Below are positions 1 through 64,000 of a stretch of 64,000 bases of DNA, piece by piece. The notes beneath the pieces were generated by a model, which worked only from the letters and a program-made list of their open reading frames with translations, searched no databases and had not been told where the DNA came from. Each line of letters starts with the position of its first letter. The first letter of the stretch is position 1. Source of the stretch: Candidatus Kapaibacterium sp. (GTDB lineage: Bacteria > Bacteroidota > Ignavibacteria > Kapaibacteriales > UBA2268); NCBI GenBank assembly GCA_963664875.1, contig OY761611.1, forward strand, positions 2,400,001-2,464,000, written 5' to 3'. The position numbers and the translations under genes were made by a program.

Positions 1-3000
1 TCCTTACTTTCATTTTTGCTGCTCCTCTGCTGAATGTTCGTGCAGATGAAGCCTTAGCAAGGAAGTATTTTCTCGAAAATGATTATAAAAATGCTTATCA
101 GGAATATGAAAAAACTGCCGGCGAATCTTTAGAATCTTTTGTTGCTATCAATAAAATTCGTGAATATCAATTTTTGATGAAGGATCATCTCCCCTATCTA
201 ATTGAATTATACAAAAAATCCGAAGATCCAAATCCTCTTCTATTTTTCGTAGTCAATTCTGAATTTTTCAGAACTCATTTATTTACAGATGTTGAAGATG
301 AAATTGAATTTTTAGAAGAATGTTTGGAAGATAAAAGGCTAAATCCTCAAGTAAAAGCATTATTACAAGAGCTAATAAGTGATATGTATCTTCTTGTAAA
401 TGAGTTTGACAAATCAGAAGAAGCTATAGCTAATTTGGGAACTATTGAAAACTGGGCATTTGTTGGTCCATTTGAAAATATTTCGACTTCAGGATATGAC
501 AAAAAACACGGACCTGAAAGCAATCCGAAAAAAGATGCTGTATTTGCCGGTAAAAGTGAAATAGATGTCAGATGGTTTAACTATAACGACAAACATCCCG
601 GCAAATGGATTAGCCTTGCAGGACTATTTGATATAGAGGAAGCTCTGTTTTTTACTCAATCTTTTGTTTATAGTGAGCAAGATCAGGAGGTCGTTTTTGG
701 TTTAGGCGTGTCCGGATCAGTAAAGTTTTGGGTCAATGACAATTTGATTTTTACAGAGCCAACAGAATATAATAACGGTATGGATACATATCTCTTTACA
801 GCCAAATTGAATAAAGGATATAACCGAATTCTTATGCAATTAGGAAGCGGAGTAAACGACAAAAACAATTTTCTACTTAGAGTGCTCGATAAAAACCTAA
901 ATCCAATGCCTAAGTTTAAATCTTCTGCGGAATATCAGGACTATGTAAAAGAAAGCAGCTATAAATCTAAAAAGTTGCCAAATTTTGCCTTGCAATACTA
1001 CGAGCAAAATATTAAAGGTACAGAAAAAGAGCCTGTACTTTTCAATGTACTTGCAGATTTTTATCTGATGAACAATATGAATCTTGAATATAGAAAAAGA
1101 GTTGAAGAACTAATAAGCAAATACCCTGATAACTACAATCTTCTTCAGCTTGATATGAAAAACACTTCTATCAATCCTGATTTGGAAAGTAGTTACCTAG
1201 TAAAAAAAGAAATGCTGAAAGACTCAAAATTTAAAAACAACAGCTCCGCTCTTGCAAGACTCGACGAACTTTTCAAAAAAGAAGATTGGGAGTCGGCTCA
1301 AAAAACAGTGGACTCTTTGGAAAACGAGGGTGCCGGTGATTTCTTCCTTAGTCCTCTAAAAGTGGCTCTAATGGCAAGAAACGAAGAATACAGAAAAATG
1401 GTTGATGAAACCATGGCTATGTACGAAAAATATCCAACTCAGAGATCATCTGTCAAAGGTGCATTCGCTATTTTTAGTTATGACAAAAAATTGCAGGATG
1501 CTGCCTATAAGGTTTACGAAGATTATTTAGATGACTACTACGACTATGAAATGACCTATTCTCTGGCACAATATTATTGGCGAACAGATAGAAGAAACAA
1601 AGCAGAAAAGCTATTTGATAAATTGGACAAATACTCACGAGGCACATACAGCCTTTTAATCAATCTTGGTGACTTTTATAAGCAGCAAGGCAACTTCGAC
1701 AAGGCTCTGACTTACTATTACAGACTATTGGAAAGAGTGCCTTATGTTTCGTCTCTCAATTCAAGAATAGGCGATTGCTACAAAGAACAAAACCAAACCG
1801 ATAGTGCACTCAAATATTATACTATAGCTTTGGAGCAATATCCCGGCGATTTTGACAATAGAACTACTTTGAGAAAACTTAAAAATCAAAAAGAGATATT
1901 CACTAATTTCGAAGAGCCGGATATAGATGCCATTATTGCCAATGCTAAAGGCGCCGACGAATACCCCGACGAAAATGCGATAATTCTTCTTATCGAAAAT
2001 CATGAAGTGTTGTACAAAAGCGGTGCAAGCGAAGAAGTGAGCTATTTCGTAGGCAAACCTCTGACTCAAACAGGTGTTGATATGTTTAAAGAAATCAACC
2101 TTGGATATTCGGAAATAATCAAAGCTGAAGTAATCAAACAAGACGGAAGCCGAGTGCAGGCTGACAAATCGGGCGGCATGGTAGTATTTACCAAATTGGA
2201 ACCGGGTGATGCTATTTATTACAAAACTAAATCATTATCATACTCTGATGGTGCTTTGGCTAAATATTTTGAAACTTCCATATTCTTCAACACATATTTG
2301 CCTCTCGAGGAAGCAAAATTAGCTCTTTTGGTAGAAGACGGAATAGACATCACATACAAAGCTACACAATGTGAATTGAAGCCAGAAATATCTAAAGTTG
2401 AAAATATGACAATGTACAAATGGGCAGCTAAAGGTATGCCTCAGATTGAGTCAGAAACTTTAATGCCGCCTATAAGCGATGTGTGTGCAATGGTGCATGT
2501 TTCTACAGTTAAAGATTGGGATTTTATTTCTAAGTGGTATTACGACGTTTCAAATCCTAAAACAAAATCTACTTTAGATATAGAAAGAAAAGTTCAGGAA
2601 CTATTCGCAGGTAAATCTAATCTTACTGAATTGGAAAAAGCAAAAGTAATATACAAATACATTTCTGACGAAATCAGATATAGCTCTGTACCATTCAGAC
2701 AGAGTGGATTGATACCTCAAAATCCTACAATGACTATAGATGCAAAAATAGGAGACTGCAAAGACGTTTCTGTTCTTTTTGCAGCTCTTGCCAAAGCTGT
2801 TGGATTGGATGCAGAAATAGTATTGGTAAGTGATAGAGAAAACGGCAGAAACGAATTGGCACTACCTTCTATTGGCTTCGAACACGTTATTGGTAAAATT
2901 ACTATTGACGGCAAAGTTTACTATGTAGAGCTAACTACCGACGTGCTTCCTTTTGGAGCATTCTTCGGTTCTTCTAAAAAATCTTATGGCTTGGAAATCA

Positions 3001-3701
3001 GCAACAAACAAAAAAATGAGCTTTTCCAGATTGACCCGGCTACAAGACCTGAAAATGCTATTGTAAGAAATACTAAAGCAAAACTTGATAACGGCAATTT
3101 GATTATTGAGGTTAATTCTACAAAAGTTGGTGGACCGGCTGCTTCTATGCGAGCTTACTATAGAGATCAGACCGAAGAAAATCAGAGGAAGTCTATGGCA
3201 AGAAGCATCAGTGAAGATTATAGCTCGACCGAACTTATAGATCTCAAATTTGATGAAAGCATTCGCGGACTTTCAGATTCTGTAAGTTACTACTACTCAT
3301 ATAAAGTCAAAAAACCATATACAGAAATCAAAAATATGAAAATATTGAGATTCCCTTGGTCAGACATATTGAGTGCAGGTGACATTACCTCTTCGCAAGA
3401 AAGGAAATATCCTCTTGCTCTTTGGCTATACCTCAACCACGACAACGAATATAACAAAGTCGAGTTTGAAATTCCTGATGGCATGAAAGTTTCCGAAATG
3501 CCTGAATCCTTGAAATTGACTTCAGAATACGCTGACTACGAAGTAAAATATCGCTTAGAAGGCAACAGACTTATCGGCGAAAGAACTGTAATCTATAAAA
3601 AAGATTTGGTACCAAATGAAAAGTACCATGAATTCAAAAAATTCTATGATTCTATGGTAGAATCAGACAATAAGCAAATAGCTTTGGAAACAAAGAAATA
3701 G
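1..3701 (+). CDS. Secreted TPR + DUF3857/transglutaminase-like protein, 5' truncated by window edge
   Basis: Frame of ORF 174..3701 stays open back to base 3 (LTFIFAAPLLNVRADEA, signal-peptide-like). TPR repeats in the middle; transglutaminase-like core GDCKD...FEHVI. Confidence 0.8.
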   Translation, partial: LTFIFAAPLLNVRADEALARKYFLENDYKNAYQEYEKTAGESLESFVAINKIREYQFLMKDHLPYLIELYKKSEDPNPLLFFVVNSEFFRTHLFTDVEDEIEFLEECLEDKRLNPQVKALLQELISDMYLLVNEFDKSEEAIANLGTIENWAFVGPFENISTSGYDKKHGPESNPKKDAVFAGKSEIDVRWFNYNDKHPGKWISLAGLFDIEEALFFTQSFVYSEQDQEVVFGLGVSGSVKFWVNDNLIFTEPTEYNNGMDTYLFTAKLNKGYNRILMQLGSGVNDKNNFLLRVLDKNLNPMPKFKSSAEYQDYVKESSYKSKKLPNFALQYYEQNIKGTEKEPVLFNVLADFYLMNNMNLEYRKRVEELISKYPDNYNLLQLDMKNTSINPDLESSYLVKKEMLKDSKFKNNSSALARLDELFKKEDWESAQKTVDSLENEGAGDFFLSPLKVALMARNEEYRKMVDETMAMYEKYPTQRSSVKGAFAIFSYDKKLQDAAYKVYEDYLDDYYDYEMTYSLAQYYWRTDRRNKAEKLFDKLDKYSRGTYSLLINLGDFYKQQGNFDKALTYYYRLLERVPYVSSLNSRIGDCYKEQNQTDSALKYYTIALEQYPGDFDNRTTLRKLKNQKEIFTNFEEPDIDAIIANAKGADEYPDENAIILLIENHEVLYKSGASEEVSYFVGKPLTQTGVDMFKEINLGYSEIIKAEVIKQDGSRVQADKSGGMVVFTKLEPGDAIYYKTKSLSYSDGALAKYFETSIFFNTYLPLEEAKLALLVEDGIDITYKATQCELKPEISKVENMTMYKWAAKGMPQIESETLMPPISDVCAMVHVSTVKDWDFISKWYYDVSNPKTKSTLDIERKVQELFAGKSNLTELEKAKVIYKYISDEIRYSSVPFRQSGLIPQNPTMTIDAKIGDCKDVSVLFAALAKAVGLDAEIVLVSDRENGRNELALPSIGFEHVIGKITIDGKVYYVELTTDVLPFGAFFGSSKKSYGLEISNKQKNELFQIDPATRPENAIVRNTKAKLDNGNLIIEVNSTKVGGPAASMRAYYRDQTEENQRKSMARSISEDYSSTELIDLKFDESIRGLSDSVSYYYSYKVKKPYTEIKNMKILRFPWSDILSAGDITSSQERKYPLALWLYLNHDNEYNKVEFEIPDGMKVSEMPESLKLTSEYADYEVKYRLEGNRLIGERTVIYKKDLVPNEKYHEFKKFYDSMVESDNKQIALETKK

Positions 3702-3726
3702 AGAAAAAAATATAACATCCTAAATC

Positions 3727-3760
3727 AAGCCGGCAGATTTTACAATCGTCGGCTTTTTTA
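3727..3760 (+). terminator. Intrinsic terminator
   Basis: aagccggc...gtcggctttttt imperfect hairpin with T-tract after the stop codon. Confidence 0.7.
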
Positions 3761-3859
3761 TTAGCGTGATTAGATTCCTATGGATAAGGTAATGGAACTT
3801 AAAACATTTTACAAAAAGATACGTAAGTTATATAAAATAATACTCTTTGAAATATTTCC

Positions 3860-3886
3860 TAAAGTTCTTTAAATTAGTGTCGATAA
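3860..3886 (+). promoter_or_regulatory. Sigma-28 (FliA)-type promoter
   Basis: TAAAGTTC then GTCGATAA with a 15-nt spacer after TAAA; one mismatch to the TAAA-N15-GCCGATAA consensus; 37 nt upstream of ATG 3924. Confidence 0.7.
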
Positions 3887-3923
3887 TATTTATAGAGTAA
3901 ATATATATTCTACGGAGCCTGTC

Positions 3924-4169
3924 ATGAACGTAAACTCCATTAACGAGAGGGCAGTGCCGCCACGCGAGGTAATCGAAGAGGAAAAACCACCTGTAACTGT
4001 TCAAAACGAACTTCAAAAAGAAGTTATTGAAGAAAACAAATCAGGGAAAGGCAGCACAGCTAATCAAAATCAAACTTTGTCTGTAATTTCTGCAACTCAA
4101 CCTCAAGAGCAAATACAGCAGACTGCAAAGAACCAGATATCTAAAGGGTATCTAGATGTCAAAGTTTAA
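3924..4169 (+). CDS. Small hypothetical protein, probably motility regulon (C-terminal KGYLDVKV)
   Basis: 81 aa with GGAG RBS, own promoter and terminator; low-complexity Q/E-rich body; C-terminal G-x-LD-x-x-V motif. Confidence 0.7.
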   Translation: MNVNSINERAVPPREVIEEEKPPVTVQNELQKEVIEENKSGKGSTANQNQTLSVISATQPQEQIQQTAKNQISKGYLDVKV

Positions 4170-4208
4170 TATTCAGGAAGAACATGATTATAGGATATAG
4201 TTATCATG

Positions 4209-4240
4209 GCTGCTTCAGGTGCCACCTGAAGCAGTTTTTA
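4209..4240 (+). terminator. Intrinsic terminator
   Basis: ctgcttcaggt-gcc-acctgaagcag-ttttt. Confidence 0.8.
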
Positions 4241-4287
4241 TTTTGTGCTCGATGAAGATTTCCCTTTAAAATCTGCAACAGGCAAGG

Positions 4288-6633
4288 TTAGATTCGATAA
4301 CGAACTCCTAACTGCATACTGTATCCGAATATTTTCCAACTTCCTTCATCTATCAGATTCAAGAACATTGGATTGAGGTAGGTTTCGTAAAAGACTGAAA
4401 ATCTGTAATCAATATCAGCTTTGAACCCGACTCCGGCAAACAAACCAATATTTAAAGAGCGGAATGATTCTATATCGGTGCTCTCTGTGCGATAATCTCG
4501 ACCTTCAGGGAAAAAGTAATTATCAGGATAAACAATTCGTATTGTCTTATCAAAATTGTTACCCATGGCAAAGTTGATATTTATTCCGCCTAAAAGATAA
4601 AGATATCTTTCCAAATAGTACTCTGTAGCGAATCCCAGCGAAATATGCCAGCTGTTTGGATCTAATTCGGTACTTTGTCTTAATTCAATTTCTTCGTCAC
4701 TGAGAGAGTTTTCAGCAAGAGTTACGATAGTGTCACCTGCTAATAAATATCCCGGGAGAGACTCCACGTTTAAGCGAATAGAGCCGTAGATGTTGCCTGC
4801 GAGTTCTGTGCCGTAAGCAAAGCCAAATCCACCACCAAGTCCCTGAGCGTCTGAAAATGTGCCAGGGGTCATCAGATTGCCCTGAGATGAGAAGTCTGCA
4901 GAATGATTAACAAAAGACATCTTAGCAAAAGCTGCTATATATGAGGTCGGTGTCTCGCAAATAATATCATCACCTTCGTTGATAATATAATCGTATTGAT
5001 TTGTCAATTTGCTCCTTACGTGGCAGATAGTATAAACTGCTTTATTGTTAGACTCATCAGTCGCTGCAAAGACAAGTTTTCCTACGGAATTTTTGTCTAT
5101 GTTTCGAATGATAACCTGAGCCTGCAAGCTACCGGGGTCAAAATCAAGAATTTTTGGGTCAATGTTTTCAGCATACAATATATCGATTCTCTTTAAACCT
5201 GTATCCTCCTCTCTGTCGTCTCTAATTATCAGCTGAGCACCGCTGCTCTCTTTTTTCTTGATAACAGCAACAGGAGCTACTGTATCAGCAATTGGAATAT
5301 ATTCTGTAAATGATTGCCCACCCATTGTGCCGTAGGCATCAAAGGCATGATAGTTATGACCAAAGCCATAGGAATATAGCCCAAAAGGTTCAGAAGCTGA
5401 TATAGTATGTGTACCAAAAGGCACTTCAATACTTGCGATAGAATAGCGACTAATTCCGACAACTTCGAATTTTGTGGAGTCAACCGGAAATCCGTTTAAG
5501 AGTAAAGAACTTATTGCCTGTGTTGGCACAACAACGTTGATGTAGTGATTCCATTCTCCGTTTACAGGAGTTGCAAGTCTGTATTTTTTTAGAAACTGTT
5601 GAGTTGGGCTGATTAGAATCATCATCGGATCGCCCAAGCTGTCTCCGTTATTATAACCCAAAGAATATTGAGAAACTAATACCTGCTTGTTAGAAGTGAG
5701 CAAAACATTCGATTTTGAAGCTCTTTCTATAAACTCACCTGCATTTAACTGGCTTATAAGTTTCGAGTTCTCGTATATTTTAGTATTATTTTGGTCTGCC
5801 ATCACTCTGTATCTATATTCGGAACGTCCTTTGAGTTTCCCGACATAAAAGTGCTTTCCCCATGTAGAAATCGGTGGTACCTGTTCGACCAAGTGGTTGC
5901 AGGCTTTAATGTTTTCAGGAACATACGCACATTGGTGTCCGCTGAAAACAGAGATGTTTTTAGTTGCAGATATCTTTGTTCCTGTAAAATCACATTTCCT
6001 CGATGAAAGGTGGTCTTGCTTTGCTGCCACCTGATACACGTCGCCTTTATTAAGCACAACACGCATGATTTCGCCCGGTTTGACACCTGCGGAGGTTTCT
6101 ACTTCAGGTACTATAGTTACGACTGTATTGTCTTCTGTGGCTACCACAGCGAACTGAGCCATCAGCTCCAACCCGTATCCATAGCACATCACTCTATAAT
6201 CCTTGCCGAGTACTTCCGTCGGCAAAGCAAGATAAGTGTCAGTAGTTTGGTAACGTGTGCTTAGACCATAAACCTGAATTGGTGTATCAGATTTTATATG
6301 AACGGCTCTGTCTTCTTCAACAATCTCAGAGCTTCTAATTTCTGCAAGAGGAGGTACTTTGACACTTTCTATGGTGCCTGCATTTACAAACAGCTTTTTT
6401 TTGAAATTGATACTTGTTATTTCGATTTCAACATTTGCATCTTTATCACCGGAAATAAATAGCTCAAGATTTAAAATATTCGACTTTTTCCCCGGCTCAA
6501 TTTTGTAATTACGAATAAAGCAAAGCCAGAATTCAGTACCTTTAGGGCTTTTATTTATCGCCATTTCGTCGTAGGCAACTAATGCATTTGAAGTTGTTAT
6601 CAATAACAATATAATAAGAATAAGCTGTTTCAA
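4288..6633 (-). CDS. IgGFc-binding-domain protein with C-terminal outer-membrane beta-barrel-like domain
   Basis: Signal peptide; motifs KGTEFWLCF, DTYLALPTEVLGKDY, HLVEQVPPISTWG, GDPMM; C-terminal amphipathic strands ending YSMQLGVRYRI. Confidence 0.75.
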   Translation of the reverse strand: MKQLILIILLLITTSNALVAYDEMAINKSPKGTEFWLCFIRNYKIEPGKKSNILNLELFISGDKDANVEIEITSINFKKKLFVNAGTIESVKVPPLAEIRSSEIVEEDRAVHIKSDTPIQVYGLSTRYQTTDTYLALPTEVLGKDYRVMCYGYGLELMAQFAVVATEDNTVVTIVPEVETSAGVKPGEIMRVVLNKGDVYQVAAKQDHLSSRKCDFTGTKISATKNISVFSGHQCAYVPENIKACNHLVEQVPPISTWGKHFYVGKLKGRSEYRYRVMADQNNTKIYENSKLISQLNAGEFIERASKSNVLLTSNKQVLVSQYSLGYNNGDSLGDPMMILISPTQQFLKKYRLATPVNGEWNHYINVVVPTQAISSLLLNGFPVDSTKFEVVGISRYSIASIEVPFGTHTISASEPFGLYSYGFGHNYHAFDAYGTMGGQSFTEYIPIADTVAPVAVIKKKESSGAQLIIRDDREEDTGLKRIDILYAENIDPKILDFDPGSLQAQVIIRNIDKNSVGKLVFAATDESNNKAVYTICHVRSKLTNQYDYIINEGDDIICETPTSYIAAFAKMSFVNHSADFSSQGNLMTPGTFSDAQGLGGGFGFAYGTELAGNIYGSIRLNVESLPGYLLAGDTIVTLAENSLSDEEIELRQSTELDPNSWHISLGFATEYYLERYLYLLGGININFAMGNNFDKTIRIVYPDNYFFPEGRDYRTESTDIESFRSLNIGLFAGVGFKADIDYRFSVFYETYLNPMFLNLIDEGSWKIFGYSMQLGVRYRI

Positions 6634-6648
6634 TCTATCACCGACTAA

Positions 6649-7458
6649 CTATTTCATAAATATGAAGTTGGATTTGTATATTTTTTTGCCTGTATCCATA
6701 AAGATGACGTACAAGCCAAGCGGCACAAGGTCTCTATTTGGCATCAACTTTAAAGTATAATTCCCTTTAGGGAGAGTGCCGTCAAAAGTATCAGCTGCAT
6801 TTAGCGAAAAAGAAAATGCCTGCTGATTGCCCGGAATCTTTTGTATAAGTTCTCCGTTTGCGGAATAAATATAAAAAGAAACCTTGCTATCTTCAATCAA
6901 GCCTATATTAAATTCCAAAAATTCTCTAAATGGGTTAGGACGTGCCTGAGATAGGAAAGTTACATCTTTAGGAAGCACTAATTCTTTGAGATTGATAATT
7001 GCCTTCCAAGGGCGGAATCTTTCAGGTTTGTTTCCTGCCACCAGCATTGAAGTTGATTCTATTTTACCGGAAGCCTGTGAGCTTACCAAAGGCTCAATTT
7101 GCAAATAGCAAAGAATATTGGAATTTATGTTTTTGGCTACGCCGGTAATTGTAATTTTTGAATTTTTAAAATCATTGACACTGATATCTTTAGTGTCCAA
7201 ACACTCAAAAGCCGAAGAGTCCGCACAGATAATGTCTTTCACATCAAAAGTGGCTGCACTGTAAGTAATCTCTAATGTAACTTCGCCGCTATCGGAAATC
7301 ACACCATAAACCGGCAGCAAGTAAGTCTGCCCCATTGTGAAAGTGGTATCAGGCACATAAAAAGTATCAGCGTTGGATTTCCCGGACAAAACCACAAAAA
7401 ACATGAATAGAAAAAACAGTACACTATATCTCATATTCTTATTCTCAATATTATTCAT
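6649..7458 (-). CDS. Secreted protein with T9SS-CTD/FlgD-like C-terminal domain
   Basis: Signal peptide; C-terminal QARPNPF...IYSANGELI...GLYVIFM pattern. Confidence 0.65.
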   Translation of the reverse strand: MNNIENKNMRYSVLFFLFMFFVVLSGKSNADTFYVPDTTFTMGQTYLLPVYGVISDSGEVTLEITYSAATFDVKDIICADSSAFECLDTKDISVNDFKNSKITITGVAKNINSNILCYLQIEPLVSSQASGKIESTSMLVAGNKPERFRPWKAIINLKELVLPKDVTFLSQARPNPFREFLEFNIGLIEDSKVSFYIYSANGELIQKIPGNQQAFSFSLNAADTFDGTLPKGNYTLKLMPNRDLVPLGLYVIFMDTGKKIYKSNFIFMK

Positions 7459-7531
7459 CTACAAAAACAAATATATTAAACAATGTGCAAATAGAATCCA
7501 TTAAAAAGACAGATTGGGCTATCTTATAAAT

Positions 7532-7568
7532 AAAAAACTGCTATTTGTGTTGGATACAAATAGCAGTT
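7532..7568 (-). terminator. Intrinsic terminator of the phosphate transporter gene
   Basis: aaaaaactgctatttgt...acaaatagcagtt hairpin. Confidence 0.75.
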
Positions 7569-7599
7569 GAAGATAATTAGCACTAATCAAAGCAAAGCA

Positions 7600-9864
7600 T
7601 TATTTATCTTTGTGCTTATTTTTTTTCTCTACTTTAGCGACTAATTTATTTGCTACTGAAGTAACCCGTACAAGATAGCTTACAATATCTTCTGTGTCAG
7701 AAACCATATTCATAAATAGAATACTACGTCTCATATTTGCACTATTAGATTTGACTCGGTGCAATTGGTTTTTGCTATATTGATTTAGTTCTTCGATAAA
7801 TGCTTCTGCTTCGGAAGTAATATCATTGTAGCTGATATTGTCAATATTTCTGATAAATTTGACACATAAGCTGACAAATTTTTGGAATCTGTCGTTTGCC
7901 TTTTTAAGTTCTGCTATGTGGACATCTTCCAAACTTGCGTGATTGTTGTCAAAATAGTTAAAGTTTTGAACTGTCAGACGACGCAATTTGCTGGTAACGC
8001 TATTAAAAGCAGAAAGCGAATTTGCATAGTCGTAGCCATTATCCAATTCTATATCAGGTATATGTTTCACAGTCCTCAAAATATCAGCAAGGAGAGCATT
8101 GGCGTCCTTTACTAATTTATTAGCATCTTTTTTAGCATCTTTCAGACCTTTCAAATCATAAGTAAATGTAGCCACGACACTTTGTTTGTAAGTATCAGAC
8201 AAACCAAACATCATTTTGCTGATATCAACATAAATATCTTCCATTTGATGCATGATAGAGTCTTTTTCCATTGCTTTCTTGATTTTCTCTTCTGCATCAG
8301 CTTCTTTGTTTTTATGAGCCAATCGAGTACGGTATAAAGCAAATGCTACTAAGCCTGCAAAACCGAATACACCAAATAGACCTGTTGAGAAGATAATTAC
8401 TGAAATTGTAAAAGCAACCAATGTTGCAGAAAAAGCAGTGAAGAACCAGCCACCAATAACGTTAATTACGCCTGACACCCTGTAAACCGCACTTTCTCTT
8501 CCCCATGCTTTATCAGGTAGTGCAGCAGCCATTGCCACTATAAAAGTCACGTAAGTAGTAGAAAGAGGCAATTTGTAGATAGTTGCTATGGAAATCAAAG
8601 CAGCGGAAACCATAGTTATAACAGCAGCTCTGATTAAGTCAAATGCTTCAAGATCACCGGCTTCGTCAGGAACCGGTCTGTAATTTGCCAAATCGAATCG
8701 TTTCTGTACAAACTTTTTCAAAGGAGCGGGAGTTATTGAAGAAATAAAATCAATGACAACTATAGCAATACGAACAACTGCTCTTGCAATAGCATTGGAT
8801 TCAAATCTTTCATATCGGTCATTCTGACTGCCAAGTTTGATTGTAGTCATTGCTACAGTTCTTGCTTTTTTGTTGAAAATTAAAGCCAAAACCATCACCA
8901 TACCGGAGAATAAAAGCATCCATATTGGGGCTGCAACTTTTTCTGTCATCGCTGCCATTGACGCAGTCATTGGGTCTCCGCCTGATGCCTGTGCAATTTG
9001 ATATGCATTGAAACCTGCGAGAGGAGCTCCAATAAAGTTCACCAAGTCATTCGCTGCGAAAGCTAATGCCAAGGCAAATGTACCGACAAGTACGATTACT
9101 CGCAAGATATTTACTTTAGTAAACCAAGATAGCAGTTGAAGAATTATACTCCAGCCAATAAAGCTATAAAGGATAACAAGATCCATATTGTCTTTAATCC
9201 ATGCACCAATATCGCCTTTCATAAACTCGGCACCCTTCACACCTTTGAGTAGGATAAACATTGTGAGTGCAGTCAGAGCCATTGCAGACCAGTAAGGGCC
9301 GTACTTCTTGAATGTTTCTTTATAATTAAATGTAAATAGCATCCTGGAAAGATATTGAATTATCGAGCCAAGTATAAATGCCATTACAATTGATAGCAAA
9401 ATAGCAGAAATGATAGAGAGTACTTTGCCGGAGTGGATATACTGTTCCAACATTGCAAAATTGCCGCCATCTTCGATTATTTTTAACATTGCGACACCCA
9501 TTGAGGAGCCTAATAAACCAAACACGATGGAAACAGTTGTAGAGGTTGGCAGTCCAAATGTGTTAAATAAATCTAGCAATAACACATCTTGATACATTAC
9601 AGATAGGAAGATGATAAGCAGTTCCGGCATGTTAAACATACTCGGGTCAAAAATTCCTTTACGAGCGACTTCCATCATTCCTCCGGACATAAGTACACCA
9701 AGCAAAACGCCCAATGCAGCCATGATAATAATTGTTCTAAATTTTGCTGCTTTCGAACCTATCGCCGAATTGATAAAGTTCACAGCGTCGTTTGCTACAC
9801 CTACCGTCAAATCGACAATAGCTAAAATAGCCAACATAATCAGAATAATTAGTGAAGTATCCAC
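7600..9864 (-). CDS. Inorganic phosphate transporter (PiT/PHO4) with C-terminal PhoU-like helical domain
   Basis: GVANDAVN and FAANDLVN PiT signatures, GLPTSTT/LPLSTT. Probable GTG start at 9864 (ORF track starts at 9897). Confidence 0.9.
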   Translation of the reverse strand: MDTSLIILIMLAILAIVDLTVGVANDAVNFINSAIGSKAAKFRTIIIMAALGVLLGVLMSGGMMEVARKGIFDPSMFNMPELLIIFLSVMYQDVLLLDLFNTFGLPTSTTVSIVFGLLGSSMGVAMLKIIEDGGNFAMLEQYIHSGKVLSIISAILLSIVMAFILGSIIQYLSRMLFTFNYKETFKKYGPYWSAMALTALTMFILLKGVKGAEFMKGDIGAWIKDNMDLVILYSFIGWSIILQLLSWFTKVNILRVIVLVGTFALALAFAANDLVNFIGAPLAGFNAYQIAQASGGDPMTASMAAMTEKVAAPIWMLLFSGMVMVLALIFNKKARTVAMTTIKLGSQNDRYERFESNAIARAVVRIAIVVIDFISSITPAPLKKFVQKRFDLANYRPVPDEAGDLEAFDLIRAAVITMVSAALISIATIYKLPLSTTYVTFIVAMAAALPDKAWGRESAVYRVSGVINVIGGWFFTAFSATLVAFTISVIIFSTGLFGVFGFAGLVAFALYRTRLAHKNKEADAEEKIKKAMEKDSIMHQMEDIYVDISKMMFGLSDTYKQSVVATFTYDLKGLKDAKKDANKLVKDANALLADILRTVKHIPDIELDNGYDYANSLSAFNSVTSKLRRLTVQNFNYFDNNHASLEDVHIAELKKANDRFQKFVSLCVKFIRNIDNISYNDITSEAEAFIEELNQYSKNQLHRVKSNSANMRRSILFMNMVSDTEDIVSYLVRVTSVANKLVAKVEKKNKHKDK

Positions 9865-9917
9865 AGAAACCCAACTGAAATTTATGTTACAAAACACTTA
9901 CGCATATTAAGAAAGTT

Positions 9918-9925
9918 CAAATATA
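9918..9925 (-). promoter_or_regulatory. Bacteroidota-type -7 promoter box TATATTTG
   Basis: CAAATATA on the + strand upstream of the transporter; matches TAnnTTTG. Confidence 0.5.
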
Positions 9926-10071
9926 AGTATTATTAATCCCTTAAGTGTTAAGAAGCCTTAACAGTAAAAAAAAAAACTATACTTTCCTGAAAAAACTAAT
10001 CTTTGGATAAATCCTCAAAATCAGCATTCATGTCAATTATCTTAACTATCAACAATTCTAATTATTTTATA

Positions 10072-11217
10072 TTATATTAACTTTTCAAGTTTATTCATTA
10101 TTTCTGCACTGATTTCATCTGCATAGCAGTACCCTTTACTTGTAAGTTTTAGTAGAGACTGCTCAATTTGGTAGTATCCATCAGGTATTTTGTTCTCAAA
10201 CGCGAAAAGCAGATGATCTTTCAATTCTAATCCAAACCTATTTTCAAATAGATCTAACTTAATTCCTGAAGCTCGTAATTGTAGAAAAAGTACTTCGAAG
10301 AGTTCCTCCGCTTGCCCTGTTTCTTCGTATCCTGCTGTAGGAAGATCTCCTCCGGATAGCAACCGGTTATACTTTCCTAAAGAAGAATAATTCCAGTATC
10401 TCATTTTTCCCAATTTGCCGTGAGCAGAAGGCCCAAAAGCTATATAATCATCACCATACCAATATTTCATGTTATGTCGGCAAATCATATTGTTTTTTGC
10501 ATAGTTCGATACTTCATATTGGCTGTAGCCATTTGTAGTGAGCTTATTTATAGTATGCAGGTATAACTCAGCATCTTTATCTTCTTCTAACTTTGCTATT
10601 TGTCCTTTTTTCCACTGCCTATATAGAGGTGTTCCTTTCTCGTAAATCAAACTATAGGCGGAAATATGGTTTGTATTTAGTTCTATTGCTTTGTTCAGAG
10701 AGTAATCCCAATCAGCTAAAGTTTGTTCCGGCAAAGCAAAAATCAGATCTAAGCTTACATTATCAAATCCTAATTCCATTGCTTTTGAAATAGCTTTGGT
10801 TGCTTCGTCGGAGGAGTGGATTCTTTCTAAAAATTTAAGCTCGGAGTCTCTGAAGGACTGGACTCCAAAGCTTAATCTGTTTATACCTAACTTTTTATAC
10901 TCGGCAAGGTATTCGATGTCAATTGTTCCGGGATTACACTCCAGCGATATTTCGCAATCGGGGGCAAATGTTAAGAATGTGTCAAGACTGTTAAGAGTCT
11001 TCTCCAGATGCCTGGGTTTCATTAGAGAAGGGGTGCCACCTCCGAAAAATAGTGAATCAATTTCAAGATTCCTGTTATATTTGGCAAGCCTCAGCTCTAT
11101 TTCTTTACTAAGATTGTCTATAAATCCGTCAATTCCATCGAGTTTTTCTAATGAATAGAAATCGCAATAGAAACACTTTTTAATGCAAAATGGGAAATGT
11201 ATATATATTCCGGTCAT
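10072..11217 (-). CDS. hemW: Radical SAM heme chaperone HemW
   Basis: GIYIHFPFCIKKCFYCDF, FFGGGTPS, ECNP, NRLSFGVQS, YEVSNY. True start likely MTGIY at 11217. Confidence 0.9.
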   Translation of the reverse strand: MTGIYIHFPFCIKKCFYCDFYSLEKLDGIDGFIDNLSKEIELRLAKYNRNLEIDSLFFGGGTPSLMKPRHLEKTLNSLDTFLTFAPDCEISLECNPGTIDIEYLAEYKKLGINRLSFGVQSFRDSELKFLERIHSSDEATKAISKAMELGFDNVSLDLIFALPEQTLADWDYSLNKAIELNTNHISAYSLIYEKGTPLYRQWKKGQIAKLEEDKDAELYLHTINKLTTNGYSQYEVSNYAKNNMICRHNMKYWYGDDYIAFGPSAHGKLGKMRYWNYSSLGKYNRLLSGGDLPTAGYEETGQAEELFEVLFLQLRASGIKLDLFENRFGLELKDHLLFAFENKIPDGYYQIEQSLLKLTSKGYCYADEISAEIMNKLEKLI

Positions 11218-11481
11218 AAATATTCCAATTATGTAATTTGGTTTTCGCCTAAGTCTATTTACTATTGACATCAATAAATATTTCAAATCATTGCTTCGAG
11301 TTCGATGCCAAATTAACTTGGAGGCAGTTTTGCCGTTGTAGTTTGCTCTTGTTGCAATAATCAAACCAAAATCTCTACTTTTACTGTCCACAAAGTTACA
11401 AATAAACTCCCTCATCAACACAATCTGCAGCACTATACAATTTTATCATATTACAGTCTAAATACATATAATCAAATTTTG

Positions 11482-11489
11482 TATCTTTG
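11482..11489 (+). promoter_or_regulatory. -7 box TATCTTTG, 3 nt before the umuD-like ATG
   Basis: Matches TAnnTTTG; ATG at 11493. Confidence 0.45.
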
Positions 11490-11492
11490 TGT

Positions 11493-11954
11493 ATGGATAA
11501 TATCAATTTAAAAGAAATAATCGCGGCTTCTATAGTCGAACCTTATTTGGCTGATGTCAGCAAGAGTGTGTCATTACCGGTGATAGAAGAGCCTGCGAAC
11601 GCAGGTGCAAATCTGCCCTTTTTGAACGAAGATCTATTCAAAAAGAGCATGGATTTGAATGACGAGTTTATTCACCAGCCTGCCAATAATTTCATCTTTA
11701 AAGTCAGTGGTGATTCTATGCAGCCTGATATTGAAGATGGTTGCCTTGTTGTGGTCGATACATTAAAAAAGTGTATGAGTGGAAGTATTGTGATTGCTGC
11801 TGTTGATGGCTCTTTAGTTATCAAAAGATATATCGAAGAAAATGGCAGAGCTTATTTGAGATCTTCAAATAGATATTATAGAGATATTCCAATTACAGAG
11901 TTTACGGACTTCCAGATTTGGGGAGTTGTGATTTCTAAACATACGCGGTTATAA
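11493..11954 (+). CDS. umuD: UmuD/LexA-family S24 peptidase without HTH domain
   Basis: ANAG cleavage-like site, KVSGDSM (Ser), LVIKRY (Lys), FQIWGVV. Confidence 0.8.
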   Translation: MDNINLKEIIAASIVEPYLADVSKSVSLPVIEEPANAGANLPFLNEDLFKKSMDLNDEFIHQPANNFIFKVSGDSMQPDIEDGCLVVVDTLKKCMSGSIVIAAVDGSLVIKRYIEENGRAYLRSSNRYYRDIPITEFTDFQIWGVVISKHTRL

Positions 11955-11969
11955 AATATAAAGTAAAAT

Positions 11970-12620
11970 ATGCGAATAATAGATTTTAAAAGTAAATATG
12001 ACGCTTGCATAATTCTTAACGCGGACTATCCTGATACGGATTTTTTCGAGAAGATGAATAATGTACCAATCATTGCAGCCGACGGTGCTGCCAATCGTAT
12101 GCTCAAGGAAAAAAGGCATATTGACTATATTATAGGTGATCTCGACAGCCTTGATCATGGCTATGTTTTAGCAGAAAACACAAAGTTGATACAAATCAAA
12201 GATCAGGAAACGAATGATTTTGAAAAAGCTTTAAAATTTTGTATTGATTCTAATTATAGTAATGTAGTAGTTGCCGGATTTCACGGTGGCGAATTGGAAC
12301 ACAGCCTGAACAATTGGAGTGTTTTTGCGAGATTTTCCAAATTGCTTACTCTTTGCATTTTTGACAAAGGCAGGTATGGCTTTGCAGTAAATGAGAGCGT
12401 CCAAATCTTATCATATAAAGGCGAAACAGTGTCACTCATTCCCCAGTGTAAATGTAAGCTCACAAGTTACAATTTGAAATGGAGTCTGAGTAATGAGTAT
12501 TTAGAGATAGGCATAAGAGAAGGAGCAAGGAATGTTTCTTTGTCTGACAGCTTCAGTCTCGATATATTTGAAGGTGAGCTTATAGTTTTTGTAGATGCAA
12601 AACTTCCATATTCTTTGTAA
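11970..12620 (+). CDS. thiN: Thiamine pyrophosphokinase
   Basis: IAADGAAN, IIGDLDSL, DQETNDFEKAL, GFHGGELEHSLNN. Confidence 0.9.
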   Translation: MRIIDFKSKYDACIILNADYPDTDFFEKMNNVPIIAADGAANRMLKEKRHIDYIIGDLDSLDHGYVLAENTKLIQIKDQETNDFEKALKFCIDSNYSNVVVAGFHGGELEHSLNNWSVFARFSKLLTLCIFDKGRYGFAVNESVQILSYKGETVSLIPQCKCKLTSYNLKWSLSNEYLEIGIREGARNVSLSDSFSLDIFEGELIVFVDAKLPYSL

Positions 12621-12703
12621 TTGTTATTGAATATTTCTACAAAATGATTTGAATACGAAAGAGCTATGTTTTGTTCAAATTATTTAAAAAAATCTCTCTT
12701 GCT

Positions 12704-13135
12704 TTATCTCACAGGTTCTGTTGACGGAAATTCTGTAGTAATTATAATTTTATCGATATTTTTTACCGCAATAGCTCTTTTTCCGCCAAGTATGCGGGAG
12801 CGCTCCCCAAAAAGACTATCATTTCTAAAATAGAGAGTATTGAAATAGCATTTCATTACTTCGCCGTCTTTTCCGTAAATTTCAAACTGTGTGTTTTTGT
12901 CAGGATAAAGCCAAACTTCGGCACCGTCATCATTGATGCACTTTATTTTTTCTATCTTGTTGGCTAAGTAGCTATTAGTATTGAACATAGACCAGTCCGA
13001 AGATACCTCGTATGCCGGACTATTTACAAGCTGCGATACTAAACTTTCGGTGCTTATACTAAAAGAAACGCAACCGGAAATCAGAAGTGTGATTGCAGCA
13101 ACTAAAGCTATTTTGAAAAATATAGTAAAAGACAT
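12704..13135 (-). CDS. Hypothetical lipoprotein
   Basis: Lipobox LISGC; GGAG RBS before ATG 13135. Confidence 0.6.
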   Translation of the reverse strand: MSFTIFFKIALVAAITLLISGCVSFSISTESLVSQLVNSPAYEVSSDWSMFNTNSYLANKIEKIKCINDDGAEVWLYPDKNTQFEIYGKDGEVMKCYFNTLYFRNDSLFGERSRILGGKRAIAVKNIDKIIITTEFPSTEPVR

Positions 13136-13213
13136 ATTTTCTCCGTTTTTTTTAAAAGCTACTTGTGATAGAGCCTTGATTGTTATGTATTGCATGACTG
13201 ATAAATCGGAATA

Positions 13214-14086
13214 TTATTTCTCTTTCAATATTCTCATCTGCAAAATAGAAAAGATAATCAGAATGATAAACAAGGTATAGGCAATTGCCGAGGCATAACC
13301 CATTAAATCAGACTCTTTGAAGGCGTTTTCGTAAACCTGATAAACAAGCGTAGTGGTTGAATGCAGAGGGCCTCCCTTTGTCATAACAAAGACCTCAACA
13401 AAAACCTGAAATGATTTGATGCCGTTTATTATCAGCACGAATACAAGTGTAGGTCGGAGTAGCGGGAAAGTAATCTCCCAAAATTGCCTGATTGGGGAAG
13501 CGCCGTTAAGTTCCGCAGCTTCGTACAAATCATTCGGGATTGTCTGCATACCTGCCAAAAAAAGCACCATATAGTATCCGGAAGCCATCCATATATCCAT
13601 AGCCATAATAGAAAGTAAAGCGCTTGAAGGTTCGGCAAGCCAGCCTCTTTCTGTCCCTGCAAAGCCTAACATCTTTACAATTGCATTTACATATCCGTCT
13701 ATGGAATATAGATTTGTAAAAATCAGAGCTATTACAACCAATGCGGTCACTGAAGGCATGAAATATGCAGCCCGAAAGACTTCTTTGAGTTTTATATATT
13801 TTTTATTTAGAGAATTAGCCATAAAAAGAGCTAAAGCTGTAGTAATTGGTACACTTCCCAGAGTGAATAAACTTGTATTGGAAAGAGCTTTCCAAAAAAG
13901 TTCGTCACTCAGCATATTGGAATAGTTTTCCAATCCTATCCAAATTGCCTCCCCCGTTAATGCATTGTATTCGGTCATACTCATATATGCTGAATAAATC
14001 AGAGGGTATAGCCAAAAGATACTAAATGTCAAAATCCAAGGCAAAAGCATAATAAATGTGTTGATTTTTGACTTCGTGCTGTTCAT
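13214..14086 (-). CDS. Carbohydrate ABC transporter permease (MalF/UgpA type)
   Basis: IGLENY, EAA loop LYEAAELNGAS, ITFPLLRP, MTKGGP. Confidence 0.9.
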   Translation of the reverse strand: MNSTKSKINTFIMLLPWILTFSIFWLYPLIYSAYMSMTEYNALTGEAIWIGLENYSNMLSDELFWKALSNTSLFTLGSVPITTALALFMANSLNKKYIKLKEVFRAAYFMPSVTALVVIALIFTNLYSIDGYVNAIVKMLGFAGTERGWLAEPSSALLSIMAMDIWMASGYYMVLFLAGMQTIPNDLYEAAELNGASPIRQFWEITFPLLRPTLVFVLIINGIKSFQVFVEVFVMTKGGPLHSTTTLVYQVYENAFKESDLMGYASAIAYTLFIILIIFSILQMRILKEK

Positions 14087-14682
14087 CAGGTAAAATACTC
14101 CATAAGCATTTTATAAAGTAGCTGCAGAGGCAAACCAACTATGTTATAGTAGCAACCTTCGATTCTATTCACAAAGACTGCTCCAAAATCGTCTTGGATA
14201 CCATAAGCTCCTGCTTTGTCCATAGGGGAGCCGGTTGAAATATAGGCATCTATTTCTTTGTCATTCAGCTGCCTGAAGCTCACTTTTGTTTCTTCATATC
14301 TAATGTCTTCCTTACCGTTAGCACTATCGTAGAGAGCAACACCTGTGTAAACCGTGTGTGTATTCGAACTTAGTTTTTGAAGCATCTTTGCAGCGTCTTT
14401 GCTGTCAGCAGGCTTTTCAAGTATTTCGTTGCCAAGCACCACGATAGTATCTGAGCCAATATACAAGCCTTCTGCATCTCCTGAAGCAGCAGCCTTTGCT
14501 TTCTCTATAGCCAAAGACATTACATATTGCTCAGGTGCAAGGTTGCCATGATTAATTTCTTCAATGCTCGCAGGTTTGACTTCAAATTCGAGTCCAAGCA
14601 TCTCCAGTAAAAACTTCCTTCGTGGAGATTGCGAAGCAAGAACAATTCGCTTATTGATATCTATAATTTGAGTGATATTCAT
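14086..14682 (-). CDS. maf: Maf nucleoside triphosphate pyrophosphatase
   Basis: LASQSPRR, GSDTIV, ILEKP, DKAGAYGIQ, NIVGLP. Confidence 0.95.
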   Translation of the reverse strand: MNITQIIDINKRIVLASQSPRRKFLLEMLGLEFEVKPASIEEINHGNLAPEQYVMSLAIEKAKAAASGDAEGLYIGSDTIVVLGNEILEKPADSKDAAKMLQKLSSNTHTVYTGVALYDSANGKEDIRYEETKVSFRQLNDKEIDAYISTGSPMDKAGAYGIQDDFGAVFVNRIEGCYYNIVGLPLQLLYKMLMEYFT

Positions 14683-14930
14683 CTTTTTATTATTGCTTGA
14701 AAAAAGTAAAGGAGTTATAAGTTTAAAGTATGCCCCGTCAAATACTTGCTTTGGCTTAAGCTAAATAGAACACTTGTAAGCCTAAAATGTGAAGCTGAAA
14801 CACATCTCATAAATAACTATTAGTCCGACGAAGGATAAAAAAGATCTACAATAGCACTTCATACCTATCGTTGATGTCTTCAATCAACGAGAACAAATAG
14901 ATTACTTGAAACTGTATCAGGCATAAGCAG

Positions 14931-15917
14931 TTATTTTACGGCTGCTATCAATTCTTTGATTATATCATTAGTACTAATATTTTCAGCTTCAGCACTAAAG
15001 TTTGTTACAATTCTGTGGCGAAGCACAGAGAAGGCAACTGAATTTATATCATCTATTTCAGGAGAGTATCTGCCTTGTAGTGCAGCTCGCGATTTTGCAC
15101 CCAAAATTAAGTACTGAGAAGCTCTTGGCCCTGCACCATAGCTGAGATAATCCTTAACATAAGCAACATTACTTTCAGATGGTCTTGTCGCCCTGACCAT
15201 TTTAACTGCATATTTAATAACATTGTCAGCTACCGGAACTCTTCTAATTAATTCCTGGTATTCTATAATTTTATTTCCGTCGAGTACTTTTTCTATCTGA
15301 GGTTTATATTCAGCAGTAGTAGAGCGAACTATATTAATTTCTTCTTCTAAAGTAGGATAGTCCAGCCACAAATTGAACATAAACCGGTCGAGCTGTGCTT
15401 CAGGCAAAGGATAAGTTCCTTCCTGCTCTATTGGGTTCTGAGTAGAAAGTACAAAAAACGGCTCTTGTAGCTGATAAGTAGTGCCTGCCGCCGTTACCGC
15501 GTGCTCTTCCATCGCTTCTAAAAGAGCAGATTGAGTCTTTGGCGGTGTTCTGTTTATCTCGTCAGCTAATACGATATTAGAAAAGATAGGACCTTTCACA
15601 AATTTGAAAGTTTTAGCTCCTGTTGCCAAATTGTCCTCTATTACCTCATTACCGGAAATATCTCCGGGCATCAAATCCGGCGTAAACTGAATTCGGCTAA
15701 AATCTAAATCGAGTGTGCGAGACAAAGTCCTGATAAGAAGTGTCTTTGCTAAACCCGGTACGCCAATCAGAAGGCAGTGTCCTTTAGCAAACAAAGAAAT
15801 AAGCAGCTGATCTATTATATCATGCTGTCCGATAATTACTTTTCCAATTTCAGCTTTGACTTTTTTAATTGCAGAAGATAATTCCGCAACAAGTTGAGTA
15901 TCATTTCTTTCCGGCAT
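14931..15917 (-). CDS. moxR: MoxR-family AAA+ ATPase
   Basis: GVPGLAKT, RIQFTPDLMPGD, LADEINRTPPKTQSALL, TQNPIEQEGTYPLPEAQLDRF. Confidence 0.95.
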   Translation of the reverse strand: MPERNDTQLVAELSSAIKKVKAEIGKVIIGQHDIIDQLLISLFAKGHCLLIGVPGLAKTLLIRTLSRTLDLDFSRIQFTPDLMPGDISGNEVIEDNLATGAKTFKFVKGPIFSNIVLADEINRTPPKTQSALLEAMEEHAVTAAGTTYQLQEPFFVLSTQNPIEQEGTYPLPEAQLDRFMFNLWLDYPTLEEEINIVRSTTAEYKPQIEKVLDGNKIIEYQELIRRVPVADNVIKYAVKMVRATRPSESNVAYVKDYLSYGAGPRASQYLILGAKSRAALQGRYSPEIDDINSVAFSVLRHRIVTNFSAEAENISTNDIIKELIAAVK

Positions 15918-16511
15918 CTATTCTCTCTTGTTTTAATTTATATCAATATTTATCATATCTCATTGCAATATCAACCATTAGGGAAATACGGAGCAACTGT
16001 TCTTATGTTGCAGAGTCCAAACTATTTGGATATCAAAGCATTTGATACATATCGCTGATTGTAAATATTGCAGTTTGTAATATACAATCCAATTTTGTCT
16101 TATTCAAATGATTAGAGCTAAAGAACTAGTCAATACAAACGGGAAAGCAATTGTTTAACGGTCATTTATCATCAGGACGCAAAAATACTTATACATTGCT
16201 TTATTTTCCGGGCATAATAAACATCGTATTAATATGTAAATTTTACAATATCAAGCATTGTACAAGGTTAAGGTTGCTGAGCTGAGAGCTTATGCCGAGT
16301 AAAGTCGAGGCAAAGCATAACCCTTGCCTATAAACAAGATAATGACTTGATTGGGTTTTCAAATGACATTTTCCATCTAACTAATTGCAAGAAAGTAGTT
16401 GTTAGAATGAAAGACAACGATATGAAGAAAATTTTTATTATTTTAAACCATATTGAGTTTATTAGTTAAACGTTGCGGTCGAATAATATAGGTTAATAAG
16501 AATATATTTTT

Positions 16512-16597
16512 AGCCTGAAAGGCTGATAGATAATAGCCCATGGCAGCGCCATGGGACGGTTGCAAGTATTGAGTAAACAGAGCCCTGTAAGGGCGGC
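16512..16597 (+). repeat. Solo half-unit of the REP family found around the Y1 transposase
   Basis: agcctgaaaggctg, agcccatggcagcgccatggg and agccctgtaagggc in the same order as at 26108-26192. Confidence 0.75.
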
Positions 16598-16648
16598 AAG
16601 GTTTTCCTATACAGGAGATATAAATAAGAGATTGGTGTTACTTTTTCC

Positions 16649-16730
16649 ATTTCTTTTTCTTTTTTTTGCGATAAAAAAGAAACGGCACTTCGACAAGTTC
16701 AGTGACCTTTGGAAAAAGAAAAAAGAACGC
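16649..16730. repeat. Nested palindromic REP/MITE-like element
   Basis: tttctttttctttt...gaaaaagaaaaaagaa arms enclosing cacttcgacaagttcagtgacc, which resembles common Bacteroidota intergenic palindromes. Confidence 0.5.
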
Positions 16731-17120
16731 TTTGTCTCCTCTCCTCATATAGTGTTTAAGCGTAAGAAGCACATCCAATTAAGGAATTACTGAAAACAAA
16801 TGTATATATTAAGGAGTGCTGATGCAATATATAGGCAATAGACGGACTATTTACTATGATATCATATATTTTTTCGACTAAATGATATTTATAGAGAAAA
16901 AAATAGACAAACAGTTAGCTCCTTTTTGCCACAAACGCAAGTTTGTATTAGGGATTAGGAATTAACCGAGATAAAGACCAATAAGTCTTTTCTAAGATCA
17001 ATAGCGAGTCAAACCTTATATTGCTATTTTGATAATCGAATTCAGGAAAAAATATTAAATTGCCTTATTCGATTACAAAATCTGATGTTTTTACAATAGT
17101 TCACCAAAGGGAAGATAATT

Positions 17121-17942
17121 ATGGAAAAATTTAATTGGATAGAAGCCGGAAGCTATAGCGATATCAGGTATCACAAGATGGAAGGTATCGCAAAAATCAC
17201 AATTAACAGACCTGAAAGAAGAAATGCTTTTAGACCGCAAACTGTAATGCAAATGTCGAAAGCTCTGGAAGATGCAAGAATGGATCCGGAGATTGGTGTA
17301 ATTATTCTCACAGGCGAAGGAGAAAAAGCATTTTGCTCCGGTGGCGACCAAAAAATTCGAGGAGATGCCGGATATAAAGACGATGATGGTGTAATGCATT
17401 TAAATGTTTTAGATTTCCAAAGGCAAATAAGAACCTGCCCTAAACCAATTGTTGCTATGGTCGCAGGATATGCTATCGGGGGTGGACATGTTTTACACAT
17501 GATGTGTGACTTGACTATAAGTGCAGATAATGCTATCTACGGCCAGACAGGTCCGAAAGTAGGTTCCTTTGATGGCGGATATGGAGCCAGCTACATGGCA
17601 AGAATAGTAGGTCAAAAAAAGGCGAGAGAAATATGGTTTCTTTGCAGACAATATGATGCCAAACAAGCTTTAGAAATGGGGCTTGTTAATACAGTTGTTC
17701 CTCTCGATAAATTGGAAGAAGAAACTGTGCAATGGTGCCGCGAGATGCTTGCTAATTCACCTATTGCACTAAGATGCCTAAAAGCTGCTCTCAATGCAGA
17801 CTGCGATGGCCAGGCAGGCCTGCAGGAACTTGCAGGAAATGCGACTATGCTGTTTTACATGTCCGAAGAAGGGCAGGAAGGCAGAAATGCATTTGTAGAA
17901 AAACGTAAACCTGATTTCAGCAAATTTACTCGCCGTCCTTAA
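17121..17942 (+). CDS. menB: 1,4-dihydroxy-2-naphthoyl-CoA synthase
   Basis: [43 protein letters not shown]. Confidence 0.97.
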
Positions 17943-17988
17943 TTATATTTTTTCTGATAATTTTTGACGGGTTAATGATATTATTTAG

Positions 17989-18033
17989 AAAGCTAATTAG
18001 AGTTGTTTTTTATCGAAGACTCTAATTAGCTTT
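17989..18033 (+). terminator. Hairpin downstream of menB
   Basis: aaagctaattagagt...actctaattagcttt inverted repeat. Confidence 0.55.
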
Positions 18034-18048
18034 ACTAATATGAAAACC

Positions 18049-18080
18049 AAAAAAAAAGCTGCTCACAAGAGCAGCTTTTA
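18049..18080 (-). terminator. Bidirectional terminator (rplS/menB)
   Basis: aaaaaaagctgctc-acaa-gagcagctttt. Confidence 0.85.
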
Positions 18081-18095
18081 GTACAATTTTTGCTT

Positions 18096-18476
18096 TTAGC
18101 TGAGTTTTTGGCGGATTTTCTTTTCGGACATTCCACGTAAGTAGTATAATTTAGAACGACGTACACGACCTTCTCTTACTACTTCTATTTTTTGAATCAT
18201 TGGAGAGAAAAGAGGAAAAATTCTTTCTACACCAACGCCATTAGATACTTTTCTAACGAGGAACGTTTCTTGGATACTTCCGCCGGAACGTGCGATTACG
18301 ATACCTTTGAAATTCTGAATACGTTCTTTTTCACCTTCAACTACACGTACAGAAACGATTACTGTATCGCCGGCTTTGAACTTAGGAATTTCTGCAAAGT
18401 TATCGCCATCTTTTGCTTTGCGTGCTTCAACAGCAGTATTTACCGCCATCTGATTTACATAATCAATAGCATTCAT
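18096..18476 (-). CDS. rplS: 50S ribosomal protein L19
   Basis: [36 protein letters not shown]. Confidence 0.98.
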
Positions 18477-18628
18477 TGTATCCGACTCCCAAAAAATTAC
18501 GAGCTACAAATATAGCTACTATTTATTTCTTAAACAAATTATTTTCAATTATCAAAATTTATTTATCCCCATTCTGCATTGCAGAGGACTACAAATATAG
18601 CAAAATTTTTGATATTTGAATAAATAAT

Positions 18629-21067
18629 TTACATTGGCCACGATACTGAGATCGCCCAGTTAAACCTTCCGCCTGCCTGCTTGCCTATACCCCAGCGGGT
18701 ATCGAATGTTAGGAACACAACGTTGCTTATAAGTACCGGGATTCTGCCCAAGCTGACTCCGACTTCGCTGTATCCGTCTTTCAGCTCTTCAATATTTCCG
18801 AATGTTTGCCAAATTTTTATATCGGAATTTTGATAAAACTGACCGGTCGAGGCAGCTAATATCAAATCTAATCCACGCCCGTCTATCAGCGGCAAGCCAA
18901 GAGCTCGCCACCAAATATCAGTAAAATTGTATCGTGCATGATAGGTCTGAAACGCTTTACTGCTAAATGTTGTTCGTGGTGACGAAACAAAGTTCCCAAA
19001 TTGAGAAAATATGAACATATCTGTTCGCATACGGAACTGATACTGAATAGGCAGATTGTTTGAGCCAATTCCGTGATGCAGTAAAAGCTCGAACTTTTGC
19101 GAAGAGTATCCTGTGTTTACTATTGGTATAGACATAAAAAAGCGTCCCTGAAGTGAGCGGAAAGACTCTCCGCTGCTTGTCTTTTCTCCATAGAGTGCTT
19201 CTATTTCGGCATTGCTGGTGATGCCTCTAGTAAAATTGATAAAGTCGAACTTACCAAACTTAGCTTTGACTTTTGCAGTTCGGTAATGCCCTGGATCGCA
19301 GGCTGTATTTTCTAACCATGGATCTCCATGTACATAATCACCATGCAGCAGTAACGATCGTTCTGTCGATTTTTGGAGAGAAGAATGCATCGAAGAGTTG
19401 ACTTCGCCCCTTAGTTCGAAAAATGTATTCTCGTAGTTAAGTCCTAAAGTCCATCCGTCATTGCGATAATAATCGAAGAAGTCTCTATGAAAAAAAAGTG
19501 CAATCAGTGAATTGGCAAATCTATTGTATCCGTTATTTATCATTATTGCAACATCAGAATATGCCTTAAAGTCAAAATAAAGACTTTTGTATTTTGTATG
19601 GTAGAGGTAATCAGTAAACTGAATATAGCCATAGGGAAGTTTCTGACCGAAGCTGTATGAGCCGTTTAGTCGTAGCTCGTAGTCACGGTATTGAAGTATT
19701 GGAGTAAGTCCGAAAGCAAGAGCATTTACTCTATTGAAATCGAAATAAGGTACCATTTTGCCTTTGAGTCTAAATGGCGAAAATCTCCAATGATCAATGC
19801 TGTCGAGACTGTCGCGCTGCAACTTGGCAGTCAGTTCTCTAAGCTCAATTTCAGTGCGTGCGTGTCGATGCCAAAAATCCAAACCCACGGAATCAGCCAT
19901 AGGCAAATAATCAATAGCAAAATCAGGGCGCTTAAGTTCCTCTTCGTCATACAAAAAGTCTGGCAGTTTATCGTTAAGTTCAACAGCGTCATAGATACTT
20001 ACAGCATGTGCTTCGGTAGTAACATCAACATATTTATACAGCATCTGCACTTTGACTTTTGCTGTAACTTCGAGAAAAGCCCAATGCCAGACTCCCGGTT
20101 TGTATTCTTCATATCTTTGATAAAGGAAAACCTGCTCCAGTAATGGGATTTTGGTTTGCCTTGCCGGTCTGATATCAATTTCAATGATATTAAAATTAGC
20201 ACCTTCTATTTTGACACTGCCTTCCAATGTAGGAAAGACATCGTCTTTGGAGACAATTTCAATTTCGTAAATATAGTTTCCATTGTAAAAAAGTACGTTA
20301 TTGAGCTCGAAATCGTAATGCTCAGACGCGTCTTCTGCAAATGGGGATTTGATATGAAGGCTCATGAAGTCAATATCTTCTGCTCTGATAGTAATAAATT
20401 TCAGCATTTGAAACAAATGCTCTTCTGCATCAAAATCAGCAGTGTTGCGTTGCTTTTTAACTATTTTTTTTTCTATATGCTTATCGTAGTCATAATAGTC
20501 TTCACTAAACTTCTCAGTAACAAATAATCTGTCCAAATCTCTGAATATCGCTTTTTGAGGGGTAGTTATCTTTATGCCTGTTCCCACATTTCTCAGTACG
20601 CCCCAGTCTGTACCTTTAAGATGAAGCCTGAGTTTGGAATAGTTTGAACCTTTAAATGTAGAAATATGCTTTTGAAGTAGTGTGTTTCTGGCAAGCCTCA
20701 TGATTTCGAGCGGGTCGTCAAGATATGTCAAGCTCGTATCGGCTGCTGCCATATTTTGTTTGAGGCTGATAGCAAATGAGCTAACAGACATATCATATAC
20801 CACAATAGTATCGCGATACCCCGGTGAAGTAAATCTTATTCTCGAAAGTCCATTATCTGCCGGAAGTCTGAATTCTCCGTTCATAAGAGAAAATGTTATG
20901 GCTCCGTTTTCTAAATTTTCACATTTAACTCCCGGAAGGGCTAAAGTGTTCCTATTGTCGTAGATTTTACCAAATGCAGCTGTAGGTTCGGTCTCGGCGT
21001 GCAAACTTTGAAAGCAAATAAAAGCTGTCAGCAAGCTAATCAGTATTTGCTCCAAAGGATTTTGCAT
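18629..21067 (-). CDS. CarboxypepD-reg-like + DUF5686-type outer-membrane protein
   Basis: N-terminal GKIYD...LPGV...NGEFRL...FTSPGY; SPFAEDA..HYDF, FNRVNA, DYY, YSEVGV motifs. Confidence 0.75.
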   Translation of the reverse strand: MQNPLEQILISLLTAFICFQSLHAETEPTAAFGKIYDNRNTLALPGVKCENLENGAITFSLMNGEFRLPADNGLSRIRFTSPGYRDTIVVYDMSVSSFAISLKQNMAAADTSLTYLDDPLEIMRLARNTLLQKHISTFKGSNYSKLRLHLKGTDWGVLRNVGTGIKITTPQKAIFRDLDRLFVTEKFSEDYYDYDKHIEKKIVKKQRNTADFDAEEHLFQMLKFITIRAEDIDFMSLHIKSPFAEDASEHYDFELNNVLFYNGNYIYEIEIVSKDDVFPTLEGSVKIEGANFNIIEIDIRPARQTKIPLLEQVFLYQRYEEYKPGVWHWAFLEVTAKVKVQMLYKYVDVTTEAHAVSIYDAVELNDKLPDFLYDEEELKRPDFAIDYLPMADSVGLDFWHRHARTEIELRELTAKLQRDSLDSIDHWRFSPFRLKGKMVPYFDFNRVNALAFGLTPILQYRDYELRLNGSYSFGQKLPYGYIQFTDYLYHTKYKSLYFDFKAYSDVAIMINNGYNRFANSLIALFFHRDFFDYYRNDGWTLGLNYENTFFELRGEVNSSMHSSLQKSTERSLLLHGDYVHGDPWLENTACDPGHYRTAKVKAKFGKFDFINFTRGITSNAEIEALYGEKTSSGESFRSLQGRFFMSIPIVNTGYSSQKFELLLHHGIGSNNLPIQYQFRMRTDMFIFSQFGNFVSSPRTTFSSKAFQTYHARYNFTDIWWRALGLPLIDGRGLDLILAASTGQFYQNSDIKIWQTFGNIEELKDGYSEVGVSLGRIPVLISNVVFLTFDTRWGIGKQAGGRFNWAISVSWPM

Positions 21068-21212
21068 GATGATTTCCTATAATCATTTACTTAATTAAGC
21101 AGACAAAAAATATAAGAGTATTTTTCAATTTTACCAAAATATACTTTTACATTTCTACGCAAAACTAAATTTGTTTATTTTTGGAAAAGCACATTACTTA
21201 ATTGGATTATTT

Positions 21213-21800
21213 ATGGGAATCTTGCAATATTTCGGCCTTGCATTGCAGAAACTAACTCCTGAAGAGCAGGATATATGCATCAAACTTGGCTTTGATGAGG
21301 AGCTAATGCGTCTATTGAAAACTGAAACGGACAGCCCTTTGGCTATTGAAAATTCTAACTTCATAGCAGCGGTGGTTTCACCTGCCAAACCCGAACAGGC
21401 ATATACAATAATCAAAAACTGCAAAAAACGATTTACAGACAGGTCCATGAGGCTCTTCGCAAATAGTGAAAAAGAAAGCGATACTCGAATTGTCTCATTT
21501 TATTCTGTCAACGAAAGTAATATACTTCAGTTTGCCGGCACTAATGGCAAGACTCAAGAAACAACAACAGAAAAGCTAATGGAATATATTGAAAGTTGGG
21601 AGAAACAATGCGATTTTGTTGTAATGGGTGCAGGCAGTGATTGGCTTCAACTCGAATTTGCAACTATTCCCGAAGATAGCCTTTCTTTTGCACAAGAAGT
21701 ATTTGAAATATGCCCTGATATCGCAGATGAAATAAACTCCGAAGAAAAGCTAATCGAGTCCATAAAACGCAGCAAAATCTTAGGTCTGTGGTGGGATTAA
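21213..21800 (+). CDS. DUF4253-domain protein
   Basis: GTNG, GAGSDWL, FAQEVFEICPD, C-terminal LWWD. Confidence 0.8.
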   Translation: MGILQYFGLALQKLTPEEQDICIKLGFDEELMRLLKTETDSPLAIENSNFIAAVVSPAKPEQAYTIIKNCKKRFTDRSMRLFANSEKESDTRIVSFYSVNESNILQFAGTNGKTQETTTEKLMEYIESWEKQCDFVVMGAGSDWLQLEFATIPEDSLSFAQEVFEICPDIADEINSEEKLIESIKRSKILGLWWD

Positions 21801-21836
21801 ACGGGATGTGCCTTTCAGTGCTCATCCCTGATAGTT
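21798..21836 (+). repeat. 39-bp direct repeat, copy 1
   Basis: taaacgggatgtgcctttcagtgctcatccctgatagtt, identical to 23898-23936. Confidence 0.95.
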
Positions 21837-22052
21837 TTGTGCGTGGGTTGTCAGATTATAGCGGAATATGTAAATTATGTAATGATAAATTGAAAAGAAT
21901 GATAGTTTACAAATCTCTCTTAACCAGCAACATCAACCAATAGATGCAACAGTTGTTATATTACTAAATTCTTCTTTCTCAAAGTAGGAGTATCATAGTC
22001 AAGACTCCTTCAGGGGTTTCCTCCTAGAGTTGATAGCCGTTTCGGGTACACC

Positions 22053-22090
22053 AAAAAAAACTCGGCTACAAATACTTATAGTCGAGTTTT
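22053..22090 (-). terminator. Terminator of the lipoprotein pair
   Basis: aaaaaaaactcggcta...tagtcgagtttt. Confidence 0.7.
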
Positions 22091-22114
22091 ATTCAAATTA
22101 TTCTGTCTGAGTAT

Positions 22115-22744
22115 TTAATTTAATTCGTATTTGTAGAGAGTTTCCTCTCTGACAGTTCCGTATTCTTTATCTTCTATGAATCTATAAGCAATACCAATCC
22201 CAGGAATATATTTTTCGATAAACGTATAATTCGGATCATTTGATATAGATTTTAGCTCCCATGCAAAATGAGTTTTCCCATCTAATTCAAAGTTGCTCTT
22301 TTGGACATTATACTTCCTGGAATCAATATAAATAACTCCTTCTTTTTCGATTTTAGTAATAAAAATCGGACTTGCAGATGTGATTGTATGTTCTTCGATA
22401 CCAGAATCAGAAGTAGAATAAACATAATCATTATACTCAAAGAAGTAATTATTGTCAACAAATTCTGTGGTATCGAGAGGATTGACAAAGTACATGGTAA
22501 ATACATTCATTTTACTGCCTTCGTAAGTGTATTCACCTTTTTGCCTAAATGTGATATAGTATTTAGAGATTCTGTCTTGCTCTTCATTTCCGTTATTTTG
22601 ACGCAAATCCATAAACCACTTATTCCCATCGGCTAAAGGCATCAGAGATTCACTCTGCGTGTCATTTGGAGTAATCGGATCATCATCGTCTCCGCAAGAG
22701 ATAATAAAAAGAGAGAGCAATAAAAATAAAGTGAGTTGTTTCAT
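22115..22744 (-). CDS. Hypothetical lipoprotein, paralogue B
   Basis: Lipobox IISC followed by GDDDD; paralogous to 22762..23388. Confidence 0.8.
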   Translation of the reverse strand: MKQLTLFLLLSLFIISCGDDDDPITPNDTQSESLMPLADGNKWFMDLRQNNGNEEQDRISKYYITFRQKGEYTYEGSKMNVFTMYFVNPLDTTEFVDNNYFFEYNDYVYSTSDSGIEEHTITSASPIFITKIEKEGVIYIDSRKYNVQKSNFELDGKTHFAWELKSISNDPNYTFIEKYIPGIGIAYRFIEDKEYGTVREETLYKYELN

Positions 22745-22761
22745 CTTTGATTCCTTTTAGA

Positions 22762-23388
22762 TTAGTGCAATTCATATTTGTAGAGTTTCTGTTCTCTAAT
22801 ATCTCCTGTTTCTTTGTCTTCCCTGTTTTGAAATACCGGCCCAATTCCGGGTACAAAAACAGACCAATCATTATAAGAAGATGTAGAGTCTTTGGTAATC
22901 ATTTCCCATGCTCTGTGAGTTTTCCCATCAAATTCGTATTCTATTTTTTTAACATCGTAAATAGTACCACCTATATTTTGCAGACCTTCCTTATCAATGT
23001 GAGTTGCAAATGCTATAGAGGCACCTATTATTTTACGCATATCTATATCTGTTTGTTCAGCATAATAAGCATAATTGCCAAATTCAAATATTTTACTAAG
23101 CTCATAAGTATCAGTTGTATCATCAACATCAATCATATACAAGCTATACAGAGTAACAGAATTCCCTTCATAAGTATATTTTCCTTTGCTTTTAAAAGTG
23201 TAGTAGAATTCATAGGTCTCATCCGGATTGCTTAAATTATACTCCTGTAGATGCATATACCACTTATTGCCATCAGCAATTGGCCATAGAGACTCACTCT
23301 GCGTGTCAATCGGAGTAATCGGATCATCATCACCTCCGCAAGAGATTATAAAAAGAGAGAGCAATATAAACAGAGCAAGTTGTTTCAT
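22762..23388 (-). CDS. Hypothetical lipoprotein, paralogue A
   Basis: Lipobox IISC followed by GGDDD; shares PxADGNKW, PGIG and LYKYEL motifs with paralogue B. Confidence 0.8.
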   Translation of the reverse strand: MKQLALFILLSLFIISCGGDDDPITPIDTQSESLWPIADGNKWYMHLQEYNLSNPDETYEFYYTFKSKGKYTYEGNSVTLYSLYMIDVDDTTDTYELSKIFEFGNYAYYAEQTDIDMRKIIGASIAFATHIDKEGLQNIGGTIYDVKKIEYEFDGKTHRAWEMITKDSTSSYNDWSVFVPGIGPVFQNREDKETGDIREQKLYKYELH

Positions 23389-23897
23389 TTTTGATTCCTT
23401 ATTTTAATATTCAGTATGAATCTATATATTGATACAAAATAGTAATTCATAAAATAATAAACAAATGTATATTATAATAAATACTGCAAAAACTAAGACC
23501 CAAAATCAAAATCCAAGCTAGTGAAAATAAGAAGCTAACTCATAGATTTTCATAATTTAAATATAATGTTTTATCTTATGGCAAAGGACTTAAACATGCC
23601 TTCAAGCAAAGTTCCTGCTTCGCTTAACTCAGTTAATAAATTTGAGGTGGTGGTCTCCATATTGCTTCGAGGGTAAATTCTGATACTGTTTTGAGTCTTT
23701 CAGTCTCTGGGAAATCCTTCAATCTTCTACATTTCCTTCAACATGCCCTTGATAAACTCACGTTAAGCAAGCATCTTCGACTACAAGCACTCACAAGTAC
23801 AAGCACATAAGGAAACTGAGTAAGTAAAGCGAATAGTTTCTGGCGAGCCTCGTTTGGAGGTTTCCGCTCCATAGAAAATAAACATACTGAGCACATA

Positions 23898-23936
23898 TAA
23901 ACGGGATGTGCCTTTCAGTGCTCATCCCTGATAGTT
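23898..23936 (+). repeat. 39-bp direct repeat, copy 2
   Basis: Identical to 21798-21836 (offset 2100 bp). Confidence 0.95.
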
Positions 23937-24050
23937 AAATATGTTTTTTATCGAAAGATTTTGATATGATGTAGAAGAATAAAATATCGTTTGTTGTGAT
24001 TTAAGTTTTCATCCAGATATTGATACATCCAAAATATTTGGGTATATATT

Positions 24051-24665
24051 CTACTCTACCTCTTCCAATAGCTCAGAATTATACATTTCGCTTGGGGCTA
24101 TCATCAGAGAGTCGTATGGGATATTTCTGCCATATCGTTCTTTCATGATTTGCTGAACTGTAGGCGAATTCAAATCAAAATCTCTCAGTTTGCGGAGTTT
24201 GCCTATTTCTAATCCGGTTGCTTCTTTGTATATCTTCCAAACATATTCTGAGCAGTACATTTTCTCTTCGTCCATGCTAAACATTATATCATAGGGTTTG
24301 CCGAGGTGGCTTTCTGCAATTTTCTGCATCTTAGCAATAACTTCCGGAGTCAGCACTTCACTTGCATTTTTCAGCCTCATAACCTGGAAGTAAGGCCGAG
24401 CTCCCCTATTCAAATAAGAATTTATTTCTGTAATTTGCACGGGAGAAATGGCTTCGTAAACACGCAACTTACCATCTTTTTCGAGCACGATACCAACATG
24501 ACTGAATTTAGAATTAGTCGCTATGTGTATAGCGTCGCTCTGGTCAGAGGGGAAAGTCTGAAAGATTAAATCTCCGTTCTGTAGTTTTTTGGTATCTATA
24601 GTGCTCGCACATGCAGATAGAATCAGTGCAATAGTAGCAATTAGAGCATATAATTTAGTTCGCAT
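24051..24665 (-). CDS. YiiX/YebB-like permuted papain-fold (NlpC/P60) lipoprotein
   Basis: Lipobox LSAC; GDLIFQ, FSHVG (His), KPYD, MYCSEYVWK (Cys). Confidence 0.9.
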   Translation of the reverse strand: MRTKLYALIATIALILSACASTIDTKKLQNGDLIFQTFPSDQSDAIHIATNSKFSHVGIVLEKDGKLRVYEAISPVQITEINSYLNRGARPYFQVMRLKNASEVLTPEVIAKMQKIAESHLGKPYDIMFSMDEEKMYCSEYVWKIYKEATGLEIGKLRKLRDFDLNSPTVQQIMKERYGRNIPYDSLMIAPSEMYNSELLEEVE

Positions 24666-24677
24666 GATAGTACCTCT

Positions 24678-25289
24678 TTATTTTACTTCTACTAATAGTT
24701 CAGAATTAAACATATCGCCGGGTGAAATCATCTTTTCATTGTAAGGAATGTTGTTGCCATACCTTTCTTTTAAGATACGTTGTAATGTTTCTGAAGTTAA
24801 GTCAAAATCTTTAAGCGGTCTAAGTTTACCTATTTCTAATCCGGTAGCTTTTTTATAGATTTTCCAGAGATATTCCGAGCAAAACATCTTCGAGTCTGAC
24901 CAATTGAAATACATATCGTAGCCCTTGCCGAGTTCCTTTTTGGCGAGAGATTCCATTTTCTTCAGCACATTATCAGTAATTACTTTATCAGCATTTTTGA
25001 GTCTTTTGACTACATAATCACTACCCTTACCACGGTTGATATAAGTATCAATATCCACAATCTGCACAGGCGAAACTGCTTCATATACAAACAACTCCCC
25101 ATCCTTTTTAAATACCATCCCTACGTGACTATACTTCGATTTAGTTGCCAGCTGAATAGGAACGCTCTGCCTCGACGTTGAAGTTTGGAAAATCAAATCA
25201 CCGCTTTGCAGCTTATCGAGACTAATGTTGTTATTGCTGCAAGCTGTGATGATAAAGAGAGAGATTAAGATATATAAAATATGTTTCAT
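24678..25289 (-). CDS. YiiX/YebB-like permuted papain-fold lipoprotein (tandem paralogue)
   Basis: Lipobox ITAC; GDLIFQ, YSHVG, MFCSEYLWK. Confidence 0.9.
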   Translation of the reverse strand: MKHILYILISLFIITACSNNNISLDKLQSGDLIFQTSTSRQSVPIQLATKSKYSHVGMVFKKDGELFVYEAVSPVQIVDIDTYINRGKGSDYVVKRLKNADKVITDNVLKKMESLAKKELGKGYDMYFNWSDSKMFCSEYLWKIYKKATGLEIGKLRPLKDFDLTSETLQRILKERYGNNIPYNEKMISPGDMFNSELLVEVK

Positions 25290-25337
25290 GTTATTACCTG
25301 TTGGTTTTGTTTGATTATGTGTTTAGAGCCTGGACTT

Positions 25338-25432
25338 CACCTCGTTCCGCTCGGTAAAAAAACGGGGGATCAGGTGGCGTGTTGTCCACATAGGGCGCTG
25401 CCCTATGCTACTGATTTGAGGCTTTCAGCCTC
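25338..25432. repeat. REPIN-like right half abutting the transposase stop codon
   Basis: cacctcgttccgctcggtaaaaaaacggggg...catagggcgctgccctatgctactgatttgaggctttcagcct; repeated at about 25984-26076 and 26214-26306. Confidence 0.9.
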
Positions 25433-25884
25433 TAATCCCATAAATATTTAGGATTATAATCAACATTCAATTTTTTGAGTATTGCCAATAGTTCTTGTTT
25501 GAAATCGAATCTTTTATGATGTTCATTCTGATGGATGATATAGGAACTGATTTCTTCTATTTGTGAAACATGTACCGAAAAAGCACCATATCCGTCTTGC
25601 CAATAAAATGTACTATATTTTTGATTTTTGTCTTTAATCCATTTTGAAGATGATTTTTTAATTTCTTCAACCAACTTTGCAATTGTTAAATTTTTTGATA
25701 ACATACACAGGATATGTACATGATCTCTTTCTCCCCCGATTTTGACCGGATTACATTTTAAATTTTTACAAATTCCACCAATATAATCATGTAATTCATT
25801 TTCAATAGCTACATCAATTAGTTTTTCTCGGTGTTTTGTACTGAAAACGATATGCAGATAGACTTCAGTAAGTGATTGACTCAT
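25432..25884 (-). CDS. tnpA: Y1 HUH transposase (IS200/IS605 superfamily), REP-associated (RAYT-like)
   Basis: YLHIVFSTKHR, DHVH HUH motif, IKKSSSKWI, FYWQDGYGAFSV, catalytic YIxxQ. Start MSQSL at 25884; no tnpB; flanked by REP palindromes. Confidence 0.9.
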   Translation of the reverse strand: MSQSLTEVYLHIVFSTKHREKLIDVAIENELHDYIGGICKNLKCNPVKIGGERDHVHILCMLSKNLTIAKLVEEIKKSSSKWIKDKNQKYSTFYWQDGYGAFSVHVSQIEEISSYIIHQNEHHKRFDFKQELLAILKKLNVDYNPKYLWD

Positions 25885-25911
25885 ATTTGTATTTCCTATA
25901 ATTAGCAATAT

Positions 25912-26076
25912 CAGCCTGAAAGGCTGTAATCAGTAGCACAGGGTGAAGCCCTGTAAGGGCGTAATCCATAAATTAAATTACTACACCTCGCTCTGCTCGG
26001 TAAGAAACGGGGGTGTGGCTGTGTCTCTACCACATAGGGCGTTGCCCTACGCTACTGATTTGAGGCTTTCAGCCTC
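25912..26076. repeat. REPIN-like unit 1 (internally shortened)
   Basis: cagcctgaaaggctg..atcagtagcacagggtgaagccctgt paired with the inverted arm atagggcgttgccctacgctactgatttgaggctttcagcct. Confidence 0.9.
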
Positions 26077-26107
26077 AATATAATATCTAATACAATTTTT
26101 CTATCTT

Positions 26108-26306
26108 CAGCCTGAAAGGCTGACATCAGTAGCACAGGGTGAAACCCTGTGACAGAGATTTTCACCCGATTTATATAAGCCCTGTAAGGGCGTAATCCTA
26201 ATCTCAAATCACGACATCTCGCTCCGCTTGGTAAAAATGGGTTTGTGGTGGTGTCCCTTTTACATAGGGCGCTGCCCTATGCTACTGATTTGAGGCTTTC
26301 AGCCTC
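26108..26306. repeat. REPIN-like unit 2 (full length)
   Basis: Same arms as unit 1 plus an extra internal segment ending in agccctgtaagggc. Confidence 0.9.
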
Positions 26307-26353
26307 TACTTATCTGTTTTTAGGCTAAAGTTTTTGCATTCATTAGAGTAATC

Positions 26354-26779
26354 CTATATCTTTACTTTTTCAATATTTTCTACACGAAGCCAGTCGTCCA
26401 TGTTGCCGAAATCGGATTTGTCAAAGGAGAAAGGTTCTATTTCCCGGAAATTCTCAATGCTAATCAGGCAAAGGTATCTTTTTCCGGCGAAACGTTTCAT
26501 TAGCTTAGCGTCTAATTGGAGCATGGGTTGCAACTTTTCAACAATTTCTATTGACTCTTCCGGCTCGAGTTTGTTTGTAAATATGGTGTCACTCACTTGA
26601 GACACAGCTTTGACTATTCCATCTCCGTTGTTTTCAGTGAAGTAAAGAGTGTCGCCAATATCAACTCTCTCGTATGGCATTTTTCTGCCCATTGCACCTC
26701 GGATAATCATTGTTTTCTTCCCGGCAATTAGATTATCCAGTTCTTTTGCTTTTTTGTCTAAATAAACTATATGTTCCAT
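26354..26779 (-). CDS. ASCH/PUA-like domain protein
   Basis: LIAGKKTMIIR (GxKTxxxR) and IGDTLYF motifs. Confidence 0.6.
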   Translation of the reverse strand: MEHIVYLDKKAKELDNLIAGKKTMIIRGAMGRKMPYERVDIGDTLYFTENNGDGIVKAVSQVSDTIFTNKLEPEESIEIVEKLQPMLQLDAKLMKRFAGKRYLCLISIENFREIEPFSFDKSDFGNMDDWLRVENIEKVKI

Positions 26780-27372
26780 GACATCTCCAATATTTCTTTC
26801 ACTTTAAAATACGCTATAATATAGTAAAAGTTTTCAGTTAATTTATATATTATAGACATAAAATATAAGTATGATTAAGTAAAAGTTCTTTCAAGGTTTT
26901 GGTTTTCTGCATAAGGGTCAGGATGTGAGGAATGTTTAGCTTGGTTTAGGCAATTTTTTACGTTCTCTCAGAGTTAATCAGTTCGATATTAAATGATAAA
27001 AGAATATTGAACAAAAAATATCCTTGAAAAGAAAATTATTAACCTATTTTTTAGCAAATATCGCTCATTATTCGTATATTGTTGAGTGTATTATAGGATC
27101 CGTGTATTATCGCTAAATATGTGTTAGTATTGGATTTTACTTTGATTTTATAGGGACTGTCTAAGAAGTAGAAACAGCATTATAACAAGTTAGATAGTGG
27201 TAGTAACCACCGTATTTCGATTCTTTGCTCAAGCTCAGTATATAATTTTGCTTATTTAGAGTCAATCTCGAAGAGAAGAGCAAACAAGATTACTTTTGCA
27301 CACTTCATAACTTTCATGACTTCCCAAAAATGGAAATACTCTTTATATATAAATAAATTCCGAAGGTAAGCT

Positions 27373-29295
27373 ATGTATGACTTCAAGTTTAAACCTTTCG
27401 AGGAAATGACGCCCGAGGACTACGCAAAAGTTGGTTTTAAATCCGGTTTGGAGGTGCACCAGCAGCTTCTTACTGAAAAGAAACTATTTTGCCGTTGCCC
27501 TGCCGGTCATTATAACAATCATAAATACCATGCTGAGATTTTGCGACACATGCGGCCGACTCTTTCAGAGCTCGGTGAATATGACGGCACTGCTTTGATG
27601 GAATTCAAAACCAAAAAGGAAATACTTTATCGCATCAATTACGATACTGTTTGTACTTATGAAATGGATGATACTCCTCCGTTTCAGATTAACGATCAGG
27701 CTCTTGATATTGCTATTGAAATAGGTATGATTTATGACGCTACGATTGTGAATGAACTTCATATAGCAAGAAAGCAATACCTCGATGGATCTATTCCTAC
27801 CGGATTCCAAAGGACAGCTATCACCTGCGTTGGTGGTTCTATTCCATTTAAAGACAGAAAAATCAACCTCATCCAGATGTCTATCGAAGAAGATTCCTGC
27901 CGCGAATTTAGCGATCAGGGACACACTCGTATTTATCTTACTGATAGATTAGGCATGCCACTCATCGAAACTGTAACAGAACCTGAAATGAAAACTCCTC
28001 AGGAAGTTGCTGAAGTAAATGAAATCATCAGACGCATAGCACGCTCTACCGGTCATGTTCGCACAGGTATCGGTGCTGGTCGCCAAGATGTTAACGTTTC
28101 TGTTACAGGTGGAACCCGTATCGAAATCAAAGGTGTTCATAAAATCAAAAATATACCAAGATTGACATATAACGAAGCTATGAGGCAGTGGAATCTCCTT
28201 AGACTTAGAGAAGAGCTTGCCAATCGTGGAGTAACTGAAGAGACTTTCGAAGCAAACTACAAAGATGTAACTAAACATTTACGTAAAACCCGATTCCAAA
28301 TAATCAAAGATGCTATCGATGCCGGGAAAATAGTAAATTGTGTCAGACTAAAGGGCTTTAAAGACTTACTCAAGTGGCAAACTCAGACCGATACTGTCTT
28401 CTCTAAAGAGTTATCTGACAGAGTAAGGGTAATAGCCTGTCTTTCAGAATTACCGAATATAATCCATTCGGACAGTCCATCTGAAAAGCTTTCTTCTTAT
28501 GAATGGAGCTCTTTGAAAAAATCAGTTGGTGCTACCGATAAAGATACAATCGTACTTGTTTGGGGTAGCGAAGAAGATGCGGAAACCGGAGCTAAAGAAA
28601 TTATCATCAGAGCCAAAGAAGCAACTATCGGCATTCCGTCTGAAACAAGACAGGCTCTTATTGACGGAACTACCGGTTTTGAGCGTATTCTCCCCGGCCC
28701 TGAAAGGATGTATCCTGATACGGATCTTCCTCCTAAAACTATTTCAGCTGAAAGATTGCAAAGAATAAAAGACTCTCTGACTGAGCCATATTGGGAAAGA
28801 GAAGCCAAATATTATAGCTTAGGTGTGCCGGAAGATTCTATCAAGTCCTTAGCCATTTCGCCTTTTTCTGCAACTTTCGATAAGATAGTAGCGATGGGAG
28901 TAGATGCAAAACTTGCTGCAGTTGCTTTGACTCAGTTTGTCAAACGTCTAAACAAAAAAGGTTACGAAACAGAATACCTTACTGAGGAGCATTTCCTAAA
29001 TATTTTTGAATTGTTCAAAAGCGGAAAATTAGCTAAAGATGGTATTTATGATGCAATCAAAAGAGCGATAGTTTTAGGAGAAGTATCATCTCATAATTTG
29101 CCTGAAAAATGCTCCGAATCTGAAATGAAAGGCAGAATCAACGAAGCAAAAGAATTGATGAATAAAATACGAATCAAATATCCTGACAAAAAAGGTAAAA
29201 TATTTATGGGCTCTATCATGAAAAAGCTTCGTGGCAGAGTTGATGGAGTTGAAATACTCAAACTTGTTAATGAATTTAAGCCGGAGGAAGTATAA
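27373..29295 (+). CDS. gatE: Glu-tRNA(Gln) amidotransferase subunit GatE (archaeal type)
   Basis: GLEVHQQL..KKLFCRCP, RPTLSELGEYD, DGSIPTGFQRTA, DRLGMPLIE, GIGAGRQDVNVS; GatE-specific AspRS-like insertion around aa 290-420; RMYPDTDLPP; 640 aa. Confidence 0.93.
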   Translation: MYDFKFKPFEEMTPEDYAKVGFKSGLEVHQQLLTEKKLFCRCPAGHYNNHKYHAEILRHMRPTLSELGEYDGTALMEFKTKKEILYRINYDTVCTYEMDDTPPFQINDQALDIAIEIGMIYDATIVNELHIARKQYLDGSIPTGFQRTAITCVGGSIPFKDRKINLIQMSIEEDSCREFSDQGHTRIYLTDRLGMPLIETVTEPEMKTPQEVAEVNEIIRRIARSTGHVRTGIGAGRQDVNVSVTGGTRIEIKGVHKIKNIPRLTYNEAMRQWNLLRLREELANRGVTEETFEANYKDVTKHLRKTRFQIIKDAIDAGKIVNCVRLKGFKDLLKWQTQTDTVFSKELSDRVRVIACLSELPNIIHSDSPSEKLSSYEWSSLKKSVGATDKDTIVLVWGSEEDAETGAKEIIIRAKEATIGIPSETRQALIDGTTGFERILPGPERMYPDTDLPPKTISAERLQRIKDSLTEPYWEREAKYYSLGVPEDSIKSLAISPFSATFDKIVAMGVDAKLAAVALTQFVKRLNKKGYETEYLTEEHFLNIFELFKSGKLAKDGIYDAIKRAIVLGEVSSHNLPEKCSESEMKGRINEAKELMNKIRIKYPDKKGKIFMGSIMKKLRGRVDGVEILKLVNEFKPEEV

Positions 29296-30686
29296 TGTCT
29301 ATGAATGAAGATTATAAAGGCTATCGCGGTGCCGGATTAGAGTTATTGATGAAATACGATGCTCTGATTTGGAGTGATGTCAGATTAAAAACTTCCGACG
29401 AAAGAACTCATATCGGTCTTATCTTGCCAAGAGCTGAGCAGGCTGACGAGTTCCATATTGTTTTGAAACTTCGTACCGGCTATAATATCGGTATCCATGT
29501 TGATAATATACTCAACATCGAAGTAGTTGGCAGAAAAGTAGCTAATTACAAAATTCCTGAGCAGGAATTCCCGTATTCACCTAAAAAGCCAAGAGTCAAA
29601 CTTTTTGGTACCGGCGGTACGATTGCCAGCCGTCTTGATTACAGAACCGGTGCCGTTATCCCTGCATTCTCTCCGGGAGAACTTTACGGTTCTGTGCCTG
29701 AGCTTGCAGATTACTGTAACTTGGAAACCGAAAAACTTTATGGCGTATTCTCTGAAAATATGGGACCTGACCAGTGGATAGGCACTGCTCAGGCTATTGC
29801 AAAAGAAATTGAGCAAGGTGTAAAAGGTATTGTTATCGGTCATGGTACTGACACAATGCACCATACAGCAGCAGCTCTTACATTTATGCTCCAAAACACA
29901 CCTGTTCCGATAGTAATGGTAGGCTCTCAGCGTTCATCTGACAGACCTTCTTCAGATGCGGCTCTTAACCTGATTCACAGTGTAAAAACTGCTGCGGAAT
30001 CTGATATAGCAGAAGTAATGGTTTGTATGTTTGGGCCTACTTCAGATGAATACGGTTTGCTTCATAGAGGTACCAGAGTTAGAAAAATGCACTCTTCCTA
30101 CCGCTCTACTTTCAGAACCATCGGAGATATTCCGCTTGCGATGGTTAACAAAGAGGCTATCAGCCCATTGAGAGAGGATTATTCAAGAAGAAGAAGAGAT
30201 AAAGAATTCAAACTTATTCCTACTTTTGAAAACAAAGTTACTATTGTTTATTACTATCCGAATATGCAGCCGGACATCATCGATGCTTTGATTGATAACG
30301 GCTACAAAGGCATAGTAATAGCAGGCACCGGTCTTGGACACGTTAATAAACCGCTTTACCCGGCGCTAAAACGTGCTCAGGAAAAAGGAGTTCAGGTTTA
30401 CATGACGGTACAGACTCTTTGGGGCTATGTGCAGATGTATGTTTACGAAACAGGCAGGGAGATGATGGAGCTGGGAGTAATTCCTTTAGCAAATATGCTT
30501 CCTGAAGTTGCGTATATCAAACTTGGCTGGGCTTTAGGTCAAACTCAGGATGCAGAAGAAGTCAAAAAACTAATGCTTACTCCTGTCAATGGAGAGATTA
30601 CAGAAAGAGAGCCATCGAATGGCTATCTCGTATATCAGGGTGGCATTCCTGAAGTGGAAGAGTTTATAGCGAAGTTTAGGAAATAA
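29295..30686 (+). CDS. gatD: Glu-tRNA(Gln) amidotransferase subunit GatD (archaeal type)
   Basis: N-terminal GatD domain (IVLKLRTGYNIGI) plus asparaginase-like core TGGTIASRLDYRTGAV, HGTDTM, GSQRSSDRPSSDA, RGTRVRKMHSS; TAATG overlap with gatE. Confidence 0.93.
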   Translation: MSMNEDYKGYRGAGLELLMKYDALIWSDVRLKTSDERTHIGLILPRAEQADEFHIVLKLRTGYNIGIHVDNILNIEVVGRKVANYKIPEQEFPYSPKKPRVKLFGTGGTIASRLDYRTGAVIPAFSPGELYGSVPELADYCNLETEKLYGVFSENMGPDQWIGTAQAIAKEIEQGVKGIVIGHGTDTMHHTAAALTFMLQNTPVPIVMVGSQRSSDRPSSDAALNLIHSVKTAAESDIAEVMVCMFGPTSDEYGLLHRGTRVRKMHSSYRSTFRTIGDIPLAMVNKEAISPLREDYSRRRRDKEFKLIPTFENKVTIVYYYPNMQPDIIDALIDNGYKGIVIAGTGLGHVNKPLYPALKRAQEKGVQVYMTVQTLWGYVQMYVYETGREMMELGVIPLANMLPEVAYIKLGWALGQTQDAEEVKKLMLTPVNGEITEREPSNGYLVYQGGIPEVEEFIAKFRK

Positions 30687-30692
30687 TTTATA

Positions 30693-30731
30693 TTTCTCAA
30701 CCGTGGGGTTTACTTCCCCATGGTTGAGAAA
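30693..30731 (+). terminator. Hairpin after gatD
   Basis: tttctcaaccgtgggg...ccccatggttgagaaa. Confidence 0.7.
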
Positions 30732-30906
30732 TTGTTAGGCATTGTTTTCTTTAGATTATTCGAACATCTCACAGCAACATCTCTTACCCTGTTGTCTTGA
30801 CTACTGCTCTTATGTCTATCCGAAATCTTTTTTTATATTTAAAAACCTTCAAAGCAAAAAAAAAAAGTAAATGCGCTTAGTTACATAGAACCAAAAATAC
30901 ATTTAC

Positions 30907-32381
30907 CCCAAAAATGTCATTAGCGATAATCTCTAATGACTGTCATTAGAAAAAAGAAGATATAACATGTTGATAAATAGTGTTTTAGCAGATATTAAAA
31001 AAAGTCTATATTAGGAAAACAGATGTAAGAAAATCTTACGAAAAATATGGATGTAAAAATTGCTTTTACCGACAAAGAAATTACACCTTGGGCAGGTATT
31101 TCTTTGATGCAAAATATGCTAAAAAAAATGTCTTTTGATCAAATATTAAAAGATTTGGCGTTACCATCACAGGGTTCGAATAGAGGTTACAAACCAGAAC
31201 AACTAATACAACACTTTTTACTGGGTATTTGGTGCGGTGCAAGTTGCTTCGAACATTTAGAAGTAACAAGACATGACAAAGTCATCCAAAATTTGTTTGG
31301 ATGGTCAAAAATGGCTGGAAGCAAAGCATTCCACAGATATTTTAATAAGTTTTCTCAGGCAACAAATCAACAGGTTTTTGATGAGCTTTACACTTGGTTC
31401 TTCAATAATTTTCAGTTTGACAACTACACAATTGACTTTGATTCTACGGTGATAACTCGCTATGGAAATCAGCAGGGTGCTGCAAAAGGTTATAACCCTC
31501 GTAAACCGGGAAGAAATTCACATCACCCTTTGCTTGCATTTGTCTCAGATTGCCGAATGATAGCCAATTGCTGGCTTCGGCCCGGCAATACCGGTGCATC
31601 AAGCAATTTTCTGAGTTTTTTGGAAGATACACTTTATAAGCTTGGTAATAAAAAAGCAGGTTTAATCCGTGCCGACAGCGGATTTTACTCAGACGAAATA
31701 ATGAAATATCTCGAAAGTACCAAACATAATTATATAATAGCAGCAAAGTTTTACAGACCTTTGAAAGTAAAAATTGCCAAACATACAAAATGGTGGCCTA
31801 TAAGTAAAGGTTTAGAAATAGGCGAAACAAGCTACCAATCAGACAACTGGGATGAACCCCGCCGAGTTATAATGATAAGACAGTATGTTCCACAACGTCC
31901 TAAAGCAGTCGGAAAACAATTGAGCTTTTTCGAAGGAGACATGCAATACAAAGATTATCGCTACTCTTGTTTTGTAACAAATTTGGATTTGCCTGCACAA
32001 ATAATATATGATATGTATCGTGGGAGAGCCGATTGCGAAAATAGAATCAAGGAGATAAAGTATGATTTTGGAGCAGAAAATTTCAATATGCGCAATTTTT
32101 GGGGTACAGAAGCAGCACTAAATTTTGTTATGATTGCCTATAATCTGATGAGTCTGTTTAGGCAAGCAGTTTTAAAAACTAAAAAGCAAAATTTTCTAAG
32201 CACACTCAGATATAAGACTTTTGCAATAGGCGGATATTTAATTAAAGATGGAAATTCTAAAATTTTGAAGTTATCTTTAGCAATGCAAAGGAGGCAATGG
32301 TTTAAGGGACTTTGGAGTTCGTCAACCTATATAAAATTGCCTCATGTGCTTTAATATGATATTTCTAATGACAAATCTGGG
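30907..32381 (+). mobile_element. Complete IS1380-family insertion sequence (1475 bp)
   Basis: IRL CCCAAAAATGTCATTAG; IRR reverse complement CCCAGATTTGTCATTAG; 5-bp target duplication TTTAC at 30902-30906 and 32382-32386. Confidence 0.9.
31047..32354 (+). CDS. IS1380-family DDE transposase
   Basis: IDFDST, KGYNPRKPG, LRPGN, RADSGF, YRGRADCENRIKE. Confidence 0.95.
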   Translation: MDVKIAFTDKEITPWAGISLMQNMLKKMSFDQILKDLALPSQGSNRGYKPEQLIQHFLLGIWCGASCFEHLEVTRHDKVIQNLFGWSKMAGSKAFHRYFNKFSQATNQQVFDELYTWFFNNFQFDNYTIDFDSTVITRYGNQQGAAKGYNPRKPGRNSHHPLLAFVSDCRMIANCWLRPGNTGASSNFLSFLEDTLYKLGNKKAGLIRADSGFYSDEIMKYLESTKHNYIIAAKFYRPLKVKIAKHTKWWPISKGLEIGETSYQSDNWDEPRRVIMIRQYVPQRPKAVGKQLSFFEGDMQYKDYRYSCFVTNLDLPAQIIYDMYRGRADCENRIKEIKYDFGAENFNMRNFWGTEAALNFVMIAYNLMSLFRQAVLKTKKQNFLSTLRYKTFAIGGYLIKDGNSKILKLSLAMQRRQWFKGLWSSSTYIKLPHVL

Positions 32382-32415
32382 TTTACTCAATAAGAAATAT
32401 TGTTTAGTTGGGCTG

Positions 32416-33420
32416 CTATTCAGTAGCCGCATTCCATGCTGAGATAATTTCCTGTGCTATCTGCACTGCATTTGTGGCAGCACCTTTGCGTACGTTGTCT
32501 GCCACTACCCAAAGATTTATAGCATTGAGTGCTGAGTAGTCTCTTCTGATTCTGCCAACGAAGATTTCGTCTTTGCCGTTTACGCTCTGAGGTGTAGGAT
32601 AAATTTCATGTTCCAAGTCATCTACCACTTCGATGCCATCGCCGCCGGCGAGAAGTTGTTTTATTTCTGCAATATCGATTGGATTATCAAATTCTATATT
32701 GACTGACTCTGCGTGTCCTCCGAGAATAGGTAGTCGGACACAAGTGAATGAAACAGGCAATGATTCCAAATGCAGAATTTTCCTTGTTTCATTAACCATT
32801 TTTAGCTCTTCTTCGGTGTAATCTTTATTGGCATCTGAAATAGCATGGAACATAGTGTTGAATGCTATTTGATGTTTTGTGTCATATTTATTGCCTTCGA
32901 GCTCTCCCAAAAGCTTGTCAACTCCTGCTTGCCCTGCACCTGAAATAGATTGGTAAGTAGAGCAAACTACTCTTTTTAAGGTATATTTTTTGTGAAGCAA
33001 ATTGAGTACAGGCATTAACTGTATAGTAGAGCAGTTAGGATTTGCTATAATTCCTTTATGCAGCCAAATATCTTCAGGATTGACCTCCGGCACTACTAAG
33101 GGAACATTGTCATCCATCCGCCAGGCGCTGCTGTTGTCTATGACAATGCAACCTGCCTTAGCCGCAATGGGAGCATATTTGCGTGAAGTGCTGCCTCCGG
33201 CAGAAAAAAGAGCAATATCTACATCTTCGAATGAGTTCTCATCTAACTCCAATACAGTATATTGCTGATTGAAACATTCAATATTTTGTCCTGCAGATCT
33301 TGCAGATGCCAGCAATTTCAAATCTGTGAATGGGAAATTGCGTTCCTCAAGTACTTTCAGCATAGTCCTGCCAACAAGTCCGGTAGCTCCAACCACCGCT
33401 AAGTTAAGTTTATTTTGCAT
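32416..33420 (-). CDS. asd: Aspartate-semialdehyde dehydrogenase
   Basis: VVGATGLVG, DNSSAWR, IIANPNCST, SISGAG, DNVRKGAATN. Confidence 0.97.
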   Translation of the reverse strand: MQNKLNLAVVGATGLVGRTMLKVLEERNFPFTDLKLLASARSAGQNIECFNQQYTVLELDENSFEDVDIALFSAGGSTSRKYAPIAAKAGCIVIDNSSAWRMDDNVPLVVPEVNPEDIWLHKGIIANPNCSTIQLMPVLNLLHKKYTLKRVVCSTYQSISGAGQAGVDKLLGELEGNKYDTKHQIAFNTMFHAISDANKDYTEEELKMVNETRKILHLESLPVSFTCVRLPILGGHAESVNIEFDNPIDIAEIKQLLAGGDGIEVVDDLEHEIYPTPQSVNGKDEIFVGRIRRDYSALNAINLWVVADNVRKGAATNAVQIAQEIISAWNAATE

Positions 33421-33439
33421 ATAGATTTCAATAATGTAT

Positions 33440-33494
33440 AAAAAAGGACTGCCCCATCTCAGATCTATTATCTAATTACGATTGGGGCAGTCCT
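33440..33494 (-). terminator. Terminator after the eno 3' duplicate
   Basis: aaaaaaggactgcccca...tggggcagtcct. Confidence 0.7.
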
Positions 33495-33518
33495 AAAATA
33501 CAAATTAGAATCTAAATA

Positions 33519-33786
<268 letters not shown>

Positions 33787-33860
33787 ATAATATAGATTCT
33801 TAAAATATTAGCAATATAGCCCGAGGTAGAAATCTCGGATTTTTTTGTTGTGTCATTTAA

Positions 33861-33911
33861 CCCACCCCGAAATTCTTTCAGAATTTCGACCCTCGCTTGA
33901 CATGGAGGGTG
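33861..33911. repeat. Double-palindrome MITE/REP-like element
   Basis: cgaaattct-ttc-agaatttcg followed by accctc...gagggt. Confidence 0.45.
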
Positions 33912-34183
33912 AAAGACTTACATTACAAGACTTTAAAACAAAAATAGAGCAAATCTTACTATCAGCTCTATTCAAAAACTTTTGTTTTTATCAACTTATC
34001 TTCTGGATTGTAAGATTTCTATAATTCCATTAGTATTAACTCTATAATAATACATAACATAAATAATATATTGGTATTATCATGATTTTGTATTATTATT
34101 GCAGTCAATTATTTGCTATAGTATAGCATTCTAATTTTAGACGCTAAAAAGCTGTCTGATATATTTCTTCATATAGATTATTC

Positions 34184-34837
34184 ATGGGAAAACAAATGAA
34201 ACTTAATAACTTAATCTTTACATCCTTTATTATCTTCTTTTTGTCATTGACAACTTCCTCCGCTCAAAAAACTGAATCTGTTGAAAAGGATTGGTCTATT
34301 GAAGTAGGCGGAACAAAAGCTTACTATGATCTACCCTCAAATTGGCCCAGTGAAGGGTTTGGTGCTTATGTAAAGTTTGAACAAATTTATGACAAGCATT
34401 TCAGCTTTTTTCTTTCTGCTAGTTACTTAAAAAGCAGTGCAGATAACTACGTTGTGAAAGACCACTAAGGAATGGAAATGGCTTCGTTAGATTTAAATTT
34501 TTCATACACTACACTTACTGCCGGTGAAAAGTGGTATATTTTATCTAGCGATATTGAAAATGATTTTTCCCCTTATTTTGGTGCAAATGTCTTGATAAGT
34601 TTATCAAATCACGTAAGCTCACATTCATTTTCATATTATGGATATATTGTTTCAGTAAAAAGTATCGTGTGTAGTTTTGCACCAAGTGCCGGAGTTAATA
34701 TCCCTATTTATGACAAGTTTGGACTTAACGCAGATGCTAAATATGTTTTTGCATTATTTGACATCGAATGGGATGATACAGAGAGATTTTTAGTGAATTA
34801 CTATACTTTCAATCTTGGTATTGTGTATCATTTGTAG
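34184..34837 (+). pseudogene. Outer-membrane beta-barrel protein (OmpA/OmpW-like) split by an in-frame TAA
   Basis: ORFs 34184..34468 and 34472..34837 share one frame (KDH*GMEM); signal peptide at the start, FSPYFG and terminal FNLGIVYHL. Confidence 0.75.
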
Positions 34838-34934
34838 TGTCAATCACGCTGAACTTGATTCAGTATTTCTATTAGCCATTTTATAAATTTGTAGATGTAA
34901 AACAAGATTATAACTAAATCACAGCAAAATATAC

Positions 34935-34968
34935 AAAAAAAGAGCAAATCTTGCGATCTGCTCTTTTT
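34935..34968 (-). terminator. eno terminator, with a similar copy at 33940-33972
   Basis: aaaaaaagagcaaatc..gatctgctcttttt versus aaaaatagagcaaatc..atcagctctatt. Confidence 0.75.
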
Positions 34969-34994
34969 ATATATTCTATATCACAGAAATCAAC

Positions 34995-36606
<1,612 letters not shown>

Positions 36607-36754
36607 ACTGACTCCTGTAAGTGTTGATTGAATTTTAAAACCGCCTAATATGCAATATTACAAATATAATGTAAAGTGTGCGGCAAATAAATGTTTATTT
36701 TTTACAAATTTCGAGGTAGGCAAAGGAAAATAATCCTTATGGAGCTATACACGG

Positions 36755-36779
36755 ACAGCCGTAAGTATTTATTTTAAAA
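36755..36779 (+). repeat. 25-bp motif marking the start of the tandem T9SS-gene duplication unit
   Basis: acagccgtaagtatttattttaaaa, identical at 39855-39879 and degenerate near 42946. Confidence 0.8.
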
Positions 36780-36971
36780 GTAATTAATGAATTCCCAAGA
36801 CATATTCAGCTGTTTCTATCTATTAAACATTGCATTCTGCGAAAATATAGAAGCCCTTTAATTTTGTCTTCCTACAAAAGAGGAATAAAAAAATAAAAAT
36901 AAATGTAACTAAAATCACATATGCTGTGTCTATATAATAGATGTATTAACAATATATAAGAAGAGTTTACT

Positions 36972-39740
36972 ATGAAACGATTATTACTTCTCATTATCAC
37001 AGCCATTTTAACTTATTCTTTAAATGCCGGAGAGCTGCGGCCGTGTATTAGTCACTATTCTAGCTATTTAATGGAAGATTTAGACATGATTGCCGGAGAA
37101 GGTGAGCAGTTATATGTAGCCGGAACTGCAGGTATCTTTTACTTAGATAAAATAGACGGGAATTGGCGAAACATTATTCTATTCAAGGAAAATAAATACA
37201 ATTTTAAATTCTTTAGAAGTACTGATTATACGATATACTTTACAAATAACAATACATTATTTCGGATAGATAAATCTACAAAAAGTATAGAAGCCGTCTT
37301 CTCAACAGTTACTCCAATAAAAAGAATGTTTTTCGAAGAAGACAGAATTATATTGATGGAAGAAAGACTTTTTAGTTTAGTTGATTTATCTTTCAATCTG
37401 CTCCAAACAATTGATTTGAAAGAATTTTTGCAAAACAAAGGTACATTTTATCAAGGGAATCCTTTCCTGTCATATTCAAAAACAGAAGGATTTCTAATCA
37501 GCCATCAAATATTTTTGGATATGGAAGACTATTATTTTGTACATAAAAGCGATGATAATGGCAAAACATGGGGTACCCACCCATTCTACAAAGAAACAGG
37601 TAAAGCTTTTAGCTTTGCTACCAATCTTAGCGAGAATATTATGATGTATTCTTTGGTTGGTGGAACTGACACAGTTTGGTATGACGATAAAAATAACAAA
37701 GAAATTAATACTGTAGATATTAAGCTTAGCAATACTGGTGGCTCAAAGACAGCTATTAAATTTTCTGAAGCAGGCAACTTTTTAGCTTGTTTAGACAATA
37801 ACTATTCGAGTGATGTACATTTTAGTTCTGACAGAGGACAAAGTTGGGAGACGCTAGCTATTGAGGCAAATGATATAACTATATCTCAATCCGGAATCTT
37901 ATATACTCATTACTTTGTAGGTCCAATACAAGCCTATAACAGTAGTAGTAAAACTTGGGGAAGTGTGTCTAATCCTCCATTGACTCGCACAGAGTTTGCA
38001 TCTAACTGTAATACAGTATTTGAAGTAAATGATAAACTATGGACTTCATTGTCATACAATAAAGATGAACAAATTTTAAAATCAGAAGATAAAGGACAAA
38101 GCTGGGTGTATTATACTGTGCCTTCTGAATACGGAATACTAAATAGCTTTTTTATCGATAATGATGAAAATATATATTTAACAAGCTCTTTAGGCATAAT
38201 AAAAGCTGATATATATAATAATTTCGTAGTGCTCGATTCAAATGTTGATAGAGATATTGTTGGTCAGTCCTATATCATTGATAAAGTAATGGACTATTTA
38301 GTTTTAGGTAACAAGGTTGCAGATAAAAACCATAGAATTTATAAATACAATTTAAATAGTAATACCTTAGAAGATGTTGGAATAAACTATGCGACTATAA
38401 ATCAATACCAGGATAAATATCTCATTTCAAATCCGGATAATTTAGGGCAATTACAAGTCTATAATAGTAATTTTGTTTTAGAAAAAACTTATCAGACAGA
38501 GACAGAAGCTGAAATCATCAAGTCTGTTATGGATTCAAAACAAGAGATTTATGCCAGTACTTATTCAGGGTTATTCAAAGCTTCAAAATCATCGACTGAA
38601 TTAAAAGCTTTTGGTGGAATAAGTGACTATGTAGTTTCCATGTTTTTAAGCGAAAAAGATAGTCTTTATGTTTTGACGTACAATGGCAAAGATCTTTATA
38701 CTTTGAATAATAGCAGAGACAATGTGGTTTCCTGCTATTCTAATTATGATTGGTATTTTGGTTTACTAAAATATGTAGGCAAAAACCAGTTTGTTCTTAC
38801 TCATAGTCATGCTCCTATGGGTGCTATAATGAAATGTGGCTATTTATCAAATCAAGAGACTTTAGATTTAAATTTAGAGGCTTCAAATTTTTCACATTAT
38901 GTTATGAAAGATTCCGGAGCTGACTTGAATATATCAAGCAATTCAGATAATTATATTGTTCATCTTAAACAAAGGTACGGCGTACTGGATACTACTTTTG
39001 TGAGTACTGAACATAACTGTAAATACCATATAAATTCTTACGAACCAAATCAATGTTTAACTTTTGAAGTTTCTCTTACAAAAGATGGATATGAACCTTC
39101 AACTACTAAGTATATCAACTTCTATTATCACGACAAGTACTCAAATGCAAATATTGTTACTACTTTTCAGAATAAATATAATCAGTTTTATCAAGGACAA
39201 ACTGCGAATATAAATTTTGCAATACTAGATGCAAGTAATAACAGATTGGCGGGTACTATATACATGAGTAATAACATAAGCAATAATCCAAAAGAACAAG
39301 TTGTCACTCAAGGTCAGGAAGCTGAGTATCAATTCGACATTCCGGAAGACACAAAAGAAGGTATTTATCGAATTTATTACAGTGGTAATTCAAGCTCTTT
39401 TGGTGATATTGAAGAAAGATATACTTTTTTCGTGGTAAATAATCTAAAATGGGAAAGCATTTCTGAACCGAACTCAATCATCAAAAACGCAAAAGTTTTC
39501 CCTAATCCTACTGCAAACTCTGCGACAGTTGACTTTGAAATGGAAGAAGCAGGCGACTTAACTTGCGAGATATATGACCTATCCGGCAAGCGAATAATGT
39601 CTATTCCTACTGAGGGTTATTATGCTGCTGGACAGGCTAATTTGTCATTTGATGTTTCTATGCTTCAAAGCGGCCAGTATATGATATTCCTAACAGCAAA
39701 GGACAAAGTTACTGCAAGCAAGCTGATAATAGAGAGATAG
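36972..39740 (+). CDS. T9SS type-A CTD secreted beta-propeller (BNR/Asp-box) protein, paralogue 1
   Basis: Signal peptide; SDDNGKTW, SSDRGQSW and SEDKGQSW Asp-boxes; CTD VFPNP...IYDLSGK...LQSGQYMI...KLIIER. Confidence 0.85.
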   Translation: MKRLLLLIITAILTYSLNAGELRPCISHYSSYLMEDLDMIAGEGEQLYVAGTAGIFYLDKIDGNWRNIILFKENKYNFKFFRSTDYTIYFTNNNTLFRIDKSTKSIEAVFSTVTPIKRMFFEEDRIILMEERLFSLVDLSFNLLQTIDLKEFLQNKGTFYQGNPFLSYSKTEGFLISHQIFLDMEDYYFVHKSDDNGKTWGTHPFYKETGKAFSFATNLSENIMMYSLVGGTDTVWYDDKNNKEINTVDIKLSNTGGSKTAIKFSEAGNFLACLDNNYSSDVHFSSDRGQSWETLAIEANDITISQSGILYTHYFVGPIQAYNSSSKTWGSVSNPPLTRTEFASNCNTVFEVNDKLWTSLSYNKDEQILKSEDKGQSWVYYTVPSEYGILNSFFIDNDENIYLTSSLGIIKADIYNNFVVLDSNVDRDIVGQSYIIDKVMDYLVLGNKVADKNHRIYKYNLNSNTLEDVGINYATINQYQDKYLISNPDNLGQLQVYNSNFVLEKTYQTETEAEIIKSVMDSKQEIYASTYSGLFKASKSSTELKAFGGISDYVVSMFLSEKDSLYVLTYNGKDLYTLNNSRDNVVSCYSNYDWYFGLLKYVGKNQFVLTHSHAPMGAIMKCGYLSNQETLDLNLEASNFSHYVMKDSGADLNISSNSDNYIVHLKQRYGVLDTTFVSTEHNCKYHINSYEPNQCLTFEVSLTKDGYEPSTTKYINFYYHDKYSNANIVTTFQNKYNQFYQGQTANINFAILDASNNRLAGTIYMSNNISNNPKEQVVTQGQEAEYQFDIPEDTKEGIYRIYYSGNSSSFGDIEERYTFFVVNNLKWESISEPNSIIKNAKVFPNPTANSATVDFEMEEAGDLTCEIYDLSGKRIMSIPTEGYYAAGQANLSFDVSMLQSGQYMIFLTAKDKVTASKLIIER

Positions 39741-39833
39741 GAAATTCAGAAAAGCTGATAAAAAACTTTTCCAAAATGAATATATATCCCCTATAAGTTA
39801 AATAAAAACTTTAGGGGGTATTAGTTTTCTTGT
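39741..39833 (+). repeat. Duplicated 3' flank with terminator hairpin (copy at 42846-42938)
   Basis: Near-identical 93 bp following paralogues 1 and 2. Confidence 0.9.
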
Positions 39834-40082
39834 TCAGAATAAATCGTTATCCTAACAGCCGTAAGTATTTATTTTAAAATCGGATTGTCACTTCCTAAGT
39901 ACAGAAAATTAGATTTTTACTCTGACTCTGCCTAATAAACCTTGCATTTTGCGAAACTACAGAATCATTCTAATTTTGTTTACTATTAAAAAATATCAAA
40001 TAAATATTATATATTGTAACTAACATAACATACAATATGTCTATGTTCAATTGACATTAATATTAAATAAGCCGAGTTGACT

Positions 40083-42845
40083 ATGGAAAAATTATTTCTT
40101 CTCATTTTCACAATCCTCTTAAGTTATTCTATAAATGCGGGAGAGCTGCGTCCATGCATGAATCACTATTCGAATAGTTATCAGGAAGAATTAGATATGA
40201 TTGCCGGTGAAGGGGATCAATTATACGTAGCCGGAAGTGCAGGTATCTATTGTTTAGAAAATATTTACGTGAATTGGCAAAAAATCATGCTTTTAAAAGA
40301 AAACAAACGTAATTTCAGTTTTTTTAGAAGTCCAGACTATACGATTTACTTTACAAATAACAATACTTTATTTCGGATTGATAAATCTACAAGGAGAGTT
40401 GAAGTTGTGTTTGCAACAGCTACTCCAATCAAAAAAATGTTCTTCGAGGAAGACAGAATTATCTTAATGGAAGAAAGACAATTCAATATAGTAGATCTAT
40501 CTTTTAATTTACTCCAGAGAATTGATTTGAAAGAATTTTTGCAAAACAAAAGTACATTTTATCAGGGAATTCCTTTCCTTTCATATTCAAGAACGGAAGG
40601 TTTTCTAATCAGTCATCAAGTACAGTTGGGTATGGAAGATTATTATTATGTACATAATAGCAAGGATAATGGTAAAACATGGGTTACTCAGCCACTTTAT
40701 AACGGAACAAGTAAAGAAATTAGTTTCGCTACTAATCTTAGCGAAAATATTATTATGTACATTTTGGGTGACGGTTCTGACACAGTTTGGTATGACCTCA
40801 AAAACAACAGAGAAATAAATACTGTAGATATTAAGCTTAGCAATACTGGTGACTCAAAGAAAGGTATTAAATTTTCTGAGGTAGGCAATTTGTTAGCTTG
40901 TTTGGATAACAACGATATAAGCAATGTACATTTTAGTTCCGACAGAGGACAAACTTGGAAGAAGATAAATATAGCAACTGAACAATCTATCTCTCAATCC
41001 GGCATTTTATATTTACGTTTTGAAAAGAGGATGATAGATGCATATTTTTATAACAATAAAACAAGTCTGAGTATTCCTTTCCCATTTGCTACAAGCGAAG
41101 AATTTACATCTGATTTTAATACTGTCTTTGAAGTCAATAATAGGCTATGGACTTCATTGCGAGATAATAATGCCGGTATTTTAAAATCAGAAGACAGGGG
41201 TCTAAATTGGTTCAATTTTACTGTGCCCTATGACTACGGAAGACCCAATAGCTTTTTTGTAGATACAAATGAAAACATCTATTATACAAGTTCTGTTGGG
41301 TTAGTCACTGCAGATGCCTATGGAAATTTCCAAGCGCTTGATTCGTTTTTTACTAGAGATATTGTAAAGATGACTAATATAATTGGCAAAATAGATGACT
41401 ATTTAGTGTTAAGTAAAAAAGTTGCAGATAATGACTATAAAATATACAAATATTATTTAAATAGCAATTTCTTAGAGGATGTCGGAATCAACTATGCGAC
41501 TATCAATCTATATCAGGATAAATGTCTCATATCAAATCCAGATAATTTAGGTCAATTGCAAGTCTATAATAAAGATTTTGTCTTAGAAAAAACTTATCAG
41601 ACAGATACAGATACCGAAATCATCAAGGCTGTTATGGATTCCAATCAAGAAATTTACGTAAGTACTAATTTAGGTTTGTTGAAAGCTTCAAAATCATCAA
41701 ATGAATTAAAAGTTTTTGGTGGAATAAGTGATTCTGTAGTTTCAATGTTTTTGACCGAAAAAGATAGTCTTTATGTTTTAACATATTCCGGTAAAGATCT
41801 ATATACTTTGAATGATAGTAGAGATAATTTAGTTCCCTGCTATTCCAATTATGATTGGGATTCTGAACTAATACAATATGTCGGAAAAAACCAGTTTGTT
41901 CTAACTCGTAAGCATGATCCTTGGTATGCAACTATGAAATGTGGCTATTTATCAGAGCAAGAGATTTTAGAAATAAATTTAGATGCTTCAAATTCTTCAC
42001 ATTATGTTATGAAAGATTCAGGAGCTGATTTGCATATATCCAGCAATTCAGATAATTATACTGTTCATCTGAAACAAAAGTATGGCTTACTGGATACAAC
42101 TTTTGTGAGTACTGAAGAAAAATGCACTTACCATATAAATTCTTGCGAACCAAATCAAGTTCTAACTTTTGAAGTTTCTCTTACAAAAGATGGATATGAA
42201 CCTTCAATTACTGAGTTTATCAACTTTTATTATCACGACAAGTATTTAAATGCAAATATTGTTCCTACTTTTCAGAATAAGTATAATCAGTTTCATCAAG
42301 GACAAACTGCGAAAATAAATTTTGCAATACTCGATACAGGCTCTAACAGATTGGCGGGTACTATATACATGAGTAATAACATAAGCAATAATCCGAAAGA
42401 ACAAGTTGTCACTCAAGGTCAGGAAGCTGAGTATCAATTCGACATTCCGGAAGACACAAAAAAAGGTATTTATCGAGTATATTACAGTGGGAAATCAAGT
42501 TCTTTTGGCAATATTGAAGAAAGATATACCTATTTTGTTGTAAATCATATACAATGGGAAAGCATTTCTGAACCAAACTCAATCATCAAAAATGCAAAAG
42601 TTTTCCCTAATCCTACTGCAAACTCAGCGGCAGTTGATTTTCAAATGGAAGAAGCGGGCGACTTAACATGCGAGATATATGACCTCTCCGGCAAACTTAT
42701 AATGTCTATCCCTACTGAGGGATACTACGCTGCGGGAAAGGCTAATTTGTCATTTGATGTTTCTATGCTACAAAGCGGCCAGTATATGATATTCCTAACA
42801 GCGAAGGACAAAGTTACTGCAAGCAAGCTGATAATAGAGAGATAG
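40083..42845 (+). CDS. T9SS CTD secreted beta-propeller protein, paralogue 2
   Basis: Colinear with paralogue 1 over its full length; same CTD. Confidence 0.85.
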   Translation: MEKLFLLIFTILLSYSINAGELRPCMNHYSNSYQEELDMIAGEGDQLYVAGSAGIYCLENIYVNWQKIMLLKENKRNFSFFRSPDYTIYFTNNNTLFRIDKSTRRVEVVFATATPIKKMFFEEDRIILMEERQFNIVDLSFNLLQRIDLKEFLQNKSTFYQGIPFLSYSRTEGFLISHQVQLGMEDYYYVHNSKDNGKTWVTQPLYNGTSKEISFATNLSENIIMYILGDGSDTVWYDLKNNREINTVDIKLSNTGDSKKGIKFSEVGNLLACLDNNDISNVHFSSDRGQTWKKINIATEQSISQSGILYLRFEKRMIDAYFYNNKTSLSIPFPFATSEEFTSDFNTVFEVNNRLWTSLRDNNAGILKSEDRGLNWFNFTVPYDYGRPNSFFVDTNENIYYTSSVGLVTADAYGNFQALDSFFTRDIVKMTNIIGKIDDYLVLSKKVADNDYKIYKYYLNSNFLEDVGINYATINLYQDKCLISNPDNLGQLQVYNKDFVLEKTYQTDTDTEIIKAVMDSNQEIYVSTNLGLLKASKSSNELKVFGGISDSVVSMFLTEKDSLYVLTYSGKDLYTLNDSRDNLVPCYSNYDWDSELIQYVGKNQFVLTRKHDPWYATMKCGYLSEQEILEINLDASNSSHYVMKDSGADLHISSNSDNYTVHLKQKYGLLDTTFVSTEEKCTYHINSCEPNQVLTFEVSLTKDGYEPSITEFINFYYHDKYLNANIVPTFQNKYNQFHQGQTAKINFAILDTGSNRLAGTIYMSNNISNNPKEQVVTQGQEAEYQFDIPEDTKKGIYRVYYSGKSSSFGNIEERYTYFVVNHIQWESISEPNSIIKNAKVFPNPTANSAAVDFQMEEAGDLTCEIYDLSGKLIMSIPTEGYYAAGKANLSFDVSMLQSGQYMIFLTAKDKVTASKLIIER

Positions 42846-43122
42846 GAAATTCAGAAAAGCTGATAAAAAACCTTTCCAAAATGAATATATATCTCTTATA
42901 AGTTAAATAAAAACTTTAGGGGGTATTAGTTTTCTTGTACCTAATAGCAGTAAGTGTCTATTTAAATAGTGGATTGTAAATATTTTAAACATTACACCCT
43001 AATATGGTACTACTTAGAATGTTCAATGACAATTTGCACTAAATTAGATTGCATGAAACTTAATATAAATCTATTCGTTTTGTAATACACTAACTATGTT
43101 TAAGAATTGCGAGAGGTATTGT

Positions 43123-45918
43123 ATGCGGAGCCTTAATACTGCATTTATTATGTTATTATTGTTTTCAGTATCTTTAATATCGAAAGACATAATGAGATCA
43201 CTACTCATTCACGATGATCCTACACATATAGGAAGCCATATTTGTGGTGGAAGCGGTGATAACTTGTATATGGCTATAGACTCTTTGCTTTATCAAAAAA
43301 GCGGCATTGATGGTGAATGGTCGGAGATATATCAATTACCAAACGATCCATATCATGCCTATGCTATTACTTATAATGATTACCGACTCAAATTTTACAA
43401 AGATGACTCTTTTAACGTTTATTTTGCTTTAGGCTCAATATTCTATAAAATCGATAGTCAAACCCAAGTTGTTGATCCGGTGTATTCTACAAATTCTAAG
43501 ATTAAATCTGCCATTTTTGAAGACGATAAAATCATATTAATGGAAGAAGATAAATTCCACATTTTGACTTCTGATTTTGAGCAAATTGAAGTAATCGATA
43601 TGTCTTCCCTCTCAGATTTGCATTTTATTGACTTCTCAGATATTACTAACAGAATAGCATATATTAGGGGAGAGGGATATTGCTATAATGTAATCAAACC
43701 TGAAACTACACAAGTTTTGAATTCAGCGTTTGTTTCCACTCAAAGTATTGATAGTTTCCCCGAATTTGGTAAATTTTACGATACAGAAGCCAAACTCCAC
43801 AACGTTGCTAATCTTACGAATAATCTAATTTTGGTGTCTGAAGGAGATGACTTATTCGATATGGCAAGTTATATCTACGATCTAAAAACAAAATCCAGGA
43901 TTTTCATACCTTCCAATCCCGATTTCAAAGAATATAGGTTCCAATTTGAGGAAAGTGGAGATATATTAACCCTTTCTTTTAATGACATCAACGAATTTAC
44001 ACAATATAGTACAGATAGAGGTAAAACTTGGACTGAAGTTAGTTCATACACTTTGTACGAATTATGCGTTACAGAAAGTGGCCAAATTTATGGCTTTTAT
44101 CCTGCAACCGGTCTAATTGCTCTCGATAACGCAAGTAATAAATGGAATCAAGTAAATCTACCTGGATCTTATTTTTCTTATATAAAAGAAAACACTAAGG
44201 ACTATTTTGAGCAGAACAACGCCATCAAAGCTTTATGGAAAAACAATTCCATAATTACCAGTACCAATAATGGCAAGACTTGGACTCAAGAAGCATTGCC
44301 GGTAGAAACTCAAAATGCGGATGCCCTATTTGTAGATAGTCAAGATAATTATATCTATTTATGCGAAGTAGGTTTATACAAAAAAGAAGCAAATGCTACT
44401 TGGGAACTCCTTTCTTCTGAATTGCCTTATAGCTCAATTTCTGATTGCAAAATCATCGATGTTAATGACATGCGTATCCTAATAGCATCAAGCCAAAATG
44501 ATACAGACTATCAGCTCTTTGAGTTTAGTTTAACGGAAAACAAGTTTACTGACTTAAGTGTTAATTTCAGAGACTTACAAAAATCTGCTGATGGTAATTT
44601 TTATTATGTGCCGAAGAACGATATGCAAACTATCATTAAATCAACTAATGATTTTACAATGGTGGATTCCAAAAATCTGAACTATGCCTATGACATTGAT
44701 AAGATATTACTTGATAAAATAGGAAGTATATATGTTGCGACACAAAAAGGTTTATTCAAATCACTGGATTGGAATTCTGATTTTGAAAAGCTTGGAAATA
44801 TAAACAATGAAGTTGAAAATATGCATTTGAATAGTAATGATACTATGTTTGTAAATTTCAAAGACTCAGAATATTTCTATTTTGTAGAACCATATAAATT
44901 TCAAATTGAAACAATACCTGATATAACAGGCTGGCAAAACAAAAGTTTAGCTTTTATTTCAGCAAATAATACTGCAATAATTGAAAAGAATCGGAACGGG
45001 ACGCTCTCTTATGTTAAATTATTGCAGGATATGGATATTCATTTGAATTACTCTGTAACTGATTCTTGTTTTGAATATGATTCGAAGCCACAGCTTCTAA
45101 TCTATCCAAATGCTAAGGACTACGACATTAAGATTATTGATTATTCTTCTCTTGCTGACACTACTCTTATAGCTACAGGTGATACTGCTGTTTACAACAT
45201 TGACTTCTTGCCACATCAAAACATCAGTATGAGGATTGTTGCTTCAGTACAAGGTAAAAATCCATTCTATAGTGATATAATAAATATCAAAACTTATGTG
45301 GGACGAAGCGACACTCATATTATAGCTGAATCCCAGGTAGGCTCTAATGATTATAAAAATACTTTTGATACAGGTAAATCAGGCAAATACAAGCTTTCTA
45401 TTGTAGATGGAAATGGGAATCCTGTCGATGGGTTGGTTAACATACATAATTCTTTCAATAACGAGACCCAGAATTTCAATGTCACATCTTCGAAAGTAAC
45501 AAAATATGAATTCGAGATTCCTTCGAACTCTGAGTATGGAATTTATAAGCTGAGCTACTCAGGAAAGGCAGATGATTTAGGAGAAGTTCCGGAATCATAT
45601 TTGTATTTCATAATACACGGTTGGATTTGGGATTCAGTCGAAGAACTAAACTCAATCATCAAAAACGCAAAAGTTTTCCCTAATCCTACCGCAAACTCAG
45701 CTACAGTTGATTTTAAAATGGAAGAAGCAGGCGACTTAACTTGCGAGATATATGACCTATCCGGCAAGCGAATAATGTCTATTCCTACTGAGGGTTATTA
45801 TGCTGCTGGACAGGCTAATTTGTCATTTGATGTTTCTATGCTACAAAGCGGCCAGTATATGATATTTCTAAAAGCGAAGGACAAAGTTACTGCAAGCAAG
45901 CTGATAATAGAGAGATAG
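43123..45918 (+). CDS. T9SS CTD secreted beta-propeller protein, paralogue 3 (divergent body)
   Basis: STDRGKTW and STNNGKTW Asp-boxes; CTD nearly identical to paralogue 1; GAGAGG RBS before ATG 43123. Confidence 0.85.
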   Translation: MRSLNTAFIMLLLFSVSLISKDIMRSLLIHDDPTHIGSHICGGSGDNLYMAIDSLLYQKSGIDGEWSEIYQLPNDPYHAYAITYNDYRLKFYKDDSFNVYFALGSIFYKIDSQTQVVDPVYSTNSKIKSAIFEDDKIILMEEDKFHILTSDFEQIEVIDMSSLSDLHFIDFSDITNRIAYIRGEGYCYNVIKPETTQVLNSAFVSTQSIDSFPEFGKFYDTEAKLHNVANLTNNLILVSEGDDLFDMASYIYDLKTKSRIFIPSNPDFKEYRFQFEESGDILTLSFNDINEFTQYSTDRGKTWTEVSSYTLYELCVTESGQIYGFYPATGLIALDNASNKWNQVNLPGSYFSYIKENTKDYFEQNNAIKALWKNNSIITSTNNGKTWTQEALPVETQNADALFVDSQDNYIYLCEVGLYKKEANATWELLSSELPYSSISDCKIIDVNDMRILIASSQNDTDYQLFEFSLTENKFTDLSVNFRDLQKSADGNFYYVPKNDMQTIIKSTNDFTMVDSKNLNYAYDIDKILLDKIGSIYVATQKGLFKSLDWNSDFEKLGNINNEVENMHLNSNDTMFVNFKDSEYFYFVEPYKFQIETIPDITGWQNKSLAFISANNTAIIEKNRNGTLSYVKLLQDMDIHLNYSVTDSCFEYDSKPQLLIYPNAKDYDIKIIDYSSLADTTLIATGDTAVYNIDFLPHQNISMRIVASVQGKNPFYSDIINIKTYVGRSDTHIIAESQVGSNDYKNTFDTGKSGKYKLSIVDGNGNPVDGLVNIHNSFNNETQNFNVTSSKVTKYEFEIPSNSEYGIYKLSYSGKADDLGEVPESYLYFIIHGWIWDSVEELNSIIKNAKVFPNPTANSATVDFKMEEAGDLTCEIYDLSGKRIMSIPTEGYYAAGQANLSFDVSMLQSGQYMIFLKAKDKVTASKLIIER

Positions 45919-45939
45919 GAAATTCAATCGCTGTAATAC

Positions 45940-45975
45940 AAAAAACCTTCCTTATTTCTAAATAGGGAAGGTTTT
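45940..45975. terminator. Bidirectional terminator
   Basis: aaaaaaccttccttattt-ct-aaatagggaaggtttt between convergent genes. Confidence 0.8.
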
Positions 45976-46004
45976 CTAGTGATTTATTCGAATAATATTT
46001 CAGT

Positions 46005-48185
46005 TTATTTCAAACTGAATCGTAAACCTGCTCCAAAAGTAGCATGTGATACTTGTGGGTAAGCAACTGAGTAATATTTTGAATAGTCATCTTCGTATGC
46101 ATCAGTGTTAGTGATATTTCTACCCCAAACATTAAGCCAAAGCATATCTTTCACAATTTCTTTTTCGATATTGATGTCTAATCTGATTCTGGACTTTGCT
46201 TCTGTGTCTCTTGTGTTCGGAATCAAATCATCATTTGCACTTCTTGGATCTAACTGAAGCATATAATTATAAGATCCTCCACGAGCATACTCAGATGCAT
46301 AAACAAACTGAGCAGAAAGATTCAGTCCTATCGAAGGAATATCATAATAAGGTCTGAAACGGATCACATTTTCCGGCGATTCCTGTACGTAGTTGTCGTC
46401 GTCTGTATCGTATGTGTACAGAGCATACGAGAGCTCAAGTTTTAGATTTTTCACAGGATTAGCTTTCAAAATAATTTCACCGCCCATGCTTTTTACATCT
46501 TCCATATTTGTATAAAACAATGGAACTATAAGGTTTTCGGTTGGATAAATATCAGATGGTCTAATATATTTTGCCATTGTAGTCGGATCTGCAATAGCAC
46601 TGTTGTCCAAATCAATTACACCTTTGATATCTGAGTAGAAGAATGATGCATCAATCATCAATCCGGGAACTATAGTTGTACGTCCGCCAAATTCAAACGT
46701 TATATATTCGGTAGGATTGACATTGTCTCCGGGAACTACTGCCACATAAGCCGCAGGAGATCCTGCAGGGAGCATATCTGATGGGACTCTTATCATCCTT
46801 CTTTCCAACCTTGTCTGAGCATACCCCGGAGTAGTGATAGAACGTGATGCTGCAGCCCAAAACATTAGATCGTCTTGTGGTTTTACTAAAATACGGGCAG
46901 ATGGAGAGATTTCCGGGTCGTCGCTTACTAAAGTCCAAGTCTCTGCTTTTGCACCTAAAGTAAGAGAAAGCCAGTTAGTAAAAGATATTTTATCTTGAAC
47001 AAAGAAAGAATATAGGGTCTCTGTAGCATCTAATTTGGAAAAGTTAATATCTTCGTCAATTCCGGTATTTTGAATATCATACATTACAGAACCAAAAGAA
47101 AGACCCGCAGAGAAATTGTTAATTCCATAAACAAGGTTATCCTGCAATTCTACATTGAAAATGGAAACATTTGGTGAATAGGTGCCACCAAGAACCTGAT
47201 CTCCTGATATTTTGCGGTAATATACCTGAGCGAACATATTGTGATTTTCTGCGAATGTATAATCAGCTCTGTCGCTAACTAATATTTCCGAAGTTTTTTC
47301 TTCTGCGAGAAATGGTTTATAGGCAGAATAATCCTGACCGGTGGCTTGCAAGCCCATCATTATAAGTTCGTTATCGACAGTATTTGTGTACATATCTGAT
47401 TTTACATTCGAATAAATACCTCTAAGTCTGTTGGTAAGGTTTTCACCAAACTGAGACTGTAGGTTAAATCCGGCACTAAGAGCTTCTCTGCCGTAGCTGT
47501 CCTCTGTGTATTTATTGTTTGGATTGTTTTCCATCAGCTCGTTCAAATCGTAACCTTTGTGGTTTTTATAACCTGCGAAAAGAGTAAAGTTTGAGCGAGA
47601 GGTAATTTTTTTACCATAGCTCACAAACGGAGCGACATAATTTTGAGTTCCACCTTCGACAGCAAGGTTCAGTCCGTCATTGTTATTTGCATCTTTAGTG
47701 TAAATATTGATGATACCTGTGTTTGCATTCGCCCCATAGATAGTGCCGCCAGGGCCTTTGATTACCTCAATTCTTTGGATTTGGCTAAGTGGAATTTCAA
47801 GCCAAGAAAACCCAAAAGAACCAAGAAGAGGAGAATTTACAGGGATACCGTCAACCAGCACAGATACTGACTGAGCTAAGATATCGGATTCACTTCGGAT
47901 ACCATCATTGGTGTTGTAATAGTTGTAGTCGTGCGACCAATAACCCGGAACAAGCATCAATACATCTTGCAAACGAGTTGCTCCACTTCTGCGGATATCA
48001 TCTTCGGATACAACATAAATTGAAGAAGCTACATCCATCAAAGACTCTGCTTTTTTTGAAACCGATGATACTTCCATGCCCAGCAAATCATCAAGGGACA
48101 TTTCCATTAAATCATCAGCTTCTTGTGCTTTTGATGCAACAAATGACATACAAGTCAATAACACCAGTAAAGCAAATTTTTTCAT
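46005..48185 (-). CDS. TonB-dependent receptor
   Basis: DLMEMSLDDLLGMEVSSVSKK N-terminus, plug IQRIEVIKGPGGTIYGANA, SPSAR, C-terminal WGRNI...GLRF. Confidence 0.9.
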   Translation of the reverse strand: MKKFALLVLLTCMSFVASKAQEADDLMEMSLDDLLGMEVSSVSKKAESLMDVASSIYVVSEDDIRRSGATRLQDVLMLVPGYWSHDYNYYNTNDGIRSESDILAQSVSVLVDGIPVNSPLLGSFGFSWLEIPLSQIQRIEVIKGPGGTIYGANANTGIINIYTKDANNNDGLNLAVEGGTQNYVAPFVSYGKKITSRSNFTLFAGYKNHKGYDLNELMENNPNNKYTEDSYGREALSAGFNLQSQFGENLTNRLRGIYSNVKSDMYTNTVDNELIMMGLQATGQDYSAYKPFLAEEKTSEILVSDRADYTFAENHNMFAQVYYRKISGDQVLGGTYSPNVSIFNVELQDNLVYGINNFSAGLSFGSVMYDIQNTGIDEDINFSKLDATETLYSFFVQDKISFTNWLSLTLGAKAETWTLVSDDPEISPSARILVKPQDDLMFWAAASRSITTPGYAQTRLERRMIRVPSDMLPAGSPAAYVAVVPGDNVNPTEYITFEFGGRTTIVPGLMIDASFFYSDIKGVIDLDNSAIADPTTMAKYIRPSDIYPTENLIVPLFYTNMEDVKSMGGEIILKANPVKNLKLELSYALYTYDTDDDNYVQESPENVIRFRPYYDIPSIGLNLSAQFVYASEYARGGSYNYMLQLDPRSANDDLIPNTRDTEAKSRIRLDINIEKEIVKDMLWLNVWGRNITNTDAYEDDYSKYYSVAYPQVSHATFGAGLRFSLK

Positions 48186-48522
48186 TCATACCCTCATTCT
48201 AATAGTGTGTGAGATTTATATTACAAAACTACATAATTTCGGTATTATTTGTCTGCTATATATATAATATAAGAACTGAATGATAATAATTTATTGTATC
48301 AATATTATTTATAGGGAAAAACAACCGTAATAATATGCAATATTATGAAGTGGAATGTAGATTATCATATTAATGGATGCTTTGATTCGAAGAGCTTAGA
48401 TAGATATAACTTATGATGTGTCAAAGGGTATGTGTAAGTAAAAAACTATAAAGAAAATAATAGCCAGATAAACAGTAAAACTGAGTTGCAAATTGCTTAC
48501 TTAATTCGAACGAAACATTCAC

Positions 48523-48553
48523 AAAAAAAGGTGCCTCTTTTTCAAGAGACACC
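48523..48553 (-). terminator. Terminator of the perR-dps-prx operon
   Basis: aaaaaaaggtgcctctt..aagagacacc. Confidence 0.7.
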
Positions 48554-48579
48554 CTATTTATTTTACACCATATAGGTGA

Positions 48580-49236
48580 TTATTTTTCAACATCTTTATA
48601 GCAGAACCACCAGTCGTAGTTTTCATATCTGCCTTTTTTGTATTCAGCAGCTTTGATATCAGTTGCAGGTGGCACTATAACTTTTCCGCCAATCAGTCCG
48701 TTATTTGGCCAGTTAGCCGGCATCGCTACTTTGTTACTGTCCGAAATCTGAATAGCTTTTACCATCCTGATGATTTCGTCCATGTTTCTGCCTAATTCCT
48801 GTGGGTAGTATAGAATAGCTCTGATTTTGCCATTAGGATCAAGTAAAAATACGGCTCTTACAGTATTAGTACCTTTACCCGGATGTATAAAACCAAGTTT
48901 TTCAGATACAGCACCGTTATCAGCTATAATTGGGAATTCGATTTGAACTTTCAAATTGTCTTTGATCCATTCTACCCATTTCATGTGAGAGAATACCTGG
49001 TCAACACTAAGACCAATTAGTTCTGTGTTTAATTCTCTAAATTCAGGGTATCTTTCTTGAAAAGCAACGAATTCTGTAGTACAAACAGGAGTAAAGTCAG
49101 CCGGGTGGCTAAACAATATTACCCATTTGCCGTTCATGTCTTTTGGTAATGTCATTGGACCGTGTGTAGTTAACACTTCCATTTCAGGGAACATATCGCC
49201 TAACAAAGGCATACCGCTTTTCTTTTCTTCACACAT
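48580..49236 (-). CDS. Peroxiredoxin (Prx6/1-Cys type)
   Basis: [35 protein letters not shown]. Confidence 0.95.
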
Positions 49237-49275
49237 GTGATAAATCCTTATATAGATAAAACAAAATATAAAATA

Positions 49276-49752
49276 TTACTTATTGAGGAATGCGGAATAC
49301 ATCCACACTAATTTTTCCTGTTCTCTAATGTAATCGCTCGCCATGGAGTTGGTGCCTTCGTCTTCTGCATCAGCAGCTATGTCGAGCAAATCTCTTTGTT
49401 TGCGAAGCAATACCGAAAACCCATTTAAAATTTCTTCTACGCATTGCTTTCCGTCAGTAATGTTAACTGCTTCTTTGATTTCAGAAGAAGCTATGTAGTT
49501 AGAATAGCTATGTAGAGGCATTTTGCCTAAAGTAAGAATGCGTTCTGCGATTTCGTCAATTTTTAGTATCAGATCATTATAGAGTTCTTCAAATTTTACA
49601 TGAAGCTCGAAAAATTTATCACCCTTAATATTCCAGTGAAAACCTCTAACGTTCATGTAAAAGACTTGGTAGTTTGCAAGTAAGTCATTGAGTTTAACTG
49701 CAAGCAGGTCTGCTTTTCCTGCATCAATTCCAATGTGATTGTAATTACTCAT
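49276..49752 (-). CDS. dps: Dps DNA starvation/stationary-phase protein
   Basis: FHWNIKG..FFELHVKFEELY, DEIAERI, EQEKLVWM. Confidence 0.95.
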   Translation of the reverse strand: MSNYNHIGIDAGKADLLAVKLNDLLANYQVFYMNVRGFHWNIKGDKFFELHVKFEELYNDLILKIDEIAERILTLGKMPLHSYSNYIASSEIKEAVNITDGKQCVEEILNGFSVLLRKQRDLLDIAADAEDEGTNSMASDYIREQEKLVWMYSAFLNK

Positions 49753-49758
49753 GATAGA

Positions 49759-50172
49759 TTATCTCCTATATTTACCTTTAATGTTCACTACAACATCCTG
49801 TATATCAAAACCGGGAATGCCTTTTTCCCTAAAGTAATTTTCTATAATTAGCGTTAAGTTGTCGTCGTGGTAGTCAGCTATGCTACCGGACTCAGTATCA
49901 AAAAGGTGATGGTGCTTATGTGTTTTTGCGTCGTATCTTTGAGCGTCGTCTTCTGTCTGCATTGTTTTTACAATGCCTTTGCTGACAAAAGTTTCTAAGG
50001 TGTTGTAAATCGAAGCCAAAGAGATAGACGGCAGAATACTTTGTGTCTTGTAAAATATTTGGTCTGCTGTCGGATGCGTATGGCTTTCAATTAATACCTG
50101 ATAAACAGCTAAGCGCTGAGGCGTACATCTAAGTCCGTTGTCAATCAGCATCTGTTTTATATTATTTTCCAT
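49759..50172 (-). CDS. perR: Fur-family peroxide regulator PerR (lacks CxxC motifs)
   Basis: TPQRLAV, HPTAD, SLASIYNTL, RYDA..HKHHH; first gene of the dps-prx operon. Confidence 0.8.
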   Translation of the reverse strand: MENNIKQMLIDNGLRCTPQRLAVYQVLIESHTHPTADQIFYKTQSILPSISLASIYNTLETFVSKGIVKTMQTEDDAQRYDAKTHKHHHLFDTESGSIADYHDDNLTLIIENYFREKGIPGFDIQDVVVNIKGKYRR

Positions 50173-50201
50173 CTTTTTACCTTTTGCATAACTCTCACAT
50201 A

Positions 50202-50234
50202 TTTAGAATCGTTCTAAACTTAGAATTATTTTAA
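50202..50234. promoter_or_regulatory. Tandem PerR/Fur boxes
   Basis: TTTAGAA-TCG-TTCTAAA palindrome plus TTAGAATTATTTTAA, about 30 bp upstream of perR. Confidence 0.75.
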
Positions 50235-50439
50235 ACAAAATCAAAAAAATTGAAATATTTTCTAAAATTCTCTGGGGACACTGATTTAAAGCTAATCTGA
50301 TACTGCAAAATATTTTGAAGAGATAGCAAATCCTTACTTCTATAGAAGTCAAAAATTTGACGCAGAGTAAAATAATTGGCACAATTTTATCTAAATATGC
50401 TATATTGCCTGTTTGACTATATAGTGTATATCTTTGCTG

Positions 50440-51561
50440 ATGAATGACAGTAATCATACAAAACCTGAAAACAAAAACAGAATTCTATATATAGATTTGA
50501 TTAGAGCTTATGCTATTCTGATGATGGTGCAAGGGCATAGTATCGATTTAACTTTAGCTCCTCAGTTCCGTGATCCGGCATTTACCCTCTATGCAATCTG
50601 GGAGTTTTTTCGAGGCACAACTGCTCCAATATTTTTCTTTTCTGCCGGTACTATCTTCTCCTACTTATTTTTAAGGGCTCAAGCTAAGAATGAAGCTTTA
50701 GTAAGAATGAAAAAGGGACTAACGCGAGGAGCAAATTTAGTATTGATAGGGTACTTGCTTGTATTCAATGTGTTTGCGTGGTTTTCAATTCCGCCAAATT
50801 GGATAGAGTATCCACACCAGTTTGCAGTATCAGTACTTCATTGCATTGGAGTTGGGCTGATTTTGCTATCATTAGTTTTGTATTTGCTAAGAAATCTCAA
50901 TAAATATTTGACTATAGGGATTTTGATGCTGATTGCATCGTGTTTCTTCTTGTTCTATCCTGACGTTGAAAGATCAGAATGGGTTGCCAATCTGATATTG
51001 CCATTGAAAGCATATTTTACACGTACAGAAGGAACGTATTTCCCTTTAGTTCCATGGCTTGGTTATTTGTTTTATGGAGCTATGCTTGGAATAGTGCTAC
51101 AACTAAAAGACGGTATCCACAAAAGATGGTACTTTATTCTTGGCTTTATTAGTGTCGGTTTGCTTGGTCATTTTTATTCGGTTGACTTGCTCGATTACAT
51201 CTACAAGCAAACACTTTGGGATAACATTGCTTATCTGCGCGATTTTGATTTTCTATATTTCAGACTAGCACATGTTTTTGTCTTTGTAGGAATATTTGCT
51301 ATTATATCGTATGCTGATAAATATATTCCCAATCTTGTATTCGTTATAGGTCGCAATACGTTACTAATTTATATTGCCCAAGCTTTATTGCTATATAGTT
51401 TCCCTAAATATCTAGGCTTTTACTATGATATCGCCGCAAAACTAACTCCTTGGGGAGCAGTGTTAGCTGCTTTTGTAGTAGAGATAATTGCTATTAGCTT
51501 TATAGCCTTTATGGAAAAACTAAATAAAAAATACGGAAGAACTCTAATAAAGCTAAAGTAG
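50440..51561 (+). CDS. DUF1624/HGSNAT-like membrane acyltransferase
   Basis: RILYIDLIRAYAILMMVQGH, APIFFF, VLHCIG, FPLVPW, GRNTL. Confidence 0.8.
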   Translation: MNDSNHTKPENKNRILYIDLIRAYAILMMVQGHSIDLTLAPQFRDPAFTLYAIWEFFRGTTAPIFFFSAGTIFSYLFLRAQAKNEALVRMKKGLTRGANLVLIGYLLVFNVFAWFSIPPNWIEYPHQFAVSVLHCIGVGLILLSLVLYLLRNLNKYLTIGILMLIASCFFLFYPDVERSEWVANLILPLKAYFTRTEGTYFPLVPWLGYLFYGAMLGIVLQLKDGIHKRWYFILGFISVGLLGHFYSVDLLDYIYKQTLWDNIAYLRDFDFLYFRLAHVFVFVGIFAIISYADKYIPNLVFVIGRNTLLIYIAQALLLYSFPKYLGFYYDIAAKLTPWGAVLAAFVVEIIAISFIAFMEKLNKKYGRTLIKLK

Positions 51562-51714
51562 TTTTTGGGTTTTATTTTATAACAATGTAATACTTATAGA
51601 GTAGTCAACCCCAATGATTCACTTCCCTGATTTGTGAATATTTATAAAAAGAAGAAATTGCAAGGTAATATAATTTAACCTATATTGCATTCTTTTATAT
51701 AATCGTAAATCATT

Positions 51715-53061
51715 ATGAATTTGAACAATAAACTCAATTCTCTTATTCACAAGTTTGAAACCATAAACACAAAATGGTTTTGGTTCGTGTTGTTAGCAAT
51801 AGTTTTGAGACTACTGGCAGCATCCATAGGATTCAATTATGATTTAGAATCGTGGGCAATCGTAGGCAAAAGTGTTAGTTCAGGCGGTACAGTTTATCTT
51901 GATACTTTTCGCTATACCACAGGTCCAATTTGGTGTTATGTCCTTGGAGGAATATATTTTATACATGATCTACTGGGTATGAGCGAAACAACAAGCTACC
52001 ACCTGATGGTAACTTTGTTTCTTTCTATGGTAGATGTGGTAACCGGATATTTAGTTGCCAAAAATTCAAAACCAATTTATGGGCTCATCGTAATACTCAA
52101 CCCTGCTTCGATTTTAATTTCAGGATTCCATACTCAATTTGAGTCATTTGCACTAATTTTTGCTTTTCTCTCATGGCTGATTACCATTAAATCAGAAAGT
52201 GATTCCAAAAATCATTTGTATGCTGCGATTCTTGTTGGAATATCTCTAACAGTCAAGCATATTCTTGTATTTTATCCAATTTGGTTATTCATGGCAAATA
52301 AAGACATAAATTTAAAAAACAGATTGTACTATCTGGTTATTCCTTATGTCGTGTTCCTTGGATCATTTGTTCCATTTATGATAGATGAAGCGGTCAGACA
52401 GGGAGTTATCGAACATGTTTTCAGATATCAATCTGCCATAGGTACCAGTCTTATGGGTATGGTGTTGTCACTACTTCCTGATTTCATAATGAAAGATTTA
52501 CTTGGATGGATTCCTGTTTTTTCAGGTATGAAGTTCTTCTTTCTGATTACTATGCTTTACACAGGATTTGTAGTATCGAGGAATAGATACAAGCAATTAT
52601 TTCCTTTTTACTTAGTATCTATGATTGTCTTTACACCTTCTTTTGCAGATCAGTACTTGGTTATCCCTGTAATTGCAATGGCAATGTACATCAAACACTT
52701 TGAAATGAAGATGTATCTTGCAGCTATATCAGTGTATCTTATGTTTATTACACCGAACAACATTGGCCCTTATTTTGTTCCTAAGATTCTAAAAATCGGG
52801 ACGTCATTAATATCTACTGCTGATTCAGGAACAGATTTGAAAAATGAGTTTGAAGAAGTTCCTGGGGTATTAAATGCCGGAGTTGGAAATTTTACTGATA
52901 GTATCTCTACAGTAAAAAGTCAATATACAGGCTCAGAGAAGATTGTTAAGATAAAAGAAATTGTCAAAAGTTTATTGTTTTTGATTTATCCACTAACACA
53001 AATATGGTTGGTTGTTTTTTATATAAGGTTTGTCGTTGGGAGAAATAAGCTTTTCGAATAA
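51715..53061 (+). CDS. GT-C fold membrane glycosyltransferase (GT87/PIG-M-like)
   Basis: YDLESW, YTTGPIW, LNP.SILISGFHTQFES, SLTVKH; multiple TM helices. Confidence 0.65.
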   Translation: MNLNNKLNSLIHKFETINTKWFWFVLLAIVLRLLAASIGFNYDLESWAIVGKSVSSGGTVYLDTFRYTTGPIWCYVLGGIYFIHDLLGMSETTSYHLMVTLFLSMVDVVTGYLVAKNSKPIYGLIVILNPASILISGFHTQFESFALIFAFLSWLITIKSESDSKNHLYAAILVGISLTVKHILVFYPIWLFMANKDINLKNRLYYLVIPYVVFLGSFVPFMIDEAVRQGVIEHVFRYQSAIGTSLMGMVLSLLPDFIMKDLLGWIPVFSGMKFFFLITMLYTGFVVSRNRYKQLFPFYLVSMIVFTPSFADQYLVIPVIAMAMYIKHFEMKMYLAAISVYLMFITPNNIGPYFVPKILKIGTSLISTADSGTDLKNEFEEVPGVLNAGVGNFTDSISTVKSQYTGSEKIVKIKEIVKSLLFLIYPLTQIWLVVFYIRFVVGRNKLFE

Positions 53062-53232
53062 GAGTCAATAAATATTGATATTTCAGCAGAATATTTCTTT
53101 TTCAGTATGGACATACTAAGAGATATCGAGTTTTGATAAGCTCTTTTGTATGAAAAATAAATATTTCTTTGAAAAAGCCTCAGATATAAATACATTGCTA
53201 TATTCAAATTATCACTATTTGAGGAGCTTGCA

Positions 53233-54201
53233 ATGGCTATAAAGAAAAATGCCGGTAGCCCTTTCCTTATTGGATTGTTTGTTATTTTGGGTACGGTAGT
53301 TATTATAGGTTCTCTTATTTGGCTAGGAGCCAATCAATTCCTCAAAGAACAAGTTTTTTTTGTTACTTATTTCGATACCTCTGTCGAAGGTCTGGAGAAA
53401 GGCTCTGCTGTAAAATATCAGGGTGTACCTTGTGGCTCTGTAAAAACTATTAAGGTTGCTCCCGATGGTAAGCTTGTAGAGGTCGTGATGCAACTCGATC
53501 CTACAATAAATATTACAGACTCCTTGCGTGTGCAACCTGCTCTTGCCGGAATTGCCGGGGGCAAATTTTTACAACTGCATTATCCGTCCAATCCAGAGTT
53601 AGCTGCTGCTTATCCTGAAACATCTTTTGATTCTCCTTATCCTCTAATAAAGTCTGCTCCATCTGGCCTTGAAGAAATAGAGATTGCTATGAGAGAAGTA
53701 ATGAATAATTTCATGCAAATCAATACGGGGGAGATATCAGAAAGTGTTACTAATTTTTTGAATGAATCAACATATTTTTTGAGCAACAAAGCTATCTACC
53801 AAACGATTGACAATCTAAATAAATCGACGGCTACTCTGGCTTCAATTTTGCAAAAAGCTGATACGATTCCGGTGCTTGACAATGTTACTGATGTTACTCG
53901 ACAACTACTTGCTTCTGCAAAAGAAATTAATATCTTTACTCAAAAACTAAACAGCAAAATTGAGGCTATTAGAATAAGTGATCATTTAGAACATACTTTT
54001 GCGGCACTGGATACCACCATTTTTGCCTCACACAGAGTAATAAATGGTTTCGGTTCTAAAAGTGAAATGATGATTCAGGAATTTCATTACACTCTAAACG
54101 AAATTCGAGAAACAAATAAATACCTTCAGAAAGCCATAAGAGCGATTTCTGAAAACCCATCTGCAGTTTTTTTAAGCGAACCACCTGCAAAAGAGGATTA
54201 G
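53233..54201 (+). CDS. MCE/MlaD-family protein
   Basis: N-terminal TM, YFDTSVEGLEKGSAVKYQGVPCGSV, coiled-coil tail, ISENPSAV. Confidence 0.9.
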   Translation: MAIKKNAGSPFLIGLFVILGTVVIIGSLIWLGANQFLKEQVFFVTYFDTSVEGLEKGSAVKYQGVPCGSVKTIKVAPDGKLVEVVMQLDPTINITDSLRVQPALAGIAGGKFLQLHYPSNPELAAAYPETSFDSPYPLIKSAPSGLEEIEIAMREVMNNFMQINTGEISESVTNFLNESTYFLSNKAIYQTIDNLNKSTATLASILQKADTIPVLDNVTDVTRQLLASAKEINIFTQKLNSKIEAIRISDHLEHTFAALDTTIFASHRVINGFGSKSEMMIQEFHYTLNEIRETNKYLQKAIRAISENPSAVFLSEPPAKED

Positions 54202-54205
54202 TGCC

Positions 54206-54961
54206 ATGAACGTAATAAAAGATTTGGAAAGCATTATTGAAATCATTTGTGATGCAAAAAGCATCGCAGTGCTTACCGGGGCTGGCGTCTCTGCAGAAAG
54301 TGGAATTCGAACTTTTAGAGATCCTGATGGATTTTGGGCTAAACTTAATCCTGCCGAGCTTGCTAGTGCTAATGGGTTTATTGCAAATAGGCAATTAGTC
54401 TGGGATTGGTATCAGGAAAGAAGAGCAATTATTGCTGAATGTCAGCCCAATTCAGGACACTACGCTATTGCAAAGTTGGAAGCATTGGTCGACGATTTTA
54501 CTTTAATTACTCAAAATGTTGATAGACTTCATCAAAGTGCTGGTTCGAGAAATGTTCTCGAATTGCACGGAAATATTATAGATAACCACTGCTTTGACTG
54601 TGGGCAGACTTATGAAAATGCAATTGATCCACGAGACCACTCATTGCCAAACTGCCAAAATTGTGGTGGCAAAATAAGACCTTCTGTCGTTTGGTTTGGC
54701 GAAATGCTACCGGAATACGAAATGGAACAAGCAGTCATTTCTGCACAAAAATCTGATGTTTTCTTTACAATAGGTACTTCTGCAGAGGTATATCCTGCAG
54801 CAAATCTACCTCTGATTGCTAAAGATGCGGGGGCTTATGTGATAGAAATAAATCCAAATCCAACAGCAATCTCGAGCTATATGGATTATGTTTTGCGTAT
54901 GACTTCAGCACAGGCAATGCCTGTAATATTAGAAGAAATAATAAAAAGGAAACCAAAATGA
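54206..54961 (+). CDS. cobB: NAD-dependent protein deacylase (sirtuin)
   Basis: LTGAGVSAESGIRTFR, TQNVDRLH, ELHG, RPSVVWFGE, GTSAEVYPAA. Confidence 0.95.
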   Translation: MNVIKDLESIIEIICDAKSIAVLTGAGVSAESGIRTFRDPDGFWAKLNPAELASANGFIANRQLVWDWYQERRAIIAECQPNSGHYAIAKLEALVDDFTLITQNVDRLHQSAGSRNVLELHGNIIDNHCFDCGQTYENAIDPRDHSLPNCQNCGGKIRPSVVWFGEMLPEYEMEQAVISAQKSDVFFTIGTSAEVYPAANLPLIAKDAGAYVIEINPNPTAISSYMDYVLRMTSAQAMPVILEEIIKRKPK

Positions 54962-55332
54962 TTATAGGTATTGGAACTGATATAGTCGAGGTTGGAAGAA
55001 TACAAGATGCCATAGAAAAGTATGGAGAGAGATTTCTTAATAAGATATTTACTAAAACTGAGCAGGAATATTGCAATTCCTACAACGAAACAAAGTATGT
55101 GCATTATGCAGCTCGTTTTGCAGCAAAAGAGTCTTTCAGCAAAGTAATCGGTACAGGTCTTACGCGCGGATTCAAATTTACTGAAGTAGGAATCAGAAAC
55201 AAAGAGTCAGGTGAACCTTATCTCGATTTATCAGGCGGTATGTTAGAAAAATGGGGCAGATACCACACTTTTGTTTCTCTTTCTCATACAGACAACAATG
55301 CTTTGGCTTATCTTGTAATGGAGGAGAGATAA
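54958..55332 (+). CDS. acpS: Holo-ACP synthase
   Basis: IGIGTDIVE, AARFAAKES, VSLSH. Confidence 0.95.
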   Translation: MIIGIGTDIVEVGRIQDAIEKYGERFLNKIFTKTEQEYCNSYNETKYVHYAARFAAKESFSKVIGTGLTRGFKFTEVGIRNKESGEPYLDLSGGMLEKWGRYHTFVSLSHTDNNALAYLVMEER

Positions 55333-55334
55333 TT

Positions 55335-56021
55335 ATGAGCTATATCACAACATCTGTACTCATTCCGGCAGGAGGTACCGGTAATAGATTCGGTGCAGAA
55401 ATTCCTAAACAATTTACTGAAATAAGTGGTATTCCAATCATTATACATACCTTGAAACAATTTTGGATATGTGACAACATTATTATTGCATCACATCCTG
55501 AATGGATTGACCACTTGAAGACACTGATATATGAGCATTCAATCCCAAACGTAAAAGCAGTTGTTGAAGGTGGCAGGACAAGACAAGAATCAGTATATCA
55601 TGCTTTGAGTCATGATGCTGTGCAAGAATCTGAAGTTGTTTTAGTGCATGACGCAGTTCGACCCTTTGCGTCAAAAGAATTGATTCAAAAAATAATGCTA
55701 AATGCCATTGAGTATGGTGCTGCTATACCCGGGCTAACTCCAAAAGATACTATCAAACAAGTAACAAGTGAAAACATAATTGACAAAACTATAGATCGAA
55801 ATACTTTGCAAATGGTTCAAACACCTCAAGGATTTAGATACTCTATAATTAAGGCTGCATTTGACAATGCATTGTCGCAAAAGTTTGAAGGAACTGATTC
55901 TGCTTCTTTAGTAGAATTACTTGGAAAACCTGTCAAAGTAATCGATGGAGAGGAAACCAATATCAAAATCACTACTCCATTAGACAAAATTTTAGCTGAA
56001 CATATAATTCACAGCAAATAG
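55335..56021 (+). CDS. ispD: 2-C-methyl-D-erythritol 4-phosphate cytidylyltransferase
   Basis: PAGGTGNRF, PKQF, GGRTRQESV, VHDAVRPF, QTPQGF, NIKITTP. Start at 55335. Confidence 0.95.
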   Translation: MSYITTSVLIPAGGTGNRFGAEIPKQFTEISGIPIIIHTLKQFWICDNIIIASHPEWIDHLKTLIYEHSIPNVKAVVEGGRTRQESVYHALSHDAVQESEVVLVHDAVRPFASKELIQKIMLNAIEYGAAIPGLTPKDTIKQVTSENIIDKTIDRNTLQMVQTPQGFRYSIIKAAFDNALSQKFEGTDSASLVELLGKPVKVIDGEETNIKITTPLDKILAEHIIHSK

Positions 56022-56183
56022 ATTTGCATCATAGCAAATTTTAACATACTTTTGAGTTACTAATAGTGTACACTCACTCCTTCCTTTATCCACCTAAAAT
56101 TGGAGTGTACTTGATATTCGTAAAATAAAGTACAAACAAGTACTTGTTATATTTATGGAATTAACATATTTAAAAGGTGGACT

Positions 56184-57290
56184 ATGAAAAAGCTAATGTG
56201 CCTCTTTGCATTGCTTCTATGCACTTCTCCTATGTTTTCGCAAAAAAATGAAGCTCCGGAAATTTCTACTTCTGTGTATGTAGATGCGTACTATGCGACT
56301 GATAATGATAACTCAACAGGATGGGGACAAAACAGAAAGTATTCCTTTGTCAATTACCGGAAAGATGTTTTCGGCTTGAATGCTGCTAATTTCACCTTAT
56401 CTGCTAAAGCCACCAATTATAGAGGTAAGTTAACCTTGCAGGCAGGTGATATCAAAAAATCTGCTTGGGATGGAGTTACTGACAATCCAAGCCTTTATGA
56501 AGGAAATTTTGGGATACGTCTCTTCGAAGGATTTTGGATAGATGCAGGTTATTATATAACACATATTGGTGCCGAAGCCGTTTTGCCAATTGACAACTGG
56601 ATGTCAATTCATAATTGTGTAGGTTATTTTGAGCCTTTTTATTCTTCAGGCATCAAAGCTTCTTATGATATAAATGAAAATTGGCATGCTGAACTTCATT
56701 TAGTAAACGGGAACGGTATCATAGAAGACAATAATTCCAATAAATCTGTTGGCTATTACTTGTCATATACCGACAGCAAGTTTTTTGCATCCTATTCAGG
56801 TATAGCAGGTAATGAAGAGTCTTCTGCTGATGATTCAAAATTAGCGACTTATAGCAATTTCCTCTTCCAATATACATTCTCAGACAAATTTGCAATGAAA
56901 GCACAATTTGACTTTGCAACAAGAGCAGACGTGCCGGATCCTATAACAGAAGATGTGCAACAGGCCACTTATATGGGTACTGCTATCCAAGCACAATGGA
57001 AATTTGTAGATAATTTTGCTTTTGCAGCAAGGTTTGCTTATGCTGATAACACAAAAGAGGCAAGACTTATGCCTGACGGACTATACAAAGGTATGGGTAT
57101 TACTGCAAACCTTACTTACTTCCCAACTGCCAATTCTTTCATTCGCTTGGAAGGAAGAATGCTTCAATTCGATGATGATGATACTCCTCAATTGACTAAT
57201 AAACCATTTATCGACACAGACGGCAATCCGACTAATTCGAGAATGGAAATAATGCTCAACTATGGTTTGCGTTTCGACGCTATATTTTAG
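56184..57290 (+). CDS. Putative outer-membrane porin (BBP2/OmpL-like beta-barrel)
   Basis: Signal peptide; YVDAYY, IDAGYYITHIGAE, EPFYSSG, DNNSNKS; terminal F. Confidence 0.7.
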   Translation: MKKLMCLFALLLCTSPMFSQKNEAPEISTSVYVDAYYATDNDNSTGWGQNRKYSFVNYRKDVFGLNAANFTLSAKATNYRGKLTLQAGDIKKSAWDGVTDNPSLYEGNFGIRLFEGFWIDAGYYITHIGAEAVLPIDNWMSIHNCVGYFEPFYSSGIKASYDINENWHAELHLVNGNGIIEDNNSNKSVGYYLSYTDSKFFASYSGIAGNEESSADDSKLATYSNFLFQYTFSDKFAMKAQFDFATRADVPDPITEDVQQATYMGTAIQAQWKFVDNFAFAARFAYADNTKEARLMPDGLYKGMGITANLTYFPTANSFIRLEGRMLQFDDDDTPQLTNKPFIDTDGNPTNSRMEIMLNYGLRFDAIF

Positions 57291-57356
57291 ACTCTAAACT
57301 GAGCAAATATCTAATCATTCTTTTCATTATGTCTAACATTTAAAAAGTTGAGTCTT

Positions 57357-60300
57357 ATGAAACTAAGCAACATGAAAATGAAAACAAAACTCATGGCTGT
57401 ATTAGTGCCGGTGATTTTTGTAGCTTTTTCGCTTACAATACTATTTGTCTATTCCAAAACAGACACCATAGTAAGAGCTATCACATTTAGCGATGCTGAA
57501 AACCTTGCTAAACAATATGGCAATCAAATAAAAGCAGAGTTGGAAGAGCCGTTGGTCACTGCCAGATCAATGGCAAGTAGTATGGCAGAATTTTCTTCCA
57601 TTCCGATAGAAAAAAGAAGAGAATTTTACTTACAGAGCCTAAAAAAAAATCTTGAAGATAATCCACAGTTCCTTGGAGCCTGGACAGTTTGGGAATCTAA
57701 CGCATTGGATGGTATGGACTCAGAGTATTCTAATACTCCGGGTCACGACGCATCAGGACGCTTTATCCCCTACTGGAACTACGCCGGAGGTCTTCACCTC
57801 GAAGCCTGCGTCACTTATGACACTGAAGATTCTCAAAGTGATTATTACAACAGGCCTAAAAAAACAAAACAAGAACTAATTTTAGAACCATTCTCGTACG
57901 AAGTAAATGGTGAAATGGTGCAAATGGTGAGTGCAGCCTGCCCTATAATTGTCAATGGAGAAGTAGTGGGCGTAGCCGGTGCAGATTTGGGTATCAATGC
58001 TATATCGCAAAGGATTGGTGAACTCAAACCTTATAATAGTGGCTATGCTGCTCTTATAGCATCAAATGGTGTATATGCCGCACATCCTAATCCTAAAATG
58101 CTTGGAAAAATGATAGATGAAGAAAAGCAGGATGTCTATAAAACTGCTAAAGAAAAAATATTAGCAGGGGAGCAATATGATTTTGAGTTTTATAATGAAG
58201 AAAACAGCAGAGACGAAAAGATATTCTATATTCCAATCGAAATAGGTAGATCGGGATTGAAATGGTATCTTGCCATTGCCTGCCCAATTGACGAAGTCCT
58301 TGCCGAAAATCAAGCTCTTCAGCAATTACTTATTCTTATAGGCATTGTTGTGGTTGCGATTCTAATTGTTGCAATTTTCCTTCTTGCCCGTTTTATTTCT
58401 AAACCTCTGGAAATTATGCAGGAAGCAGCTGACAAACTTTCTCGTGGAGATATGAGTGCTGATTTGAGTATCGAAGCTACCGACGAAATCGGTCAGTTAG
58501 CCTCAAGTTTTCGGAACATGAAGTCAGCGATAGAGTCAGTGATCAATGAGTTGGGAGAAATAACAATAGCCACAACAAACGGCAGATTAGACAAGAGATG
58601 TAACACAACAAAATTCCAAGGCTCTTACAAAGAAATAGTTGTAGGTGTAAACGGAACTTTGGATGCAGTAATCCAGCCATTGAACATGACCGCGGAGTAT
58701 GTCGATAGAATAGCCAAAGGGGATATACCTTCGAAAATTAATGAAGAGTATAAAGGCGACTTTAACGAAATCAAAAACAATATCAACCAGCTAATAGATA
58801 CCCTTAACTTTTTTGTAAATGATATGTTAAATATGTATCATCAGCAAAAAGCAGGTGATATTGAAGTGATGATGCATCCCGATAACTTCCTTGGAGTTTA
58901 CAGGGAAATGGCAAACGGAGTCAATAATGTAGCCGGTATTCACTTAAATAATATGCTTATGATATTGAATATCTTGGAATCTTATGCCAATGGTGATATG
59001 ACTCCTGTCTTAGATCAGCTACCCGGCAAGCAGGCGATTGCAAATGAAAGAATGGACATGCTTCGCAACAATCTGTTAAATATCATCACAGAGTTGAATA
59101 AAATATCTGATTCTGCTATAAACGGCAGGTTAGATGTCAGAGGTAATGCTGATAATTTCAAAGGTGCATACAACGAAATAGTAAGCGGGATTAATGGTAC
59201 TTTAGATGCCATCATCAACCCATTAAATGTAGCAGCCGAGTATATTGACCGAATTTCTAAAGGAGATATTCCTGATATTATCACTGATGAATATAAAGGT
59301 GACTTCAATGAAATGAAGGAAAACTTTAACAGGCTCTTTGCTACTTTAAACAATTTCATATCTGATATGAAGCACATGTATGAAGTACATAAAGCAGGTG
59401 ATTTTGAGGGAGTTATGGCAGAAGAGAAATATCTTGGTGCCTTCCGCGAAATGACTTCAGGTGTAAACAACTCTGTTCAGATGTATGTTCAGTTATTAGC
59501 TGAAATCCTATCTATTGCAGAAGCTTATGCTCAGGGTAATTTCAACGAACAACTCAGAGAATTGCCCGGCAAACAGATAGATGCTACAAATAGGATGAAT
59601 CTACTTAAAGAAAATTTGCTAAAAGTAGTATCTGAGCTTGATAAATTGGGTCTTGAAGTTAAAACAGGTAATCTGGATTACAGCTGTGACGAATCTAAAT
59701 TCCAAAATGGCTGGAAAGATCTGGTTGTTGGTCTGAACAATATGAAAGACTCTGTAGCCAAACCTGTTAATGATATGAATGATATTTTGAAACATATCTC
59801 TGTAAATGATTACCAGGTTGTTTTCGAGAGCGGTTACGAAGGTGTTTGGCTCGAGCAGCAAAATTACACTAAGGATGTTATTGGTAGACTGAACCACATT
59901 TTGAAAATTACGAGAAATGTAAGTAACGGCAACTTAGAAGATTTGGAACATCTTCAAAATGTAGGTAAGCGAAGCGCTAATGATGAGTTAGTTCCATCAT
60001 TTATCCGAATGATCGAATCTATCAAGAGACTTGTAGTGGATGCGGAAGAAGTTGCTAAATATGCTGCGGATGGACAATTACACAAGAGAGCAGATGAGAG
60101 TAAGCACAGTGGCGAATTTGCCAATGTCATAGGAGGCTTCAACAAAACTATAGACAATTTGGTAGCACCACTCCGCATAGCTGCATCATTTGCCGATGCA
60201 ATCAGCAAGGGCGACCAATTTGAAGCCTTGACGGATGATTACCGTGGCGAATACAAAGCAATGGCAGACAATATCAACACCTGCATAGAAGTACTCAACA

Positions 60301-61478
60301 GATTCTCACAAGACATCTATGATCAGACAGAAGCCTCAATTAACGGTCAGCTTGGAGTGAGAACTGATATTAGCCGCTACACAGGAGCATGGCGAGGCAT
60401 GGTCGAAGGTATGAACAACATAATGGATGCAATGTCTAAGCCTCTGAATGAAGCAGGAAAAGTGCTGGAAGTACTTGCCGCAGGGGATTTGAGGTCAAGA
60501 ATGCAAGGCAATTACGAAGGTGAATTTGACAAGTTGAGTATGAACATCAACCGCCTTGGCGATTCTCTGCAGGACTTGATAAGGAATGTAATAGAAGTAG
60601 TAAATGCAGTATCGGAAGCATCTAACGAAATAAATTCTAACTCAAACACAGTAGCGACAGCATCGCAGGAGCAAAGTTCGCAGGCAGAAGAAATCGCAAC
60701 AGCGATAGAGCAGATGGCAAGGACGGTAACAGAAAATGCAGACAACGCCGGCAAAACTTCAGTGGAAGCGAAGAACAACGGTCAGATAGCCAAAGAGGGC
60801 GGCAGCATAGTCAGCCAGACAGTAACTAAGATGCAGGATATAGCCACAGTGGTAAGGCAGTCTGCTGAAAATATCCAAAAGCTCGGTGAATCCAGCAAGC
60901 AAATAGGGCAGATAATATCTGTAATCGACGAGATAGCAGATCAGACAAATCTATTGGCGCTTAATGCAGCAATAGAAGCCGCCCGTGCCGGAGAGCAGGG
61001 CAGAGGTTTTGCAGTAGTAGCCGATGAGGTCCGCAAACTTGCCGAACGCACAACGGAAGCCACCAAACAAATAGCAACCATGATTAAAGGAGTGCAGGAA
61101 GAGACTGAAGGAGCTGTCGGTATTATGAAAAAAGGAAACGACGAAGTAAAACAGGGTATAGACTTAGCAGACCAGGCAGGCAAATCGCTTTCTAACATAG
61201 TAGGCTCTACAAATCATGTGATAGAAATGATAATGCAGATAGCCGCAGCCAGCGAAGAGCAATCAGCGACAACCGAGCAAATAGCTAAAAACATAACAGC
61301 AATTTCATCAGTGTCGCAGGAGACTGCAGAGCAAATATCATTTATAGCAGAAGCTGCAACCCGAATGAGCGAATACACATCGCAGCTCAATCTTGTTGTC
61401 AATCAATTTAAAATAGACGAAGAAGAGGATTTTAGAGCTTTGCCCGGCAGCGGTCGCAAACATCTAATGCCTCACTAA
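57357..61478 (+). CDS. Methyl-accepting chemotaxis protein with dCache sensor and poly-HAMP array
   Basis: Two TM helices, dCache motifs (GRFIPYW, YYNRPK, EPF), repeated HAMP units, signalling hairpin [38 protein letters not shown]. Confidence 0.95.
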
Positions 61479-61512
61479 ATCTTCTCAGCTTTTTATTATT
61501 CTTAAAACTTAT

Positions 61513-61555
61513 AACTACTCTTGGCTTTTTTTGAGTGCCGAGAGTAGTTTTTTTT
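61513..61555 (+). terminator. Intrinsic terminator
   Basis: aactactcttggc...gccgagagtagtttttttt. Confidence 0.8.
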
Positions 61556-61706
61556 GATTAAAGAATATACTTGATTTTAGGTATGTAAAAAGATAAATTA
61601 GTACCTAATATTTCTTAATAGAATGACATTGCTTGTCTATAATCTTTATATTGCTAATATTTTGAAATCAAATATTGCATTTTATACACATCAAAAGGGA
61701 AACAAT

Positions 61707-64000
61707 ATGCAATTAAAAATTAGAAGTAAGATAGTGCTTCTTGCAAATTTATGTATTACTCTGCCATTAGTTATACTAATATCCATTATATGGTTTGAAA
61801 AAAATCATGCTGCAGAGGAAAATATTAAACTCATAAGTGACATGACTGAAAATAACTTAGGTCAGATTGCAAAGGATGTATATTCTATCTGCGATGCATC
61901 AAACAGTATCCTACAAAGCAAACTTAACAGCACTCTTGATTTGTTAAATCAACAGATCAAAGCAAATGGCGGTTTGAATATTAAAAATGAAAATACTGAT
62001 TGGGCTGCAGAAAATCAGTTTATGAAACAATCTTTAGCATTTACACTGCCAAAATTTTGCATAGGTGATAAATGGTTAGGAAATTCTCGAAGCATGTCAG
62101 CTGAAACTTATCTGATAGACCGACTCGGCAAAACAATGGATGTTGCAATATCGGTATTCCAGAGAACAAATGACGAAGGGGATATGCTCAGAGTTGCCAC
62201 AAATGCTCCCGATGAGAGCGGGAAACGTACTTTGGGTACTTTTTACACTGCCGTGAATCCGGATGGAACACCAAATCCTGTTATACAAACAATACTAAAC
62301 AAGCAGTCATTTAGAGGTTCTGATTTTGTAGTTGGGCAAGTATATCTTACAATATATCAGCCTATAATTGACAACTCAGGAAAAGTAATTGGTATTTTAT
62401 CTGTCGGAGTAAGACAGGAACAAGATCCTCAATTGCGTAAAAACATAATGGATATCAACGTCGGCAATGATGGGTACGTGTTTGTATTGCAGGGGAACGG
62501 GCCTAAAAAGGGAGAATACGTTGTCTTTAAAGATAACCAAAGAGTTGGTGAAAACTTACTAGAATCTACCAATAAAGATGTTGTAAAAGTTACACAAGAT
62601 GTTATAGATATAGCTCTAAAACTAGAAGGCAAAGAAAGCGGTACCTATAATTATTTCTGGCAAAATCCAGGTGAAGATTTGCCTCGAGAAAAAATAACAA
62701 TGGTTGCATATTATGAACCTTGGGACTGGGTCATAGGAGTGAGTGCTTATAAGTCTGATTTTATGGCAGTAAGTGATAAAATGATAGATACATTAGCTAA
62801 CTTAATCTATATCGCAATCTTTACTGCGCTAATTATCAATGCCGTTATGGGGCTGTTTGTGTTCTGGTTCACCAAACGCATGATGAAACCACTTGATGAT
62901 ATTGCAGTAATTTCAGATCAGCTTGCTATGGGGAATTTAAATAATAGCATAGATTACAATAAAACCGACGAAATCGGTCAGTTAGCCTCAAGTTTTCGGA
63001 ACATGAAATCAGCAATAGAGTCAGTGATCAATGAGTTGGGAGAAATAACAATAGCCACAACAAACGGCAGATTAGACAAGAGATGTAACACAACAAAATT
63101 CCAAGGCTCTTATAAAGAAATAGTTGTAGGTGTAAACGGAACTTTGGATGCAGTAATCCAGCCATTGAACATGACCGCGGAGTATGTCGATAGAATAGCC
63201 AAAGGCGATATACCTTCAAAAATCAATGAAGAGTATAAAGGCGACTTTAACGAAATCAAAAACAATATCAATCAGCTAATAGATACCCTTAACTTTTTTG
63301 TAAATGATATGCTAAATATGTATCATCAGCAAAAAGCAGGTGATATTGAAGTGATGATGCATCCCGATAACTTCCTTGGAGTTTACAGGGAAATGGCAAA
63401 CGGAGTAAACAATGCAGCGGGAATCCATATAAATAACCTACTTAAAATACTTGGTATTCTGCAATCCTATGCAAACGGCGACATGACACCTGTGCTTGAA
63501 AAATTGCCGGGCAAACAAATAATCGCCAATGAAAGAATGGATATGCTACGTAATAACTTATTAGATGTAATAACAGAGCTCAATACTATATCTGATTCGG
63601 TAACAAACGGCAGGTTAGACTTACGAGGCAGTGCTGATAAATTTAACGGTGCCTACAAAGAAATCATCAGCGGTATCAACGGCACTCTTGATGCGGTAAT
63701 CAATCCGCTCAACGTAACAGCGGAATATATCGACAGAATATCTAAGGGTGACATACCACAGAAAATAACCGAAGAAGCCAAAGGTGATTTCAACGAAATA
63801 AAAGTAAATATCAATCAGCTAATCGATAATCTGAACGATTTTATTACAGATATGCAGCAAATGCATGATTTGCACAAAGCCGGGGATATCGAGTATCAAA
63901 TAAATGCAGGCAAATTCAACGGAGCCTACCGAACAATGGCAAACGGTGTAAATACCACAGTCTTTATCCACGTAGATGCAGCATTGTCGATACTTAATAT
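61707..64000 (+). CDS. Second MCP (Cache_3/Cache_2-type sensor, poly-HAMP), 3' truncated by window edge; absent from the ORF track
   Basis: ATG 61707 MQLKIRSKIV; ISVFQR..GDMLRVATN, YFWQNPGE, YYEPWDWVIG; HAMP block shared with the first MCP. Confidence 0.9.
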   Translation, partial: MQLKIRSKIVLLANLCITLPLVILISIIWFEKNHAAEENIKLISDMTENNLGQIAKDVYSICDASNSILQSKLNSTLDLLNQQIKANGGLNIKNENTDWAAENQFMKQSLAFTLPKFCIGDKWLGNSRSMSAETYLIDRLGKTMDVAISVFQRTNDEGDMLRVATNAPDESGKRTLGTFYTAVNPDGTPNPVIQTILNKQSFRGSDFVVGQVYLTIYQPIIDNSGKVIGILSVGVRQEQDPQLRKNIMDINVGNDGYVFVLQGNGPKKGEYVVFKDNQRVGENLLESTNKDVVKVTQDVIDIALKLEGKESGTYNYFWQNPGEDLPREKITMVAYYEPWDWVIGVSAYKSDFMAVSDKMIDTLANLIYIAIFTALIINAVMGLFVFWFTKRMMKPLDDIAVISDQLAMGNLNNSIDYNKTDEIGQLASSFRNMKSAIESVINELGEITIATTNGRLDKRCNTTKFQGSYKEIVVGVNGTLDAVIQPLNMTAEYVDRIAKGDIPSKINEEYKGDFNEIKNNINQLIDTLNFFVNDMLNMYHQQKAGDIEVMMHPDNFLGVYREMANGVNNAAGIHINNLLKILGILQSYANGDMTPVLEKLPGKQIIANERMDMLRNNLLDVITELNTISDSVTNGRLDLRGSADKFNGAYKEIISGINGTLDAVINPLNVTAEYIDRISKGDIPQKITEEAKGDFNEIKVNINQLIDNLNDFITDMQQMHDLHKAGDIEYQINAGKFNGAYRTMANGVNTTVFIHVDAALSILN

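Follow-up and report, generated by a model that had tools for sequence, protein, structure and literature searches.

The archaeal amidotransferase GatDE, represented by the enzymes of Methanothermobacter thermautotrophicus (2D6F) and Pyrococcus abyssi (1ZQ1), consists of GatD, an N-terminal domain joined to an asparaginase, and GatE, which is built of a cradle domain, an AspRS-like insertion and a helical and YqeY-like tail. The archaeal enzyme is specific for glutamine, and the AspRS-like insertion of its GatE docks ND-GluRS. It works in a setting of no GlnRS, an archaeal ND-GluRS and a tRNA-Gln with an A1-U72 pair, which is a feature of the surroundings of the enzyme and not a criterion of the protein family. 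Passages in earlier work describe recognition of A1-U72 (PMC2943598, PMC9499178), rejection of tRNA-Glu by the enlarged D-loop (PMC2943598) and an anticodon that is not read (PMC8007984). Bacterial GatCAB likewise carries out tRNA-dependent transamidation of Glu-tRNA(Gln), and its GatB is homologous to GatE in cradle and tail; GatE differs in having the insertion domain and in partnering an asparaginase-type rather than an amidase-type subunit.

In the passages that treat its distribution, reviews up to 2022 place GatDE in archaea only (PMC2811023, PMC8007984, PMC9499178), and this distribution underlies their arguments on LUCA and on the archaeal lack of GlnRS. Literature searches with Bacteroidetes or Ignavibacteri, or with the phrase "bacterial GatDE", returned nothing on bacterial GatDE, supplements aside. 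A related situation is touched on in PMC4206432, according to which Thermus, Deinococcus and Bdellovibrio keep GatCAB beside GlnRS and AsnRS. Here we describe a gatE-gatD pair in a window of 64,000 nucleotides (the whole stretch of DNA analysed) from Candidatus Kapaibacterium sp., in a genome that also encodes GlnRS, and ask why an indirect glutamine route is retained next to a direct one.

The gatE-gatD locus

The features of the locus, all on the forward strand, are as follows.

27373..29295, forward strand: gatE, 640 aa; kinase/amidotransferase subunit of GatDE (domains: cradle, AspRS-like insertion, YqeY-like tail)
29283..29297, forward strand: coupling signal; GGAGG at 29283-29287, and the gatE TAA (29293-29295) sharing its last A with the gatD ATG (29295-29297)
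29295..30686, forward strand: gatD, 463 aa; asparaginase-type subunit of GatDE that releases ammonia and carries the GatD N-terminal domain
30692..30732, forward strand: stem-loop, 6 nt past the gatD stop; 17-bp stem, 7-nt loop, no T-run

The 640-aa protein scores 551.8 bits against NF003107 (NCBI curated cut-off 456) and 462.9 bits against TIGR00134 (cut-off 319.55). Its highest score on any GatB model is 155.7 bits, where the best model has a cut-off of 338 and all GatB cut-offs are at least 314.8, so that the GatB of GatCAB was ruled out as its identity. Pfam assigns it GatB_N, GAD and GatB_Yqey, with GAD at residues 311-403 (E 1.3e-4) reaching 22.6 bits, slightly below the gathering score of 23.4, and there is a weak AspRS match at residues 252-409. 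The alignment to the archaeal chain 1ZQ1_C is full-length (E 9.5e-100), 2D6F_C is also matched, and residues ~290-415 align with the AspRS-like insertion of both chains. At 456 aa the GatB of the same genome is 184 residues shorter, and in a GatB-rooted tree the window protein lies inside the GatE clade.

The 463-aa protein scores 522.2 bits against TIGR02153 (cut-off 324) and 519.5 bits against NF003217, contains GatD_N (PF18195, 52.1 bits), Asparaginase and Asparaginase_C, and aligns over its full length with 1ZQ1_A (E 5.3e-124). Its motifs GTGGTIAS, HGTDTM and RKMH, whose residues we take to be catalytic, line up with 1ZQ1_A and 2D6F_A. It also exceeds the cut-off of the type I asparaginase subfamily (391.8 against 260.5 bits), but a stand-alone type I asparaginase was ruled out by the higher scores of the GatD equivalogs, by GatD_N and by the coupled gatE upstream. 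By these sequence comparisons, 27373-30686 is a true GatE/GatD pair and not GatB/AnsA. The preliminary description had arrived at the same two proteins, with the insertion, the N-terminal domain and the asparaginase-type motifs, and had proposed an HMM search and a phylogeny to separate GatE from GatB, both of which bear it out.

The TAATG overlap and the hairpin after gatD that it reported can likewise be read from the sequence. The stem-loop has a fold energy of -28.7 kcal/mol (z -6.68; 0 of 200 shuffles as stable), is absent from the list of a consensus terminator scan, and is possibly a terminator or stabiliser. Tight spacing of the two genes is common elsewhere: a rough count over 74 bacterial loci gave a 4-nt overlap (17 loci) and a 1-nt overlap (12 loci) as the most frequent arrangements. 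The E-then-D order, which had been singled out as a reversal of the archaeal one, is indeed present in the window but is the norm of the bacterial clade, where the genes are joined as a gatE-gatD operon; gatE precedes gatD in 96 of 105 bacterial loci, gatD lies upstream in none, and 9 lack a downstream gatD, by a tblastn tally that replaces a strict-motif tally which under-counted. No tRNA gene adjoins gatED in 106 bacterial loci.

A bacterial clade and its inheritance in the host family

Relatives occur in at least 591 bacterial genome records, and, as the preliminary description had suspected, annotations of bacterial GatDE already exist at NCBI and JGI; the labels include Kapabacteria, Ignavibacteria, Melioribacteraceae, Aminicenantes, Phycisphaerae, Myxococcota and Deltaproteobacteria MAGs. 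In the tree bacterial GatE forms one clade, separate from archaeal GatE. When GatB is used as the root (computed without the outgroup row L262, which had a wrong frame and a branch length of 10), GatB falls outside all GatE with a support of 100, whereas the position of bacterial GatE, outside the archaeal sequences sampled, is weakly supported. The window GatE is mostly 32-38% identical to archaeal GatE (one at 43%) and 53-74% identical to other members of the bacterial clade, which share its gatE-gatD order and tight spacing and have GlnRS and/or GatB alongside wherever checked. Archaeal GatE has 85 columns with a conservation of at least 90%; of these, 66 are retained by 90% or more of the bacterial rows, and the window protein carries the archaeal consensus at 72. 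Clade-fixed substitutions occupy 19 of the 85 columns. Several fall in the insertion domain, where a Glu with 99% conservation in archaea has been lost.

The window pair is thus a member of a distinct, database-labelled bacterial GatDE clade. It shows no essential difference from other carriers, among which it is not exceptional, its particulars being the IS elements on either side and the erosion of GatCAB in its genus. A monophyletic, strongly constrained bacterial clade in hundreds of species contradicts the claim that GatDE is found only in archaea.

The host is bacterial and of FCB type, as had been proposed: a tmRNA and T9SS sorting-domain proteins are found, and the nearest labelled relatives are from Kapabacteria, Ignavibacteria and the "FCB group". 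Of 37 host-family genomes, 30 have a GatE above its cut-off, against none of 24 from ten sister families; GatD exceeds its own cut-off in 29 of this full set of 61. Within the genus GatE and GatD are 90-96% identical, above GluRS at 86-87%, and dN/dS against four congeners is 0.037-0.056 for gatE, a single-copy gene, and 0.028-0.036 for gatD. The pair is intact and under strong purifying selection.

That the locus might instead be recently imported archaeal DNA, a contaminant, an assembly chimera or a decaying relic is brought to mind by its surroundings, with an IS200/IS605-like transposase gene at 25432-25908 on one side and an IS1380 copy at 30907-32376 on the other, in a neighbourhood unlike that in congeners. 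The flanks differ even among the congeners, which says nothing on mobility, and synteny was dropped as a sign of it. Against such an origin, a single 4,658-nt contig spanning 26279-30936 with zero differences is found in runs from two studies and has the chromosomal depth of the flanking single-copy DNA; in GC3 both genes stay within 1.3 sd of the host's genes (z of +0.48 for gatE and +1.23 for gatD); and the presence of the pair in congeners, its bacterial nearest relatives, its distance from archaeal GatE and the low dN/dS given above all speak the same way. The reading is already contradicted, and we regard it as having almost no chance of being right; gatED is neither a recent archaeal import nor a chimera. 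The earlier impressions of host-like composition and an old acquisition are upheld by GC3, by family-wide GatE and by the purifying selection.

Other routes and tRNA-Gln isoacceptors

The preliminary description had considered that the lineage may rely on an archaeal route for Gln-tRNA(Gln). This did not survive an inventory of the genome, which encodes one GlnRS, one bacterial-type GluRS, AsnRS, AsnB, one GatB and one GatA-like amidase. GlnRS (789 bits) matches the E. coli and P. aeruginosa GlnRS structures over its full length at 742-745 bits, by which an atypical GlnRS was ruled out. With a normal GlnRS alongside, GatDE is not the sole route here, and with both AsnRS and AsnB encoded, the genome has no need of a tRNA-dependent route to asparagine. 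Thermus, Deinococcus and Bdellovibrio resemble this bacterium in keeping an amidotransferase despite direct synthetases, but theirs is GatCAB, at least some of it for tRNA-dependent asparagine synthesis, whereas here it is GatDE in the presence of AsnB.

GatCAB itself is evidently eroding in this genus. GatC gave no match at E<=1 in this genome and genus, the GatA-like protein reaches 376 bits, below its cut-off of 481, and GatB, the open frame of which is truncated in the congener G003, is only 48-53% identical among congeners (dN 0.41-0.46) and evolves ~8 times faster than gatE. The GatB of this genome passes two GatB cut-offs, so GatCAB may still work.

Among 50 GatDE-bearing bacterial genomes checked, 46 have GlnRS, the remaining four (G031, G035, G036 and G452) have GatB over the curated cut-off at 477-605 bits, and none has GatDE alone, so that GatDE may not suffice by itself. 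GatCAB loss appears to track GlnRS and not GatDE. In the sister families GlnRS is present in 2 of 24 genomes and canonical GatB in 21 of 24, with one GluRS per genome; where GlnRS is absent, GatB and this single GluRS imply that the latter must be non-discriminating. The basal lineages of the host family in the GluRS tree are GatCAB-only, and the ancestral state of the host order was GluRS plus GatCAB without GlnRS. The GluRS residue equivalent to Arg358 was rejected as a marker of discrimination: all 61 genomes, GatCAB-only ones included, have Arg there, which makes it uninformative; a warning that it is unreliable appears in PMC3927822. Tests on independent pairs (GatDE/GlnRS, GatDE/CUG-tRNA, GlnRS/GatB and GatB/A1), with 2-5 pairs per test, gave no significant result.

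The expectation of an archaeal-type A1-U72 pair holds for one tRNA-Gln of the genome, the UUG isoacceptor, and fails for the CUG isoacceptor, which has U1-A72, as do most of the tRNA-Gln genes that were read in bacteria with GatDE. In a first sample A1 occurred in 10 of 22 genomes with GatDE against 0 of 8 without. The idea that A1-U72 reflects co-evolution with GatDE was rejected after this pair was found in G044, which has GlnRS only and neither GatDE nor GatB. None of the 12 genomes with canonical GatB has A1, against 11 of 23 without it; the switch to A1-U72 tracks the loss of canonical GatCAB and not the presence of GatDE, which agrees with tRNA-Gln being freed from the U1-A72 pair that GatCAB requires. 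A BLAST search with the tRNA-Gln(UUG) gene gave no matches in 15 GatDE-bearing genomes of other families and is uninformative on presence, while a signature pattern for this tRNA was found in 4 of 20 outside genomes and in two controls (G000 and G044). Being complete, and combining one GluRS, one GlnRS, GatDE, a decaying GatCAB and two very different tRNA-Gln isoacceptors, the genome is a good test case.

Possible roles of GatDE beside GlnRS

The reading that we prefer, with a probability of about 0.6, is that gatED encodes a working GatDE that amidates the Glu-tRNA(Gln) which a still-relaxed GluRS produces, in a division of labour with GlnRS and while GatCAB erodes. The single GluRS would still glutamylate at least one tRNA-Gln isoacceptor, which would keep an amidotransferase necessary, and GatDE would have taken over this job as the old GatCAB decays. 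By analogy with the archaeal enzyme, GatD would release ammonia from glutamine or asparagine, and GatE would phosphorylate glutamate on Glu-tRNA(Gln) and then amidate it to Gln-tRNA(Gln). We counted in favour of this reading the identity and intact catalytic core of the pair, its constraint and inheritance, the ancestral state of the order, the erosion of GatCAB, A1-U72 on tRNA-Gln(UUG) and the dispensability of a tRNA-dependent asparagine route. On the other side we counted that GatDE is never the sole route, that A1-U72 is not specific to GatDE, that the insertion domain has changed, that GatB is over cut-offs, that the tests on independent pairs gave no significant association, and that the Arg358 equivalent of GluRS is uninformative on discrimination.

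A more tentative proposal, which we consider possible but hold with clearly less confidence, is that bacterial GatDE forms an old, separate lineage, branching outside the archaeal GatE sampled, whose role has shifted to that of an auxiliary or quality-control amidotransferase, never alone, that would clear Glu-tRNA(Gln) produced by a not fully discriminating bacterial GluRS. If true, the old lineage would fit the published inference of GatDE in LUCA rather than a late archaeal gift, and the auxiliary role would explain why GatDE stays strongly constrained in many phyla although GlnRS is there too.

GatDE could also be an accessory enzyme that serves one isoacceptor, CUG for example, or conditions of scarce free glutamine, while GlnRS or GatCAB bears the bulk load. 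Its companionship with another route in 50 of 50 genomes agrees with this, as does the distribution of CUG-type tRNA-Gln in the 61-genome set, where it is found in 29 of 30 genomes with GatDE and in 5 of 31 without; in G027, which has no GatDE over the cut-off, it was also not found. The two traits moved in the same direction in 1.9 of 2 independent pairs on average, but p is about 0.5, and all 3 genomes of the sister family f5 have the CUG-type tRNA but no GatDE. The archaeal enzyme, in the account of PMC8007984, does not read the anticodon. We judge an accessory role of this kind unlikely, though deserving of attention.

A change of function, with a different aminoacyl-tRNA (Asp-tRNA(Asn), for instance) or a non-tRNA molecule as substrate, would explain retention beside complete direct routes, GatDE being always redundant on paper, and the 19 clade-fixed substitutions, several in the insertion domain, could be taken to point the same way. 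We think it improbable: the catalytic cradle is conserved with archaea at 66 of the 85 columns and the tail domain is kept, AsnRS and AsnB leave asparagine with no need of such a route, and gatE remains paired with gatD at nearly all of the bacterial loci tallied, as expected of a two-subunit amidotransferase.

The gatE-gatD locus and its residence in the genome

The genome of the host, Candidatus Kapaibacterium sp., is complete (3.83 Mb in one contig, on which the window is G000:C1:2400001-2464000, with a tmRNA and 64 tRNA genes), and the archaeal-type Glu-tRNA(Gln) amidotransferase GatDE is encoded in it by two genes:

27373-29295, same orientation as gatD: gatE, open reading frame of 640 aa
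29295-30686, same orientation as gatE: gatD, open reading frame of 463 aa

The preliminary description took these for an intact GatE/GatD pair, and profile searches agree: GatE exceeds both NCBIfam GatE equivalog cut-offs (551.8 bits against 456 and 462.9 against 319.55) and stays below the cut-off of every model of its homologue GatB, while GatD, which has its N-terminal domain, exceeds both GatD cut-offs (522.2 bits against 324 and 519.5 against 310). Both proteins align along their whole length with archaeal GatDE chains of known structure (1ZQ1 and 2D6F), and the aligned parts take in the asparaginase-type motifs in GatD as well as the AspRS-like insertion region in GatE. The coupling and the hairpin described earlier are also present, in that the gatE stop and the gatD start have one base in common (TAATG), a GGAGG lies 7 nt 5' of the gatD start codon, and a 17-bp stem (-28.7 kcal/mol, z -6.68) follows the gatD stop. 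Judged by sequence, this GatDE is genuine and looks functional, and it belongs as an ordinary member to a large clade of bacterial GatDE.

The concern that the locus might be a chimera or contaminant was checked across its junctions. One identical 4,658-nt piece spans 26279-30936 in contigs from runs of two studies, its depth is that of the adjoining single-copy DNA, and assemblies around gatED are interrupted only at IS copies. The operon is single-copy in the genome, and its composition is host-like, as had been suspected (GC3 +0.48 sd for gatE and +1.23 sd for gatD relative to the average over 1,071 long ORFs). GatDE is found in the genus's four other species with 90-96% protein identity and dN/dS of 0.03-0.06, and is more conserved within the genus than GluRS (86-87% identical). 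The flanks of gatED differ even between congeners; the genomes are simply fluid. The neighbouring features are:

25405-26136: 732-nt piece, single-copy in the genome, carrying on the minus strand (25432-25908) a transposase gene of IS200/IS605-like type, 5' of gatE
26354-26779, minus strand: 141-aa ORF between that gene and gatE, without a Pfam or NCBIfam match, sharing the 4,658-nt contig with gatED
30907-32376: IS1380-family element (transposase ORF 31047-32354), about 220 nt 3' of gatD, with three genomic copies (100%, 100% and 99.7% identical) and about 3x the read depth of its surroundings

Distribution and origin of bacterial GatDE

In a set of 61 genomes, made up of the host and 60 relatives, GatE passes its cut-off in 30 and GatD in 29; the GatE carriers comprise 30 of the 37 genomes of the host family and none of the 24 from ten sister families. 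An even sample of the phylum gave GatE in 16 of 401 genomes, including four further families of the host class, and a scan with one genome per species gave at least 591 GatE relatives among 600 candidate stretches. The best 80 of these are 53-74% identical, with labels that include Ignavibacteria, Melioribacteraceae, Kapabacteria, Aminicenantes, Phycisphaerae, Planctomycetales, Myxococcota, Rhodothermaceae and Neomarinimicrobiota. A same-strand gatD begins within 450 nt after gatE in 93 of 105 fetched bacterial loci and lies farther off in three; no gatD was found downstream in the other nine, six of which leave under 1 kb for it, and none of the 105 has gatD upstream. Bacterial annotations do already exist, as had been anticipated, since NCBI and JGI use the name GatE for these relatives. 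Reviews confine GatDE to archaea, yet infer it for LUCA (PMC2811023, PMC9499178, PMC8007984). Our literature searches found no paper on bacterial GatDE; the clade is annotated in databases, yet undiscussed in the literature searched.

A GatE tree of 201 rows divides into sides of 125 and 76 rows with support of 100. The larger side holds all 92 rows from bacterial genomes, and its two named clusters are both Deltaproteobacteria; on the smaller, ten clusters were looked up and the four with organism names are all archaeal (Heimdall-, Odin- and Woesearchaeota, Thermoprotei). In a reduced tree of 70 rows (IQ-TREE LG+C20, quick search), for which nine GatB sequences from bacteria served as the outgroup, bacterial GatE formed one clade (support 96) and archaeal GatE another (74, weak). 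The pair is therefore no recent arrival from archaea. Bacterial GatDE may date to the bacterial-archaeal split or may be an early gift from Asgard-like archaea; the old age proposed earlier is supported, and an archaeal source is one of two readings.

Routes to Gln-tRNA(Gln) and the erosion of GatCAB

GatDE stands here in surroundings that differ from those in archaea, as the inventory of glnS, gatCAB, asnS and gltX shows. The genome encodes a GlnRS of typical bacterial kind (789 bits, and 742-745 bits against the structures from E. coli and P. aeruginosa), AsnRS together with AsnB, a single bacterial-type GluRS, and a GatB over two GatB cut-offs. A GatA-like amidase falls under the GatA cut-off (376 against 481), and GatC, a short protein for which a positive control from the order was lacking, was not found at E<=1. 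Between members of the genus (G000:C1:2015728-2017083, outside the window, and L252-L255 were the sequences compared) GatB is 48-53% identical, with dN of 0.41-0.46, about eight times that of gatE, against the 86-87% identity of GluRS in the same species; in the congener G003 its open frame is shortened to 376 aa. The divergence and the short frame suggest that selection on GatCAB has been relaxed or has changed.

Routes found in the 37 genomes of the host family
GatCAB only: 5 genomes
GatDE and canonical GatB, without GlnRS: 3 genomes
GatDE, GlnRS and divergent GatB (near-canonical in G023): 10 genomes
GatDE and GlnRS, without GatB: 17 genomes
GlnRS only: 1 genome
None of GatCAB, GatDE or GlnRS found: 1 genome

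In the sister families GlnRS occurs in 2 of 24 genomes and canonical GatB in 21; AsnRS is over its cut-off in 58 of all 61 genomes, and GluRS is single in every one. A GluRS tree places the GatCAB-only lineages at the base of the host family; GatDE appears in a clade of 34 genomes, and GlnRS in a subclade of 28 (support 97). Outside the family, the GatDE-positive genomes of four other families have GlnRS in 15 of 15 and GatB in 14, and four of five in other phyla have GlnRS, the fifth having GatB. Another route thus accompanies GatDE in all 50 carriers (GlnRS in 46, GatB in the four without it), a raw count to be read against a tree on which GatDE changes only three times and GlnRS four; independent-pair tests, with 2-5 pairs each, were not significant. 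That GatDE is never alone, and that GatCAB erodes beside it, seems worth following.

We propose as most probable that GatDE would act on Glu-tRNA(Gln) as the archaeal enzyme does, the substrate being supplied by the single GluRS, inherited from GatCAB-dependent ancestors and presumably still relaxed, with GlnRS running in parallel and GatCAB on its way out. Across the bacterial GatE clade 66 of 85 archaeal-invariant columns are retained, which supports retained GatDE chemistry; some of the changes fall in the insertion domain, which in archaeal GatE docks ND-GluRS. A simple replacement of GatCAB by GatDE is made less likely by two points: GatDE is never the sole route, and its carriers without GlnRS retain a GatB over the cut-off. 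The main rival to parallel use of GatDE and GlnRS is an accessory role for GatDE, serving one isoacceptor or one condition.

In this genome the A1-U72 pair looked for was found in tRNA-Gln(UUG), which has G73 too and whose D-loop exceeds that of its relatives by one base; tRNA-Gln(CUG) has U1-A72 and a different body. According to published work on tRNA recognition, A1-U72 is the pair recognised by archaeal GatDE, which turns away tRNAs with an enlarged D-loop, while bacterial GatCAB requires U1-A72 and does not accept an additional base in the D-loop (PMC2811023, PMC2943598). Among the 35 genomes in which the UUG isoacceptor was read, A1 is absent from all 12 with canonical GatB and present in 11 of the 23 others; by GatDE status, it occurs in 10 of 26 carriers and in 1 of 9 non-carriers; the enlarged D-loop, seen in 11 genomes, never accompanies canonical GatB. 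A1-U72 and the D-loop change are best read, from these sequence patterns, as release from the rules of GatCAB once that enzyme has been lost or is failing; use of GatDE would be consistent with both changes but is not evidenced by them. The sole GatDE-free case of A1-U72 (G044, L244, of family f9) has GlnRS and neither GatDE nor GatB; here the first base pair has switched independently, in a bacterium relying on GlnRS alone.

Part of the order has the CUG-type tRNA natively, and the sister family f5 carries it without GatDE. The f5 copies (L074, L076, L077) are 92% identical to that of the host (G000:C1:2865100-2865173), the tRNA being either unusually conserved or moved between families; BLAST for the UUG type in f5 found nothing in two genomes and only a 20-nt match in the third.

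Other features of the window and genome

24051-24665 and 24678-25289: two YiiX-family proteins (permuted papain-like enzymes), tandem paralogues that each exceed the curated cut-off
36972-39740, 40077-42845 and 43096-45918: three tandem ORFs of 922-940 aa, with a C-terminal type IX secretion sorting domain as their only recognised feature and no Pfam family at E<=1e-5 in the remainder
57348-61478: methyl-accepting chemotaxis protein of 1,376 aa that has a dCache sensor and a HAMP-type array of unusual length (at least five HAMP_2 stretches)
G000:C1:900254-900756 and 2186489-2187025, outside the window: tandem arrays, one with five tRNA-Asp(GUC) genes and one with five tRNA-Thr(UGU) genes
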